A DNA stretch of 64,000 nucleotides from Phycisphaeraceae bacterium (GTDB taxonomy: Bacteria > Planctomycetota > Phycisphaerae > Phycisphaerales > Phycisphaeraceae). Numbering within the stretch: position 1 is the first letter of the stretch; each line of letters opens with the position of its first letter. The stretch covers positions 2,112,001 to 2,176,000 of the forward strand of contig OY771506.1 of NCBI GenBank assembly GCA_963674705.1, written 5' to 3'. The translations under genes and the position numbers were made by a program. The notes under the pieces were generated by a model. The model worked only from the letters and a program-made list of their open reading frames with translations. It was not told the origin of the DNA and searched no databases. Shown piece after piece: positions 1 through 64,000 of this stretch.

Positions 1-176
1 AGCAGTGTGCTCCAAAGGGTTGCCGGCAACAGGGGAGGGCGGTGTAGCAGCAGTGCCCGGTGGCCCCGTGCGATCAGCCCTGCCAGATGCGGCATCCCAC
101 CTTTGGTCAGGATGGGGTCCACCAAAGACCAGTCCGTAGCCTCCCAGCCGATCAATAGAACACGCGTTTCAGGCAC
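1..176 (-). CDS. Alkaline phosphatase superfamily / type I phosphodiesterase, 5' part only (runs off the window)
   Basis: Not in the ORF track. My translation from GTG at 176 is MPETRVLLIGWEATDWSLVDPILTKGGMPHLAGLIARGHRALLLHRPPLLPATLWSTL, which fits the family N-terminus VLLIGWDxADW...MPNL...PP...LWTS. AAGGA lies upstream. Confidence 0.7.
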   Translation of the reverse strand, partial: MPETRVLLIGWEATDWSLVDPILTKGGMPHLAGLIARGHRALLLHRPPLLPATLWSTL

Positions 177-674
177 TGGGCATCATCCTTCAAGTAAATC
201 AAGGTGGCATGTCAGCATGGTTATGAGCATCATGGAGACTTCGCCGGTATGAGGATCGTTTGCCGTCACATGGGGAGCTTTAATGGTCACAATACCACCA
301 TCCAGGAGGGTGTCGGACGGGTGGGTATATACCTATACCGGCCCTAAACACCATGTAACGGCCCTGATATCAGCCAATTACCAAATGGGCATCATATACG
401 ATTATTATCGTCAATTTGCTAGGCTAGCATCTTGACTTACAGATTTCGTCGGTTATGCTAAGCAGGTCTGACTTTGTCCAAAGCAGCAGGAGCGGAGAAC
501 CGGCAACACTTGAATCAGGTTTTTCTGTCCGTGCTCAGGATCTTGAGGGTTAACGAACGGACACGACGCCCTCGGTTATGCCAGAACCTCATCAATTTGG
601 CGCGATCTATCTTTATGCGCCTGGTTGGACACCGAATGGCTTGTTGGTTCAAAAACTCAGGAGAGGAGAACAGG

Positions 675-1439
675 ATGCAGATGACTACAAACACGAATGA
701 TCGGTCCGCAGCGAATCGGTCACTCAGCTTCGTCAAACTCACCGGTATGGTTGCAGGCGTTGCCGGTGTCGGCGGGCTTGCCTTGCCTTCGGCGACGGCC
801 GGCGTCGTATACACACCGCTGGATGTTACGATCAGCAGCAGCGGTACAACCTCATTTGATATTGAGCAGCCGCCTTTGGGGGAGAATTCCGACAACGATC
901 CGATATTCACCGTCACGGCCGACACGGTTAACGGCGTGTATGGTACGAAGCCGACGGCTGGCAATGCGTTCTCGATCTCGGTATACACCAATGAGAACTT
1001 TGCAGGCAATGTCGACGAGACCGATCCGCCCGTTGCTAACCTCACGGGTTATACCGCCGGTACGTTGCTGGACAGCCCAGCCTTTGTTGTCTCGACCCAG
1101 GACAGCGGTACGGATGCCGCGCCCGATCAGCCCAAGTTTCAATTGCTGTCTGCCGATGGTTTGACCGGCGACTTTGCCGTCAGCGCCGGCACGTTATACA
1201 TCGGTTTTAATAAGTCTGTGGGATCGACTATTTCTAATCCCAATGATTACTTCCACGGCTGGATCGGCGTGGAGGTCCTTAGCACAGGCGCCGAAGTCAG
1301 CGCCCACATTACCGGTATCGCGATTGAGAGTGTGCCCGATACGCCCATCGTCGCCGGTGCGGTACCCGAGCCGTCATCGGTAGCGTTGCTTGCTCTCGGC
1401 AGCGCCGGACTTGCGGGCTATCGCCAACGAAGAGCCTGA
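675..1439 (+). CDS. PEP-CTERM sorting-domain secreted protein
   Basis: C-terminus VPEPSSVALLALGSAGLAGYRQRRA; hydrophobic signal-like N-terminus; AGGAG RBS before ATG 675. Confidence 0.85.
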   Translation: MQMTTNTNDRSAANRSLSFVKLTGMVAGVAGVGGLALPSATAGVVYTPLDVTISSSGTTSFDIEQPPLGENSDNDPIFTVTADTVNGVYGTKPTAGNAFSISVYTNENFAGNVDETDPPVANLTGYTAGTLLDSPAFVVSTQDSGTDAAPDQPKFQLLSADGLTGDFAVSAGTLYIGFNKSVGSTISNPNDYFHGWIGVEVLSTGAEVSAHITGIAIESVPDTPIVAGAVPEPSSVALLALGSAGLAGYRQRRA

Positions 1440-1485
1440 TCAGCGAATTGGTCCCGCTGGCAAATTGAATACAAATCATGACTTT

Positions 1486-1521
1486 AGCCCTCGTCCAATC
1501 AGTGACGGACGAGGGCTTTTT
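1486..1521 (+). terminator. Rho-independent terminator
   Basis: AGCCCTCGTCC / GGACGAGGGCT stem followed by a T run. Confidence 0.8.
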
Positions 1522-1735
1522 CTATCGATGCGTTACGAAAAAAGTGTCGCATGTGACGGCCCAGTGGTTTGTGACTTGGCTTAACGACAGGTTGTCCACC
1601 GATACTACCCTTCTTGATCGGTACGGCTGTTAAAGTAGTGCCCGGTTTATCATGCGAGTTTGCCTTCTTGGGATTTTGCATGAAGCTATTCAGTTATCCA
1701 GCCGCTCTTCGAATCATTGATCATGTTGCTGCAAC

Positions 1736-3180
1736 CCTAGAGTGGTCCAAACCTAGAGTGGTCCAAACCCTCTTCGGTAAGTCGGGTATGATTTTTTTGT
1801 GGTGCTGGCCCTCTGGATTTCAGATTTTTTCAAAAAGATTTGGGGGTGCTTCAGCGGGAACCAGTGGGGCGATTGGGGCGGCGAAGGGGGCCAGGCAAAT
1901 CGGCATCGACTGGCAATCCGCCAGGGGTGGTCCATAATGTTGGGCAGTTGCCACTACTGGACTTACGACATTTGGACTGGAGGGTGGATTTGTGCTTCAA
2001 CGTTGGTTGATGGTCGCGTTTTTGATGCTTACCGAGGCTTGGTCGGTCCGCCGAGATAACCAGATCCGGTTCCTGAAACTTCAACTCGAACTGTACAAGG
2101 GGAAGGTGCCAGGCAACCGTGTGATCCTGTCTCCGGAAGAGCGTCGTCGCATGCTTCGGTTGGGCAAAAAGCTGGAGCATCAAGGTAGATGATCTCGTCG
2201 GGATCGTGAGTGTCAAGACGTACAGGCGGTGGTTGCGTGAACAAAAAGAGGGCCGGGAACCGGGGCGAGTTGGCCGGCCGCGGAAGATCACCGCGTCGGT
2301 CCGTGCATTGATCCTGCGCTTGGCCAGGGAGAATACCGGCTGGGGTGTAAGGCGGATCGTGGGCGAGTTGCGGAAGCTGGCGCTGACGCCCAGCCGCAGC
2401 TCGGTGCAGCGTGTGCTGGAACGCGAAGGGATCTTGCCGGACCCGGACCGCCGTGCGCCGAAGGGCGTGGCCACGCCGTGGCGGCTGTTCGTGTCGGCAC
2501 ATCTCAACACGATGGTGGCGACAGACTTCTTTTGTAAGAATGTCTGGACACCGTTTGGCAAACGTGTCGCTTTTGGATTGATGTTCATCCATTTGGGTAG
2601 TCGGAAGGTGTTCGTATCGCCGAGCACTTACCATCCGACCGGCGAGTGGGTGCAGCAACAAGCACGCAATGTGACGATGTGGCTGGAGGATGAAAACCTG
2701 GAACTTCGCTTCCTGATCCACGACGGTGACACGAAGTTCACCGAAGCCTTCGACGAACACTTCCGAAACGTGGGCGAACGGATTGTCAAGACGCCGTTCC
2801 AGGCTCCGGTCGCGAATTGTTTCGCCGAATCGTGGATCGGCACCCTTAAACGCGAGTGCCTGAATCACTTCTTCTGCTTCAGCCTCCGCCACATAGACCA
2901 CATCGTGCAAACTTATGTGGACTACTATAATCGTCTCCGCGCGCATCAAGGCAAGGACAACCGGCCGCTGACTATGAGCAATGATCCGATCGAAGTGACC
3001 GAGTCCCCGCCGCCGACTGTGGAAGTCGGGCCTGTTCGGAGACACGTGTTGTTGGGCGGTCTGTTGAATCATTACGAGCGGAAAGCAGCATGAAATAAGC
3101 GAAAACGGGCAGAGCCCAACAAATTGGACCGGCCCCGGCCGGCGGTTGGTTCTCGCCGTACTCGCAAATGGACCACTTCA
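1736..3180 (+). mobile_element. IS3/IS481-like insertion sequence (rve DDE transposase); ends approximate
   Basis: Left end has CCTAGAGTGGTCCAAA twice in tandem (1736-1767). The inverted TGGACCACT is at ~3169-3177, with further GGTCCA copies at ~1928 and ~3125. The transposase lies between them. Confidence 0.65.
1992..3093 (+). pseudogene. DDE transposase/integrase-core protein split by a +1 frameshift near 2184
   Basis: ORF 1992-2192 (...GKKLEHQ) continues in the +1 frame as VDDLVGIVSVKTYRRW into ORF 2206-3093, which has ATDFF / LIHDGDTKF / FAESWIGTLKRE DDE motifs. Confidence 0.75.
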
Positions 3181-4708
3181 CTTATCCACGAGCATCGACA
3201 GCTTATCTCAGGCGTTTGAGCGACTGGAGCGATCACTCCGAGACGATCTAGCCACGGCACGGAAAGATGCGGGCGAGAGGGGTCGCCTTCAGCGAGAAGA
3301 GGTTAGCAAGGCGATGGAGGCGTTTCGATCTGCGATGGTTGACACCCTCTCGAAACTGTCTGAGGCACAGAAGGGCCGCCTTGAGGAGTTTGGGAAACGG
3401 CTGACAGACAACAGCGATGCTAGTATTCGAAAGCTTGACGAAATGAAGACCGCGGTGGATTCGCGTCTCAAGACTTCGCAGGAAGAAACAGCAAAGAGCC
3501 TGGATCAAATGCGGACGGAGTCGAATGCAGGTGCGAAGTCCACACGCGACGAGTCGGCGAAGTCCCTTCGAGAGTTCAGCGAACAGCTTGTTAAGCGTGT
3601 GGCCGACGGATTCAAGGAGCAGAACGACCGCCTGGATAGTTTCTCTCGCCGTTTGGGCGAGCTGATCGAGGCCAGCGACAAGCGTAGCGAAGCCCTGAAA
3701 GCGAGTGTTGAACAACGGCTCGATAAGCTACGTGAGGAAAACGCACAGAAGCTTGCTGAGATGCAGAAGGTTGTTGATGAGAAACTTCAGGGCACGCTTG
3801 AGAAGCGATTGGGCGAGTCATTCAAACAGGTAAGCGAGCGACTGGAGCAGGTACATAAGGGCCTCGGGGAGATGCAGTCCCTTGCAAATGGTGTCGGCGA
3901 TCTCAAGCGAGTCATGACCAACGTCAAATCGAGGGGAACATGGGGCGAATTCCAGCTCTCGGCCATTCTGGAACAGGTATTGTCGACAGATCAGTATGAA
4001 GCGAATGTCGCCACGAAGCCAGGGGGCAGTGAACGTGTCGAATTCGCGATTCGGCTACCCGGTAAGGATGACGCAGATAGCGCGGTGGTCTATCTGCCAA
4101 TTGATGCGAAGTTTCCATCCGAAGATTATCTGCGTCTGATCGACGCCCAAGACGCTGCTGATCCCGATGGCGTGGCAACGGCAAGCAAGCAACTCGAAAA
4201 CGCGATCAAGTCGTGTGCGAAAGATATCTCAACAAAGTACTTGTCTCCTCCCCACACGACTGATTTTGGGATCATGTTCCTCCCAACTGAAGGGCTTTAC
4301 GCTGAGGTTGTACGGAGGGCCGGACTGGTCGAGCATTGTCAACGGCACTGCCGGGTTGTCGTCGCTGGCCCAACGACACTCGCAGCTATTCTGAATTCAC
4401 TTCAGATGGGGTTCCGAACGTTGGCAATTCAGAAGCGTTCAAGCGAGGTCTGGAAAGTTCTCGGGGCTGTTAAGACGGAGTTTGGTAAGTTTGGCGACGT
4501 CATCGCAAAGGTCAAGAAGAAATTGCAAGAAGCGGCCAACACGGTTGACCAAGCCGAAACTCGGACTCGTGTAATGACCAGAGAGTTACGGAATGTCGAA
4601 CAACTGCCTGCCGATCAAGCGGTCGCAGTTCTGGGACTGTCGGACAATGGCGATGAAACGACGACTGACTCTGCGGGTGCGGACGTGATCGACACTCAGG
4701 TGGATTGA
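3146..4708 (+). CDS. rmuC: DNA recombination protein RmuC, probably 5'-truncated
   Basis: Long coiled coil, then NVKSRGTWGE, LPIDAKFP, MFLPTEGLYAE, GPTTLAAILNSLQMGFRTLAIQKRSSEVW. The start overlaps the IS end and no N-terminal TM helix is visible. Confidence 0.85.
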   Translation: MVLAVLANGPLHLSTSIDSLSQAFERLERSLRDDLATARKDAGERGRLQREEVSKAMEAFRSAMVDTLSKLSEAQKGRLEEFGKRLTDNSDASIRKLDEMKTAVDSRLKTSQEETAKSLDQMRTESNAGAKSTRDESAKSLREFSEQLVKRVADGFKEQNDRLDSFSRRLGELIEASDKRSEALKASVEQRLDKLREENAQKLAEMQKVVDEKLQGTLEKRLGESFKQVSERLEQVHKGLGEMQSLANGVGDLKRVMTNVKSRGTWGEFQLSAILEQVLSTDQYEANVATKPGGSERVEFAIRLPGKDDADSAVVYLPIDAKFPSEDYLRLIDAQDAADPDGVATASKQLENAIKSCAKDISTKYLSPPHTTDFGIMFLPTEGLYAEVVRRAGLVEHCQRHCRVVVAGPTTLAAILNSLQMGFRTLAIQKRSSEVWKVLGAVKTEFGKFGDVIAKVKKKLQEAANTVDQAETRTRVMTRELRNVEQLPADQAVAVLGLSDNGDETTTDSAGADVIDTQVD

Positions 4709-4792
4709 TTCGTCGCGGCTATCAAAGGGTAACTGCCGAACGGCCCCAATGGTGATAATCGCTCGGGCGTGATCCGAACTGGAAACGTTCCT

Positions 4793-5060
4793 CTTTGAGC
4801 GCAACCTTCCCATAACCCGAGCCCATGTCTCTGCCCGGCGAAGAGAGACTTTCGGTCCAGACGGGCCGATCTGGCGGCCGGGACCGCTGATCCGGTTATG
4901 ATGTGGGGCGAATAAGAGACACGGATAGAATTAGCCGCCAGTCGTAAATTGAGGCCATAACTGGCGTAAAAACGAAAACGCCACCGAGATCTCTCGGCGG
5001 CGTTCTGCGTTAACCGTGGGGCCGGTTGGGTTTGCAACCGGCCGACTAATAGCGGGGGCA
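4793..5060. repeat. ~265-bp degenerate copy of the att-arm segment at 22981-23249, ending in a tRNA-Met 3' fragment
   Basis: Collinear similarity GAGCGCAACC..CATAACCCGAGC..GAAGAGAGACTTT..AACTGGCGTAAAAA..hairpin..TAGCGGGGGCA. Confidence 0.9.
4975..5004 (-). terminator. Terminator downstream of a former tRNA 3' end
   Basis: AACGCCACCGAG-atct-CTCGGCGGCGTT with a U tract on the minus strand; homologous to 23164-23193. Confidence 0.7.
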
Positions 5061-5162
5061 CGGCTTGGTATCTGCACGCGACCGGACGGCGGCCTCTTCT
5101 GGCCGTTCGCGTGGGGGCCGGACGGCGTGATAGATACCTTCGCATAGTGTGCCTGGGACACG

Positions 5163-5576
5163 TTAAGCCTCTAGAAATCGGCCAATGCGATCTGTCAACT
5201 TGCCTACTTTGGTCGGTTTCGTCTGGCATTCCCAAATCACGAGCACATCCCATCCTTCACGTCTAAGGCGGCGTTGTACTTTTCGATCCCGTTTGACATT
5301 TGCCTCAAATTTCGATGACCAGAATGTCTTGCGTGTACTTGGCATTGACTTTCCTCGCCTACACGAATGGCGGTGCCAGAAGCACCCATGCACGAAAATA
5401 ACCTTTCTACGGCCCGCGAACACAAGGTCGGGTTTGCCTGGCAGGCGGTGATCATGCAATCGGTAGCGATAACCCATGGCATGAGTCAAACGTCGGACCA
5501 CAATCTCGGGCTTGGTGTCGGTCCCACGAATACGCGACATGATCTCACTACGACGAATTGAGGTCATTGTGTCCAT
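5163..5576 (-). CDS. vsr: Very-short-patch repair endonuclease
   Basis: MDTMTSIRRSEIMSRIRGTDTKPE...LPGKPDLVF...FVHGCFWHRH...GWDVLVIWECQ. Confidence 0.95.
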   Translation of the reverse strand: MDTMTSIRRSEIMSRIRGTDTKPEIVVRRLTHAMGYRYRLHDHRLPGKPDLVFAGRRKVIFVHGCFWHRHSCRRGKSMPSTRKTFWSSKFEANVKRDRKVQRRLRREGWDVLVIWECQTKPTKVGKLTDRIGRFLEA

Positions 5577-5601
5577 CTGTTCGCCACGATAAGCTATGTA
5601 A

Positions 5602-6411
5602 GTGGCTGATTCAACGAAACCATCAGGTGTCAACGATCTGGAGGCGATTAAAATCGCCAATTGGCTCCAGGCAGAATCGCGGATCGATAAGATCGGCTTG
5701 GCGATTCGCACCGCCATCGACTGGGTGATCGATGGTGCACGTACTAGACGGTTTGACTTGGATCAGGTTGAGCAAGGTGAAAAGCTGTACCTTGGCAATC
5801 GCGTTGAATACGAAGTTATTCATCAACTCGACCTGATAAAGAACAGTCAAGGCATTGATACTACGATCTGTGATTGTTTGGTTGATATCAAATTTTCGAT
5901 TGCTACAAGTTGGATGATACCACCTGAAGGCGTCGGTCATATCTGTCTATTGCTTTCTGCTGATGACCATAGATCAGTGTATTCGGTTGGGGTGCTGCGC
6001 GCACGGCCGGAATACCTGAATGCGCCAAACCGAGATGGGAAGCGGAGTATCAACAAAAAGAAGGGGTACTCACAAATTGAGTGGGTCACCCAGGATTCTG
6101 GTCTTCAAAAAAATTTCTTACTTCATCTCGAACCCGAAATCCGTGAACGAATACTTTCGGAAAGGAGTGGTCAGGCTAGAGTTACGCAGGCATTCCGCCT
6201 TGTGCTTGAAAGGCCGATTTCTGTTATTGCTTTGGATACTCTCGCCGTGCAACGCGACCCATCGAAGCGCGCCAGAGATGCAAGAAAGGCGCTTGCGAAA
6301 GAAGGTATTCGGGTTCTATGCGGACGATGGGAAGACGATAGAACCGAGGCGAGTAGATTAGGTATGCCCAAACTCAAAGTAGACGAGTGGATCTCTACTC
6401 GGCAGCGCTAA
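5602..6411 (+). CDS. NaeI-family type II restriction endonuclease
   Basis: IDGARTRRFDLDQVEQGEKLYLGNRVE...VDIKFS..WMIPPEGVGHICLL..DD..S..SVGVLRARPEYL pattern; adjacent to a C5-MTase and vsr. Confidence 0.8.
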   Translation: MADSTKPSGVNDLEAIKIANWLQAESRIDKIGLAIRTAIDWVIDGARTRRFDLDQVEQGEKLYLGNRVEYEVIHQLDLIKNSQGIDTTICDCLVDIKFSIATSWMIPPEGVGHICLLLSADDHRSVYSVGVLRARPEYLNAPNRDGKRSINKKKGYSQIEWVTQDSGLQKNFLLHLEPEIRERILSERSGQARVTQAFRLVLERPISVIALDTLAVQRDPSKRARDARKALAKEGIRVLCGRWEDDRTEASRLGMPKLKVDEWISTRQR

Positions 6412-7837
6412 CTAGTTGCATCTTTCTCGCACCCGCCAACAAGTTTGCAAGGTGTTTTCCAATAGCTTCTGCAAGTGGGATTGGCACGGCATTTCCGATT
6501 TGTTTCGCAACATTGATTTTAGTGCCACAGAATTGGAAGTCATCATCGAAGCCTTGAAGACGCGCAGCTTCGCGGTGTGTGATTGGACGGTCCGCCTCCG
6601 GGTGCAGGTATCGTCCCTTCTCCGGCTTGTAGAATTCGGTCCGTATTGTCACCGATGGGCGATCCCACCACAACCGACCGAATAAGTCAGTACCACCTTG
6701 GGTCTTTCGTTTCCAGCATTCAGGCGTGAGTTCGGGTGGTAAATCAAACCGATTACCTCCGGCAGGAATACATGCGTAGCGCTGCTTCGACATTTCGGTC
6801 GGATTTCGGCCAATATGCCAGTTCTTCCCGCTTGGTTTAAATGGCAGATCACCAATTGCATCTCGCACGGTTAGCCAAGCAGGTAGATCATGAGTCTGCA
6901 GCGTGCGACGTTCAGGATTAACGTGTGTCTGCAGCGGTTTGGTAGGACGCTCCCCCTTCATGCCGATGATGATTGCTCGTTTGCGAGTTTGCGGCGCGCC
7001 ATAGTCTGCCGAATTCAATACCCATGATGCTACGTTGTACCCTAGCGATTCAGCTTCGCGCTGAATTTCTATGAACTCTTGCGATTTCAAGAGTGGTGGT
7101 ACATTCTCCATGACAAACGCAATCGGGTTAGCGTCGCGGACCGCACGAAGGTAGTGCCGCCAAAGTTGCCGTCGTGGATCAAAGGGTACACGCTCGCCTA
7201 GATTACTGAAACCCTGACATGGCGGTCCCCCAGCTACAACATCTGCTTTGGGGAATTCTTTGATTTCTTCAATTGCGCACTGGGCAACCCGTTCCGTGAT
7301 GTTGGCGCGTAACGTATCAGACGCGTCGGGGCTCCATTCTACGGCTAGTTCGGTGCGGAACCCTGCACGTTTGAAACCGAGCGCGAGCCCACCACAACCG
7401 GCGAACAACTCGAGTACCGTAGGGCCATCCCCATCGAGGGGCTCATTCAATACCCCATCCCAATCGGTTTCTCGTAGCGCTACAGTATCAAAAGGGTAAA
7501 GCCGATATTCTCGTTTTCCGATTCGCTCCAATGCGAGCACATCGCCCGGCTGAATCTTATGGTGATCGAAAAACTCGCGCACCCAAGTCCGGGAGCGGAA
7601 CTCACGCCTGGGTTTACCCGACTGGGCATCTCTAGCAATGTCAGTTTCGATGATCTTACGAAGGCCATCAATGCGTATCTTGACCGGTCGGCCCGACTTG
7701 CCAGTAGCGAGACTGGGGGCACCAATGCAATCGTCCGGAAAGAAATCGTGGTGACCGGTGATGTAGACATGGCTGTTGCGCAGGTTCCCGGCTGTAACTC
7801 GGATTAACCGCTTTCTGTCTGCAACAGCACCGCTCAA
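6395..7837 (-). CDS. DNA (cytosine-5)-methyltransferase with an extra ~115-aa N-terminal domain
   Basis: Motifs LFAGCGG, GGPPCQGFS, MENVP, QTRKR, REAARLQGF, QIGNAVP. Confidence 0.95.
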   Translation of the reverse strand: MSGAVADRKRLIRVTAGNLRNSHVYITGHHDFFPDDCIGAPSLATGKSGRPVKIRIDGLRKIIETDIARDAQSGKPRREFRSRTWVREFFDHHKIQPGDVLALERIGKREYRLYPFDTVALRETDWDGVLNEPLDGDGPTVLELFAGCGGLALGFKRAGFRTELAVEWSPDASDTLRANITERVAQCAIEEIKEFPKADVVAGGPPCQGFSNLGERVPFDPRRQLWRHYLRAVRDANPIAFVMENVPPLLKSQEFIEIQREAESLGYNVASWVLNSADYGAPQTRKRAIIIGMKGERPTKPLQTHVNPERRTLQTHDLPAWLTVRDAIGDLPFKPSGKNWHIGRNPTEMSKQRYACIPAGGNRFDLPPELTPECWKRKTQGGTDLFGRLWWDRPSVTIRTEFYKPEKGRYLHPEADRPITHREAARLQGFDDDFQFCGTKINVAKQIGNAVPIPLAEAIGKHLANLLAGARKMQLVSAAE

Positions 7838-8175
7838 ATTTTGCTCCTTCGCTCCAAAGGCCTTCTGGCAATGGTCTTATGGTATACACATTTGGGTATA
7901 ATGAAAAGTGGGAAACCCAAACATTTTACAAACACAGATCGAGCAACGAGTTATTGGCAAATATCTGTGAACGAACCATTCATAGATTTTATGGGAAGGC
8001 TTGTATTTTATGCCTTCAACCATTTCTAGATGATTGGTGACGATATCGGCGTGGTTGAGGTAGATCAACGACAGTGCTGATTATTTAGATTTCGATCTTA
8101 CGAATTACCCCTTGAAATGGAAATAAGGAGATAGTCGGGCACCGAGGCCCGGCCTAACCCTCCAAGGAGACCGCC

Positions 8176-8700
8176 GTGATGAGAATCGGACTGACGTTCG
8201 ACGAATACGTGGACCTGACGCTCAAGCCGCTCAAGGGTGCTGACAAAGCATTTCATAGGGGAGCCGAAACCCTCGTAGGGCAGATGTTCCCGATGACCCT
8301 GGGGGCGGCATCGAGCCACCTTCGGTCTCGCGGGTACGATTGCCGGCCCGAAATGCTCGAAGTGCTTGTTCAGAATGGGGTTGTGACGCCCACAGAAGGC
8401 GCGTGGACCCGGGCGGATGTGGACGCCGCCGCAGACCACTTCGAGGACTGCGAGATGTTCACGCCCTACGCCGCCATGTGCCAGACGCTTGGGTGCGGGT
8501 ACGCCGACTTCGAGCGTCCGCTCCGGGAGGCGGCTGAGCGGGAATCCGAGAAGTGGGGCCGGCGCATCCCCGATGATGACCAGTACTTCGTCATGCACCG
8601 CCAGCCACCCCGGGGCGGCGACAACGCCCGCCCGGCGATCATCACCTTCTCGCTGTGCGACGACATCCGGGAGAGGCTCGAGCGCGGCGAGGAGGTCTGA
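8176..8700 (+). CDS. Hypothetical protein, possible MerR/Xis-like winged HTH; first gene of the element's core operon
   Basis: AAGGAG RBS; MTLGAASSHL...LEVLVQNGVVTP...WTRADV resembles a Xis/MerR fold; abuts the next gene. Confidence 0.6.
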   Translation: MMRIGLTFDEYVDLTLKPLKGADKAFHRGAETLVGQMFPMTLGAASSHLRSRGYDCRPEMLEVLVQNGVVTPTEGAWTRADVDAAADHFEDCEMFTPYAAMCQTLGCGYADFERPLREAAERESEKWGRRIPDDDQYFVMHRQPPRGGDNARPAIITFSLCDDIRERLERGEEV

Positions 8701-9276
8701 GTGGAATCCTCACCTTATGAATTGAAACTAACGGACGACCTTCTGGAATACGCCAGGAAGGTCGCCATCAAGGAGGCGCGCAAGTGCTGCGCGCCGCGCC
8801 ACGACTACAAAAACGTCGTTGGTGAGGCGGTTATGCAACTGATTAGGAAGCCATTGAAGTTTGATCCCTCGCGTGGTGCGAGCGAGAAGACCCTGATCTA
8901 CACCATCGTGAAGCGCGCCGTACTACGGTTTGCGGAGCGCGAGGCGAAGGAGGCGCGTAAGTTCAGGCAATTCCCCGAGCGGGTTGGAGCGGCTCAGGAT
9001 GGCGAGGATAACGAACCGGCGCAGAACCAGATCGGCGAGAGCCGGACAAAGGCGCTTAGACGTGGCCGGTGGACCCTGGATGACATGTTTAAGTACATCG
9101 ACAACGAAGACAGCCGCGCCCTGTGCAAGCTGGTCATCGAATGCGATGGCAACAATAGTGAAGCAGCAAGCAGACTCGGGGTATCTGAAGGCACCGTACG
9201 TTATCGCCTGAAACTCCTTGCCCCCAAACTACGTGCGGCCGGTTTCGACCCGTTTCCCGATGGAGAGGTGCCATGA
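8701..9276 (+). CDS. Sigma-70 family (ECF-like) sigma factor
   Basis: Region-2-like KFDPSRGASEKTLIYTIVKRAV; region-4 HTH SEAASRLGVSEGTVRYRL; GGAGG RBS. Confidence 0.7.
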   Translation: MESSPYELKLTDDLLEYARKVAIKEARKCCAPRHDYKNVVGEAVMQLIRKPLKFDPSRGASEKTLIYTIVKRAVLRFAEREAKEARKFRQFPERVGAAQDGEDNEPAQNQIGESRTKALRRGRWTLDDMFKYIDNEDSRALCKLVIECDGNNSEAASRLGVSEGTVRYRLKLLAPKLRAAGFDPFPDGEVP

Positions 9277-11165
9277 GTATCGCGGTGACGAATGACAACA
9301 TGCTGTTGGCGGCACCCGAGGTCGAGATCGAAGCGGGTGCGGAGCGAACGGGTAAGCCGCGCATCAATATCGTCGCTTACACCGGCGGCGTGATGCGGGT
9401 GCCGGGCTGGGGTGATGTGGCCATCGACCTGACCGGGCTTGATGCGACAGGCCAGGTGCCGCTGCTAGCCGATCATGACGCACGCGTCAGCGGCGTCGTG
9501 GGACATGGGCAGGCAAACGTCGCGGATGGCCGATTGATGGTGGCCGGTGTGATGAGCGGCGCGGGCGAAGCGGCGCGTCAGATCGTTGAGATGACCACCG
9601 GCGGATTCTCATTTCAAGCATCGGTCGGCGTCGAACCGGTCGAGCACGAACGCGTGCAGGCGGGCGCAAAGGTACAGGTAAACGGTCGCATGCTGTCCTC
9701 GGCGAGGGGTTTTTCGCTGGTTAAGGTCGGGCGGCTCAGAGAAGTCAGTATTACGCCGTTGGGCGCAGACTCGGGTACGAGCGTCGCCATCGCGGCTTCA
9801 CAACGTAACACGGAAACGCAAGTCATGAGCACGGACGTTCAGAACACCGACGAACAAGCTATTCGCGCCGACGAACGGCAGCGTATTAATCAGATCGAAA
9901 GCCTCTGCGCCAGACCTAGCGGCGGCTGGGGCACCATGCAGCCGAAGGTTGATGCGCTGAAGGCCTCGGCCATCGCGGGTGAGATCAGTGCGCAGGACCT
10001 CTCTGCGGAACTGCTGAACATCCTGCGCGAATCTCGGCCCAAGGTCAGCACGTTCCAACCGACGCAGCCGGTGGGTGGTGTGGCCACCCTCGAAGCGGCC
10101 CTTCTCAAGCGGATGGGGTTGAGCGATCTGGGCGAGAAGGCCCTCGGCGCGATCGCGATGGAGCATGGCGAGCGGATCAAGGCGACGCACGCCCTGGATA
10201 TCTGCCGTGCCGCCCTGATGCTTGATGGTGCTGAGATCCCGCAGGGCCGTGAACAGATGGTGCGTGCGGCGCTCTCGACGTACTCGTTGCCGACGGCGCT
10301 GGGCAACCTGGCCAACAAGCTGCTGCTGGATGCTTACGACGAAGCGCCCGCGACGTGGCGGTCGTTCTGCTCGGTTCGGTCGGTCTCCGACTTCAAGCCG
10401 AACACCGCGATCCGTCCGAGCTTCACCGGCCAGCTGGAGACGGTTGCGCCGGGCGGCGAGATCAAGCACGCGACCGTTGGGGAATGGTTCACGCAGTTCC
10501 AGGCCGACACCTACGGCAAGGTCCTGAGCATCGACCGCCGCGACATCATCAATGATGACCTGGGCGTGTTCGATCAGAGCGCCCGGGCGTTCGGCCGCGC
10601 CGCGATGCGGAAGGTCAGCGACCTGGTGTACGCCACGCTGCTGGCCAATGCCGGCGCGTTCTTCTCGGCGGCCAACGGCAACTACATCTCGGGCGCGGAC
10701 ACGGCGCTGAGCTTCGATTCGTTGGCTCAGGCCATCCAGGCGATGATGCTGCAGCGCGATGACGAAGGCAACGACCTTGACCTGCGGCCGGCCACGCTGC
10801 TGGTGCCGCCGGGGCTTCAGCCTACGGCCAAAGCACTGCTGGAGTCTGAGTTCATCCAGCAGATCTCCGAGCGCATGCCCACCGGCAACTCGCTGCGGCG
10901 GGCGGTCAGCATCGAGGTCGAGCCGCGTCTGAGCAACACCGACAAGTTCAGCGCCGCCAGCGCCAAGCACTGGTATCTGTTCGCCAGCCCGAGCAACACG
11001 CCGATGGTCGTGGCGTTCCTCAACGGCCGGCAGCAGCCCACCGTCGAGTTCTTCGGCCTGGACCAGGACGTGAACAAGCTGGCGGTGAGCTGGCGGGTCT
11101 ACCACGACTTCGGGTCGGCGCTGGTCGATCCGCGTGCGGCGGTCCGCAGCAAGGGTGAAGCGTAG
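9273..11165 (+). CDS. Prohead protease - major capsid protein fusion (HK97 fold, Mu gpT-like head subunit)
   Basis: N-terminal protease motifs VAYTGG, PLLADHD, QASVG, EVSITPLGAD. Capsid part ANKLLLDAY..., SVSDFKP, GGEIKH, TYGKVLSIDRRDIINDDLG, LRPATLLVPP, WYLFA, AFLNG.Q.P, HDFG. Confidence 0.85.
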   Translation: MSIAVTNDNMLLAAPEVEIEAGAERTGKPRINIVAYTGGVMRVPGWGDVAIDLTGLDATGQVPLLADHDARVSGVVGHGQANVADGRLMVAGVMSGAGEAARQIVEMTTGGFSFQASVGVEPVEHERVQAGAKVQVNGRMLSSARGFSLVKVGRLREVSITPLGADSGTSVAIAASQRNTETQVMSTDVQNTDEQAIRADERQRINQIESLCARPSGGWGTMQPKVDALKASAIAGEISAQDLSAELLNILRESRPKVSTFQPTQPVGGVATLEAALLKRMGLSDLGEKALGAIAMEHGERIKATHALDICRAALMLDGAEIPQGREQMVRAALSTYSLPTALGNLANKLLLDAYDEAPATWRSFCSVRSVSDFKPNTAIRPSFTGQLETVAPGGEIKHATVGEWFTQFQADTYGKVLSIDRRDIINDDLGVFDQSARAFGRAAMRKVSDLVYATLLANAGAFFSAANGNYISGADTALSFDSLAQAIQAMMLQRDDEGNDLDLRPATLLVPPGLQPTAKALLESEFIQQISERMPTGNSLRRAVSIEVEPRLSNTDKFSAASAKHWYLFASPSNTPMVVAFLNGRQQPTVEFFGLDQDVNKLAVSWRVYHDFGSALVDPRAAVRSKGEA

Positions 11166-11171
11166 TCGTTC

Positions 11172-11209
11172 AGCGGGCGGGGGCACACTCCTGGGCACTC
11201 GCCCGCTTT
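11172..11209 (+). terminator. Probable terminator after the capsid gene
   Basis: AGCGGGCG...CGCCCGCT stem followed by TT. Confidence 0.5.
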
Positions 11210-11300
11210 AAACCATTCTCACACCGATCGAATTGACGCCTACGGGTAAATGAATTGGGGGCCGCGCTTGTGGTCTGCGCACAGGTAATGGAGTGCCGGT

Positions 11301-11486
11301 ATGACAAATGCCCTGAAAGTACATGGGCCACCGCAGCGTGTGGGCAGTATCGAGATGCGTATGGCAATTGCTGGTTCGACGCACGAATCGGAGCAGCGTT
11401 GGTCCCGGCGCTCAGAAGCCATCGCTGCTTGGCTGCTGTCTGAATGGAAACGCCAGCAATCGCAGGGTAGCAGGGAGGCCTCCTGA
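11301..11486 (+). CDS. Small hypothetical protein translationally coupled to the primase
   Basis: GGAG RBS; TGATG overlap with the primase start. Confidence 0.6.
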   Translation: MTNALKVHGPPQRVGSIEMRMAIAGSTHESEQRWSRRSEAIAAWLLSEWKRQQSQGSREAS

Positions 11487-13918
11487 TGTTTGATGCACGA
11501 CGCTGCGATGACCATGTTCCTCAATGCCTGCGAGACACGCCGCAGTGGGTGTTGTGGAAGTTGGTGGAGCGCGGCGGTAAGCCGACGAAGGTGCCGGTGG
11601 CCCCGAACACGGGCTGGAACGCGTCATCGACTGATCCCGCAACTTGGGGCACGTACAAGCAGGCTACCTTCCGCGCGATGGGGTCGGAAACGTACCGGGG
11701 TGTGGGCTTCGTGTTCACCGAAGCCGACCCCTACTGCGGCATCGATCTGGACGACTGCATTGTTGACGGGCAACTGACGCCCGAAGCTCGTGAGATCATT
11801 GATTCGTTTCCCACGTACACCGAGGTGTCGCCCAGCGGCAAGGGCGTGAAGCTGTTCCTGCGGGGCCGTAAGCCGGAACACGCTGGCTGCGCGACCGGCA
11901 AGATCGAGGGCATGGCCCGTATCGAGGTGTACGACAGCGGGCGGTTCTTCACCGTGACCGGTTGTCAACTCGATGGTACGCCACGTGAGGTGGCTGACTG
12001 CCAGCAGCAGCTCGAGGAGCTGTGCGAACGGCTGTGGCCCAAGCCGCAGGCCAGGCCGGTTGCGGCGTCCACGCCATCACCGGCGCACCACATGGGCAGC
12101 ACCGAACAGGACATGCCTGCACGCGAGCGCCGGTGCATGAACTATATCGAGAGATGCCCCGACGCCATCAGTGGGAACGGCGGTCATAACGCCACGCTGC
12201 GGGCCGCTTGCGAGTGCTACCGTTTCGGCCTGGACGAAACCGCCGCCTGGAGCGTGATGCAGTGGTTCAACGACCGCAAGACCGGCGGCGAGCGCTGGAC
12301 GGATTGCGAACTGAATCACAAGCTCGATGCGGCGAGGAAGAAGGTTGACCAGGCCGGAGAGTTTGCCGTGAGGTTGGTGGATGTTCACGTTGATGCCGCC
12401 GAGATGAGCACGCAGCAGGTCGCGGCGCTGATGACCGATGTGGGTAACGCCGCCCGGCTCGTGCAGCGCTACGGCAACCGCATCCGGTACTGCTACGGAC
12501 CTGAGCAGTGGCTCGTGTGGGACGGTCGGCGCTGGAAGATCGACGAACGGGGCATGATCGTGCGGTTGTGCAAGAAGACGGCGCTGGCGATCCTCGATGA
12601 GGCGAAGAAGGTAGAGGGTGATGCGCAGGACGAATTGATCCGGTGGGCCATGTCCAGCCAGAAGCGGGATCGGCTTACCGCGATGGCAGCATTGGCTCAG
12701 CCCGACGTGGCGGTCGGCCCGGATGACCTCGACGCTGATCCTTGGGCGTTCAACGTGCTCAACGGCACGATTGACCTGCGCACCGGCGAGATCGAACCGC
12801 ATAACCAGACTGATCTGATCACCAAGCTTGCCCCGGTCGAGTTCGATCCCGACGCCACGTGCCCGCGGTTCGATGCGTTCCTCGAGCGGACATTCGCCGG
12901 TGATGTTGACCTCATCCGCTTCGTGCAGCGCTGGCACGGTCATTGCCTAAGCGCCGACATCCGCGAGCAGTACCTGCCCATCTATCATGGCGAAGGCAAC
13001 AACGGCAAGAGCGTGCTGCTGGACACACTCAGCGCGGTGATGGGCGACTACGCCGGTGAAGCCCCGCCCGACCTGGTCACGGTTCGCAAGCACCCCGAGC
13101 ATCCGACCGAGATCGCCGACCTGCTGGGCAAACGGTTAGTCATCGCCAGCGAAACGGAGCGCGACGCCGAACTGCGCCTGCAGCTCATCAAGCGACTGAC
13201 CGGTAACGCCCGGCTCAAAGCCCGACGCATGCGGCAGGACTACTTCGAGTTTGGCCGCACCCACAAGATGATCCTCGTGACCAACAACCGCCCGACGATC
13301 AAAGAGGACACCGAGGCGGCCTGGCGACGCCTGCGGTTGGTGCCGTTCGATGTCATCATCCCGAAGGACGAACGCGATCCTGATCTGATCCGCAAGCTAA
13401 GCCACGAATACTCCGGCATCCTGTCATGGATGGTGTGTGGCTGCGTCGATTGGCTGCGTGAGGGCCTGACCGAGCCGGACGCAGTGACGATCGCGACCGA
13501 AGCGTATCGCGGTGCCGCCAATAGCCTCGATGCGTTCCTGATTGAACGGTGCAGCATGGCCGACGGGTTGATGTGCGCCACGTCCGATCTGCTGGCTGCG
13601 TACGGCGAATGGTGCGCTCAGCACCGGCGCGTTCCGCTACAAGGTAAGGCGCTGGCTGCAGCATTGAAGGCACAGGGATGCATCCCGACGAAGGTCAGCG
13701 GGCAGCGCCATTGGATTGGTTTGGACCTCGATGATGATCCGCGTGGACAGAACGGGCGCAATGGACGCCAGGTGCCCGTTAACGCCTACGTGAGGGGCAA
13801 TACTCCGGTTAACGGGCATCAGGCGTCCAATCCGTCCAATGCGTCCAGTACCCAGGCGATGGCGCTGGATGCGGACGAAGGAAGCAATGGCTTATCACCA
13901 GAGGAATCAACGGATTAG
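11486..13918 (+). CDS. Primase-polymerase (NrS-1-like AEP) / D5_N / SF3 helicase, P4-family replicase
   Basis: PQWVLWK, ASSTDPATW, GIDLDDC, TEVSPSGKG, IEVYDSGRFFTVTG; TDVGNA..L (D5_N); Walker A GEGNNGKS; TNNRP; AWRRL. Confidence 0.9.
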   Translation: MFDARRCDDHVPQCLRDTPQWVLWKLVERGGKPTKVPVAPNTGWNASSTDPATWGTYKQATFRAMGSETYRGVGFVFTEADPYCGIDLDDCIVDGQLTPEAREIIDSFPTYTEVSPSGKGVKLFLRGRKPEHAGCATGKIEGMARIEVYDSGRFFTVTGCQLDGTPREVADCQQQLEELCERLWPKPQARPVAASTPSPAHHMGSTEQDMPARERRCMNYIERCPDAISGNGGHNATLRAACECYRFGLDETAAWSVMQWFNDRKTGGERWTDCELNHKLDAARKKVDQAGEFAVRLVDVHVDAAEMSTQQVAALMTDVGNAARLVQRYGNRIRYCYGPEQWLVWDGRRWKIDERGMIVRLCKKTALAILDEAKKVEGDAQDELIRWAMSSQKRDRLTAMAALAQPDVAVGPDDLDADPWAFNVLNGTIDLRTGEIEPHNQTDLITKLAPVEFDPDATCPRFDAFLERTFAGDVDLIRFVQRWHGHCLSADIREQYLPIYHGEGNNGKSVLLDTLSAVMGDYAGEAPPDLVTVRKHPEHPTEIADLLGKRLVIASETERDAELRLQLIKRLTGNARLKARRMRQDYFEFGRTHKMILVTNNRPTIKEDTEAAWRRLRLVPFDVIIPKDERDPDLIRKLSHEYSGILSWMVCGCVDWLREGLTEPDAVTIATEAYRGAANSLDAFLIERCSMADGLMCATSDLLAAYGEWCAQHRRVPLQGKALAAALKAQGCIPTKVSGQRHWIGLDLDDDPRGQNGRNGRQVPVNAYVRGNTPVNGHQASNPSNASSTQAMALDADEGSNGLSPEESTD
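13743..13847. promoter_or_regulatory. Putative replication origin (inverted repeat plus iterons) in the primase 3' end
   Basis: 22-bp inverted repeat 13762-13783 / 13808-13829 (20/22 match) plus repeated TGGAC/CGTCCA units. Confidence 0.55.
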
Positions 13919-14040
13919 CGGCGATCTGTCCCGGCTTGCGCCGTCGTGGCGGACGGTGGCCCGTCGTGGACGGAATCACCGAGCTTGGCCAATGTTCGGC
14001 GCGACAAACCGAACGCGACACGGCCCAACGTCGGGCCACA

Positions 14041-14097
14041 GGGCGGCGGATAGGTACTTCCAGCGCCCGGTCTGCCTCGTGATGGCGGCGGGAACGG
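14041..14097 (+). other. Lambda-like cos (cosQ-cosN) candidate
   Basis: AGGTACTTCC at 14052, then TGGCGGCG 24 nt after AGGTACT; lambda has GGGTCCT-23 nt-GGGCGGCG. Confidence 0.4.
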
Positions 14098-14288
14098 TCG
14101 CGCCATACCTTTGATTCGCTTGCAGATGAAAAACGGCGCGTTCAAAAGAAACTCTGTCCTCCATGGCGACTGGTTCCGCCGCCATCACGGAAATGGCCGC
14201 AATTCCGAGGACCCATGGGCAGACTTGATGTTCCTCGCGAAACAAGCCCTCATGGTCTGGTAGATACCCACGACCGGAGACCGCGACC

Positions 14289-16121
14289 ATGACTACCACG
14301 ACCACCATCCCCGCCGTCGCTTACCTTCGCCGCTCGTCCGACAAGCAGGAACAGAGCATCGGCGATCAACGCACCGAGATCGTGCGCTATGCGGATGACA
14401 ACGGCTATACCGTCATCCGCGAGTACGTGGACGATGCGATCAGCGGCACGAGCGCCGAGGAGCGCCCGGGCTTTCAGCGGATGATCACCGATGCCGAAGC
14501 GGGCCAGTTCAAGGCTGTGATCGTCTGGAACAGCGACCGGTTCAGCCGGGGCGACGTTACCGAAACCGAGCATTACCGCTATCTGCTTCGTCGCGCCGGC
14601 GTCATGCTCGTTTCCGTGACCGAAGACTACCTGCACCGCGAGAGCTTCGACGGAGACATCTTGCGGACGGTCAAGCAGTTCCAGAATCGGCAGTTCTCCA
14701 TATCGCTATCGCAGAACACGCTGCGCGGCCAGATCTCGGCGGTGCAGGCTGAATCCGATCCCGGCAGGCCATGCCCATACGGGTACGACCGCGAGATCGT
14801 GGGGCCCGACGGGCAGGTGCTCTACTGCGTTCGGTTCTGCCCGGGTCGGGTACGCGAGGTACTCGACGCCAATGGCAACTTGACCGCCACATACCGCAAG
14901 GGCCAATCGCTCCGTAAGCCCGGCAAGGAATGCAAGGGCAGGATGGTGTTGTCGGCACCCGACCGTGTGCAGGTCGTCAAAGACATCTTCGCCGGATGCC
15001 TAGACGGTGTGGGATTCAAAGGCATCGCGGACCGGCTCAACGCCCAAGGCATCCCAAGCCCCAGGGGTGGCCTGTGGAACTTCACCACGATCAAAGCCAT
15101 CCTGATGAATCCGATCTATCGTGGCGATCTGGTTTGGAACCGGCGAACCGAGAGCAAGTTCTATTCGGTTCGGAAGGGACGAGCGGACAAGATGAAGTCG
15201 CGCGACATGGCCGACCGCCCGGTGCTGATGCCCGAAGATGAATGGATCGTCGTGCAGGACGCGGTGCCCGCCATCGTTAGCCGCGAGGATTGGGATCGCG
15301 CGCAGCTCATGGTCATCCGCAGGCGGAAGGCCAAGGGCGGGCAGGGCAAGCAGCGAGACCGGTGGCTTCTATCCGGCGTACTTGTATGCGGGCACTGCGG
15401 CCAGCCGTTCTGGGGCGAACGAAAACGGAAAGGGCGCATCCCGGGTAGAGCCGAGGTCGCATGCAACTACTACACATGTGCCGGGCGTCGGCGATACGGA
15501 AAGAGCACGTGCCCGACATCGGCCAGCGTGAAAGCCGATGAGTTGGAGGCGTGGGTACTCGGCAAGCTCGGCGGCCTGATCTTAAATGATGTCGGTGGCG
15601 TCGATGAGGCGGTTGATCGGTTCGTTGCAGCCACGCTCGGCATGGCGCGGGGTGGCACCGATACCAACCGGATCGTCCGCGAGATCGCAGAGATCGATCA
15701 AACGGTGGCATCGCTAACCAGCAGCCTCGATCCGGCAAACCTGGCGATGCTCAACGACCGGCTGACGCAGATACGAACTCGCCGCGAGCACCTCGAGGCC
15801 GAACTCCGATCCGCCAGGCTGGACGAGCGCCGTCTTGACGCCGACCATCTTCGCCGATGGGTGTACCGGCAGATCGAGTCCTTGGCGGCGATAATCGACG
15901 GCCGGCGCGACCCGCAGCTGCGGAGAACCATGGCGAGCTACATCGACGAGATTCGCATCTTCCCCGAAACCAAGACGGGCGAACTGATTCTCAATAGCAA
16001 CATTTGGGGCCTGATCGGCACCGGGGACGAGGCCCCCAATGAAAAAGACCGCCCGGTTGGGCGGTCGTGTGCAGATACAATAGCGGGGGCAGGATTCGAA
16101 CCTGCGACCTCCGGGTTATGA
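14289..16121 (+). CDS. Large serine recombinase (resolvase + recombinase + Zn ribbon)
   Basis: AYLRRSSDKQEQS catalytic motif, ISGT..ERPGFQRM, DRFSR, PYGY, LSGVLVCGHCG...YYTC...C, coiled coil. The C-terminus AGAGFEPATSGL* is read from the antisense tRNA fragment. Confidence 0.95.
   Translation: MTTTTTIPAVAYLRRSSDKQEQSIGDQRTEIVRYADDNGYTVIREYVDDAISGTSAEERPGFQRMITDAEAGQFKAVIVWNSDRFSRGDVTETEHYRYLLRRAGVMLVSVTEDYLHRESFDGDILRTVKQFQNRQFSISLSQNTLRGQISAVQAESDPGRPCPYGYDREIVGPDGQVLYCVRFCPGRVREVLDANGNLTATYRKGQSLRKPGKECKGRMVLSAPDRVQVVKDIFAGCLDGVGFKGIADRLNAQGIPSPRGGLWNFTTIKAILMNPIYRGDLVWNRRTESKFYSVRKGRADKMKSRDMADRPVLMPEDEWIVVQDAVPAIVSREDWDRAQLMVIRRRKAKGGQGKQRDRWLLSGVLVCGHCGQPFWGERKRKGRIPGRAEVACNYYTCAGRRRYGKSTCPTSASVKADELEAWVLGKLGGLILNDVGGVDEAVDRFVAATLGMARGGTDTNRIVREIAEIDQTVASLTSSLDPANLAMLNDRLTQIRTRREHLEAELRSARLDERRLDADHLRRWVYRQIESLAAIIDGRRDPQLRRTMASYIDEIRIFPETKTGELILNSNIWGLIGTGDEAPNEKDRPVGRSCADTIAGAGFEPATSGL
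16042..16066 (-). terminator. Minus-strand terminator embedded in the recombinase 3' end
   Basis: The minus strand reads GACCGCCC-aacc-GGGCGGTC-TTTTT, 14 nt downstream of the tRNA 3' fragment. Confidence 0.75.
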
Positions 16122-16123
16122 GC
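16081..16123 (-). repeat. 43-bp exact duplication of the tRNA-fMet 3' half (att site)
   Basis: Identical to 23239-23281; identity ends at the anticodon arm. Confidence 0.95.
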
Positions 16124-16396
16124 GTCTAAAACGGCAAAAACCCAGACGCTTGTCTTTGAGGCATTTACAGCAATCGCAACGGTTTACGTCCGTTGCGCTG
16201 GGTGCCCATCATAGCCATTTTTGCCATGTTTTCCAGCTCATTTGGCGCAGATTCTGGCGCAATAAAACGGACTCGAGTCAGCGTTTCTCCGGGTGTTCAC
16301 ACCGACGATGAGTTGTATGGCAAAAGAACTGGTATTGTATTTGAGATGTGAGAGAGCTATTCAGCACTCGATATTACTGCGTTCTGCGGGAAACGG

Positions 16397-17248
16397 ATGG
16401 AGGTAACAGTGAAATATATCGTCATTATTACTGTGACTGTTATGTCGTCGGTCCTAACAGCGAGAGCTGAAAATACCGAAAAACCAGACTTTGAGTCAAT
16501 GGATAGGCAGACAATGATTGCTCTATTGGAAGAGCAATACGAAGAAATAAAACAATTAAAGAATATGGTTGAAAAACTAGTAGAGGCTAATTTAGATGAA
16601 AAGGAAACAATTGATCAATCATTTTTAATCGGAAGTGTAAAAATTGTTATACCTGCACCGTTAGATGGTTTTGTCGAAATTGGAGAAATAAATCGCGACA
16701 TTATGGAAGTATTTGTTCCTGATACTAATAAGTTAGTATGTGGATTTGTAATGCCGGATGACCTGGCGCGTATGAATGAAATGGACGAAGACCTAGTCTT
16801 GGATAGATATGGATTAGTGCAAATATATCGTGAAACTGCAGATCAAGAGATGAGTGAGCAAGATTTTGAGAAGATAGCACTAATGTTCGACGAACTAATG
16901 AAGGGTGAATTTGGGTCTATTCTAGATAAAGCCAGTAATGATCTGAATCAAAGACTTGAAGATGCGGGTATTGATGCTCAGGCAAGTATTAAAAAGCCTG
17001 TCAACCTAGGGAAGTTATTTACAATCAAAGATGCTTCTGGTTATGGTTTTATTATGCCGTATGACTTAAAAATGGATGGTGACGATGAGAGTTTAACTAT
17101 GGCTGCTGGTATATCTATCCTCCGGGTGAAGAATCGATTCATGTTCTTATACTTATTTGATACATATGAGAATGCGGAAAGTATCAAATGGATTGATAGC
17201 ACCAGTGAAAGTTGGTGTAAAGCGATATTAAAGGCTAATAATCAATAG
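16397..17248 (+). CDS. Hypothetical secreted protein (AT-rich cargo)
   Basis: 283-aa ORF with a signal-peptide-like N-terminus ending ARA. Confidence 0.7.
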   Translation: MEVTVKYIVIITVTVMSSVLTARAENTEKPDFESMDRQTMIALLEEQYEEIKQLKNMVEKLVEANLDEKETIDQSFLIGSVKIVIPAPLDGFVEIGEINRDIMEVFVPDTNKLVCGFVMPDDLARMNEMDEDLVLDRYGLVQIYRETADQEMSEQDFEKIALMFDELMKGEFGSILDKASNDLNQRLEDAGIDAQASIKKPVNLGKLFTIKDASGYGFIMPYDLKMDGDDESLTMAAGISILRVKNRFMFLYLFDTYENAESIKWIDSTSESWCKAILKANNQ

Positions 17249-17422
17249 AGTTGTTGTTAAGATGGTGCTAGGTATGGAAGAAAATTGATTATTAGTATTG
17301 AAAAGTTAATGCCTTTATGTGACAAAGTTTCTACTTCCGGGGGTAGCCCGGGGTACAGGGGGCGGCAATGAGCACACCTGTACGTATGATGCGGTACGAC
17401 CAGTTGTTCTGGGGATCATCTC

Positions 17423-18391
17423 ATGAGCGATAAGAAAGCGCGTTTGAGGAATTGGGCAGCATCCGTCCCACCTTTGCTCGCATATAGTGCAATCAATATT
17501 GCTTCGTCGGCAGTAGATGAATACTACATCCTCGAAGAACTACGACAACGAATTGATTCACCATTACTGATGCCGCTTCCGCCAGTAAAGGTATGGATGG
17601 GTTACTACCGTAAACACAGATTCCTGAGTCCCGTTATCGATATGCACCTCGGCCTAGATGGCGAAGAATGGCTAACTGCTCTTAATTTCGCTGGTGCTTT
17701 AAGAGAGCATGACAAACTCAGTCGCGAGGAACTATTGAGCTGGTGGAATGGAATGACTCAAGAGGATAGACGGAAGTTTGTACTAGCTACGGCTGAATTA
17801 CATGAATGTATAAGAAAAATTGTTGAAGCTCAGATAACGGCTCTTGCTGTTGGTGAGGTTGGAGAGCCGAACGAAGTAAAAAGCTTAGTATCTACGCCAG
17901 AGATACAATTTATTATTCGAGTCCTTGTTCCGTGCTGGGCGAAGTGCCAAATGTATCCGGGTGAGTTGTTGAGGGCAGCTAGATCGGGTGAATTGCTGGC
18001 TCTAGAGCAACTGCTTGCAATCGACAAATCCATAGTAGCAGATCCAAAGATACACGAACAAATACACCAGACTGCTAGCGGTTCGAACAAAGCAAGGTTT
18101 GAAAGAATCGCTAATGCTTTTAGAGCCCCCACGATTGGCCGTATCAGCCTGAAAAGCGTTAAGCTGTTATCAGCTGCATTAGTAGGACAGTCTGCACATG
18201 AATTGGGACACCCTCTTACTGAGCCGCAAATACGAGAGTTGTTTGATTCGATAGCTGCAATTGAGGGGAAACTTCGCGATACTGACCTACCGAAGAGCTC
18301 AGAAGCGTTATCAAAGGCCCTGCAACGTAAGAAGCCAGAATGGGCTCCGATGATCAGGCGGACAAAAGTTGTTGCCGAAATGTCCGGGTAA
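17423..18391 (+). CDS. Hypothetical protein
   Basis: 322-aa ORF immediately upstream of rep; no motif recognised. Confidence 0.7.
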   Translation: MSDKKARLRNWAASVPPLLAYSAINIASSAVDEYYILEELRQRIDSPLLMPLPPVKVWMGYYRKHRFLSPVIDMHLGLDGEEWLTALNFAGALREHDKLSREELLSWWNGMTQEDRRKFVLATAELHECIRKIVEAQITALAVGEVGEPNEVKSLVSTPEIQFIIRVLVPCWAKCQMYPGELLRAARSGELLALEQLLAIDKSIVADPKIHEQIHQTASGSNKARFERIANAFRAPTIGRISLKSVKLLSAALVGQSAHELGHPLTEPQIRELFDSIAAIEGKLRDTDLPKSSEALSKALQRKKPEWAPMIRRTKVVAEMSG

Positions 18392-18420
18392 TCTGAAAAC
18401 TGCCTCCTAGTCTGGGGGGC

Positions 18421-19638
18421 ATGAAAAACAACACACTAAATCGAGATGTAACGGAAAAGACCGAGCGGGGGGCGGAGCAGGGGCCGCCCCCGCCGGCCTG
18501 TGGTTCAAACATGGGGGACTCTGTAACACCCCATGTTCTAATGCCAATACCTGGAGACTGGCGTTATTTGATATCTGGGATTGATACCCTAGACCTCGGT
18601 ATCTATGTCGACTGGGGGATTCACTTTCAGGCTATTCAGCTGCAGCTAGAGCATAACCGGGATAAGTCTATTGTCGGCGAGACTGCGATCTGGCGCCATC
18701 CTGTGATCGGTGAGGCTCTTGTCCGATCAAGTGGGAAGCGCAATTACAGATTCATGGTAGAGCTTCCTGGCGTTGTTCTGTGGATCGCCAATGTAGACAA
18801 GCCGAATGGCTTCCCGAATGTCTATGTCAGTCCTAGAGCCCGGTCCCTCTGGATCAATGGTGTTAATAACACGCTCGAATATATCACCAGCGTGATAGAA
18901 GAGCTTGGTGGGGTCGTTCAGCAGGTGCAGGTAAGTCGATGTGACCTGGCAGCCGACTTTTACCTGGAAGAGCCTTTGTCGACCGAGTTCGTTAAATCGG
19001 GCTTAGTCAGCAAGTGTAGGACATCAAGCCAGTATGAGACTGCGGGGCAGCTTGAGACTTTCTATGTCGGGCGTGGCAAGGCTCCTATTCAGGCACGTAT
19101 CTATAACAAGCTTCTGCAGGTCATGTCCAAGCCAGAATCTTTGTTCTTCCTGCCGCTTTGGGGTGGTCCGGTTAAGGCCTGGCGTGTGGAGTTTCAACTT
19201 CGACGTACCGCCTTAAGACAATTCCAGATTGATACAGTTGATGACCTGCAGGCCATGTCTGGGGCGTTGTGGAAGTATCTCACAGAAGATTGGCTGTCCC
19301 TGCGTCTGGATGATTCAAACAAAACAAACCGTCGTACAGTCCATCCCTGGTGGCAGGCGGTCGCGGATTGTGCGGAGACATTCGGGCCGGTGTTCGACCT
19401 GGATCGGCGGGAGAACAAGATACCCGTGGCCGATGTGGATTGGTATGTCTCGCATGTCTCGGGGTGTCTGGTTTCCTTTGCTGCTCGTTTAGGTCTACCG
19501 ACTGTCAATAAAGCTTTGGCAGAGCTGGATGAGCGTGTAGCCAATCACTGGGGTGCTAACAAGTGGGATGATGAGTATCGCAAGCGTCGTATCCAGCAGG
19601 GCGAAGCTGACGAGGGGGAATGTGATGTCCCGTTCTGA
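18421..19638 (+). CDS. Replication initiation factor (Rep_trans/MOB_T-like rolling-circle initiator)
   Basis: GIDTL, VSRCDLAADF, ETFYVGRG...ARIYNK, WRVEFQLRR motifs. Confidence 0.8.
   Translation: MKNNTLNRDVTEKTERGAEQGPPPPACGSNMGDSVTPHVLMPIPGDWRYLISGIDTLDLGIYVDWGIHFQAIQLQLEHNRDKSIVGETAIWRHPVIGEALVRSSGKRNYRFMVELPGVVLWIANVDKPNGFPNVYVSPRARSLWINGVNNTLEYITSVIEELGGVVQQVQVSRCDLAADFYLEEPLSTEFVKSGLVSKCRTSSQYETAGQLETFYVGRGKAPIQARIYNKLLQVMSKPESLFFLPLWGGPVKAWRVEFQLRRTALRQFQIDTVDDLQAMSGALWKYLTEDWLSLRLDDSNKTNRRTVHPWWQAVADCAETFGPVFDLDRRENKIPVADVDWYVSHVSGCLVSFAARLGLPTVNKALAELDERVANHWGANKWDDEYRKRRIQQGEADEGECDVPF
18508..18537 (+). promoter_or_regulatory. Putative dso/oriT hairpin
   Basis: AACATGGGG-gactctgTAACA-CCCCATGTT at the 5' end of rep. 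Confidence 0.55.
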
Positions 19639-19831
19639 ATCTATTGAAGTGGAATCGCCTTACCTGTCGCCTAAGGAGCTGGCCCAGCGCTGGCGGTGTT
19701 CAAGGTCGAGTGTGGATCGTATCGCCAGGCGAGCGGGGTTGTCTCGTCTGTGCCTTGGCGAAGGTGCTAACGGGATTGTTCGTTTCGACAGGAAGGAGGT
19801 TGAGGCCTATGAAGCAACCCGGCGGGTATGA
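19625..19831 (+). CDS. Excisionase/AlpA-like HTH protein
   Basis: YLSPKELAQRWRCSRSSVDRIAR...IVRFDRKEVEAY. Confidence 0.8.
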   Translation: MSRSESIEVESPYLSPKELAQRWRCSRSSVDRIARRAGLSRLCLGEGANGIVRFDRKEVEAYEATRRV

Positions 19832-19899
19832 GTGATCCGCCGATCAATTGATTCTGCTCTACCAATGGCTGCCCCGGAGATGCAAGTCCGCCGGGGTGG

Positions 19900-22164
19900 T
19901 TATTTTTGACGTTCAAAGAGGTCCTTAATTGCTGAAAGGGTGCTATCTTGAGCAGGTGAAGTGTGGAACTCTTCTCGTTGCGGAATTGCATCTGGAGTAA
20001 AATCGTCTGAGTGTCGATCGAATACTATGTCATAATCGTACGCGTCTAATATGGAATCTATTTGCTCCTGACTTAGCTCAAATTCCATGTCATCGAGTAT
20101 AGACATTAGGTAGTCTTGGACAGCCTCTGATGCATCGTCAGGTTTGTCTAAGTAGTCGTAAATAATGTCATTAAAGTAGACATCTTGATTAATGTCTTCC
20201 TCAAAATTCGTAGCTACAAATTCACATAATTCATCAGTTAAATCAGCTCTGGCTTCAGCATCATGTATTGAGCCAATGATGCGATAAAGCGTGTTTGTAT
20301 GCTCTACTTCTTTCGCTGATGGCATTGCTGATTTGAGGTGTTGCATGATGATAGCATCTTCGATCTGTTCCCCCAATTCCAATGCCCATAGTATCAAAGA
20401 TGACGCATACTCATCATATTTGTATGTAACTTGGTTGTATGCAATTGAGTTACATTTACTGCGAACAATCGCCAAATGATCCGCACCCGATAGTTTTGCT
20501 CGCGCCAAGCTGCCAAGTGCAACGAAGTAGTCGGCAGACTCGGGACGGTTATCATTGGTCATCTTCATATCTACTAGTTTTTTAATTACCAATATAAGAT
20601 CTGTTGCCTTTGAGTCTTGGACATTGAACAGATCTCCCAATGTATTGATAGATTCCGGCGTGTCTAGAGCAAGGTAATACTGGGAAAGGGCGTCTGGGTC
20701 ATTGATTGTACGTTTAAGGATGAAATCGCCTACTGCCGGATTGAATAAGTCGAAGGACACGGAATCTGACTTGGATTTACGGTTAAGCATGGCACCCGTA
20801 ACTAGTCTTGTGGCTTGGTTGTATTTGTAACGAATATCTGTATCTCTTGCCAAATCCAATGATAGTGCGAGATGGCGAAAGGCACTGAACAGTCGATCAT
20901 CATGAATCGTGCCACCGTTTAGGACGGTGAGACAGACCAATAATTGTGCTTCAGTGGATATCTGGTCGTCATACACCTTTGACCAGATCTCACTAGGATT
21001 ATCAAGGTTTGTTGTTATGTAATTCCAATAAGCAGGGGGGGCAATGTCGCGAATCTTGTAGGCATCAGTTATAAACGCGATAAGCCGTGGAATATAGTTT
21101 CTATGTTTGATGATTTCGAGATACTTATCGTCTTTGTAAAGCTCATCAATATATTCAGTTTCCAAATCACTGAACCAGATATGGTTGTAAAGTATCTTAG
21201 CCTTTTCAATGTCTGACAGGCTGGCGACTTGAATTTCATACTCGTTGCGTTCGACATTCTCGTTTCGGTAGGATTCGCTTAGTTGTTTCTCTCGATTGAG
21301 AATATGCGTTCGCGATGTCAGTAGGAATCGAGTATTTGGGCTTCGTGAGACGGTTTTGATGAAAGCCATTGTGGCGGAATCTTCAAATGACCGCAGCGCT
21401 TCTAGGTAGTTGGTGCCAAGAAAATCGTCAAAATAGAATACTTGCTTCTTCTTAGGGGTAAACACCTCCTCGGCTTCATCTATAGATTTGTGGATGACAT
21501 AAGCATTGAAACCCTTACCGGAGTAGTAGAAAAATAATTGATTTGCAAGTGTAGTTTTGCCAATTCCAGGATCACCGGAAATGATAAGAGTGTGAAGTGA
21601 TTCTATTTGCTTCAAGGCGGCTTCATGATGTCTGGTTTGTACGTACTTAGCTGCTGCGTCGGATATCTCCCGAATTGTGTACTCTGAACGTGCGATTATT
21701 CCAGCATTGAGTATTGTTTGAAGGACTGTAGTGCTGGCAAACCACAGTTTGTAGTGACGTTGTTCGATATCGGGTGAATTGGCGATGAGAGTATTAAGGT
21801 CTTCATTACCAAGTATGTCGGATTCGGATTTTATATAGGGGTCGAATATTTTCTTTATTCGTTTTTTGTTAGAACGACTTAGCGGAAGACAGGTGCAAAA
21901 TATATAGCGAGGGCAGTTGAGTTTCTTTGCCTTTTTGGCCTCTTCGGGAAGGCTGCGAATTAACGCCGCCAGTCCAGCATTCGGCCAGTGTTTACATTGG
22001 ATTATTACTTCGGAGTTGTCTGTAGAAAAAAAACGGCCGTCAACGCCAGAGTCTTTACCCGGTTTGAACCGTTCGACCGTTGCGCCTTCACGAATTGAGA
22101 GAAGATCAGCAACAAGGTGTTCAAATTCTTTATCATTGAGGGTATGGAAGTCGTAATCAGTCAT
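19900..22164 (-). CDS. Mrr-like restriction endonuclease fused to nSTAND3 NTPase (candidate anti-phage protein)
   Basis: EFEHLVADLL..GKDSGVDG...IIQCKH nuclease; Walker A GDPGIGKT; YFDDFLG; LTSRTHI; KAKILYNH. Confidence 0.8.
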   Translation of the reverse strand: MTDYDFHTLNDKEFEHLVADLLSIREGATVERFKPGKDSGVDGRFFSTDNSEVIIQCKHWPNAGLAALIRSLPEEAKKAKKLNCPRYIFCTCLPLSRSNKKRIKKIFDPYIKSESDILGNEDLNTLIANSPDIEQRHYKLWFASTTVLQTILNAGIIARSEYTIREISDAAAKYVQTRHHEAALKQIESLHTLIISGDPGIGKTTLANQLFFYYSGKGFNAYVIHKSIDEAEEVFTPKKKQVFYFDDFLGTNYLEALRSFEDSATMAFIKTVSRSPNTRFLLTSRTHILNREKQLSESYRNENVERNEYEIQVASLSDIEKAKILYNHIWFSDLETEYIDELYKDDKYLEIIKHRNYIPRLIAFITDAYKIRDIAPPAYWNYITTNLDNPSEIWSKVYDDQISTEAQLLVCLTVLNGGTIHDDRLFSAFRHLALSLDLARDTDIRYKYNQATRLVTGAMLNRKSKSDSVSFDLFNPAVGDFILKRTINDPDALSQYYLALDTPESINTLGDLFNVQDSKATDLILVIKKLVDMKMTNDNRPESADYFVALGSLARAKLSGADHLAIVRSKCNSIAYNQVTYKYDEYASSLILWALELGEQIEDAIIMQHLKSAMPSAKEVEHTNTLYRIIGSIHDAEARADLTDELCEFVATNFEEDINQDVYFNDIIYDYLDKPDDASEAVQDYLMSILDDMEFELSQEQIDSILDAYDYDIVFDRHSDDFTPDAIPQREEFHTSPAQDSTLSAIKDLFERQK

Positions 22165-22194
22165 TATTGCCTCGCACAAATATTGGCGACGATT

Positions 22195-22872
22195 GCACTT
22201 TTATGGAAGTCGATGTCAATATGCATTTGCTCAGAAATCAAACTTGTATAATGGCGGCGGCAAATCTCGGGTGAATTTCCCATCAATGCAGCAGTTTTTT
22301 GAAGACTCAAGCCAGATTGTCCAAGGTGGCTTCCAAATGTATGTCGATAATCAAGGCACGACCAAATCAAATCATGTTCGCAATTCGCACTGCGAAGACC
22401 TTGTGAAAACCCGTCCGGGTCCCACCACTTCCCCATCGGGCTGGGGGAAGAACCAACCAAAGTCAGAAGCCGGTGGGATGTACTTATCCAGGTATCCCCG
22501 TAGTGCCTGGCTGATCGGCACCGCACGATTGCGTTTAGTCTTGGGCTGCCAGAAGCGGCCATTGATGGTCTTTGCCCGGACTCGTATCAAACCGTTACCC
22601 CCATTGCGTCGACTGAGGTCGATGTCGTTGTGTGTGAGCCAGAAAAGTTCTTCCCGCCGCAACCCGGCGTAAATATGTGTCGCGACCATTGTCTGCAATT
22701 GGGGCTTGAATCGCAAGGCAAAAAGCTACCCGTCCGTCTGCAAGTGTCAGAAAGCGGATTTCGGGCGCCCGCTCGGCGTAAGGCTTAACCTTGGTGTTGT
22801 TGGGAAGCCTGACGTTCTGCGTCTGAACGGCCCATTTGTAGATCCGCTGGAAGATCGGCGATAGTGATTGGC
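22195..22872 (-). pseudogene. Tyrosine integrase remnant (N-terminus lost, several frameshifts)
   Basis: YAGLRREEL, PKTKRNR, DYRHTFGS, LMGNS, RRHY motifs spread over different frames. Confidence 0.85.
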
Positions 22873-22980
22873 GATCTAGGACTGACCAACCTCACAAAGA
22901 GACCTGTCTATGCAAACCATCGCGCCGGGATCCCGTTTGCCATAACCGGAGGGTGATGATTCCGTACTCAACTTCTTCCA

Positions 22981-23238
22981 CTTCGAGCGCAACCTCCCCA
23001 TAACCCGAGCCTCTGTCTCTGCCCGTCGAAGAGAGACTTTTGGCCGAGACGGTACGATTTGGTGGTCGGAACGGCCGATTCGGTTATGGCGTTGGGCGGA
23101 CGAGAGATACGGATCGAATTGGCGGCCAGCCGTAAATTGTGGCCAGAACTGGCGTAAAAAGCGAAAACGCCGCTGAGGTTTCTCAGCGGCGTTCGCCGTT
23201 AACGGGTGGGTCGGTCAGTTGTGTAACCGAACCATAAG
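22981..23238. repeat. att-arm segment homologous to 4793-5049
   Basis: Collinear alignment by eye over ~255 bp. Confidence 0.9.
23164..23193 (-). terminator. tRNA-fMet terminator
   Basis: AACGCCGCTGAG / CTCAGCGGCGTT perfect stem with a U tract on the minus strand. Confidence 0.8.
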
Positions 23239-23312
<74 letters not shown>

Positions 23313-23585
23313 TTCGTTAGCACATTATTATCAGGGATCGATGCCAGGGTCAAGGTGTGCGGACTTGTCCACGGCCTTTGGGGGTACATAGACACCGATT
23401 GAAAAACGATTTACAGTGACCGGTCTGTATTTGGATACCACTTGTGATGGTCAGGCAATACAAGACGGGATCGAGCGTTTATCCTTGTGCTACGCGGTGC
23501 ACCGTGGGTATCAGTGCGTCTATATTAATAGGTGCTAAGAAGACAATAGCCCGGCTGCGATCGGGGTCTGGGCCGGGGATGGTTT

Positions 23586-25508
23586 GTGTATCTCATGATT
23601 AAATCAAGCACTTACCGCAATGTGGCCGGAATGGTGGCCGGCGTCGGACTTGTAGTGGCGGCGATCGTCACCCTGCCTGGCTGTACGCCGGGGGATTACC
23701 GGGTTGAAGCCGATGAGGTTGCCACGGACATCATCCAGCAGAAGCAGATGGAAGCGTTGGGGCGCAACGAGCCTTTCACGATCGAGAAGCCGGAGTTGAC
23801 GCTTCGGCGCAGACTGATGGAAGCACAGGAGTTAGCCAGATCACACGCGGCTTCATTGGGGGTGACAAATCTCGAGCCGATCCCGAATTGGCCTGACGAT
23901 GACTATTTAAAGCAAGGCGTTGGCGAATCCGACGGATTGATGGAAGTCACGCCCGATCAGCCTGTCAAACTCAGCTTGCAGGATGCTTTACGCGTCGCAG
24001 CGGGCAACAGCAGGGAATACCAAGCCCAAAAAGAAACGGTCTACCGAACGGCGCTGGCGCTGGACTTGGAGCGTGATGCATTTCGAACAACGTTCACCGG
24101 CGTGACCAGCGGTGATGTCAGCTACGACTCCGGCGCCAACCCGCAGGTGGCGGGGATCGACAGCAGCACGGAGTTCGGGCTGACGCAACGTTTCCAGAAC
24201 GGGCTGACACTCAGCGGGGCGATCGCGCTGGATGTCGCCAAGCTGCTGACGCAGGATCGGTCTTCGAGCAATGCGTTGTCAGCCGACTTCTCGGTGGAGC
24301 TGCCTCTGCTTCGTGGTTCGGGCAAGCACATCGTCGCGGAGCCTTTGATTCAGTCTGAACGGGATGCGCTGTATGCGATCTATCGGTTTGAACGATACAA
24401 GCGCGAGTTCGCGGTGAGTATCGCCAGCGATTACCTCTCGGTCTTGCAGCAGTTGGACCGCATCCAGAATGAAGAAGACAACTACCGGGGTCTGATTATT
24501 ACCGTCCGCCAGGTTCGGCGAGAGGCGGAGGCAGGCCGGCAATCGCAGATCGAGGTGGACCGTGCGTTGCAGGACGAGCTGGCGGCACGTCAGCGTTGGA
24601 TCTCGGCACAGCAGTCATATCAAAGGCAACTGGACAGTTTCAAGCTGACGCTCGGTTTACCGGTCGATGCGAGTATCGAGCTGGATCGCGAAGAGTTGCA
24701 ACGGCTTGCACAGGAAGTGCGTGCAAAGATCCCGGACACGGAAGACCCATTAGCGACGTCGGATGAGGTGTTGCCTGCCGATGCACCGGTGACGCTGGTC
24801 GTACCAAGCCGGGAGGGCGCCGGGCCGATGGAACTGGAAGAGGACATCGCGATTGATCTGGCGTTGAATAACCGTCTCGATCTACGGATCGCCCAAGGCG
24901 AGGTTTACGACGCCCAGCGTCAGGTGGTGGTGGCGGCAGATGCGTTGGGTGCGGAGTTGACGCTGCTTGGCCGAGCGTCTGCCGGGCAAGGGCGGTCGCT
25001 ATCGTCGGCCGATCAACCTGATGCGTTCGATCCGCGGTTTGATGAGGGATATTACGACACATTATTGACACTGGACCTGCCTTTTGAGCGGACGCGAGAG
25101 CGCAATACGTACCGCAGCAGCCTGATCACGATGAAACGGGTAGTACGTGACTTCCAGGAAACGGAAGACCGCGTGAAGCTGGACGTGCGTAATATCCTGC
25201 GGGACCTGCTGGAAGCCCGTGAATCGTTGCGTATTCAGCGGGGCGCGGTTGACCTGGCGAAAGAGCGTGTCAAGAGTACGGATATGCTGCTTCAGGCCGG
25301 CCGGGGCAGTATCCGCAACGCGCTGGACGCCAAGGACGACCTGGTCCAGTCGCAGAACAACCTGACACAGGCGTTAGTGTCCTATTTGATCGCGGAACTA
25401 GAGATTCAGCGTGACATGGGGGTATTGGAAGTCAACGAGCAGGGGCTGTGGCGTACCATTGACCCAGAGGAGTTAATCCATGACGGCAACGATCACAACG
25501 GCGGGTAA
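23586..25508 (+). CDS. TolC-family outer-membrane efflux lipoprotein
   Basis: Lipobox LPGC; two OEP repeats (LSLQDAL..A, ALNNRLDL, LLQAG); first gene of the exporter operon. Confidence 0.85.
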   Translation: MYLMIKSSTYRNVAGMVAGVGLVVAAIVTLPGCTPGDYRVEADEVATDIIQQKQMEALGRNEPFTIEKPELTLRRRLMEAQELARSHAASLGVTNLEPIPNWPDDDYLKQGVGESDGLMEVTPDQPVKLSLQDALRVAAGNSREYQAQKETVYRTALALDLERDAFRTTFTGVTSGDVSYDSGANPQVAGIDSSTEFGLTQRFQNGLTLSGAIALDVAKLLTQDRSSSNALSADFSVELPLLRGSGKHIVAEPLIQSERDALYAIYRFERYKREFAVSIASDYLSVLQQLDRIQNEEDNYRGLIITVRQVRREAEAGRQSQIEVDRALQDELAARQRWISAQQSYQRQLDSFKLTLGLPVDASIELDREELQRLAQEVRAKIPDTEDPLATSDEVLPADAPVTLVVPSREGAGPMELEEDIAIDLALNNRLDLRIAQGEVYDAQRQVVVAADALGAELTLLGRASAGQGRSLSSADQPDAFDPRFDEGYYDTLLTLDLPFERTRERNTYRSSLITMKRVVRDFQETEDRVKLDVRNILRDLLEARESLRIQRGAVDLAKERVKSTDMLLQAGRGSIRNALDAKDDLVQSQNNLTQALVSYLIAELEIQRDMGVLEVNEQGLWRTIDPEELIHDGNDHNGG

Positions 25509-27336
25509 TGCAACAGCTCAGTCGCGAAACACGCCCTGGTGGCGTTCCTGGCCGGTGCTGACCGGTGCGGTGATCGTGATCCTGGTGCTGGGGATCTTCG
25601 GCTTTGTCGACTTCTCCGGGCCGGAGAGCATCAGCAATAACAGCCCGATCTACATCGCAGAGCGTGGACACTTGACGATCAACGTGACCGAGTCGGGCAC
25701 GATCCAGGCACGTGAACAGGTTGTACTCAAGAGCGAGGTTGAAGGGCAGACCACGATCATCTGGATTGTCGAGGAAGGCAAACACGTCGAGAAGGGCGAC
25801 CTGCTGGTTGAACTGGATGCGAGCCAGCGGCAGGACGAGTTGCTGGATCAGCAGATCCGGGTGCAGAACGCCGAGGCGGATTACGTCCGCGCCCGTGAGG
25901 CGCTTGAGATCACGCGCAGCCAGGGTGAGAGCAATGTCGCCAAGGCCCAGCTTGATTACGACTTCGCCCAGCAGGACCTGAAGAAGTACGTCGAGGGTGA
26001 ACACCCGAAAGAGCTGGAGGAACTCGAGGCAAAGATCAAGCTCGCCGAGGCGGACCTCGAAGATTCACAGAAGACGGTGGAATGGTCCAAGAAGCTGTTT
26101 GAAGAGAAGTACATCGCCGAGGCGGACCTGACCCGAGATGAATTGAGCTATGAACGAGCCAAGCTGGACCTGAGCACGGCCAAGGCGAACCTGGACCTTT
26201 TAAAGAACTACACCTACGGCCGAACCGTGCGCCAGTTGGAGAGCGATGTTGATCAGACGAAGATGGCGCTGGACCGTGTCAAGCGTCAGGCGAACGCGAA
26301 CCTGGTGCAGGATCAGGCGGACCTTCAGGCGCGTGAGTTGGAGCTTCAGCGCCAGAAGGAACGGCTTGCCAAGGACGAGGACCAGCTCGAGAAGACCAAG
26401 ATCTATGCCCCGACCGCGGGGATGGTTGTCTACGCGACGACGGGCCGTGATGACCGCCGGGGCAACGATGAGCCGTTGGAAGCCGGTCGTTCCGTGCGGG
26501 AACGTGAGGAGCTGATCAATCTGCCTACCGCGAACTCGATGCTTGTGAATGTCAAGGTTCATGAGTCGAGTCTGAAGAAGGTGAGGGTCGGTCAGCGTGT
26601 GCGTATCACGATCAATGCGTTGCCCGGGCGTCAGTTCTGGGGCAGGGTGGCGCGTATTGCGCCGCTGCCGGATGCTCAGAGTTTCTGGCGTGGCAACCCC
26701 GACCTGAAGGTTTACAACACCGAGATCCATCTTGATGGTCAGTTGGAAGGTGTCCGTACAGGCATGACGTGTAAGGCCGAGATCATCGTTGAGTCGCTTG
26801 AGGATGTGATATCGATCCCGGTGCAATGCGTCGTGCGTATCGGTAATCAGCCGACGGTTTACGTGAAGCACGGCGGTCGGATCGAGCCGGTGCAGGTTGA
26901 ACTGGGTTTGGACAACAAGGACCGTGTGCACATCAAGTCCGGCATCTCCGAGGGCGATCACGTGCTGACGAATCCGCCGTTGCAGGACGCCGGCGTGAAA
27001 CCGAATGGCGGTGATGCGGCAAGTAATGGGCCACCACCTGAGGATAAGTCCCAGCAAGGCGCGTCGGGTGAAAGTGAACGTGCTGGTGGCCCAAAGACCG
27101 AGGCAGGTGGGCCCCAAGCCGGTGGGCAAGGCCCGCAGGCAGGCGGCGAACCCGGTAGTGGCTGGAATGGTCAACAACCGCAGGGCCAACCCACCGCTGA
27201 GCAGCGCGAAGAAATGCGTAAGCGTTTTGAGAACATGACACCCGAGCAGCGCGAGGAGTTGCGCAAGCGTATGGAACAGAGACAAGGCGGACCGCGCCCC
27301 CAAGGTAACGGCGCCCCCCAGGATCAGCAGAAGTAA
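25480..27336 (+). CDS. Periplasmic adaptor (HlyD/MacA-type membrane fusion protein)
   Basis: N-terminal TM; VEEGKHVEKGDLLVELD; long coiled coil; IYAPTAGMV; GMT..AEI. Confidence 0.9.
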   Translation: MTATITTAGNATAQSRNTPWWRSWPVLTGAVIVILVLGIFGFVDFSGPESISNNSPIYIAERGHLTINVTESGTIQAREQVVLKSEVEGQTTIIWIVEEGKHVEKGDLLVELDASQRQDELLDQQIRVQNAEADYVRAREALEITRSQGESNVAKAQLDYDFAQQDLKKYVEGEHPKELEELEAKIKLAEADLEDSQKTVEWSKKLFEEKYIAEADLTRDELSYERAKLDLSTAKANLDLLKNYTYGRTVRQLESDVDQTKMALDRVKRQANANLVQDQADLQARELELQRQKERLAKDEDQLEKTKIYAPTAGMVVYATTGRDDRRGNDEPLEAGRSVREREELINLPTANSMLVNVKVHESSLKKVRVGQRVRITINALPGRQFWGRVARIAPLPDAQSFWRGNPDLKVYNTEIHLDGQLEGVRTGMTCKAEIIVESLEDVISIPVQCVVRIGNQPTVYVKHGGRIEPVQVELGLDNKDRVHIKSGISEGDHVLTNPPLQDAGVKPNGGDAASNGPPPEDKSQQGASGESERAGGPKTEAGGPQAGGQGPQAGGEPGSGWNGQQPQGQPTAEQREEMRKRFENMTPEQREELRKRMEQRQGGPRPQGNGAPQDQQK

Positions 27337-27338
27337 AC

Positions 27339-28079
27339 ATGACCGACACGATTGCCGAGCCTTCTCCGGCACCAGCCCCGGACGATAAAGCCCTGATTGA
27401 GTTGAAGGGTTTGCGCAAGACCTATCAGATGGGGTCGCAGCAGGTCCATGCGCTGGCGGGGGTTGACCTGCGGCTTGGGCGTGGCGAGTTCTGGGCGATC
27501 CTCGGCGCATCCGGTTCGGGTAAGAGCACGATGTTGAACGTGCTTGGTTGTCTGGATCGGCCGACCGCGGGAACGTACATGCTCGAAGGGCAGAACGTAG
27601 CCGACCTGAATGACGATGCGCTCAGTGAGTTTCGTTTGCGTCACCTGGGTTTTATCTTCCAGAGTTTTAACCTGATCCCACAGTTAACGGTGCAAGAGAA
27701 CATCGAACTGCCTTTGTATTACCTGGGGTGGGAAGCGGAAAAGAGTGCCGAACGGGCCGCGGAGCTTGCGGATCGTGTCGGGCTGGGGGATCGACTGGAC
27801 CACAGGCCTAACGAACTATCCGGCGGCCAGCAGCAACGCGTCGCGGTCGCTCGTGCGCTTGCCAATGATCCGCCCGTTCTGCTTGCCGACGAACCGACCG
27901 GCAACCTCGATTCATCCACAAGCTCGCAGATCATGGCCCTGTTGGATGATCTGAGCAGACAGGGCAAGACGATCATCATGGTGACGCACGAACTGGACAT
28001 CGCCGAGCATGCCCAGCATCGGCTGCATATGAAGGACGGCCTGATCGACCGGATCGAGAGGAGCAACGGGTATGAATAA
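27339..28079 (+). CDS. ABC transporter ATP-binding protein (MacB/LolD-like)
   Basis: [29 protein letters not shown]. Confidence 0.95.
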
Positions 28080-29328
28080 ATTTATCCGTATGCTCCGCCT
28101 GGGTATCAAGAGCCTGCTGCTGCACAAGCTGCGGTCGGCGCTGACGATGTTGGGTGTGGTGTTTGGTGTGGGCGCAGTGGTGGCGATGCTCGCGGTCGGT
28201 GAAGGGGCGCAGCGCAAGGCCCTGGACGAGATCAAGGCGCTGGGCTCGAACAACATCATGCTCAGCAGTAAGCAGAACGCTGACGATGCCGAGGCAACCA
28301 CCACCTCGATGATCAAGACCTATGGTCTGTTGTATGAGGATGAAAAACGCATCCTCGATACATTCAGTGCCGTGGAGCGCACCGTGCCGACCAAGGACCT
28401 GCGCAAGGTGACCTACTTCGGCGAGCGTTCGGTGGAACTGCGTATCGTCGGAACAACGCCGGGCTGGTTCGAGCTTGTGCCACGTGAAGTGATCGCCGGA
28501 CGTGTGCTGCTGGATCGTGATATGCAGACGTCGGCGAACGTCTGTGTTTTGACCGAATCGGGCGCGCGTAAGTTGCTGGCAGCGAGCAGCGTGATCGGCG
28601 AATCCGTCCGTGTAAGCGGTGATCTTTATCAGGTCATCGGGATTGTCCAGAACGAGGAATCATCCGGTGGCGGCCGCACGCCCGACTCCGATGTCGATGC
28701 TTACATCCCGATCAATGTCGCGAAGGAACGTTACTCCGATTTGATGATCCGTCGCGCCTCGGGTTCATTCTCGGCCGAGCAGGTTGAACTGCACCGCATT
28801 CTTATCCAGGTCAAGGACCTGAACGATGTCGAATCGGTCGCGGCGGGGATCGAACGGATGATGAAGACGTTCCACCCGCAGGGGGATTACGATCTGTACG
28901 TCCCGCTCGCGGTGTTGAATGCCGCCAAGGCGCAGGCGAGCATCTGGAAGTGGACGCTGTTCTCGATCGCCGCAATCAGCCTGCTGGTCGGCGGGATCGG
29001 GATCATGAACATCATGCTCGCATCCGTGACCGAACGCACACGCGAGATCGGCATCCGCCGGGCAATCGGTGCGAAGAAGAAACAGATCGTCAGCCAGTTC
29101 CTGGTTGAAACAGTAGTGTTGTCAGCGGTGGGCGGCCTGATCGGCACGGTCGTCGGGCCGGCGATTGCGCTCGGGATTACCGCGATGTCGGGGATCGATA
29201 CGGTGGTCCCCATGTACAGCATCGTCCTGGCGGTCGGCATCTCGGGCGGCATCGGCATCGTGTTCGGCTTGTACCCCGCCGTGCGCGCGGCGAACCTCGA
29301 CCCGATCGTGGCGCTGCGGCACGATTAA
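28072..29328 (+). CDS. ABC transporter permease (MacB/FtsX-like)
   Basis: [51 protein letters not shown]. Confidence 0.95.
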
Positions 29329-29510
29329 TCACCACAATCCCGACTCTCCCCAAGCCGCGGTCTTCGCGCAGCGATAGCGCGGGCCCTCGAATGTCTTCTG
29401 CACTTTTTGCGGCAAACCGATATCGCCACAAAAAGTCACAAAATGCAGATGAATAGAATTGCTAACATATCCTGCACTTAGTGAATCAATCGTTCTTCTG
29501 GAGAATTCTC

Positions 29511-30437
29511 TTGGCGGGATCGAATAAGAAAGTCATCTACGCCGCTCTGACCGGCAACGCATTGATCGCGATCACGAAGTTTGTCGCTGCGATGATTACC
29601 AACAGCTCGGCAATGCTTGCCGAAGGTATTCACTCGATCGTGGATACGGGCAACCAGTTGCTGCTGCTGTTCGGTTTGAAGCGGGCGAAGGTGCCTGCAG
29701 ATGAGCAGTTTCCGTTCGGGCACGGCAAAGAAGTCTACTTCTGGTCGTTCATCGTGGCGATGCTGATCTTTGCGGTTGGTGCGGCGGTGTCGATCTATAA
29801 AGGCGTGCTGCACGTCATCCATCCCGAGCCGATCGAGAACGCACTGGTGAACTACATCGTGCTGGGATTTGCAATGCTGTTTGAAGGCGCGGCCTGGTTT
29901 TTTGCACTGCGTGAGTTCGGCAAAGCCAAGGGCGACTGGGGCTATCTCGAAGCAGTTCACCGCGGCAAAGACCCATCCATGTTCGTCGTGTTGTTTGAAG
30001 ACTCCGCAGCGATGATCGGGTTAGCGATCGCGTTCCTCGGCGTGCTGCTCAGCCAGCTTACGGGCATTTATATGTTTGACGGATTGGCATCGATCCTGAT
30101 CGGCATCGTGCTCGGTGGGACCGCGGCGTGGCTTGCTTACGAGACACACAGCCTGCTCATCGGGGAAAGCGCGAACAAGCACGTCGTCGCCGGCATACGC
30201 AAGATAGTCGCCGCACAGCCTGAAGTGGAACGCGTGAACGAAGTATTAACCATGCACATGGGCCCGCAGTTTATCCTGCTCAACCTCAGTGTAGACTTTG
30301 AGGATTCTGCAACTACCGAAAAACTCGAACACCGTATCGCTTCGATCGACAAGCAGATCAAGCAAGCCTATCCGCAAGTCAAGCGCATCTTTATCGAGGC
30401 GGAACACGCAAAGTCAGGTGAATCGGGTTCAACCTGA
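29511..30437 (+). CDS. Cation diffusion facilitator family transporter
   Basis: SSAMLAEGIHSIVDTGNQ, FPFGHGKE, FEDSAA; GGAG RBS before TTG 29511. Confidence 0.9.
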   Translation: MAGSNKKVIYAALTGNALIAITKFVAAMITNSSAMLAEGIHSIVDTGNQLLLLFGLKRAKVPADEQFPFGHGKEVYFWSFIVAMLIFAVGAAVSIYKGVLHVIHPEPIENALVNYIVLGFAMLFEGAAWFFALREFGKAKGDWGYLEAVHRGKDPSMFVVLFEDSAAMIGLAIAFLGVLLSQLTGIYMFDGLASILIGIVLGGTAAWLAYETHSLLIGESANKHVVAGIRKIVAAQPEVERVNEVLTMHMGPQFILLNLSVDFEDSATTEKLEHRIASIDKQIKQAYPQVKRIFIEAEHAKSGESGST

Positions 30438-30832
30438 TCGTCGGCCGTGTTATCACGGGGCATTCATATCTCTACATCGCGCGCTTTTGTGTATTCCGCA
30501 TCGCTAACAAGAAAAACATGCATAGCTAATGTGTTGTACGCACTCGACTTTGTCGTGTCGCCGCAGCAACAGCATGGATTCCTGTTTTAAATCAATCGCA
30601 ATCTGTTACAATTAATTTGTTGAATCGGCGTCGGGCGGGGAGAGAGGGCGGACCATGACGAGCGTTCAACAATCCACTTCTGTTATCTCCCTGGCCGTAT
30701 CTATGCCTGCATTACCACCCGCGTGTGGAATGGTTCCACGCGCTGACTGATTGAACGTCCTTCGTTCTATCTCGGTATCTGTTTGCTCGATCAGGAGGAC
30801 GTGGCACACCCATTGGAGAAAGGCGGATCACA

Positions 30833-32032
30833 ATGAGGAGCGTATCACTTCGTTTTGGCACATCAATTCTGGGTATGTTTGCCATCGCGGCAACAGGGAC
30901 ATTATCAGAGGCGACGATTCCTTACGGCGGTGCGGGCGGGCCGTTCCCCGGCTTCGGCCCGGGATTGGGGACGCCTTTGAGCGTGGGCGGCAAGGAGTAC
31001 AGCCATGACTGGGACGCGACGACCATCGGCGCCGTTGCTTCCCCGCCCCCGTTCGATGCCGAGCAGATCATCGCATGGGACGGCGTCGGCGGGACGGTGG
31101 ATGTGACGGACTTCACAGGCACGCGCCCGACCTGGACACCCGACGACGAGATCGACGCCATCGCCAACCACGGCGACTTTGCTTACAAAGAGTTGAAGTC
31201 TGAGATCGCACACCTGGTGTTCTCGATCGACGACACAAGCTACGCGTATCCCGGCGGGCTCGGTGCCGCGCCGCTCCTGATGACTGTCCCATCCGCCGGG
31301 CCGATCGCGACACCGGTTGGCGCGATCGGTGGCGCGGGCGAGGTGTCGTATGAGTTGGGCACTTCGTTTGGCGCGTTGCCGAGCACCGTCGGCATCTGGG
31401 CCAAGCAGGCGGACGTCAATGGCATGCCGCTGCCTGATGATGTCGATGGTGTAGAGGTCTGGGGCCCCGAGCCACCGTTAGCCGATGCGGACAAGTATTC
31501 GCTTGATATGGATATCTTCAGCGGCGGCGCTGCCGGCGGAGCAACGTCGGTGTGGAACGCATCAGGCACGCCTTACCTTCCACATGCTGCGATTGTCGGC
31601 GCGGTAACCAGCCTGCTCGGCACACATGTGGACCCCGACCTGATCAACCTTGATGCGCTGATGGTGCAAGATATGTTTGGCGACCCCGATCGGTTTGATG
31701 ATGGCATTGCCGGGCCTGGCGATGAGATCATCTTCAGCATCCGTCAGATCCCGTCGACCGCCGACCCCAGCGGCTACTACGCCACGGGTAGCGAACTGTT
31801 TGTACTCAACGCGGTCGGTCCCGCGACGTTCCTGTCACACGGCGGGCACCTGTGGGACAAGGCGTACGCGCTGACCGCCTTTGATGTCGGCGGCCCGAAT
31901 ATGCCTCACGTGCTGGATGTCAACGCGATTGAGGCGATCGGCGAGTACTCGGTCCCTGAGCCGGCGGCGGTCACACTGACATTGCTCGGGCTGGGCGTGT
32001 GCCTCGGTAAGCGTTCACGCGAACACGGCTGA
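30833..32032 (+). CDS. PEP-CTERM secreted protein
   Basis: Signal peptide; C-terminal VPEPAAVTLTLLGLGVCLGKRSR. Confidence 0.9.
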   Translation: MRSVSLRFGTSILGMFAIAATGTLSEATIPYGGAGGPFPGFGPGLGTPLSVGGKEYSHDWDATTIGAVASPPPFDAEQIIAWDGVGGTVDVTDFTGTRPTWTPDDEIDAIANHGDFAYKELKSEIAHLVFSIDDTSYAYPGGLGAAPLLMTVPSAGPIATPVGAIGGAGEVSYELGTSFGALPSTVGIWAKQADVNGMPLPDDVDGVEVWGPEPPLADADKYSLDMDIFSGGAAGGATSVWNASGTPYLPHAAIVGAVTSLLGTHVDPDLINLDALMVQDMFGDPDRFDDGIAGPGDEIIFSIRQIPSTADPSGYYATGSELFVLNAVGPATFLSHGGHLWDKAYALTAFDVGGPNMPHVLDVNAIEAIGEYSVPEPAAVTLTLLGLGVCLGKRSREHG

Positions 32033-32077
32033 ATACCTGCGAATCCACAAAGCTGTAAAACCAACATCATTGCTCTT

Positions 32078-32106
32078 AACTCACGCCGACATGGCGTGAG
32101 TTTTTT
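32078..32106 (+). terminator. Rho-independent terminator
   Basis: AACTCACGCC-gacat-GGCGTGAGTT plus T run. Confidence 0.85.
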
Positions 32107-32217
32107 GTTGCAATCTATCTTTACATCCCGTCGGCACATCACTTGAATAGCTAAGATTAGTCGGTCAATTTGCATGGTAATCATGCTATGCTATCGCCCC
32201 GTGATTGGAGATTGAGC

Positions 32218-33213
32218 ATGTTCAAGCACACGACAACGCTGCGTTGGTTTACCTGTTTTGCATGGATACTACTGATGACGATCAATACAACATCTCAGAG
32301 CTTCGCATCCGAGACGGATGGCGATCCGCCGCCGGCAATCCTTGACGGCTTCACCGCCGACCCGGCGATCCGTGTCTTTGGTGATACGTATTACATCTAC
32401 CCGACATCGGACAGGCCCAACTGGAACACCACCGAGTTCGCGGTCTGGTCCAGCAAGAACCTGATCGACTGGAAAAAGGAAGGGGTCTTCCTCGACATCT
32501 CGAAGGACCTGGTCTGGGCGGATAATAAAGCCTGGGCCCCGGACTGCATCGAACGCAACGGCAAGTACTACTTCTACTTCTGCGCGAACCACAACATCGG
32601 CGTCGCGATAGGAGACACGCCGGTCGGGCCGTTCAAGGACGCGCTGGGTAAGCCGCTTATTGATAACGAGAAGATCAGGACGTTCAGCATCGATCCTCAC
32701 GTGTTGATTGATGATGACGGGCAGGCCTATCTTTACTTCGGCAACGGCATCCCGACGGTGTACAAGCTCAACGAAGACATGATCTCGTTTGACGGCCCGC
32801 CAGTGGAGTTTGAATTGCGTGAGTTCCGCGAAGGCATCGTCGTATTCAAGCGTAAGGGCAAGTACTACTTCATGTGGTCGATCGACGATGCACGCAGCCC
32901 GGATTACCGCGTAGGCTGGGGCGTGTCGGATTCGCCGTTCGGGCCGGTCCAGTCACCGGATGAAAACTTTATCGTGTTGCAAAAACACGGCGCAGCAGTC
33001 GCGACGGCCCATCACAGCGTGCTGAACATCCCCGGCACGGACCGCTGGTACGTCGCATACCACCGACACGCTATTCCCGACGGCAACGGCTACAAACGCC
33101 AGACGTGCCTGGTGCGGATGCAGTTCGATGAGAACGATACGATCAAGCCGATGGACCCGCTTTCGTTCCCTTTTAAGCCGGGCGATCCGGGAGAGCCGTT
33201 GAAGTCTGAATAA
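32218..33213 (+). CDS. Glycoside hydrolase family 43
   Basis: ADPAI, WAPDC, SIDPHV, REG, HHSV, YH motifs; signal peptide. Confidence 0.9.
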   Translation: MFKHTTTLRWFTCFAWILLMTINTTSQSFASETDGDPPPAILDGFTADPAIRVFGDTYYIYPTSDRPNWNTTEFAVWSSKNLIDWKKEGVFLDISKDLVWADNKAWAPDCIERNGKYYFYFCANHNIGVAIGDTPVGPFKDALGKPLIDNEKIRTFSIDPHVLIDDDGQAYLYFGNGIPTVYKLNEDMISFDGPPVEFELREFREGIVVFKRKGKYYFMWSIDDARSPDYRVGWGVSDSPFGPVQSPDENFIVLQKHGAAVATAHHSVLNIPGTDRWYVAYHRHAIPDGNGYKRQTCLVRMQFDENDTIKPMDPLSFPFKPGDPGEPLKSE

Positions 33214-33413
33214 TTGACCGGGATTCCATCATGAAGCTCATAATCGACGCACAAGACAGCAAGCCCGGCACAGCTACAAATATCGAGATCGATTTAACCG
33301 GCGACATCCAGGTTGAAGCGCAAGCAGAAGCGGTCGTGCTTGCGGGGTAATCCACTTTCCGCTTTATATATGCGTTGTGAAGGAAAGTGTAACCAATCTA
33401 TTGATGTAAACAT

Positions 33414-35723
33414 TCATGGCACTTGGATACTGATTGCTTGTCCGTTATATGTGACTGTAGTGCCGATCTTGTCAGGCTGAATGCCTGTGCCCGATTGTTC
33501 ATCGACGAATACGATGTTGAAAGTATGTGTCTTCATCATGCCGGGGTAATGCCCCTGTCGCTCGCTAATACTTAATATGTTTTCAGTATCATCCCAGCCG
33601 AATGATATCGTCGCATAGATGCCATCTTCATAGTTGTAGGTGTCTCCCTCATCTTCGTACAGTTTGAATGTGCAATTAGCGCCACGATAGACGCGCAGCT
33701 CGATCGGGTCGGTTTTTTCTGTGGCGTATTGAACCAATGGACCGAAGGGTATGATTGCTCCAGCCGGAACGAATAATGGCAGCTTCTGGATGGGGGCGCC
33801 AGTCGAGATTGTTTGCCCGCCCGTATATTGTTTTCCGGTCCAGAAGTCATACCAGTCATTGCCTTTGGGCAGATAGACCTGTCTTGATGTCGCGCCTGCC
33901 TCGATCACCGGGCAGACCATGATGTTCGGGCCAAACATGAATTGATCGGCGATATCGTAGACTTTCGGATCTTCCCGGTAATCCATGACCAGGGGGCGCA
34001 TCATCGTGTAGTCATCATCCGTGACCATCCAGGAGACAGAATAGATGTAAGGCAGTAATCGATATCGCAGTTGGTCGAAGTCGATGAGAATCTTCTGTGT
34101 TGCCTGATCGAACTTCCAGACTTCTTTGCCTTTCCCCGTGCCGTGGATGCGAAACATCGGATTGAATGTGCTGAACTGGAACCAACGCGTAAAGAGTTCA
34201 GCATAAGCGGGGTCGGCCGGGTCGCCTCCGAAGAATCCACCGATATCGGTATTCCAGTAAGGTGTTCCCGTAGCGCAGAAGTTGAGCCCCGCGGGGATTT
34301 GTCTGGCATACGTAGGCCAGTCACCATGGATATCACCGGACCAGGTGATGACCGCGTTTCGCTGCTGGCCTGGATACGCGGAGCGTGCCAATATGAGAAC
34401 GCGCTTCTCGGGGATATCTTTACGCTGGCCTTCGTATGCGGCGCTGGCATGCATCAGAGGATAGGCGTTATAGACTTCGGGACCGGGGCCTGCGGCCGTC
34501 ATGACCTCCCGCATCTGACCCGGTGCTCCACCAAGTTCAGCTTCGCATCCATCCATCCACCAGCCGTCGAAACCTAGGACCGCCAGATTGTCACGGACCT
34601 GCTGCCAATACAGATCGCGTCCCGTTGGGCTATATGCGTCATACCATCGACCGACACCCTTGGGCCAGACGTTGTTGTATGTCTTGCGATACAGAGCTTT
34701 GGCCGCGTCCAGTTCAGCCAGGTTATTTGTATCAAGATCGAAACGGGGCCAGATGGAAATGATTACATGTGCATTGTTTGCATGGATTTCGTCAACCATG
34801 GCTTTAGGGTCGGGGAATCTTGCAGCCTCAAACGTGTGTGAGCCCCATTGGCCCGGTTCCCAGTATTGCCAGTCCTGGATCACGCAATCGAGCGGGATAT
34901 TCATTTCGCGGTATTGCTTCAGCACCTCGAGCAGTTCCTTCTGGCTTGCATAACGTTCCTTGCATTGCCAGAGTCCCCACGCCCACTTGCTGAACATCGG
35001 GGCTTTTCCCGTCAATTGACGGTAGCTCTTGACCGCGTCATCAAGGTCTGGTCCGTAGATGAAGTAATAGTCCACCTGATCACCAGCTTCGGATGACCAA
35101 TGCATGATCCCGGGATCGGTTTCACCGACATTTACGTCCGTTACAGCGGGATTATCCCAAAGCAGCATGTAGCCCTTCGAAGACATTGCAACCGGCATGG
35201 CAACCCAACCGTTCTTTTGTTGCAGGTGGGCCGTATGTCCGACATAGTTCATTGTGCCGTTCTGCATCTGTCCCAGGCCGTAGATCGCTTCACCGGGATC
35301 AAGTCTGAATGACTGACTACACATCCGGGTAGGCACATCACTTATGGTCGTTTCTTTGATTGTCGTACCATTGGCTGCTTCGCTGAACAACAATTGATTT
35401 TCATTATCCAGAATGCGTATCGATCCTGAAGCTTTATCGAGCTCGATATGTAACACTTCGGTTGCAAGCCGGATGGCATCATCCTGTTCCTCAACAGTGC
35501 AATCAACATGCTTTGGGGTACCGATCACTGACAGGCTACTTCGTGGATTTGAGACACTATTGGGCGTGTGTGTGATTCTGACAACATTTTCGCTCCATAC
35601 TTCTACCCGCGTAATATGTTTTTCCAGAGTGACTTGGGTAGCAGTGACATCAGTTCCAGCATTTGCTGTCATAACGTGGCCTGTCATAAAAAGTGCGGTC
35701 GCTAGATTTTTCAGGATTTGCAT
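33414..35723 (-). CDS. Glycoside hydrolase family 31 (alpha-xylosidase-like)
   Basis: YGLGQ, QDWQYW, WWMDGCE, WSGDI, WNTDIGGF, RWFQF, LYEDEG. Confidence 0.92.
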   Translation of the reverse strand: MQILKNLATALFMTGHVMTANAGTDVTATQVTLEKHITRVEVWSENVVRITHTPNSVSNPRSSLSVIGTPKHVDCTVEEQDDAIRLATEVLHIELDKASGSIRILDNENQLLFSEAANGTTIKETTISDVPTRMCSQSFRLDPGEAIYGLGQMQNGTMNYVGHTAHLQQKNGWVAMPVAMSSKGYMLLWDNPAVTDVNVGETDPGIMHWSSEAGDQVDYYFIYGPDLDDAVKSYRQLTGKAPMFSKWAWGLWQCKERYASQKELLEVLKQYREMNIPLDCVIQDWQYWEPGQWGSHTFEAARFPDPKAMVDEIHANNAHVIISIWPRFDLDTNNLAELDAAKALYRKTYNNVWPKGVGRWYDAYSPTGRDLYWQQVRDNLAVLGFDGWWMDGCEAELGGAPGQMREVMTAAGPGPEVYNAYPLMHASAAYEGQRKDIPEKRVLILARSAYPGQQRNAVITWSGDIHGDWPTYARQIPAGLNFCATGTPYWNTDIGGFFGGDPADPAYAELFTRWFQFSTFNPMFRIHGTGKGKEVWKFDQATQKILIDFDQLRYRLLPYIYSVSWMVTDDDYTMMRPLVMDYREDPKVYDIADQFMFGPNIMVCPVIEAGATSRQVYLPKGNDWYDFWTGKQYTGGQTISTGAPIQKLPLFVPAGAIIPFGPLVQYATEKTDPIELRVYRGANCTFKLYEDEGDTYNYEDGIYATISFGWDDTENILSISERQGHYPGMMKTHTFNIVFVDEQSGTGIQPDKIGTTVTYNGQAISIQVP

Positions 35724-35823
35724 ATGTATTCCTTCCCTATAAATGCTATTGCAATCGACGTTACATTCAAGTGTTTGGGGATTGTTTTCAGTACAGCGAC
35801 AATTTCCCAGTTGCGGATACCAT

Positions 35824-36642
35824 ATGGCCATGCCTGATCGTCACGACATTACCAGTGCGGCGAATCCGCGTATCAAGTCGGCGGTCAAGCTGCGTCGATC
35901 GCGCGATCGGCGTAAAGCCGGGCTATTCCTGGCAGAGGGGCCGCGCGAGGTGGGGCGGGCGATGCAGGCGGGACTGGATGTGCTTGAAGTCTTCCATTGC
36001 CCCGCGCTCAGCGATAAAGATCTTGTTGGCAAGGTGCTGGAGCAATGCCCTGTGCAAACGGCCGTATTCAGTGTCCCTGAAGGGCTCTTGAAGATGCTGG
36101 CGTACCGGGATGAGCCGGAGGGGATCATCGCAGTGGTGCGTCAGCCGGTCTGGACGCTGGATGATCTGTTGCCTGTCGGGCCCGACGATCTTTATCTGGT
36201 GGCCGTCGGAACCGCCAAACCCGGGAATCTCGGCGCGATGGCGCGTTCGGCAGAAGCAGCGGGCTGCAAGGCGGTGTTGGCGTGCGGAACACCTGTGGAT
36301 GTCTTTAATCCGAACGCGATCCGCGCATCGACATGTGCGGTGTATACCTTGCCGATCGTGAATGCCGAAACGGAAGCAGCAATCGCCTATCTGAAAAAAC
36401 ACGGCGTCACAATCGCCGCGACGACACCAAACACAGATCGATCCATGTTTTACACAAACACTGATCTAACCGGGCCGATCGCGCTCATCATCGGGCCGGA
36501 GGATACAGGTCTGGATGATGCCTGGCTGGATGGCGCGGATAAGTGTCTGTCGATCCCGACACTTGGCAAAACGGTTGATTCACTGAATGCAGCGAATGCC
36601 GCGGCCGTCGTACTATTTGAAGCCGTGCGACAACGCTCGTGA
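35824..36642 (+). CDS. TrmH/SpoU family RNA methyltransferase
   Basis: ITSAANPRIK, KPGNLGAMARSA, IGPEDTGL, SLNAANAAAV. Confidence 0.92.
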   Translation: MAMPDRHDITSAANPRIKSAVKLRRSRDRRKAGLFLAEGPREVGRAMQAGLDVLEVFHCPALSDKDLVGKVLEQCPVQTAVFSVPEGLLKMLAYRDEPEGIIAVVRQPVWTLDDLLPVGPDDLYLVAVGTAKPGNLGAMARSAEAAGCKAVLACGTPVDVFNPNAIRASTCAVYTLPIVNAETEAAIAYLKKHGVTIAATTPNTDRSMFYTNTDLTGPIALIIGPEDTGLDDAWLDGADKCLSIPTLGKTVDSLNAANAAAVVLFEAVRQRS

Positions 36643-36648
36643 TGAGGA

Positions 36649-36817
36649 TTCACCGCAGAGATCGCTGAGGACGCAGAGCAAGGCCGAGCCGGCTACACAG
36701 TCACCTCAACAGCAAATGAAGATATTCAACTCAGTACATTCTTAATCTGTATCATCTGCACAATCTGCGGATACTTCTTGTTGACTTCTCTGCGCCCTCT
36801 GCGATCTCTGCGGTGAA
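36649..36817. repeat. REP/MITE-like element with 30-bp inverted repeats
   Basis: TTCACCGCAGAGATCGCTGAGGACGCAGAG (36649-36678) is inverted at 36788-36817 (28/30); a solo copy sits at 41698-41727. Confidence 0.8.
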
Positions 36818-36886
36818 ATTTGTCTTCACAGCTTGTTCAGTACGTCGTTGCGGGCTAAAGTGATGTTCAGCTCGGCACGTGGGTAG

Positions 36887-37459
36887 ATGGGTGCCGAGGA
36901 TACCCGGCCAAGGCCCGATGGGTCATGTCCGGGCTTTTGGCGGCAATCAATTGATTATCTACGGAACTTTAAACGAGCGAGTGTGCAAGTGTTTCAGGGT
37001 CTGATCGAAGCGGTGTCTGAACGTCTCAAGCGGGCGGATGTTTTTGAGGATGTGCAATGCAATCATGATGGATTGTGTTGCCACGCCCGTGATGTTGAGA
37101 GCGAAGCCTGCTATCAACTGCTGCCGGACGCGAATGATCCCGCAAAGGTCTGGGTGGGTTTGTATACAGCGGACCGTTGGCTAAGCGAATCCATCGAGGC
37201 GGACCTCCTGCACAGCGGCGACAAGATGGAAGATCTGCTGGATGAGGAACTGGTCGAGCTTGGGTATGACAAGGGCCCCTTGCCGATCGAGCACTTCCGC
37301 GACGATGCCAAGCAGTACGTGTTCCGTACAGCCCTGAAAATCGGCCCCGGCGATCGCCCGGCGCAAACCGACATCGACCAGGTCCTCAAGGTCATGCTGG
37401 CCTATGAGGCCTGCTTCCGCCAGCTGGGCGATATGAGCGAGTCGGACGATCTGGGCTGA
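36887..37459 (+). CDS. Hypothetical protein (true start possibly 36989)
   Basis: Acidic ORF with host-like codon usage. Confidence 0.7.
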   Translation: MGAEDTRPRPDGSCPGFWRQSIDYLRNFKRASVQVFQGLIEAVSERLKRADVFEDVQCNHDGLCCHARDVESEACYQLLPDANDPAKVWVGLYTADRWLSESIEADLLHSGDKMEDLLDEELVELGYDKGPLPIEHFRDDAKQYVFRTALKIGPGDRPAQTDIDQVLKVMLAYEACFRQLGDMSESDDLG

Positions 37460-37630
37460 CAAGTCACAATCCGGTCTGCCGGTCGTTAAAAAAACATGCC
37501 GGATTGGAAAATTCCGCCCTGCGCGGTATCTTCATAGCTCGGCTCATGTCCCATCTTTCCTTAGGTTTGTGATCAGGGGACCAAGCGGGCCAGAACGTGC
37601 CGACAGCCCCAGTTTCAGGGCGGCAACGGA

Positions 37631-39040
37631 GTGCACACCATGCGAGTCCTCATGTTGGGTTGGGAATTCCCGCCCTTTATCACCGGCGGATTAGGTACGG
37701 CCTGTTACGGGCTGACCAAGGCGCTGAGCAGGCGTCACACCGATATCACCTTCGTCTTGCCTAAGACGGTCGACGGAGAGTTTCAGCAGGATACACATGT
37801 TCGTTTGCTGTCCCAGCAGTCGCCTTCAGCCGCGATGGGTGATCGGTCACCTGAGGCCGTCGCCAGTACTTATGCCTATGAGCCGCCTCTTGCCGAAACC
37901 GAGACCAAGGCCTTTGAGCACGTGACATTCAAAGCCGTCCCCGCCCGCTTCAAACACCCCTATCCCGGCGGGATGGAATTCATCAGCGAAACCACGACGA
38001 TCCACCAGCAGGTCCCCGCTCGCCCGGACTTCAACCGCCCGATGGGTGTACTTCAGGCCTGTGATCTGCACCGCCATGGCCCGATGTCCACCCCCGGCGA
38101 TTACAGCGGCGACCTGGTCAGCGAGTCCCGCCGCTATGCCGCTTTGTGTATTGATCTGGCACAGGGTGAAGAATTTGATGTGATCCATGCACACGACTGG
38201 CTTACCTTCCCTGCCGGAATGGCAGTTGCCGCGGTGCATGGTAAACCCTTGGTTGTTCATGTGCACTCGACCGAGTTCGACCGTTCCGGCGAGCTTGTCC
38301 ATCAGCCGATCTATGACGTGGAACGCCGGGGGCTGCACGCGGCGATGCGCGTCATCGCGGTCAGTCACCTGACCAAATCCATCCTCGAAACGCGCTACAG
38401 CGTGGACCCCAGCAAGATCGAGGTGGTCTACAACGGGATCGAAAACGGCGAACCGATGCAGGCCCAGACGCCTGAGCGGATGAGCATCGAGAAGGGGGAC
38501 AAGGTCGTACTCTTCCTCGGGCGCATCACCATGCAGAAGGGCCCGGAGGTCTTTATCGCCGCGGCCAAGAAGGTGCTGCAGAAGTACGACAAGGTGAAGT
38601 TTATCATGGCCGGGTCCGGCGATAAGGTCCGGGACGTGATCGAGCTGGCCGCCCGTGAGGGGATCGGCCACAAGGTGACATTCACCGGGTTTGTCCGCGG
38701 TGACGATGTATCACGCATCTTCAAACTGGCGGACGTATTCGTGATGCCCAGCGTGTCCGAGCCGTTCGGCATCGCATCCCTCGAAGCGGTCAGCCATGAC
38801 GTGCCGGTGATCATGTCCAAGACATCCGGCGCCAGCGAGGTGCTCAAGCACACGCTCAAGGTCGACTTCTGGGATGTCGATGAGATCGCGAACAAGATTA
38901 TCGCGGTGCTCAAGCATAAATCGCTCAGCGAGGAACTGAAAACGAACGCGGATATCGAACTCCGCAAGCTCACATGGGACGGCGCGGCACAGAAGTGCAT
39001 GGAGGTCTACCAGGCGGCGATCGCCTCGATGCCGACGTGA
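37631..39040 (+). CDS. Glycosyltransferase family 4
   Basis: GWEFPPFITGGLG, IHAHDW, LFLGRITMQKG, PSVSEPFGI. Confidence 0.92.
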   Translation: MHTMRVLMLGWEFPPFITGGLGTACYGLTKALSRRHTDITFVLPKTVDGEFQQDTHVRLLSQQSPSAAMGDRSPEAVASTYAYEPPLAETETKAFEHVTFKAVPARFKHPYPGGMEFISETTTIHQQVPARPDFNRPMGVLQACDLHRHGPMSTPGDYSGDLVSESRRYAALCIDLAQGEEFDVIHAHDWLTFPAGMAVAAVHGKPLVVHVHSTEFDRSGELVHQPIYDVERRGLHAAMRVIAVSHLTKSILETRYSVDPSKIEVVYNGIENGEPMQAQTPERMSIEKGDKVVLFLGRITMQKGPEVFIAAAKKVLQKYDKVKFIMAGSGDKVRDVIELAAREGIGHKVTFTGFVRGDDVSRIFKLADVFVMPSVSEPFGIASLEAVSHDVPVIMSKTSGASEVLKHTLKVDFWDVDEIANKIIAVLKHKSLSEELKTNADIELRKLTWDGAAQKCMEVYQAAIASMPT

Positions 39041-39078
39041 GTGGGGGTAAGTAAATCAGTCAATGGGAAAGGAGTCCC

Positions 39079-39612
39079 ATGAAACTTACACGCCGACAGT
39101 TCGCACAATCGGTGGGTACGACGTTCGCCCTGACGGTTCTGGGATGTTCGGATGATGACGGCAGCGCCGCGACGGGCGGGTATGGGCGAGGCAAGCTGGT
39201 ATTGCCCGATAAGCCTTTCCGTGTCGGACACCCCGAGAAGTATCGCGACTCGGGGGTCTATGAGGATTACCGCCGGTCACACGGGGTCTGGCTGGTGTCC
39301 AACGGCAAAAATCTGGTCGCCCTGTCCGCGGTATGCACCCACAACGGCTGCGGCACACGCTTCGATTCGATGAGCCAGGTCTTCAAGTGCCCTTGCCACA
39401 GCTCTACATTTACAACCGATGGGATCAACCGCTCCGGCAGCAGGGCCGAACGCCCGCTTGAGCGATGCATGATCACGCTGAAGGGCGACCCGGGTGACCC
39501 GGGGGCCGAACTGGAAGTCAATCCAACCAAGCTGTACCGGCAGGATGACAAAAACCCGATCTCCGGCCGCAACTGGTCCAGCCCGTACTGCATCTACATC
39601 TTCGAGCAGTAG
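39079..39612 (+). CDS. Rieske [2Fe-2S] protein with Tat/lipoprotein signal
   Basis: TRRQF, VLGC, CTHNGC and CPCHSS. Confidence 0.9.
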   Translation: MKLTRRQFAQSVGTTFALTVLGCSDDDGSAATGGYGRGKLVLPDKPFRVGHPEKYRDSGVYEDYRRSHGVWLVSNGKNLVALSAVCTHNGCGTRFDSMSQVFKCPCHSSTFTTDGINRSGSRAERPLERCMITLKGDPGDPGAELEVNPTKLYRQDDKNPISGRNWSSPYCIYIFEQ

Positions 39613-39628
39613 CCGGCAAGCTGACCGG

Positions 39629-40429
39629 CTATTGCGCCATCTCGTAGAGCAGCAGCAGGATCTCGATCACGATCAAGATGACGATGTACCACTCGACGCG
39701 GAGCGTGCGCGCGTTTTCGATCAGCCCGACGACGGTTTCAGTCGTCTGCGAAACAAGGGATAGTTTCCGTTCGAGCGCGATCTTGCGCTCGTGGATTTCG
39801 AACTCCTCAGTGAGTATCGCATGAAGTCGTTCGAGGTCCGGCCGTTCCCAGAGGATGTCGGGTTTATCGTCGACCTCGACGCGTCCGATCATTTCGTGCT
39901 GGATCAGCAGGACATTGCCCAGATGTTTTTGCAGTTTGCCGACCTTGCCGCCCCCGTGCCCGGTCCGGGCGAGATCGCTGGCAAACGGCTCGATACGGTC
40001 GAACGCCTCCTGCGTTTGTGATTCATACCCCGCCAATGCGACGCTTTTTCCGAGTACATCCGCGATAACCTGAAGTCTTTCCACCGACCCGTTATGAACG
40101 TTCAACGCCTCGCCATCGATCCCTTCGCGTGTTCCGCTGTCGACGCGGATGTGCAGAACCTCCGATTCTTCCTGTTCTGCGGGTTTGCGAACGAGCGGGC
40201 GGATTTCGACCAGGAATTGTTCAGCCGAGTCGTGGTCACAGTCAAAGAATACGACCACGCCATATCGCAACAGCACCGCGACGCCATGATCGCCGATGCG
40301 GACGGCCAACGGCCCGGAACCCAGACGGTCTTTGGTGGGGACCGAACGCAAGCCGATATAGTCGCCAACGCGTACAGCGCGTGCGGTAAATTCGTTTGTG
40401 TTCACTTCGTTGGTTGCGTGCGTAGACAT
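39629..40429 (-). CDS. RMD1/DUF155 family protein
   Basis: RYGVVVFF, KSVAL..YE, DKPDILWE, EFEI.ER, RVEWYIVILI..E. Confidence 0.85.
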   Translation of the reverse strand: MSTHATNEVNTNEFTARAVRVGDYIGLRSVPTKDRLGSGPLAVRIGDHGVAVLLRYGVVVFFDCDHDSAEQFLVEIRPLVRKPAEQEESEVLHIRVDSGTREGIDGEALNVHNGSVERLQVIADVLGKSVALAGYESQTQEAFDRIEPFASDLARTGHGGGKVGKLQKHLGNVLLIQHEMIGRVEVDDKPDILWERPDLERLHAILTEEFEIHERKIALERKLSLVSQTTETVVGLIENARTLRVEWYIVILIVIEILLLLYEMAQ

Positions 40430-40557
40430 GACAACTGATTCTACCCACGAACAACAGATAAAAAAACAGAGCCCACGCGTGGCGCGTCGTGGGCCCTTTG
40501 TTTAATCGGTCCGCCCTGAGGCGCCGATTGGTTTATTTAGTTGTGACTGACCTTGTT

Positions 40558-41505
40558 CTATGCTCCGACGTACTTCGGTTCGCCGCCGGTCAGTGCTTTA
40601 TACGCTTGAAGATACTTTGTCAGCGTGTTGTTGACAACCTCTTGTGGCAGTTCCGGTCCGGGTGGCATTTTATCCCATCGGCCTTCATCCACCAAGTCTT
40701 GAAGATAATTTCGAACATACTGTTTATCAAAGCTCGGTTGGTCCTGTCCGGGTTTGTATTGATCGGCAGGCCAGAAGCGCGAACTATCGGGTGTTAACGC
40801 TTCATCAATCAGGATCGGTTTGTCATTGTTATCGACCGGTAAACCGAACTCAAACTTCGTGTCCGCGAGGATGATGCCGCGCTGCTGCGCGTAATCGTGC
40901 GCCATGTTGTAGATGTTGATGGATAAGGCTCTTAGGTTCGTCATCAATGACTCGCCAACCAGTTCACAGGCGCGCTGGAAACTGATATTTTCATCGTGCC
41001 CTTCATCTTCCTTGGTCGCGGGAGTAAAGATAGGCTCCGGCAGCTTATCACACTGCGTTAAACCCTCAGGCAGTTTGATGCCGCAAACGGATTGGGTTTT
41101 TTGATATTCCTTCCAACCTGAACCCGCCAGGTAACCACGTACAACACACTCGATGGGCACGACCTTACACTTGCGGCCGATCATGACGCGGCCTTGCAGT
41201 TGCTCAACCTGTTGCGAGCTAAGCCCTTGCACGTCGGCAGGATCGGTGGAGATCAAATGATGCTCCAGCTTGTCGCCGAAGTGTTTCTTGATCATGTCGA
41301 ACCAGAAAGTGCTGATCTGTGTCAACACTGCGCCTTTGCCCGGGATGCCGTTCGCCATCACCACATCAAACGCCGAGACACGGTCGCTTGCGATGATCAG
41401 CAAGGCATCTGTGCCGGTCTTGGTTTTACATTGATAAATATCGCGGACCTTACCTTGCCGGCGTCCTTCAAGGGGGAGTTCTGTCTTGAGTAGGGCGTCA
41501 TTCAT
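40558..41505 (-). CDS. purC: Phosphoribosylaminoimidazole-succinocarboxamide synthase
   Basis: GKVRDIY, SDRVSAFD, ECVVRGY, ADTKFEFG, TPDSSRFW, SFDKQ. Confidence 0.97.
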   Translation of the reverse strand: MNDALLKTELPLEGRRQGKVRDIYQCKTKTGTDALLIIASDRVSAFDVVMANGIPGKGAVLTQISTFWFDMIKKHFGDKLEHHLISTDPADVQGLSSQQVEQLQGRVMIGRKCKVVPIECVVRGYLAGSGWKEYQKTQSVCGIKLPEGLTQCDKLPEPIFTPATKEDEGHDENISFQRACELVGESLMTNLRALSINIYNMAHDYAQQRGIILADTKFEFGLPVDNNDKPILIDEALTPDSSRFWPADQYKPGQDQPSFDKQYVRNYLQDLVDEGRWDKMPPGPELPQEVVNNTLTKYLQAYKALTGGEPKYVGA

Positions 41506-41697
41506 GGTCTGCATCCTTTGGGTGTCTCCGGGTGCTGCGGGGTTTAAGGGGGATTGTGGTAATTGCAGGGGATGATAGCGACCCAATCAGGTTGATGTAA
41601 GTCGGAATCGCAATAATGATCGTGGATAACCTGTCGGTAACGAAGGGGCAGTTGGATAGACCTTCCCCACGAAAGGTGAACTTGCTTGAAAGATGAA

Positions 41698-41727
41698 TTC
41701 ACCGCAGAGAGCGCAGAGGACACAGAG
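41698..41727. repeat. Solo copy of the CACCGCAGAG REP-like repeat
   Basis: Matches 36649-36678. Confidence 0.7.
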
Positions 41728-41815
41728 AAGAGACCCGGGTGCGGCGTGCCGGCCTAACGGGGACCGGCTTGTCCGCTGATCGGGTTGTTCGGTTCTTTAT
41801 TGAAAAACCCATTTA

Positions 41816-41850
41816 TACTTGTTGACACAACTAATGTTGTAACGTATATT
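41816..41850 (+). promoter_or_regulatory. sigma70 promoter with overlapping putative MarR operator
   Basis: TTGACA(41822)-17 bp-TATATT(41845); TACTTGTTGACACAACTAAT recurs at 42429-42448 (18/20). Confidence 0.7.
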
Positions 41851-41908
41851 ACCGATAGTGAACCTAAGCCCATGAATAAGCCGGGGCGGGCAACGAAGGA
41901 TACGAACC

Positions 41909-42388
41909 ATGACTTTGTCCTTGCTGCAACGCGAAATCAAGCAGAAGCGGCCGTTCGCCTCGCCCGAGGTGGAGGCGTACTTGAACATGGCCCGGACGTT
42001 CGGCCTGCTGGCGTGCGGCATCGAACGGTTCTTCAAGGACTACGGCGTTTCGGCGGCAGGATACAACGTGCTGCGGATCCTTAACGGCGCCAAACGCGAA
42101 GGGGACGATGCACTGCCGACGCTCGAAGTCGCCCAACGCCTGGTCAGCCCGGTCCCGGATGTGACGCGCCTGATCGATCGGCTCGAGCGCGATGGTTTTG
42201 TCACCCGCTTACGCAGCGATGAAGATCGGCGTGTGGTGTATGTGGCGATCACCACGCAGGCTCAGACGCTGCTCCGCAAGATGCAAAAACCTCTGGCAGA
42301 GCATCACAAAGCAAACCTCGGCCACATGAGCAAGGCTGAACTCAAGGAACTGACCCGTTTATTGGAAAAGGCCCGATCGGCACAGTAA
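41909..42388 (+). CDS. MarR family transcriptional regulator
   Basis: YNVLRIL, VTRLIDRLERDGFV.R...DRR. Confidence 0.93.
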   Translation: MTLSLLQREIKQKRPFASPEVEAYLNMARTFGLLACGIERFFKDYGVSAAGYNVLRILNGAKREGDDALPTLEVAQRLVSPVPDVTRLIDRLERDGFVTRLRSDEDRRVVYVAITTQAQTLLRKMQKPLAEHHKANLGHMSKAELKELTRLLEKARSAQ

Positions 42389-42428
42389 TCGCCAACGATC
42401 TCGGCCCGTAGGAACAACTGGACCTAAA

Positions 42429-42448
42429 TACTTGTTTAAACAACTAAT
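42429..42448. promoter_or_regulatory. Second putative MarR operator before doxX
   Basis: TACTTGTTTAAACAACTAAT. Confidence 0.6.
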
Positions 42449-42462
42449 TGAAAGGGCGGATA

Positions 42463-42927
42463 ATGAAACTCATCAATGACAACTTACAAAAGTGGCTGAC
42501 CGATGCGGGTCTGCTGGCGATCCGTGCGATGCTCGGCACCGTCTTCATGTACCACGGCTCGCAGAAACTGTTCGGCTGGTTCGCCGGACATGGCATCGAT
42601 GGATTCTCGGGCTTTCTGGCATCACAAGGTGTGCCGCTGCCGACGCTCAACGCTTACATGGCCGCCGGTGCCGAGTTCTTCGGCGGACTGCTGCTGCTGA
42701 CAGGCATCCTGACACGACTCGCCAGCATCCCCGTCGCCTTCACCATGCTCGTCGCCGCATTCATGGTTCATGGCAACGCGTTCAGCTCACAGAACGGCGG
42801 CCTCGAATACCCCTTGACCCTCGCAGTCGTCACGGCCGGCATCGGCCTGATCGGCCCGGGACGCCTGACGCTCATCAACCTCGTCGCATATGCACGCACG
42901 CCACAACCGCAGGCCGTCACCGCTTAA
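42463..42927 (+). CDS. DoxX family membrane protein
   Basis: HGSQKLFGWF, EFFGG.LL..G..TR, GLEYPL, GPG. Confidence 0.92.
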   Translation: MKLINDNLQKWLTDAGLLAIRAMLGTVFMYHGSQKLFGWFAGHGIDGFSGFLASQGVPLPTLNAYMAAGAEFFGGLLLLTGILTRLASIPVAFTMLVAAFMVHGNAFSSQNGGLEYPLTLAVVTAGIGLIGPGRLTLINLVAYARTPQPQAVTA

Positions 42928-42976
42928 GTCATACACACCCGGTAACACCAAATAACTTTTCCCAAGGAGATACACC

Positions 42977-43342
42977 ATGAGCGCCACTATCACTGTACGC
43001 CAGCGTCTCGACGACCTGATCGATTACATCCGTAACGGCAAAATCATGGACGCCATGAACGAGTTCTACGATGAGAACGTCATCATGGAAGAACCCGCCT
43101 ACGGCAAGACCATCGGGCTCAAAGCCAACATCGAACGCGAGCAGCACTTCGTCGACAGCGTCAAGCAGTGGAAAGGCTTCGACATCACCGCTATCGGCGC
43201 GGGTGACGATGTCACCTTCTACGAACACAGCATGGACTTCGTCACGCAGGACGGCACGGAAGTCCACATGGAACAGGTAGCCGTCGCAAAGTGGAAAGAC
43301 GGCAAGATCGTCCACGAACGCTTCTACTACAACATGGGCTGA
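42977..43342 (+). CDS. SnoaL-like / NTF2 family protein
   Basis: AAGGAG RBS; EFYDENV, WKDGKIVHERFYY. Confidence 0.85.
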   Translation: MSATITVRQRLDDLIDYIRNGKIMDAMNEFYDENVIMEEPAYGKTIGLKANIEREQHFVDSVKQWKGFDITAIGAGDDVTFYEHSMDFVTQDGTEVHMEQVAVAKWKDGKIVHERFYYNMG

Positions 43343-43384
43343 TCGTTTCACGTCACCCGGCCGGACGAACCTGAATTAGTAAAG

Positions 43385-43421
43385 CACCCATGGCGTTGTG
43401 CGTTTCACGCCATGGGTGTTT
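43385..43421. terminator. Terminator between converging snoaL-like gene and pheS
   Basis: CACCCATGGCGT / ACGCCATGGGTG stem. Confidence 0.75.
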
Positions 43422-43446
43422 ATATGTTTATCCGATTGGCTATGGA

Positions 43447-44457
43447 TCAGAACTGCCGCAGGAAGCGCACATCGTTTTCAAACAGCCAGCGGATGTCCTT
43501 GATGTCGTACTTGCGCATGGCAAGCCGTTCGATACCCAGGCCGAAGGCGAAGCCGGTCCATTCTTCCGGGTCGTAACCGACAGCTTCAAACACGGCCGGG
43601 TCGACCATGCCGCAGCCGCCGACTTCCATCCAAGCCATCCCCTTACCTAAGTCGATTTTTACGTAAAGCTCGGCCGAAGGCTCCGTGAACGGGAAGTAAC
43701 TTGGCACGAGTTTCACTTCAGCATCCGGACCCCAGTAAGCATGAGCGAACTGGATCAGCGTGGTCTTAAGGTCGACCATGCTGACCTTCCTGTCGACGTA
43801 AAGCCCTTCGATCTGGTGGAACATCGAGTAGTGCGTCGCATCATGTTCATCGGGACGATAGACGCGGCCGGTCGAGACGATACGAACCGGCGGCTTGGTG
43901 TTTTCCATCACGCGGATCTGCACGGTTGACGTCTGCGAGCGAAGCAACAGGGGGTTCTCGCCGTCCGGATCGGTCAGGTAGAAGTTATCCAGCGGGTCGC
44001 GGGCCGGGTGCTGCTGCGGGATATTCAGCGCGACGAAGTTGTGGTGTTCATCCTCAACTTCCGGGCCGGTCACCGCATCGAAACCCATCCGCCCGAACAC
44101 TTCGATCAGTTCGTCGATGGTCTGCGTGATGATGTGCTGACGTCCCAGCCGCGGCGGCGCACCGGGTTCAGTAACGTCGAGTAAAGGCTTACCAGCCGCT
44201 TGCGGCTTAGCGCCTGCATCCAACGATTGCTTCTTCTGCTCGAAAGCATCCTGAAGCGATTGACGCAGGGCGTTGGCTTTTTGGCCAAACTCGCGCTTCT
44301 GATCATTTGGGACTTCTTTGAGCAGACCCATCAGCGCCTTCAGCGCACCCTTGGAGCCAAGGTACTTAATGCGGAACGCCTCCAACTGCTCAGCCGATTC
44401 CACGGCCTTGAGGTCGGTGTCCGCGTCCTGTTGAAGTTGGTCAATTCGCTGTGGCAT
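43447..44457 (-). CDS. pheS: Phenylalanine-tRNA ligase alpha subunit
   Basis: HPARD, LRSQTS, FHQIEGL, YFPFTEPSAE, GFAFGLGIERL. Confidence 0.98.
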   Translation of the reverse strand: MPQRIDQLQQDADTDLKAVESAEQLEAFRIKYLGSKGALKALMGLLKEVPNDQKREFGQKANALRQSLQDAFEQKKQSLDAGAKPQAAGKPLLDVTEPGAPPRLGRQHIITQTIDELIEVFGRMGFDAVTGPEVEDEHHNFVALNIPQQHPARDPLDNFYLTDPDGENPLLLRSQTSTVQIRVMENTKPPVRIVSTGRVYRPDEHDATHYSMFHQIEGLYVDRKVSMVDLKTTLIQFAHAYWGPDAEVKLVPSYFPFTEPSAELYVKIDLGKGMAWMEVGGCGMVDPAVFEAVGYDPEEWTGFAFGLGIERLAMRKYDIKDIRWLFENDVRFLRQF

Positions 44458-44721
44458 GGGTTGGTAAGGATACACGATCCACCGGCATATGCGATCCAAG
44501 CGTCACAACCGGCAGCGTTTACCCGGGTTTAAGGGCTATCTGCTTGTGTTTTTCTGCCACACGGCTGTTGCCGACGGGCAACATCTGGACCAAATCCACA
44601 TAAGCGACTCCGGGCGAATTCTACTATAAGTATCATAATTTCAAATATATACGTAATCTCTGGCGGGGTGGTCCTGGGATTGAAGCTCTCTTGGCACGTT
44701 GTTAATTGCCAAGGTGACGTC

Positions 44722-45450
44722 ATGAATGATCTGCATACGCCCATCATCAGCTTCTCCGACCATCGCCGCCTGTTTCAGGCAACGATCCTGTTGGCGTGCC
44801 TGGCGTGTCTGATCATGCTCAGCGGGCAGCGATCGGCTCAAACCGAGCCCCGCCCCGCCATGCAGCCGGCATCGACCAGCTCAGCGCTTCAGATGTTGAA
44901 CGCGACGACACAGTTCAGGTCTGCCGACACCGATCAAACAACCCAATCCAAGATCACCAACGAGCCAACCCTCCTGGACCAGGCCGCCGCATTCATCGAG
45001 CCTTTCGAAGGTCGCCGCCACCGGGCCTATCGGGATTCACGTGGCAACATGACGATCGGCATCGGCTTCAATCTTGATCGCGCCGGCGCCGCCGACGACC
45101 TGGAAGAACTGCTGCCCGGCATCAATTACTACGCACTGCGTCGCGGCAGCATCACACTGACCGATGAACAGATAGACATACTGCTGCATCACGACACCCA
45201 GCGTGCGATCGATACCGCACGCCGTCAGTTCAAGAACTTCGACCAGCTTCCGACCCAGGCACAGCTCATCCTGATCGACATGACCTTCAACACCGGCTCG
45301 CTGCAAAAGTGGCGTAACCTGCGTTCGGCCATGGCGCGTGAAGACTACAGCGCAGCCGCCGACGCGATGTATCGCTCACAATGGCGCAAGCAGACCGGCC
45401 AACGCGCCAGGCACCTGATCCAACTCATGCGCGAGCTGGCGACCAGCTAA
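44722..45450 (+). CDS. Secreted/anchored T4-type lysozyme (GH24-like)
   Basis: FEGRRHRAYRDSRGNMTIGIG has E-x8-D-x5-T spacing; DMTFN; SQWRKQTGQRA; N-terminal hydrophobic segment. Confidence 0.85.
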   Translation: MNDLHTPIISFSDHRRLFQATILLACLACLIMLSGQRSAQTEPRPAMQPASTSSALQMLNATTQFRSADTDQTTQSKITNEPTLLDQAAAFIEPFEGRRHRAYRDSRGNMTIGIGFNLDRAGAADDLEELLPGINYYALRRGSITLTDEQIDILLHHDTQRAIDTARRQFKNFDQLPTQAQLILIDMTFNTGSLQKWRNLRSAMAREDYSAAADAMYRSQWRKQTGQRARHLIQLMRELATS

Positions 45451-45463
45451 GCTATACCACTAT

Positions 45464-46174
45464 CTACCTGCCGCGTCGCACAAATCCCGCACACAGCATC
45501 ATGGCAACCAGGGCGGTTGTTGCCGGCTCGGGGACGACCTGCGATGGTGGCGTGCCCGTGTTCCAGTTATTCAGCACGATATCCAGGTCATCCAGGCCGA
45601 CGTAGCCATCACCATTTGCATCCGCGCGTGAATCGGCTGGGGGCACGCTCTGATTCCAATTGCTCAGCACGATATCCAGGTCGTCCAGACCGACATAGCC
45701 ATCTTCATTCTGATCGCCGGGCAGGTCCGGGACAGGGGTGTAGTAGACAAGGTCGCCGTAATACGAATACCCTCCATAAGGCTCGACCTGGAAGATAAAA
45801 GTCAGATCGTTGAGCATGTACGACAGGGTCTCACCTTGGTACAAGAAGCCGGGTTCACCCAGCACGGTGCCATCACCCAGGTCCCAGCCGGTGATGGTCG
45901 AGATGTAATACTCGGTCGCATAGCCCACATCATCTCCCGCCCGGTAGGGATCGATGTTACCGTCATAGGATTCGACGTAGACGTTGTAAACCGTGCCCGG
46001 CCCGCCGAAGCCCACGCCGGTTTCCAGTGTCAGGCTGCCATCTTCCGTGTTGTAGATAATCGACGGGATGTAGTCGTAAAGCGATCCTTGCGTGATTGTC
46101 GCTTGCGTGAATGTCGTCGAAACCACCAGACCGATCGCGCCAGCGGCGATATGCATTGCCCGAACCTTACTCAT
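45464..46174 (-). CDS. PEP-CTERM protein with dockerin-like repeats
   Basis: Two DxNxDGYVGLDDLDIVLxNWN repeats; VPEPATT...RRGR. Confidence 0.9.
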   Translation of the reverse strand: MSKVRAMHIAAGAIGLVVSTTFTQATITQGSLYDYIPSIIYNTEDGSLTLETGVGFGGPGTVYNVYVESYDGNIDPYRAGDDVGYATEYYISTITGWDLGDGTVLGEPGFLYQGETLSYMLNDLTFIFQVEPYGGYSYYGDLVYYTPVPDLPGDQNEDGYVGLDDLDIVLSNWNQSVPPADSRADANGDGYVGLDDLDIVLNNWNTGTPPSQVVPEPATTALVAMMLCAGFVRRGR

Positions 46175-46350
46175 GATGTACCCCACTTTGGAAAAGAATT
46201 AGGAATCCGCCTGATCCCCCGTGGATCAGATCGGCCCCATCATAAACAGATCTCAGATCGTTTTGTAGGCTTGGCGGTTACTTTTCTGCAAGAATGCACA
46301 ACTACTGACAGATTTTTGACATATCTGAGAATATCCGGATCTGTTAGGCA

Positions 46351-47667
46351 CTACTGCCGCAGTGCGTCGGCATCATTCCGCTGATCGATCGCCACACGGA
46401 TCAACCAGTCGCCTTGGGACATCGGATCACCCAACCGACCCGGCAGGCCTGTCCTGGATTCGCCGCTGTCGGCCACCGCGTCATAGTAGACATACACGCC
46501 CTTGGTCCCGGTCGGATTGAAACCGGCGCAGATCGTGAACTTGACCGGGACTTCCGTGGGTTCGGTCCGCAGCATGACCCATTGGGGGTTGCCGCGTTGA
46601 AATGAGCTGTAGGGGAACTTGAACTCACGGATGACTTGCCCCTGTTCGTCACAGAGCCAGACGCTGAAGTCTTCCGCCGGTGGCCGAGGATGACCGTAAC
46701 GTGAGCCGAAGATGCGTACCTGCGTCAGGTACCAGCCCGGGCCCGGGGCCTCGAAGCTGACTGCATGCCCACCGCCTGCGATGCTGCGTTTGTCAGTAGC
46801 TTTACCTTCATCGAGCGCCAGGTCGACAGGCTTACGCATCAATTCGGTCGGCTTTGCCGTGCGTGGTTCAAAACCGCTGCGTGGCTGGGCCTGGATCATC
46901 AACGGCTCCGCGCGGTTCCACCAGTCAGATACCTGCTCATCGTTCTGAACATCCAGGAGGATGCTGCGCAGCTTTGCGCCGGGGTCTGTCGGGTCGATCT
47001 CGGCTTCACCCCACGCCTTGAACAGTGCGGCCACTTTTTCCTTTCCAAGAATACCCGCCAGTTCGCGCCACATACCCGCAGCCCGGACAATCTCAGACGG
47101 ATCCGCTTGAGCCAACTGGCTGTCAAGGCGAGCGGTGCCATCCTGTTTGTAGTCATACGGGTAGCACCAGGCCGATTCACCAAGCGTGTCATAGACGCCA
47201 TCAACAATCTCCGAGCCGATGTAGTGTGCCCAGCCTTCTGCCCCAGCGGTATTAAGCCAGCCGTGCTGCGTGATCGCACGGTACATAGCCATATGGCCTA
47301 CCTCGTGACACAGGCCGTAGAGATTGAATATACCGCTTTGAGCGGGCGGTCGTAACTGTTCGCTGGATTGCAGGCTGAGGTTCAACCGGTCCTGGCCGTC
47401 GGTGAACAGGCGCACCTTATTGCCGGGCCCGCAATCGATCGTGACCGTGATGGTCTCAGGCATATCGAACCCATAGCGATCGACAGCAATCTGGCGCGTA
47501 GCCGTCAGGACATTCCCAATGGCTTTAACCTGATCGGCATCGACGCCGCTGTAGTGGACCAGCACGTGGTCGTCGCGATAAAGCTCTTCTGCTGAAGCAG
47601 TGCAATGGACTGTCAGTGATGTCAAAATCGCGATAAGCAGCCCCAGCGAGGACAGGTTGCTGTACAT
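46351..47667 (-). CDS. Secreted HEXXH metallopeptidase-like protein
   Basis: Signal peptide; HEVGH followed by EGWA; GGAGG RBS. Confidence 0.7.
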   Translation of the reverse strand: MYSNLSSLGLLIAILTSLTVHCTASAEELYRDDHVLVHYSGVDADQVKAIGNVLTATRQIAVDRYGFDMPETITVTIDCGPGNKVRLFTDGQDRLNLSLQSSEQLRPPAQSGIFNLYGLCHEVGHMAMYRAITQHGWLNTAGAEGWAHYIGSEIVDGVYDTLGESAWCYPYDYKQDGTARLDSQLAQADPSEIVRAAGMWRELAGILGKEKVAALFKAWGEAEIDPTDPGAKLRSILLDVQNDEQVSDWWNRAEPLMIQAQPRSGFEPRTAKPTELMRKPVDLALDEGKATDKRSIAGGGHAVSFEAPGPGWYLTQVRIFGSRYGHPRPPAEDFSVWLCDEQGQVIREFKFPYSSFQRGNPQWVMLRTEPTEVPVKFTICAGFNPTGTKGVYVYYDAVADSGESRTGLPGRLGDPMSQGDWLIRVAIDQRNDADALRQ

Positions 47668-47803
47668 GTACACCTCCCAGTTTGATGTGATGCAAATGAT
47701 GTCTGTTCAATCAATAAGACGCCCCGGTCGCGAGCTTGATCGAAAGCAATTGCTGAAAACGAGGAGAAAACAGAAAAGCAGAAAAACAGAAAATAAAATG
47801 CTT

Positions 47804-47894
47804 CCAACCCCCAACCCCCAACCCCCAACCCCCAACCCCCAACCCCCAACCCCCAACCCCCAACCCCCAACCCCCAACCCCCAACCCCCAATCC
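47804..47894. repeat. Tandem heptamer (CCAACCC)x12 plus one degenerate copy
   Basis: Read directly; flanked by CAGAAAA-type repeats (47764-47798) and ATTARCN heptamers (47948-47987). Confidence 0.95.
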
Positions 47895-47992
47895 CCCAAA
47901 TCCGCCCGGCCCTTCGCTGCGCTCAGAACCGGCGTTGGGATTGAAACATTAGCAATTAACGATTAACGATTAGCCATTAGCGATTATCATCG

Positions 47993-49297
47993 CTACATCA
48001 CCCGGTAACCGATGTCCTTGCGGAACCAGGCGCCCTTAAAGTGGATTTTCTCACAGGCGGCGTTGGCTTTCTGTTGCGCTTCTTTCAGATCCTTACCCAT
48101 CGCACAGACGTTCAGGACACGTCCGCCGGCTGTGACCAGGCCGCCGTCGCGGTTCAGTTTCGTGCCGGCATGGAAGACGTGTACATCCGGGTCTTCCTCG
48201 GCAGTTTCGATGCCGGTGATGACCTTGCCGGATTCGTACTTGCCCGGATATCCGCCGCTTGCCATCACAACACAGCAGCAGCAGCGCGTATCCCAACTCA
48301 GGTCTACATCACTTAAACGACCCTCGCAGGTGGCCTGCATGATGTCGATCAGATCGCCCTTCAGCCGCATCATCAGCGGTTGGCACTCAGGATCGCCGAA
48401 GCGTGTGTTGAATTCCAGCACCTTCGGCCCGCCTGCCGTCAGCATCAGCCCGGCATAAAGCACACCCTTGAATTCCACGCCGTCCCGCCGAAGCGCATCG
48501 ACCGTAGGCACGAGGACTTCGCCCTGGATCGTGCTCATCAGATCATCATTGACCAGCGGCGTCGGGCAGTACGCGCCCATACCACCGGTGTTCGGGCCCT
48601 TATCGCCCTCGTGGGCCTGCTTGTGGTCCTGCGTCGGGTCGAGCACGAAGATGTTTCGCCCGTCCACCAGCGCGAGGATAGAGACTTCCTGGCCAACCAG
48701 ACGCTCCTCGACGACAACGGCTTTGCCCGCATCCCCAAAGACCTTGTCGACCATGCATTGCTTCAGACCATCAAGGGCTTGCTCACTGTTGCTGCAGACA
48801 ATGACCCCCTTACCCTTGGCAAGGCCCGCAGCCTTGATCACGACCGGCAACTCGCGATTCTCGACGTAATTGACGGCTGCCTTGTAGTCGGTGAATGTCT
48901 TGGCGTCGGCGGTGGGGATGCTCGCGGCCCGCATTAATTGCTTGCTGAACGCTTTATCCGCTTCCAGACGGGCGCCGGCCTGGACCGGGCCGAACACGCA
49001 GCGGCCGTCACGGGTCAGCCGATCCGCCAATCCCTGGCAGAGCGGGTCTTCCGGGCCGATCACGATCAGGCTGATGTTGTTCTGCCGGCAGAAGTAGTCG
49101 ATCGCATCGGCGTTCTTGGTATTGACGGGGTCGAACGGCAGGTCGTTCAGATTCTTGCCCAGCGAACTCGTCCCGCCGTTGCCGGGCGCGAAGTACAGCT
49201 TCCCACAGCGTTTAGATTGCTTGAGCTTCCAGCCGAGCGCATGCTCGCGGCCACCGGAACCGAGGATCAGGGCGTTAATCTTGTCTTGTTTTGCCAT
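47993..49297 (-). CDS. purD: Phosphoribosylamine-glycine ligase
   Basis: GSGGREHAL, GPEDPL, GPNTGGMG, EFNTRFGDPECQ, GGRVL. Confidence 0.98.
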   Translation of the reverse strand: MAKQDKINALILGSGGREHALGWKLKQSKRCGKLYFAPGNGGTSSLGKNLNDLPFDPVNTKNADAIDYFCRQNNISLIVIGPEDPLCQGLADRLTRDGRCVFGPVQAGARLEADKAFSKQLMRAASIPTADAKTFTDYKAAVNYVENRELPVVIKAAGLAKGKGVIVCSNSEQALDGLKQCMVDKVFGDAGKAVVVEERLVGQEVSILALVDGRNIFVLDPTQDHKQAHEGDKGPNTGGMGAYCPTPLVNDDLMSTIQGEVLVPTVDALRRDGVEFKGVLYAGLMLTAGGPKVLEFNTRFGDPECQPLMMRLKGDLIDIMQATCEGRLSDVDLSWDTRCCCCVVMASGGYPGKYESGKVITGIETAEEDPDVHVFHAGTKLNRDGGLVTAGGRVLNVCAMGKDLKEAQQKANAACEKIHFKGAWFRKDIGYRVM

Positions 49298-49394
49298 AAG
49301 TCCGGACAGGGTAACGCGGATGGCGGATCGGGTCTAGGTATGCGGAGGTAAGTGTCGGTTAACCGGCAGGCGAACGGCCGAACCCACAAACACA

Positions 49395-49422
49395 ACAGGC
49401 TCGCGAACTTTAGCGAGCCTGT
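49395..49422 (-). terminator. Terminator upstream of purD
   Basis: ACAGGCTCGC / GCGAGCCTGT stem with a U-rich tail on the minus strand. Confidence 0.7.
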
Positions 49423-49673
49423 GGCTTAAGGAGATTGAATGAGGGGTGAACGGCTCAGCCCGGTCGCTTGATGGGCTTAACCTTACGGGAGCACGTCATT
49501 GCCGATTGCATGTGTTCAGGTTCCTTGCTCAAGGGATTGGGGTTGTCAACTACTGTTTTGATCGTCGGGCTTTGTCTGCATGCTTGAATCGTTCGTGAAG
49601 TTTTTTTATTCCCTGAAAACGAATGATTAACCTCACTCTGGCGAATTGTTGTAAGTGGCCTTAGAGTAAGTCT

Positions 49674-50672
49674 ATGCCCGAGCCCGATGCCGATCCGAAT
49701 GAAGTAGCCATTCAACGTGTGGCGATACACGCAGTGCTCGCGGGGCTTGTCATCACGCTGCTGAAGTTCACCGCTTTCGGATTAACCAACTCCGTGGCGA
49801 TCCTCTCCGACGCGGTCGAATCGATCATCAATATCGTCGCCGCGGGTTTCATGTTCTACAGCCTCTGGCTGAGTAATCGCCCGGCGGACAAAGACCATCC
49901 CTACGGCCACGGTAAGGTCGAGTTCCTCGCGATCGGTATGGAAGGTTGGCTGATCCTCTTTGCGGGGCTTTACATCGCTATCGAAGCTATCCGCAGACTC
50001 TTTTCAGATGTTGAACCCACGCGCCTGGATGTCGGCATCTGGATGCTGCTGGCGATCGGCCTGCTCAGCGCATCGCTTGCGGCCTATGTCTGGTTCATGG
50101 GGCGAAAGTACCAAAGCGAGCCATTGATCGCTGATGGCAAACACCTCGCGACCGACGTCGTCTCAACGATTGGCGTGCTCATCGGATTGATGCTGGTCAG
50201 GTGGTCAGGCTGGCTCTGGCTGGACCCGGTCGTGGCGATCCTCGTGGCGGGGTTGTGCATGTTCGTCAGTTGGCGCTTGTTGTGGAAGTCGATCCACGGC
50301 CTGATGGACGCCAGCGATCCTGATGACGACAAACTCATCCGTCAGATTCTCGATGAAGCCAAGGCAGCCGGGCATATCCTGGGCTATCACAAGGTCCGCC
50401 ACCGCCACAACGGCCCGTTCCACTGGGTGGACATGCACCTGCAGGTCGACGGGGCCATGAACGTCGCCGACAGCCACTCCGTGGCCTCCCGGATCGAAGC
50501 GCGGATCGAGAAAGAACTGGGCCGAGCCAACGCCACCGCCCACGTGGAGCCCCACACCAAGATGGATCCCGCCGATGCGGCAGGCCAAGGCTCGGAGCCG
50601 GGTGAATCACCGCCCCAAACCGCCGCCGGCAACGGCCAGGACGGCCCCATTGTCCGAAACGATCCTTTGTGA
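49674..50672 (+). CDS. Cation diffusion facilitator family transporter (FieF-like)
   Basis: SVAILSDAVES, HPYGHGKVE, ADGKHLATD, HVEP. Confidence 0.92.
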   Translation: MPEPDADPNEVAIQRVAIHAVLAGLVITLLKFTAFGLTNSVAILSDAVESIINIVAAGFMFYSLWLSNRPADKDHPYGHGKVEFLAIGMEGWLILFAGLYIAIEAIRRLFSDVEPTRLDVGIWMLLAIGLLSASLAAYVWFMGRKYQSEPLIADGKHLATDVVSTIGVLIGLMLVRWSGWLWLDPVVAILVAGLCMFVSWRLLWKSIHGLMDASDPDDDKLIRQILDEAKAAGHILGYHKVRHRHNGPFHWVDMHLQVDGAMNVADSHSVASRIEARIEKELGRANATAHVEPHTKMDPADAAGQGSEPGESPPQTAAGNGQDGPIVRNDPL

Positions 50673-50722
50673 TACGCTTTGCCTCCTGATCGGCCCATTC
50701 CAAGGCCGACCCATACACCATA

Positions 50723-50796
50723 CGGGGTGTAGCTCAGCTTGGTAGAGCGCTTCGTTCGGGACGAAGAGGTCGCATGTTCAAATCATGTCACCCCGA
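50723..50796 (+). tRNA. tRNA-Pro (CGG); CCA not encoded
   Basis: CGGGGTGTAGCTCAGCTTGGTAGAGCGCTTCGTTCGGGACGAAGAGGTCGCATGTTCAAATCATGTCACCCCGA cloverleaf. Confidence 0.96.
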
Positions 50797-50877
50797 TTCT
50801 GCGACGCACGTCAAAGCGGAGCTTTGGCGGGCTATGCAGAATCGCCCTCCGAAGCTTTAGCGAAGGAGGGCTTAGCG

Positions 50878-51120
50878 ATGAAGTACGTCTATCTACTTCG
50901 AAGCGAATCAAGTCCGGGTCAAACCTATATCGGCTCAACCAAGGACTTTCAGAAGCGCCTCAAGCATCACAACGCTGGCCAATCACCTTATACCTCACGT
51001 TTTCGACCATGGACTACCGAGGTGGTCGTGCGTTTCGAAGACGACGCCAAGGCCGAAGCATTCGAACGCTACCTCAAGTCCGGCTCCGGCCACGCATTTG
51101 CGAAACGTCACTTCTGGTAG
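50878..51120 (+). CDS. Small GIY-YIG nuclease
   Basis: YVYLL..TYIGST...RLKHHN...A..FERYLKSGSG. Confidence 0.9.
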   Translation: MKYVYLLRSESSPGQTYIGSTKDFQKRLKHHNAGQSPYTSRFRPWTTEVVVRFEDDAKAEAFERYLKSGSGHAFAKRHFW

Positions 51121-51252
51121 CAATATCACAAATCTAATTTCGTCTTTGATTTTTGACACATCCAAAGGACAATACACCTGCTGACTGGAAGACCGCTTCC
51201 GCGGCCTGATCAATGGTATTGATAAACGTGCAACATAATTGACCTATACTGG

Positions 51253-51663
51253 ATGGTGACGATGTCACTCAGATTATTCAAAACAGCTCACCAGAAAGTC
51301 GACACGTTTTGCAACGGCCGAACGCGTCAGCCGGATGAATTGTTTATTCAGGATTGTGACTTGCCTGAAGATGAAGATGCGGAACGTGTCGCGCTTGCGG
51401 TGCGTCGTGCGGTTGCTCGTGTTGGGTTGGTCGATCCGCTCTATATCAGGGCGGATGATCGGGAGATGGTAGAACTTAGCGCTCTGCCTCTATGGGATAG
51501 CATGGATTGGATCTCGTTATTATTATACCTGCAAGATGAGTTGGGAATAACAATTCCTGATAGAGAGGCTGAGTGCATACGTGTGAGTAAATTCAGTGTT
51601 CGCGGTTGCGTACACGACACACTGGCTGTGGTGCAAAGGCTAAGATCACTTAATCAAGAGTGA
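51253..51663 (+). CDS. Hypothetical protein with C-terminal acyl-carrier-protein-like motif
   Basis: WDSMDWISLLLYLQDELGITIPD. Confidence 0.55.
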   Translation: MVTMSLRLFKTAHQKVDTFCNGRTRQPDELFIQDCDLPEDEDAERVALAVRRAVARVGLVDPLYIRADDREMVELSALPLWDSMDWISLLLYLQDELGITIPDREAECIRVSKFSVRGCVHDTLAVVQRLRSLNQE

Positions 51664-51931
51664 GTACGTAAGAAGATTCAGTAGTTCGTCGGTGGATAGT
51701 TCGACGATCTGTATGACAAATCCGCTTTGTGCGCAGGAATGTGCAACGAGTGCATGATGCGGGGTAAAAGGACCGGGTTTATGCGCATACGGCGCGCATC
51801 GGACAGAGGCGTGCGCGCAATGGGTGGTGGATAAGTCGCTATCTGTGATCGGCGGATTTGCATACCTGTCGCGTTCGGTTTAGGCGATGTATCAGGCGTT
51901 CTTTTGCTGTCGGCACAGCTCGGCGCAGTGA

Positions 51932-53617
51932 TCAGAACAGGCCGACGATCTCGCCGTTCTCATCCAGGTCGATCACCTCGGCGGCGGGGATTCTCGGGAG
52001 GCCGGGCATGGTCATGATGTCGCCGGTCAGGACGATGACGAAGCCTGCGCCGGCGGCGACGTAGACGTCGCGCAACGGAACGTCGAAGTTGCGGGGCCAG
52101 CCTTTAAGGCCGGGGTCTGTTGACAATGAGTACTGACTTTTGGCCATGCAGATCGGCAGCTTGCCGTAACCGTTGTCATCGAGCGCTTTGAACTTATCGC
52201 GCAGCTTTTTGTCTGCGAGGATGTCGTTGGCGCCGTAGACCTTCTGCGCGATCGCACGGACCTTTTGGAATAACGGCAGGTCGTCTTCGTAGGTGAGTGT
52301 AAGTTGGGGCTTGTTCGCTTTCGTCGCTTCGATGACTGCTTTAGCCAGGCCCTCTGCGCCATCACCGCCGCGCGCCCAGTGGTCGGCCTGTACAGCGGTG
52401 ACACCTAACCATTCGCAGCTCTTGGTGATGCAGTCGATCTCATCAGGCGTGTCGCTGGTAAAGGCGTTGATTGCGACGACGACATTAGCGCCCCAGCTCT
52501 TTACGTTCTCGATGTGCTTCTGAAGGTTGACCATGCCTTTATGCACGGCTTCGACACTGGGCTTTTGCAGGTCTTCCTTCGCCACCCCGCCGTGATACTT
52601 CAAGGCGCGTGCTGTCGCGACGATCACGACGGCGTCCGGTTGCAAGCCCGCCTTTCGGCATTTGATGTTGAAGAACTTCTCTGCGCCGAGGTCCGCGCCG
52701 AAGCCGGCTTCCGTCACGGTGTAGTCACTTAAGCGCATCGACAGCTTGGTTGCCAGCACGCTGTTGCAGCCGTGGGCGATGTTGGCAAACGGGCCGCCGT
52801 GCACGAACGCGGGATTGTTCTCCAGCGTCTGCACCAGGTTGGGCTTGAGCGCCTCGCGCAGCAATACCGTCATCGCGCCGGCTACATTGAACTGCGCCGC
52901 GGTGATGGGTTCTTTATCGAACGAGTACGCTACGACGATCTTTGACAGCCGCTCTTTTAATTCCTGCAACGACTCGCTGAGGCAGAAGATCGCCATCACT
53001 TCCGAAGCAACGGTGATGTCGAAACATGATTCACGTGGGAAGGAGTTGGTTACGCCACCGAGACCGATGATGATCTTGCGCAGAGCTCGGTCATTCATAT
53101 CGACGACGCGGTTGAACACCACGCGACGCGGATCAATGTGCAGCTTGTTGCCCCAGTGGATGTGGTTATCCAGCGTGGCGGCAAGCAGGTTGTGTGCTAA
53201 ACCGATGGCGTGAAAGTCTCCGGTGAAGTGCAGGTTGATATCTTCCATCGGGACGACTTGAGCATATCCGCCCCCGGCCGCGCCGCCCTTCATGCCGAAA
53301 CATGGACCGAGCGATGGTTCGCGCAGGCATAACGTTGCCTGGGCGCCAAGCCGGTTCATCCCGTCCGCCAGACCGATCGATGTGGTGGTTTTGCCTTCGC
53401 CTGCGGGTGTCGGATTGATCGCTGTGACGAGGATGAGCTTGCCCATCGAGCGGTCTTGTGTCTTCTTCAGGAAGTCGTAGGAGACCTTGGCTTTGTAGTG
53501 GCCGAACTGTTCGAGGTCGCCCGGCTCGATACCGAGCTTTGCGGCAACGTCCGCGATCGGCAGCATTTTGGCCTGGCGTGCGATTTCGATATCACTTGGC
53601 GTCTGTGTGTAGGACAT
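51932..53617 (-). CDS. fhs: Formate-tetrahydrofolate ligase
   Basis: [55 protein letters not shown]. Confidence 0.98.
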
Positions 53618-54011
53618 GGCAACCCATCTCGATGAAGCGTTTATCCGATCAGCCACGTACGGCATATTATCGGGCCGAGTTGCGCAACTGCGGACCGATT
53701 ACACCAATACGATACCGGTATATCGGTTGATTGATATGCCAAGTTCCAGCCTTGGGCTTGGTTCTGGAGCATACCGAATCCTCCCGCAGCAGACTTGGTG
53801 AATCCCACGCACTGGTGTGGTGCTGCTAGTGTTCTGCACGTCGGCAGCCCGCGACGCGGCGCGATGCAGGACAACAGAGGAATTCCAACTTAAGTCCACG
53901 CAGGCGTAGAGCAAGCCGGCGCAGACCCAACCGGTCGGTTGCAGGCCGATGCCCAAAATCCAAGGCCCGAATCCCCAAGCCTCAAGCCCAAGGTGCATAC
54001 CCCGCCGAATA

Positions 54012-54045
54012 TTGACAAAGACATCTAATATAAGTTATATTAAAT
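54012..54045 (+). promoter_or_regulatory. sigma70 promoter overlapped by palindrome copy 1; transcript likely leaderless or near-leaderless
   Basis: TTGACA(54012)-18 bp-TATATT(54036); ATG at 54051 with no RBS. Confidence 0.65.
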
Positions 54046-54050
54046 ACACT

Positions 54051-54338
54051 ATGACAAGACCCCTTATGAATGAAGAAGACCGGGCCGATGCGTTTCGAGG
54101 ATTGGCGAACCCGATCAGGCGGAAGGTGCTGACGCTGCTGAGGAAAAAACCCCGGACCGTGACCGAGCTTCTGGAACTGATAGATGAGCCACTTACGCAG
54201 CCCGGCATGTCGCGGCACCTGTCTATCCTCCGGGCCTGCGGCCTGGTTAAACAATCAAAACACGGCGCGGGTCGTGTCTACGAAGTCAACCGCTCAGCGA
54301 TCCAGCGCATCAGCAAGTGGTTGAAGCAGGTCGGTTGA
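54051..54338 (+). CDS. ArsR/SmtB family transcriptional regulator
   Basis: DAFRGLANPIRRKVLTLL, TQPGMSRHLSILRACGLV, GRVY. Confidence 0.92.
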   Translation: MTRPLMNEEDRADAFRGLANPIRRKVLTLLRKKPRTVTELLELIDEPLTQPGMSRHLSILRACGLVKQSKHGAGRVYEVNRSAIQRISKWLKQVG

Positions 54339-55381
54339 TAATCCGGTTGGACCTCAAGTGTTTTCAGGATGCGTTCTTGGCCCGGATTAAGGGTGAATGG
54401 AATCTATTTGCGTGCTATTCGCTGGCACGAAGAAAGCAGGCTCGGTGAATCTCATACTCACCTCATACTCACTCGTACGGGTGTTGGCGAGCGGCACAGC
54501 AGCGACCCAACCTCAACACAACGCAACTCGGTGCAACAGGGATTCTCCTCTAAGTACTTTCATGCCTAGGCCGAACCCGTCAGCAATGGCCGAAGTCCAA
54601 GATACGAAATCCAAGGCTTGAGGCATCCCCCAAGCCCGACGGTCCGGGATAAAGACATCTAATATAACTTATATTAGATGTTTTGTGGCTGGGCCTTTTT
54701 ATGGTTGAGTCAGACCGGGCCGGTGTGTTTCGGGGTTGCGCTGCGCATTACCCGTTGCTACAGCCCGACACCCCTGCTGGGCGATCTTCGGGCGTTTCGC
54801 TTTAATCTTACGAGGCGGAACACTGGCGATGCGGTTGGATTCAATACGTACAATGCGGCGAATCGGCGGGCAGGTTGATACTTGGAGCGTACTGGATTCA
54901 CCCATTGCGGGCTTGACGAAACCCACGCTCTCGCGTGGGACTACTTGCAGTCCTGACTCGAAGCAGACCCGTCGCAATACAACACAACACAACATGGTTC
55001 TTCCGCTAAGTTCGCGCACGCCTAGGCCGAACCCGTCGGCTACGGCAATGAGCCCGCGAAGCAGAAAATCAATGCCCGATGCCCAATGTCGAAGCCCAAT
55101 GCCCGGGCATCATCGCCCACCGATCCGGGCTAAAGACATCTAATATAAGTTATATTAGATGTCTTACAGCAGGCGCGTGTTTGGGTAAGGATGCTTACTC
55201 GTGCGGGGGTAATATCAAGCGGGTAGCGCCTTATGCACTGGGATCCCGGGAGCTAGAGCAAATCAAGATATATAATATAACTTATATTAGATGTCTTCCG
55301 GGCGACGTGTTCTTTGGGTGCGGATGCTTGTTTGTGGGTGCGGGGGCTATGTATGGGGTGGTCAGAAAGAGGCGAATCGTT

Positions 55382-57172
55382 CTAGCCTTCGATCTTGATG
55401 ACCACAAGCGTGGTGTCGTCGACACCTTGGCGCGGGCCGGTGAACCGGCGGACACACCAGAGGATGTGGTTGATGGTGTCGGTGGCGGAACGGCCTTCCG
55501 CTTCGATCAGGGCTTGTGTGATCCGATCGCGGCCGAACTTCTGGCCCTTGTCGTTAAACGAATCAACAAGGCCGTCGGTGTACAGCAGGATCGTGTCGCC
55601 GAACGCCATATCGAACAGGCCTTTTTCGTATTCCTGATCGCTTAGGATGCCGACAGCCATGCCGCCGGTTTTGAGTGAATGGATTTTCTTGTTGCGTACC
55701 AGCAGCGGCGGGTCGTGGCCGGCGTTGCAGTAGGTAAGTCGTAGTGTTTCCGGGTCGAACACGCCGTACCACAACGTGGCGAACTCGTTGTCGAGCGTGT
55801 CGCGTGTCAGGGCATTGTTGACGCGGGCGATGATTTCGTCGAGGTCGTAGACATCTTGCGCGTAAGCCCGCAGGCTGGCACGGACGCTGGCCATGAGCAG
55901 GCTTGCGGCGATGCCTTTGCCGACGACGTCGCCGATGGCGATCCCGATGTGGCCGTCCAGGTCGATGACATCGTAGAAGTCGCCGCCGAGTTCGAAGCTG
56001 GGGACGTATCGTGCGGCGATATCGAACGGTTTGAGCTTGGGCAGGTCGCCGGGCAGCATGCGTCGCTGCACGTTGGCGGCGAGGTGCAGTTGGCGCAGGA
56101 CGCGTCTGCTTTGCGATCTCTGGGCATCGAGCCGGGCGTTTTGGATGGCGGTGCCCAGCATCTGAGCGATAGCCGTGACCAGCCGCACCTCAAAGGGGCT
56201 GAACGCGCGCTGCTCACCGGAAAACAGGTGTATCGTGCCGATCGCCTTGTTCTGATACATGATGCCCAGGCAGAGCATCGACGCGAGGCCTTCGGCCTTG
56301 GCGTCACCGGGGAAGACAATTCTTGGATCGGTGAGCATGTCCCGGATGTAGACGACCTTGCCGGACATCGCCTCGCGGAGCATTTCATAGTCATCGACAT
56401 CGATCGCACCGCTGGCGAGATATTCCGGCGAGAGGTTGTAGATCGCGCGGGGTTCAAGCTGATGCGGGTTGTCTTCCTTGGTCAGTCGGATGGCGACGGC
56501 CTTGGCCTTCATCACGTCGGCGATGGCGTGTGTGGCCGTGTCGATGACCTGTTGCAGGTCGCGGTTGGCGGCGAGGGCTTTACTGACTTCGTACAAAGCC
56601 GACAGTTCCTGCACGCGCTGGCGTGTGTGGTACTCGTCGTAACACAGCCGGGCGAGGCTGTTAGCCATGACATAGAGGAACTGGATACCCGCTGCCTTGT
56701 TCGGTCCACAGTGCAGGTCCGCGGCGCGTACCAGTTCGTCTACTTTGTCCTTCGGCACACCCAATGCCAACGCGGTCTTGCGCAGCGCCTTGTGGCCGAC
56801 GGGTTTGGCGTCGGCCGACCTGGGTTCCATGATGATGGTGCCCAGGACCTGTCCTTCGACAACGATCGGTGCACTGAATCGGCCCTTTTCGTCGCTGTCG
56901 GCGCCGATCAGTTGCTCGAGCACCTCGTGGGAGGCGCGTTGTTTTTCGGGATCGGTATCCACGGTGACCTGCGTGCCGTCACGATCGCGTATCGTCGTGC
57001 TCAGGCCGGTGACCGCGGTGAAGCTGTCCTGCACTTCCTGCAGGGCTTCGAGGTCCAGGAATTGGGTGAGCGACAACCTTGGGGCGGCGGGCACATCGGG
57101 GTGTGGTCCGGATGCTTCCGACCCCTTGCCGAGCAGGTCCGCCGGCAGGCCGTCAGGGGTTGAACTGGTCAT
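55382..57172 (-). CDS. PocR-GAF-PP2C (SpoIIE/RsbU-like) phosphatase
   Basis: LQEVQDSF..VTGL (PocR); GAF; LGGDFYD, GDVVGKG, CNAGH, YTDGL, DDTT. Confidence 0.93.
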   Translation of the reverse strand: MTSSTPDGLPADLLGKGSEASGPHPDVPAAPRLSLTQFLDLEALQEVQDSFTAVTGLSTTIRDRDGTQVTVDTDPEKQRASHEVLEQLIGADSDEKGRFSAPIVVEGQVLGTIIMEPRSADAKPVGHKALRKTALALGVPKDKVDELVRAADLHCGPNKAAGIQFLYVMANSLARLCYDEYHTRQRVQELSALYEVSKALAANRDLQQVIDTATHAIADVMKAKAVAIRLTKEDNPHQLEPRAIYNLSPEYLASGAIDVDDYEMLREAMSGKVVYIRDMLTDPRIVFPGDAKAEGLASMLCLGIMYQNKAIGTIHLFSGEQRAFSPFEVRLVTAIAQMLGTAIQNARLDAQRSQSRRVLRQLHLAANVQRRMLPGDLPKLKPFDIAARYVPSFELGGDFYDVIDLDGHIGIAIGDVVGKGIAASLLMASVRASLRAYAQDVYDLDEIIARVNNALTRDTLDNEFATLWYGVFDPETLRLTYCNAGHDPPLLVRNKKIHSLKTGGMAVGILSDQEYEKGLFDMAFGDTILLYTDGLVDSFNDKGQKFGRDRITQALIEAEGRSATDTINHILWCVRRFTGPRQGVDDTTLVVIKIEG

Positions 57173-57184
57173 GGTCAATCCGAG

Positions 57185-58882
57185 CTACTTCCCATCATCG
57201 GATGTGTCGGCTTCATCGAGCCAGATCTCACGGACGACCAGCAGCAGCGGATCGCGTGGTGATTTGGATTGCGCCAGTGCCAGGCCGTAACGGACGAGTT
57301 GCTTTGAATTTGCCTGGTAACCAAGATACGCAATAAGCAGCGGGGCGTCCTTGCCGCCTTCGCCCTGGCTGATGACGGATTGCAGTTCCTGCTGAATCCA
57401 TTCAAGCCGTTCCTGGGGGGGCAGCAGTTTGGCGTCGTAACGTGCGGCGATCAGTTCCGGGTGCTGCTGGAAGAGGGCGCGCAGGTTGTTGCCGGCGCTG
57501 CGGAACATGCCGGCGCCGAGTTGTGCGTGGATCAGGCCGGCCTGTGGCAGCGGGTCGTTGTTCGTATCCAGCAGGATCTGGCGGTAGCGGTTCTCGGCGG
57601 TCAGGTATTTGCCGTTGGCAAGTGCCGCTTCTGCTTCGCGTGTCATTTCGTCGATGCGTGTTTTCTTGTCGGATGCGAGCGTCTTGATCCTGGGCAAGTC
57701 GTAATTCAGTTGATCGATGGCGCTGCCGGCTTCGCCCTCGGTTGCCTCGGTTTGATCCGCGGATTGGGATGGGCTCGCTTTACGGCGGGTCTTGTAATCT
57801 TCGCCGTAAATCTCTTTCATGATGTCGTCGTAAGCGCGCTCGGCCTCGGTGACTTGCTGTGCGGTCGGGGCCTCCATCTGGCTGGTCCACGGGTCCTCAG
57901 CAGGTTCGCTCTTCTTGCCAGCTTTGATATCGCGCAACAGGTTGTCGTAGACGCTACTGCTTGATTCAGTATCCGGCGATTCGACGCGCTGAAGCAGCGA
58001 ATCCAGCACCTGCTGGGTCCTCATCGGATCGATGGTCGCGGTGCTGTTGGGATCGATCTGCGTCTGCAGTTGCTGGCCGAGCATCATGGTCGGGGGCAAC
58101 TGGCCACCGATCAGTTGTGATGCGTCTTTCTTGTCTTCGGCCTTGCCACCGAACGGATCGAAGACGTTACCCTCGAATTTGAACGAGTCGGTGATGTCAC
58201 CCATCGCAGGTGAATCGTTGGCGTCATTGGCCTCTTCAGCCAGCCGGCGGTTCAGCGCTTCACTGGTGACGACGGGGACACGATCCTGGCCGGTGCCTTG
58301 CGCTTGGGTGAACGCTTGCAGTGCGCGTCCGGGAGCGAAGCGATTGGAGGCTTCACTAAAAGCATCGGTGGGCAGTTGTCTGCTTTGAATCGCCGTGGAT
58401 AGTTGATTGGGATTAACCAGGTACCCACCGCCTTGAGGCGCGATCAGGCCCGGTGAAGCCGGTTGTGCCACGCGGTTGGTGAAGGATCGGTACACCTGGA
58501 AGTTGTTTTGTGTGCCCACGCCGCCGATCGTAGCGGCGTTCAGGTAGCTCGTACTTGATGAAAGGCTGTTGGCGCGGAAGTTGAACAGGGAGTCGCTTCC
58601 GAGCGTATCCTGGAACTCGCCTACTGCGCCATAACCTACGTAGTCCTGGAAGGCTCGACCGCCGCCGACGTTGCCGGTGATGATGTCGTTGCGTCTGCTG
58701 AAGTCCAGTCGACCGTCTTCGGGGTTGTATCCGCCGGAGCCGACCTGCTGATTTGCGTCCAGGGCCCGGCCGTCGCTACCGGCTCGCGTCTGAGCGTGGA
58801 CCGATAATCCAGCGGTGAGCAGGGTGCAGAGGCCCAGTGCGGTGAGTATCTGTCCGGTCATAGTGGTTCGATACGTTTGCAT
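57185..58882 (-). CDS. Secreted hypothetical protein with TPR-like C-terminus
   Basis: Signal peptide; GRALDANQQVGSGG N-terminal motif; helical repeats near the C-terminus. Confidence 0.75.
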   Translation of the reverse strand: MQTYRTTMTGQILTALGLCTLLTAGLSVHAQTRAGSDGRALDANQQVGSGGYNPEDGRLDFSRRNDIITGNVGGGRAFQDYVGYGAVGEFQDTLGSDSLFNFRANSLSSSTSYLNAATIGGVGTQNNFQVYRSFTNRVAQPASPGLIAPQGGGYLVNPNQLSTAIQSRQLPTDAFSEASNRFAPGRALQAFTQAQGTGQDRVPVVTSEALNRRLAEEANDANDSPAMGDITDSFKFEGNVFDPFGGKAEDKKDASQLIGGQLPPTMMLGQQLQTQIDPNSTATIDPMRTQQVLDSLLQRVESPDTESSSSVYDNLLRDIKAGKKSEPAEDPWTSQMEAPTAQQVTEAERAYDDIMKEIYGEDYKTRRKASPSQSADQTEATEGEAGSAIDQLNYDLPRIKTLASDKKTRIDEMTREAEAALANGKYLTAENRYRQILLDTNNDPLPQAGLIHAQLGAGMFRSAGNNLRALFQQHPELIAARYDAKLLPPQERLEWIQQELQSVISQGEGGKDAPLLIAYLGYQANSKQLVRYGLALAQSKSPRDPLLLVVREIWLDEADTSDDGK

Positions 58883-58961
58883 GGGGGTACTCCACAATTA
58901 CCAACTGAGTTGCCTAAGGCATTTTATCTCTGCTACTGCCGGGAAACGAGTAAAACCCGGA

Positions 58962-59429
58962 TTATGACACGATTTCCATAATCTCAAACCGCTTGGCGCC
59001 TCGGGGCAGGTCGACGCGGATGGTTTCACCCACGCGAGATTTCATAAGTGATTCACCCATAGGGCTTTGTGTCGTCACTTCGATCTCGTCGGCGTCGAAT
59101 CGGCCGGACGACTCGCCGACCAGTTTATAAAGGTCATCGGTCCCGTCATCGAGGTCCTTCAGACGCACGACAGCCCCGAGGAAGACCATGTCTTCAGGGA
59201 CTTCAATATCATCGGCTACGTGGGCTCCCTTGAGCCGTTTTTCCAAGCGACGGATTTCAGCTTCTTCCAGGCCCTGATCGTCTCTGGCGGCGTGGTAATC
59301 GGCGTTTTCCTTCAAATCGCCCTGAGCTCGGGCCTCAGCAATGCGATTCGCCAGCACCGGACGGTTGGCGATCAGTTCAGCCAAGCGACCTTCCAACTTG
59401 GCCTTTTCCTCCTTGGTAATGAATTCCAT
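58962..59429 (-). CDS. greA: Transcription elongation factor GreA
   Basis: IAEARAQGDLKENADYHAAR, SPMGESL. Confidence 0.93.
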   Translation of the reverse strand: MEFITKEEKAKLEGRLAELIANRPVLANRIAEARAQGDLKENADYHAARDDQGLEEAEIRRLEKRLKGAHVADDIEVPEDMVFLGAVVRLKDLDDGTDDLYKLVGESSGRFDADEIEVTTQSPMGESLMKSRVGETIRVDLPRGAKRFEIMEIVS

Positions 59430-59845
59430 GGACGGTACTCCATTCAATAACGCTGTCTGTCTTTACTGTGTTCGCGTATTTTCGCATGAATGCCCGCTCG
59501 GGCAAACGGCCCATCCTAGCAGACACCCGCAATCGTGAAAACGGTGTTAACCCTGATCCCGGTGCCGTCGTGTTTTCCATAGCTGCATCGGCTGCAAGCC
59601 TATGCTCGGAACGGCGATCTTGAGAGCCGGCATTTCAGCACGTCCTGTTACCGGCATCTCTATCTGGCGAGTTGAGTGTACTTGCGCCAGCCATCGGCAT
59701 GGCCGGTGCTTTTTCAGCAAGTAAAGTAAGCGTGTGCCCCTGTCGAACCAGGCTGCGGGGCATGTATTATTTTAAACATTTATTTTAAAATAATTTACAA
59801 GCGTTTTGTGCGATATCGGCATATAATCTTGGTTTTCATGTTTTA

Positions 59846-59874
59846 GTACGTATAATGTACGTACCGATACGGTA
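59846..59874 (+). promoter_or_regulatory. TA operon -10 box within a palindromic operator
   Basis: GTACGTA-taatg-TACGTAC overlaps TATAAT (59851-59856); a second inverted repeat TACCG-ata-CGGTA follows. Confidence 0.6.
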
Positions 59875-59908
59875 TGGGGGCGCATCAGTTGCAGAAGGGA
59901 GCCTTACC

Positions 59909-60139
59909 ATGATGATTAAGAAGCTATCCAGACAGGGCAATTCCTCCACTCTCATACTCGATCGCACCCTTATGAGCCTTCTTGATTTAAACTGCGATTC
60001 TGAGGTCAAGGTAACGGTTGAGGGTCGAAAGCTTATTGTGGAGCCGCTTACGGAAGAAGAACGCAAGAAGCGATTTGAGGAAGTTCTAAGCCGTACTTCC
60101 CAGAAGAATGCCAAGTTGTTCCGTCGCCTGGCCCAATAA
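59909..60139 (+). CDS. AbrB/MazE-type antitoxin
   Basis: KLSRQGNSSTLIL...KLIVEP...LFRRLAQ; upstream of doc. Confidence 0.88.
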   Translation: MMIKKLSRQGNSSTLILDRTLMSLLDLNCDSEVKVTVEGRKLIVEPLTEEERKKRFEEVLSRTSQKNAKLFRRLAQ

Positions 60140-60157
60140 ATTCCCGGGGACGAGACC

Positions 60158-60553
60158 ATGTCTATTGGCGAGCCGATTTTTCTGACGCTTGATGAGGTTT
60201 TGCAGATACACCATCACCAAATTGCCACCTATGGCGGCGACGATGGTGTACGTGAAGTCGGCTTGATTGAATCTGCCATTGCTCAGCCCCGCCAGAGTTT
60301 TGACGGGGTTTTTATGCACCCTGACGTTGCGTCTATGGCAGCTGCGTACTTCTTCCATATCATCGCAAACCACGGCTTTGTCGATGGCAATAAGCGAACC
60401 GGCGTACACGCGTCTGTCGTGTTCTTAGAACTCAACGGGTTGGAAGTTGAGTGGGATCAAGATGAAGTCGAGTCCCTGGCGATGGGAGTCGCCAACAGCC
60501 AAACCACCAAAGATGATGTGATAGGATTCTTTACGCGACTACTTTCTGATTAG
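60158..60553 (+). CDS. doc: Death-on-curing (Fic/Doc) toxin
   Basis: HGFVDGNKRTG motif. Confidence 0.92.
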   Translation: MSIGEPIFLTLDEVLQIHHHQIATYGGDDGVREVGLIESAIAQPRQSFDGVFMHPDVASMAAAYFFHIIANHGFVDGNKRTGVHASVVFLELNGLEVEWDQDEVESLAMGVANSQTTKDDVIGFFTRLLSD

Positions 60554-60594
60554 AGCGTTCTCAATCCAAGCGTAGCCAGTAGCCACCCTTTACG

Positions 60595-60667
60595 GTCATC
60601 CCCGCGCACGGGGGGGCCACGTGCAGGGATTCACCGGGCGCGTGGATTCCCGCGGCGCGGGAATGAC
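60595..60667. repeat. GTCATYCCCGCG-type REP-like palindrome
   Basis: GTCATCCCCGCG...GTGGATTCCCGCGGCGCGGGAATGAC. Confidence 0.7.
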
Positions 60668-60737
60668 GAGGTTTGTTACTTCGCGTTGTGATGTGATGAA
60701 ACTGAATATTAAACGCTACAGATGGTTTGAAAACGCT

Positions 60738-61547
60738 CTAACTCATATCTGTGTGAGATTTGCGTGTAAATGCGGCTGCGGCAAGGAGTATGATCCATGC
60801 CAGCAGGGCGGCGGTGGCGGTGCTGATGATGTTGTTGATCCAGTCCGTCGGCAGGTAGGGCTGGATGGTGGTGGTCAGCTCCCAGAGGGCTTGGATCGGG
60901 CTGATGCGCATCTGCCAGGACTCGCCATGCCGGGTCATGTCGGTGAAGCCGATCCCGGTCAGCCCCAGCCAGATCGGTTCGCCCAGCAGCAGCAGCAGGC
61001 AAAACAGCATCATACTGATCCTTGCCCAACCGGCCCACAGCATCCTGCCGAGTGCGACAAATGCAGCAATCAACAGCGACCAGGACAGCATTGCCAGGTC
61101 CAGCCAGAGTGTTTGCTGCATTGTCCATTGGCCAACGAGCATCAAGGGCCAGATCACGACCTGCAGGATCGTCGCCAGGCAGAGCCAATCCAGGAAGGTT
61201 GCGCATAGGCAGTTGATGGCGCGCGAACGATGCAGCCTGGATCCGCGGTTCCAAGCCAGTTGTTGACTCAGACGCGCCGCCGGCCAGACGGCCATCATCC
61301 CGAACGCTGCGGAGAAAATCATCCAACGCACCGTGTGAACGCGCGCATCCATCGCCAGTGTGATTGACCATGAAATCAGCAACCAGAAACACCAAAGGAT
61401 GATCAGCGTTCGCAGGCCGAACGGGTCGCTGAGGATGCCATGACGCAGAGCAGACACTGAAGGAACTTTGACTGGAGCAGGCTGCTCAACCGCCGCCGTC
61501 GGCGCCGGCTCGTGCCCCGGATTGGCGATGGATTGAGTATCGGTCAT
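60738..61547 (-). CDS. Hypothetical multi-pass membrane protein
   Basis: About six hydrophobic segments. Confidence 0.75.
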   Translation of the reverse strand: MTDTQSIANPGHEPAPTAAVEQPAPVKVPSVSALRHGILSDPFGLRTLIILWCFWLLISWSITLAMDARVHTVRWMIFSAAFGMMAVWPAARLSQQLAWNRGSRLHRSRAINCLCATFLDWLCLATILQVVIWPLMLVGQWTMQQTLWLDLAMLSWSLLIAAFVALGRMLWAGWARISMMLFCLLLLLGEPIWLGLTGIGFTDMTRHGESWQMRISPIQALWELTTTIQPYLPTDWINNIISTATAALLAWIILLAAAAFTRKSHTDMS

Positions 61548-61663
61548 GCTCTAAGCACCCTGTCTGCCTTTTAGTATCGCGTATAAGTACACAATAGGCC
61601 CATTAAATGGGCTTCAGTATGTAGTTTAGACGTGTTTAGGCGTCTTGGGGTTCGGTGAAGCGA

Positions 61664-62563
61664 TTATTGCAGACGTTCGCCGGGGACGGGGCCGGAGATG
61701 TCGTAGATAGTTCCGCCGTTACTGAGGGCGGTACGGCCTTCAACGAGGTCTCTGAGCGAGTCAAGCTTGGTCTTGGCGTCGGGTTCGATCGCGTTTTCCT
61801 GGCCCGGCGGCAGGCCCCAATCAATGATGCCATTTGTGGTATGCAAGAACAGCCGCAGTCGTCCACGTTCATCACGCTGACTGACATCACAAGCCTTGAT
61901 ATTGCTGACGTAAGGCTCTTCTGAAAGTAGACGCAGCAGCGACAGGCTGACCTGCACGTCTTCACCGGGCCAGATTTTGCCGGCGCTGGCCGGTGGGGGG
62001 CTGGTGACGCCTTGGATCATCATGAAACCGAGGCGGTTGACTTCGTACCCCTGATAGACACCCGGCAGACACACACCCTCTGCATCTACAAGGTGATAGC
62101 CGTCAGAGCTTTCGACAATGGCTACGGGTTGCCGGTACTGCGCTGAAACCAGAACACGCCCGTCATTCCGTCGTGCGATCTGGATCACATCATGTACCCA
62201 CGGGTCCTCTTTCAAGGCTTTTGCGGCGTCCCGCAGGCTGGAGCCGTCCATCGGATCGGGATTGACCTGGGTGGATACGGTTTGCCGTACCTGGTCCCGG
62301 ATGCCTTCGCTCATCCATGCCGGTGCGTCGACGAGTTCAACCATCTCGATTGTTACGGGACCCTGATGTTTATCTTTGGTGTAGTTCAGCAGATAGCGCT
62401 CGCCATAGCGCCAGCCGATGATGAGCGTGATCGCCAGTGCGAAACCGCCCAGCACCTTGAGGCCGGCCAGCGTCCGCTGCGGGTCCCATGCTTTCTGCTC
62501 GGTCAAGCTCGCTTTACGGCGCGACTTGGGCTTCTTTTTCTTGTTTGACAGGAACCAACCCAT
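61664..62563 (-). CDS. FtsQ/DivIB-like protein
   Basis: Basic N-tail, single TM, POTRA-like DPWVHDV..IAR, RQPVAIV...HLVDAEGVCL; GAAGGAG RBS. Confidence 0.7.
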   Translation of the reverse strand: MGWFLSNKKKKPKSRRKASLTEQKAWDPQRTLAGLKVLGGFALAITLIIGWRYGERYLLNYTKDKHQGPVTIEMVELVDAPAWMSEGIRDQVRQTVSTQVNPDPMDGSSLRDAAKALKEDPWVHDVIQIARRNDGRVLVSAQYRQPVAIVESSDGYHLVDAEGVCLPGVYQGYEVNRLGFMMIQGVTSPPPASAGKIWPGEDVQVSLSLLRLLSEEPYVSNIKACDVSQRDERGRLRLFLHTTNGIIDWGLPPGQENAIEPDAKTKLDSLRDLVEGRTALSNGGTIYDISGPVPGERLQ

Positions 62564-62671
62564 GTACCGATAGCACTCCTTCTCGGATATCGCTCTCCAT
62601 GCTATCGGCAACGTACCGCCTGCCCCGCCAAAACCTGCGGAGCAGGCTCTAAACGCATTTTTGAAAAGTTT

Positions 62672-64000
62672 TTATTGTCGCTTACATCTGACGGCACCAA
62701 TCATCCCTGCCAGTAGCAGCATGATGGTAGTGGGTTCAGGGACGCTGACGTCTACAGCCGGTGGTGTCGGGAACTGGGTGCCGTTGTTCCAGTTGAGCAG
62801 GACCCAGTCCAGGTCATCGAGGCCGACGTAGCCGTCGCCTGACGGATCGCCCGCGAGGTAATCGCCCGGCGTGACGTTCTGATTCCAGTTGTTCAGGACG
62901 ATGTCCAGGTCCGTCAGGCCGATGTAGCCGTCGCCGTTCAGATCGCCGTTGAGCCGAAGGACGGTGATGCGGACGTAGTTGGAACCGTAGTAGATGCTGA
63001 AGCCTTCGCCCGGCCCTGCGGGAAGATTCACGGTGCTGAACGTTCCGGTGAGTGTGCCATTGGTGATTAGCACATCGAAGCAGTCGCCGACGGCTGGCGC
63101 ATATCCGTTGATTAATGAGGCGTTGAGTGTGCCGTCGAGCGTCACATCACCCAGGACGGTGAGTCGGTCGTATTCGTCGCCGGGCAGGAGGCCGCCCAAT
63201 TCGACGCTGAATTGGCCGGTGTTGCCGAACGCGAGCGTGCCGACATTCAGAGTGAGTTCACCCGCCGAATTGCCGGGGGCAATTTCGCCGTCGTTGGTGA
63301 TATTCAACGCCCCGGTATTGCCGACCTGGATCAACCCATCACCGGCAAGGGTGCCGCCAACGTTGTTCGTCACCGCCCCGTCGATACGGACGGTGCTTGC
63401 AAGGTCGGCAAGGATCACGCCGTCGTTCGCGAAGCCATCCACGATGTAGAGGGTCGCTTCGTTGACAGCCTCGAGCGAGCCCGTGTTGGTCAATCCGCGT
63501 GCATCCGTATCGACATTCAACGTTGCTCCCGTCACATCGGCGCGTATCGTGCCGTGGTTGGTGATCTGTGTGCGGCCGATGCCGATGTATCCCCGCCCAT
63601 GGATGAGGTTATCGTTGTTGATGAGGTGGCCAAGCGGGTCGCCACCGATATCGCGGATGTATGCGTTGCTGTTTACCAACTGGAGGGTGCCGCCGCCTGT
63701 GAGAGTCACATCCGTTTCGATCCGCAGGCTGGTCCCCGATAAGCTGGAGTCGATCAGCAGCAGGCTGCCAGGGTTATTGGTGAATGTGCCGGTCAGTTCG
63801 ATGTTGTGGGCGTTGTTGATGCGCAGCAGGCCGTCGAGCGTGACATCGGTGAGTATGGCGGTAGCACCGTTGCCGGTTTCGATGACGCCGTTGCCGACGG
63901 ACACAAGTGTGCCGTCCGTGATGGTCGGTCCGTTGGTGAGTCTTACCGCCGAGTCGACCTGGGCCCGGATGGTCCCCAGCGTATTGTTGAATGTCCCGTC
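62672..64000 (-). CDS. Large PEP-CTERM protein with beta-strand repeats and dockerin pair, 3' part only
   Basis: Frame is open to the window edge; N.G.I.A repeats, IAPGNSAG, two GDxxGDGYxGLxDLD repeats, VPEPTT. Confidence 0.9.
   Translation of the reverse strand, partial: DGTFNNTLGTIRAQVDSAVRLTNGPTITDGTLVSVGNGVIETGNGATAILTDVTLDGLLRINNAHNIELTGTFTNNPGSLLLIDSSLSGTSLRIETDVTLTGGGTLQLVNSNAYIRDIGGDPLGHLINNDNLIHGRGYIGIGRTQITNHGTIRADVTGATLNVDTDARGLTNTGSLEAVNEATLYIVDGFANDGVILADLASTVRIDGAVTNNVGGTLAGDGLIQVGNTGALNITNDGEIAPGNSAGELTLNVGTLAFGNTGQFSVELGGLLPGDEYDRLTVLGDVTLDGTLNASLINGYAPAVGDCFDVLITNGTLTGTFSTVNLPAGPGEGFSIYYGSNYVRITVLRLNGDLNGDGYIGLTDLDIVLNNWNQNVTPGDYLAGDPSGDGYVGLDDLDWVLLNWNNGTQFPTPPAVDVSVPEPTTIMLLLAGMIGAVRCKRQ

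Follow-up and report, generated by a model that had tools for sequence, protein, structure and literature searches.

The window, a stretch of 64,000 nucleotides from a Phycisphaeraceae bacterium (contig OY771506.1), carries an integrated element of 11,031 bp, flanked by att cores of 13 bp and inserted at the 3' end of a tRNA-Met copy (Table 1). The cores (AATAGCGGGGGCA, 5048-5060 and 16079-16091, spacing 11,031 bp) ranked first among the pairs of an att scan in which inverted-repeat arms were scored as well, and the last 12 bases of the core occur only twice in the 5.54-Mb genome, at the two ends of the element. An earlier note on this DNA had described an element of this length with both att junctions, which is borne out here; it had missed the tRNA-Met target, a conserved upstream motif and the cos-like sites. 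The target-site copy at 16081..16123 is now the att duplication of a neighbouring island. A public contig is identical over 3136-16109 with zero differences, and may come from the source sample. The contigs of three public runs contained neither the excised circle (attP), for which the earlier note had proposed a search, nor an empty-site joint; a joint of 4972 to 16081 was rejected as evidence of excision, since it stems from the end of a paralogous island.

Table 1. Features of the element and its target site, in window coordinates.
Feature	Position	Strand	Evidence
attL core, 13 bp	5048..5060	+	inner arm is inverted repeat of arm preceding attR
Vsr very-short-patch nicking endonuclease (cargo)	5163..5717	-	PF03852 E 3e-30; PADLOC Vsr
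NaeI-family type II restriction endonuclease (cargo)	5602..6411	+	PF09126 E 1e-59; PADLOC REase_II
C5 cytosine methyltransferase (cargo)	6395..7837	-	PF00145 E 4e-67; PADLOC
Conserved two-part motif preceding the orfA-sigma-capsid operon	8098..8127	+	recurrence in cassette loci
orfA, conserved, 174 aa, no known family	8176..8700	+	marker gene of the family
ECF-type sigma-70 factor	8701..9276	+	Sigma70_r2 above cut-off; TIGR02937 48 bits (cut-off 42.9)
Prohead protease-scaffold-major capsid fusion, 630 aa	9273..11165	+	PF25209; phrog_4523 'major head and protease'; NCBIfam
orfB, small conserved ORF coupled to primase start	11301..11486	+	ORF list; conservation
Primase with D5/P4-type SF3 helicase	11486..13918	+	D5_N; TIGR01613 P4-family primase; PHROGs
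cos-like site, copy 1, without downstream T-rich part	14047..14124	+	cosQ-like heptamer 14052-14058; profile E 0.074
cos-like site, copy 2, inverted	14129..14219	-	heptamer 14208-14214; profile E 1.5e-5
Large serine recombinase	14289..16121	+	Resolvase, Recombinase and Zn ribbon domains
attR core	16079..16091	+	att scan
43-bp copy of tRNA-Met 3' half (target site)	16081..16123	-	100% identical to 23239-23281
Intact tRNA-Met (context)	23238..23312	-	predicted tRNA

The gene order is cargo-orfA-sigma-capsid-primase-cos-recombinase. From orfA to the recombinase the core genes run on the plus strand throughout, without interruptions, and the intergenic gaps are merely 338, 135 and 370 bp; a scan for sigma-70 promoters and terminators stayed at chance level. 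This core is free of lesions, as the earlier note had stated. The left 2.7 kb is taken up by type II restriction-modification cargo, two of whose genes lie on the minus strand. The true start of the Vsr ORF (5163..5717) may be later than listed. Profile matches confirmed the proposed sigma factor, protease-capsid fusion, primase with SF3 helicase and large serine recombinase. The label 'HTH-like' for orfA (8176-8700) did not survive: the gene has no match in Pfam, PHROG, NCBIfam or PADLOC, and its atlas leads are sub-threshold. It is found in 25 of 33 close loci (those with a capsid at least 50% identical, 43 in all) and falls into 372 clusters at 90% identity, with no Pfam domain among the 120 clusters listed. 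As a candidate TerS it was rejected (TerS profile probability 0.5%), and searches gave no support for an HTH or Rpp protein. The motif ahead of orfA recurs in 13 distinct cassette loci, the window included, and in 0 helper-prophage loci, with one further AT-rich match elsewhere in L060; it is a candidate promoter or operator. A sigma-like gene stands upstream of the capsid in 18/33 close loci, and here the stop codon of the sigma factor overlaps the capsid start. Searches of Pfam, PHROGs and NCBIfam gave no AlpA, MerR or Stl homologue for 8176-8700, 8701-9276 or 11301-11486.

The capsid gene is under purifying selection, dN/dS being 0.11-0.26 in 14 of 15 valid pairs (two L039 pairs were out of frame and were dropped), so the relaxed selection that the earlier note had considered is not seen. 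The protease residues H68, S117 and E157 are invariant across 23 aligned sequences. The assignment of the fold draws on the profile matches and a weak match (E 1e-4) to a Mu gpT-type capsid chain. Most sister elements have an AAA_25 primase-helicase at the primase position in place of the D5/P4-type enzyme. Homology searches, helper proteins included, found no terminase, portal or tail homologue within the element and no match to helper TerS proteins, and no tail or lysis gene is among its ORFs; together with the short gaps, this agrees with the absence of terminase, portal and tail genes reported before.

The same gene order recurs in dozens of genomes, and a search for synteny, as the earlier note had advised, showed that the architecture is widespread without portal or terminase. 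Downstream of the capsid, close loci carry a helicase or primase in 34/38 cases; a serine recombinase is present in 20/26 and a tyrosine integrase in 4/26. Ten mapped elements span 10,087-11,669 bp despite differing cargo (of 18 loci scanned, about six gave credible att sites, four more were sized from the longest direct repeats and eight stayed unmapped). A capsid at least 55% identical is present in 24 of 401 class-level genomes. Cassette capsids form a clade of 42 rows (support 97) that holds no portal-linked capsid; in another tree the clade comprises 28 rows (SH-aLRT 99). The family is apparently undescribed, Planctomycetota-centred and old; the literature yielded no description of such satellites in Planctomycetota, in keeping with the earlier note. 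Could the element instead be the deletion relic of a complete prophage? The capsid, the cos-like site and the HARE-HTH gene of some sisters are indeed homologous to helper-prophage parts, and one locus (L073) shows that a cassette can originate inside the prophage capsid clade. We nonetheless regard a relic as extremely improbable: the element has no lesions and both att sites, its order is shared by dozens of genomes, its capsids are under purifying selection and form a separate, deep clade, and prophage head modules essentially lack orfA. A relic is also contradicted by the portal, found upstream of the capsid in 0/33 loci at 50% capsid identity or above and in 24/37 below, and by the cement gene, found downstream in 0/40 and 23/40 respectively, so that the earlier choice of a satellite over a relic stands.

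Two copies of a cos-like site occupy 14047-14219. This non-coding site of about 90 bp is common to sister elements and to complete lambda-like planctomycete prophages, in which it precedes the terminase genes, with the replication genes on one side and MTase-TerS-TerL on the other (11/20 loci; 5/7). A profile built from seven prophage sites has matches at E<1e-4 in 20 of 34 cassette loci, one of these matches being a host prophage's own site, and the best E in a reversed-sequence control was 0.16. In phages with mapped 5' cohesive ends a similar heptamer precedes the cut by 26-33 nt (4/4); here it lies 32 nt ahead of a conserved GC-rich 11-mer. The heptamer equals that of lambda in 11 of 39 sites, and in copy 2 it is identical to the heptamer 30 nt before the end of the lambda record. 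The phage RcFrancesLouise has the same gene order, and its genome end falls at the position of the site. Neither site profile scored the end junctions of lambda and RcFrancesLouise, so the likeness to these ends rests on heptamer, spacing and position. A dyad-symmetry test of the presumed cut gave nothing specific, the best axis lying elsewhere, and a route through the ParB-methyltransferase gene to phages with defined ends gave none starting at that gene (60 of 80 listed). When sites were matched to helpers, L121 and L120 scored highest with L147, and the site of the L093 element scored worst with its own host prophage. The shared site is likely a helper-type packaging (cos) site, with which its sequence, spacing and position agree.

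It might alternatively be a late promoter for an ECF sigma factor, with no packaging function. Its downstream half consists of two blocks at a fixed spacing of 19-20 nt (36/39 sites), a spacing that we take to resemble that of ECF promoters; the site precedes the late operon of the helpers, and 10 of 27 helper loci have sigma-like or HTH matches. We judge this unlikely, given that all four cos phages have the upstream heptamer at their ends, with the same variants, that the fuller copy in the window is oriented backwards, toward the primase, and that satellites carry the site downstream of the capsid gene, the operon of which has a motif of its own. Packaging and promoter roles could coexist.

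Lambda-like prophages that have a gpA-type terminase, a lambda portal and a capsid of the same family are the likely helpers; the earlier note, too, had supposed a lambda-like helper. Helper-type TerL is present in 17/24 satellite-bearing genomes as against 113/377 others, and some sisters are found inside helper late genes, L093 splitting a tail-tube gene and L134 a tape-measure gene; the sister at L042 reads into the end of a capsid gene. Helper genome lengths were not fixed by att repeats. A cognate full prophage in the same genome was looked for, as the earlier note had proposed, and the 5.54-Mb genome contains no helper prophage. An autonomous entity with an HK97 fold and neither portal nor tail, similar to the 'twilight' mini viruses, is a further alternative: their genomes (about 8.9 kb) combine capsid, scaffold, sigma factors, replicase and integrase without terminase or portal (bioRxiv 10.1101/2025.06.18.659913). 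The site held in common with tailed helpers, the insertion into their late genes and the co-occurrence with their TerL point to dependence on tailed helpers, and Pfam finds no encapsulin domain in the element's proteins; we consider autonomy very unlikely.

Among known satellites the closest comparison is with PICIs. SatelliteFinder counts the major capsid gene among the core components of PICIs, and of 29 reference Gram-negative PICIs 21 carry it (PMC10111431). The element has the integrase, primase-replicase and capsid gene of that core and lacks the AlpA/MerR/Stl regulator and the small terminase; its 11,031 bp compare with a PICI median of 9.5 kb. EcCICFT073 and the 11-kb 11capE each carry a capsid gene and helper cos sites without terS (PMC6092414; PMC9026076; PMC10111431). 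Capsid-only, terminase-less, cos-carrying satellites are thus already published, and the 'capsid only' strategy, put forward as new, is preceded by these two. What is new here is the phylum, the serine integrase, the use of a sigma factor where PICIs have AlpA, and the complete protease-capsid fusion. With EcCICFT073-type PICIs the element shares a similar size, a primase, its own major capsid gene, the lack of terS, two cos sites (cos-like here), a lambdoid helper, genes running mostly one way and accessory cargo. It differs in its phylum, in using a serine recombinase at a tRNA 3' end where the PICI has a tyrosine integrase, in having an ECF sigma factor and orfA without AlpA or a recognised Rpp-like gene, and in a capsid gene that is fused to protease and scaffold and precedes the primase; the Gram-negative PICI order int-alpA-pri-ori-late genes is not that of the element. 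The HE-PICI 11capE (PMC10111431) is likewise of 11 kb, with its own capsid, no terS and a cos common with its helper, and the L093 and L134 sisters sit in helper late genes as HE-PICIs do; the window copy sits at a tRNA-Met fragment instead, and has a serine rather than a tyrosine integrase and no AlpA. The cf-PICI EcCIEDL933 (bioRxiv 10.1101/2022.09.08.507074) also encodes a capsid of its own, separate in its clade from those of phages, and a maturation protease, but the element is without portal, head-tail connectors, HNH, TerS and TerL. PICI-like tycheposons (bioRxiv 10.1101/2020.12.28.424599) resemble it in tRNA targets, primase-helicase and MCP or terS, a minority having a large serine recombinase; by description they belong to marine cyanobacteria, mostly use tyrosine recombinases and, where PICI-like, are reported without cargo. 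Psu, Delta, Sid, Ash and AlpA of P4-like satellites are all absent from the element's ORFs.

The element is most probably an intact cos-type phage satellite, working in the manner of Gram-negative PICIs and belonging to an old family centred on Planctomycetota. An active helper with gpA-type terminase and lambda-type portal would lead the recombinase to excise the circle, which the primase-helicase would replicate; the sigma factor would turn on the orfA-sigma-capsid-primase operon, and the helper terminase would cut the cos-like site. Satellite DNA would then be packaged into heads containing the self-maturing capsid protein of the satellite, while the helper would supply portal, neck, tail and lysis, and the restriction-modification cargo may protect the host cell. 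The window's copy, which has no resident helper, would wait for an infecting phage. Whether the heads are small, each holding one 10-12 kb genome, could go either way. The capsid gene might instead be accessory or interfering, poisoning or co-assembling with helper heads like the Ccm of SaPIbov5, or dispensable, with multimers packaged in helper-size heads. The EcCICFT073 capsid gene has no phenotype, its loss being tolerated and the DNA entering full-size heads at phage length (PMC6092414; PMC9026076). SaPIbov5, likewise of cos type, has a capsid homologue, Ccm, by which heads could be resized; Ccm co-assembles with helper capsid protein and occupies pentamers only (PMC8569155), whereas the gene here carries its own protease and scaffold. 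Scaffold-linker lengths of the satellite and helper groups, moreover, overlap (median 110, 92-199, n=21, versus 151, 109-223, n=25). An accessory role is possible, if on balance doubtful, in view of the full protease-scaffold-capsid fusion, the conserved protease residues, the low dN/dS, the deep clade and sizes held to 10.1-11.7 kb while cargo varies.

Somewhat short of an even chance, in our estimation, is that four things hold jointly: that small heads are built wholly of the satellite's own self-maturing capsid protein; that this protein, though diverged from that of the helper, still works with the portal, terminase, neck and tail of the helper; that the satellite's own sigma factor times head building; and that one recombinase clade of the family reinvented helper-embedding. 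Satellite and helper capsids are just 33-38% identical, which leaves docking to the helper portal uncertain. If the joint reading is true, the family would stand, as a working intermediate, between PICIs and cf-PICIs, and lone satellite capsid genes would have a function. As protease, scaffold and capsid form one gene, the reason why many PICIs keep a capsid gene becomes easily testable by expression.

With these elements, PICI-like satellites have a sizeable family in Planctomycetota as well; the elements also point to their helpers and, in those phages, to a candidate site of packaging. Enterobacterial solutions (the lone capsid, the borrowed or doubled cos, the embedding in late genes) recur with unrelated integrase and regulator genes. 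Among reference satellites, serine recombinases were found in PLEs only. In the recombinase tree, from which helper recombinases were left out, the element's enzyme falls in a tRNA-targeting clade and those of phage-gene-targeting sisters group apart; att sites are mapped for both kinds. The recombinase frame of the element crosses attR and stops inside the tRNA fragment, giving 610 aa when integrated and a predicted 629 aa in the circle.

The element belongs to a family of phage satellites in Planctomycetota that is new in its serine recombinases, its ECF sigma factor, an unfamiliar marker gene (orfA) and a complete protease-capsid fusion. Its core comprises orfA, the ECF-type sigma factor, a protease-scaffold-capsid fusion of 630 aa, orfB, a D5/P4-type primase-helicase and a large serine recombinase, and its cargo consists of Vsr, a NaeI-family endonuclease and a C5 methyltransferase; the HTH-like nature ascribed to orfA in the earlier note found no support. 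As that note had described, both att junctions are present, a 13-bp core recurring at a spacing of 11,031 bp. The core overlaps the 3' end of tRNA-Met, and the arms preceding attR and following attL are inverted repeats, which are expected in the attP of a serine recombinase. The recombinase reading frame crosses attR, so the enzyme is predicted to have 629 aa in the circle and 610 when integrated. A 43-bp copy of the 3' half of tRNA-Met follows attR, with the intact gene 7 kb further, and the left flank matches the end of the island adjoining that gene at 80% identity, which places the element in a stack of islands at tRNA-Met. The second island, between the tRNA fragment and the intact gene, encodes a rolling-circle Rep (PF02486), an excisionase-like HTH protein, an Mrr-nSTAND3 protein (PADLOC PDC-S73) and a broken tyrosine integrase; a third, related island on the left carries an RmuC gene and then a 289-bp end that matches the end of the second at 80% identity.

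Coordinates of the features discussed (L numbers denote fetched relative loci; G000:C1 is the contig of the window's own genome)
Feature	Locus	Position	Strand
Element	window	5048..16091	
att core, left	window	5048-5060	
att core, right	window	16079-16091	
Left flank	window	4788-5075	
Third island	window	3146-5047	
Two-part motif	window	8098-8127	
orfA	window	8176..8700	+
Capsid fusion	window	9273..11165	+
orfB	window	11301..11486	+
cos-like site, copy 1	window	14047..14124	+
cos-like site, copy 2	window	14129..14219	-
Recombinase	window	14289..16121	+
Second island	window	16124-23237	
Match to end of third island	window	22976-23263	
Recombinase frame through attR	L093	5922-6167, 17363-17569	
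Sister in tandem with second recombinase	L004	3396-5693, 15062-16954	
tRNA-Gly island (L165)	G000:C1	541828-550409	
tRNA array	G000:C1	622407-634804	
tRNA-Leu island	G000:C1	3067287-3073353	

Searches with the capsid returned 7 loci from genomes, 14 from metagenomes and 2 from viruses. Among 401 phylum-level genomes 47 had a match at E<=1e-20, and among 401 class-level genomes 29 had one at E<=1e-100. Flanks were taken at 40 places from the phylum-level list, selected by rank and flank, and at all 24 further class-level matches; after removal of duplicates (L118, L126, L092, L080) and one weak match (L091), the final set held 83 loci. Where capsid identity was at least 50% (43 loci including the window), no portal lay upstream in any of the 33 loci with sufficient flank and no cement gene downstream in any of 40. 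Of these loci, 25/33 had orfA and 18/33 a sigma-like gene; a primase or helicase followed the capsid in 34/38, a serine recombinase was present in 20/26, and 4/26 had a tyrosine integrase. The queries were partly drawn from the same loci, so that the positive counts arise partly by construction and the zeros for portal and cement are the test. The synteny recurs without a portal. Below 50% identity (40 loci) a portal lay upstream in 24 of 37, these being lambda-like prophages with a gpA-type TerL, lambda portal, cement, tail tube and tape measure. Named relatives come from Phycisphaerae and Planctomycetia, one record being labelled proteobacterium. Sisters L123, L085 and L087 have a tyrosine integrase in place of the serine recombinase; L004 has a closely related second recombinase in tandem with it, and in L120 and L121 a second recombinase adjoins their own. 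Four portal-less cassettes (L051, L053, L138, L140) have a tape-measure-like gene after the capsid, L140 also a tail-region gene, and are perhaps another satellite variant.

That the element is a deletion relic of a prophage was rejected on the separate capsid clade, low dN/dS, invariant protease residues and narrow size range. A quick maximum-likelihood tree (n=57, midpoint root, no bootstrap) split off 28 cassette capsids at a branch of SH-aLRT 99, and a FastTree of 85 capsids gave a cassette clade of 42 rows with support 97; neither tree placed a portal-linked capsid within the clade. L073 has an origin separate from this clade, as perhaps has L060. Capsid dN/dS was 0.11-0.26 in 14 of 15 valid pairs (0.47 in the other), which indicates purifying selection and not the relaxed selection named in the earlier note. 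H68, S117 and E157 are invariant across 16 cassette and 7 prophage proteins; in prohead proteases the His and Ser are catalytic. Elements span 10,087-11,669 bp (10 sized among 18 attempted).

The novelty claimed for this satellite type holds in part. No description of Planctomycetota phage satellites was found in a mostly open-access literature, and the phylum is absent from the main text of three satellite surveys (bioRxiv 10.1101/2022.09.14.508007, PMC10111431, PMC9618062), whose supplementary host lists could include planctomycetes; however, capsid-carrying satellites lacking terS are published. Passages of PMC6092414 describe EcCICFT073, whose capsid gene has no phenotype and which lacks terS and has two functional cos sites, and PmCI172, which forms small heads and carries a capsid homologue; passages of PMC10111431 describe 11capE (11 kb, own capsid, no terS, cos common to its helper) and a capsid gene in 21 of 29 reference PICIs, and the capsid is called a PICI core component in part of bioRxiv 10.1101/2022.09.14.508007. 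Excerpts of PMC9026076 (PICIs), PMC9618062 (satellite survey), PMC8569155 (SaPIbov5 Ccm), the tycheposon and cf-PICI preprints and bioRxiv 10.1101/2025.06.18.659913 ('twilight' mini viruses) were also compared. The element probably works like a cos-type Gram-negative PICI, but its regulator and gene order fail PICI membership, and it is neither a cf-PICI nor a P4-like element. Tentatively, and with somewhat less than even likelihood, it may build its own small heads on borrowed portals.

A cognate prophage, sought at the earlier note's suggestion, was not found in the window's genome (one contig, 96.6% complete), where five Pfam searches and tblastn detected no terminase or portal. Helper-type TerL occurred in 17/24 satellite-bearing and 113/377 other class genomes (Fisher p 1.4e-4); related genomes do not count as independent in this comparison, and some of the TerL genes may belong to capsid-less islands. 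Helper prophages harbour several of the sisters: L093 interrupts the tail-tube gene, L134 interrupts the tape-measure gene at its end, L042 reads into the end of a capsid gene, and L041 is immediately ahead of TerS. Their capsids are 33-35% identical to those of the host prophages, and their recombinases group apart from the tRNA-Met/tRNA-Pro clade containing the window's enzyme (tree of 18). In L093, L134 and L042 the recombinase ORF continues across attR in the same frame as the interrupted helper gene, which gives the enzyme, when integrated, its target's C-terminus.

The gap between primase and recombinase contains a motif common to the sisters, in the window as two oppositely oriented copies, comparable with the two cos sites of EcCICFT073 reported in passages of PMC6092414. 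A profile of the satellite sites matched 11 of 20 helper-side loci (E 8e-6 to 1.1) and nothing in reversed sequence; in helpers the site lies between the replication genes and a ParB-methyltransferase, which precedes TerS and TerL. Conversely, a profile from 7 prophage sites matched 20/34 cassette loci at E<1e-4 (including one host prophage's own site), 5/7 new helper loci and 20/31 close loci; since those 7 sites were chosen by a pattern drawn up with the satellite sites in view, neither test is entirely independent of the other. Phage RcFrancesLouise has the helper gene order, its genome starting just ahead of its ParB-like gene, and a similar heptamer lies 26-33 nt before the cut in lambda, RcFrancesLouise, RcCronus and RcGingersnap. 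In 39 planctomycete sites the heptamer stands 32 nt ahead of a GC-rich 11-mer and takes three variants resembling the phage ones, 11 of the sites having that of lambda; RcC phages have 11-nt 5' overhangs (passages of PMC8601537), and lambda-like phages share a highly conserved cosQ of 7 bp (passages of PMC4669245). Against a cos role, the site profiles gave no hit at the lambda and Rc junctions, a dyad test at the presumed cut site failed, and the downstream half of the site could act as an ECF promoter. From sequence, the shared site is probably a cos. Ahead of the capsid operon, 13 cassette loci share a separate two-part motif that no helper locus has. At tRNA-Gly, island L165 encodes a tyrosine integrase and a primase-helicase-like ORF but no capsid homologue, and bears a strong copy of the site (E 9e-10); it is possibly a capsid-less satellite of the same helpers. 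Elsewhere in the genome, an island at tRNA-Leu carries an integrase-like ORF and a D5-type primase, and some 30 tRNA genes form an array on one strand.
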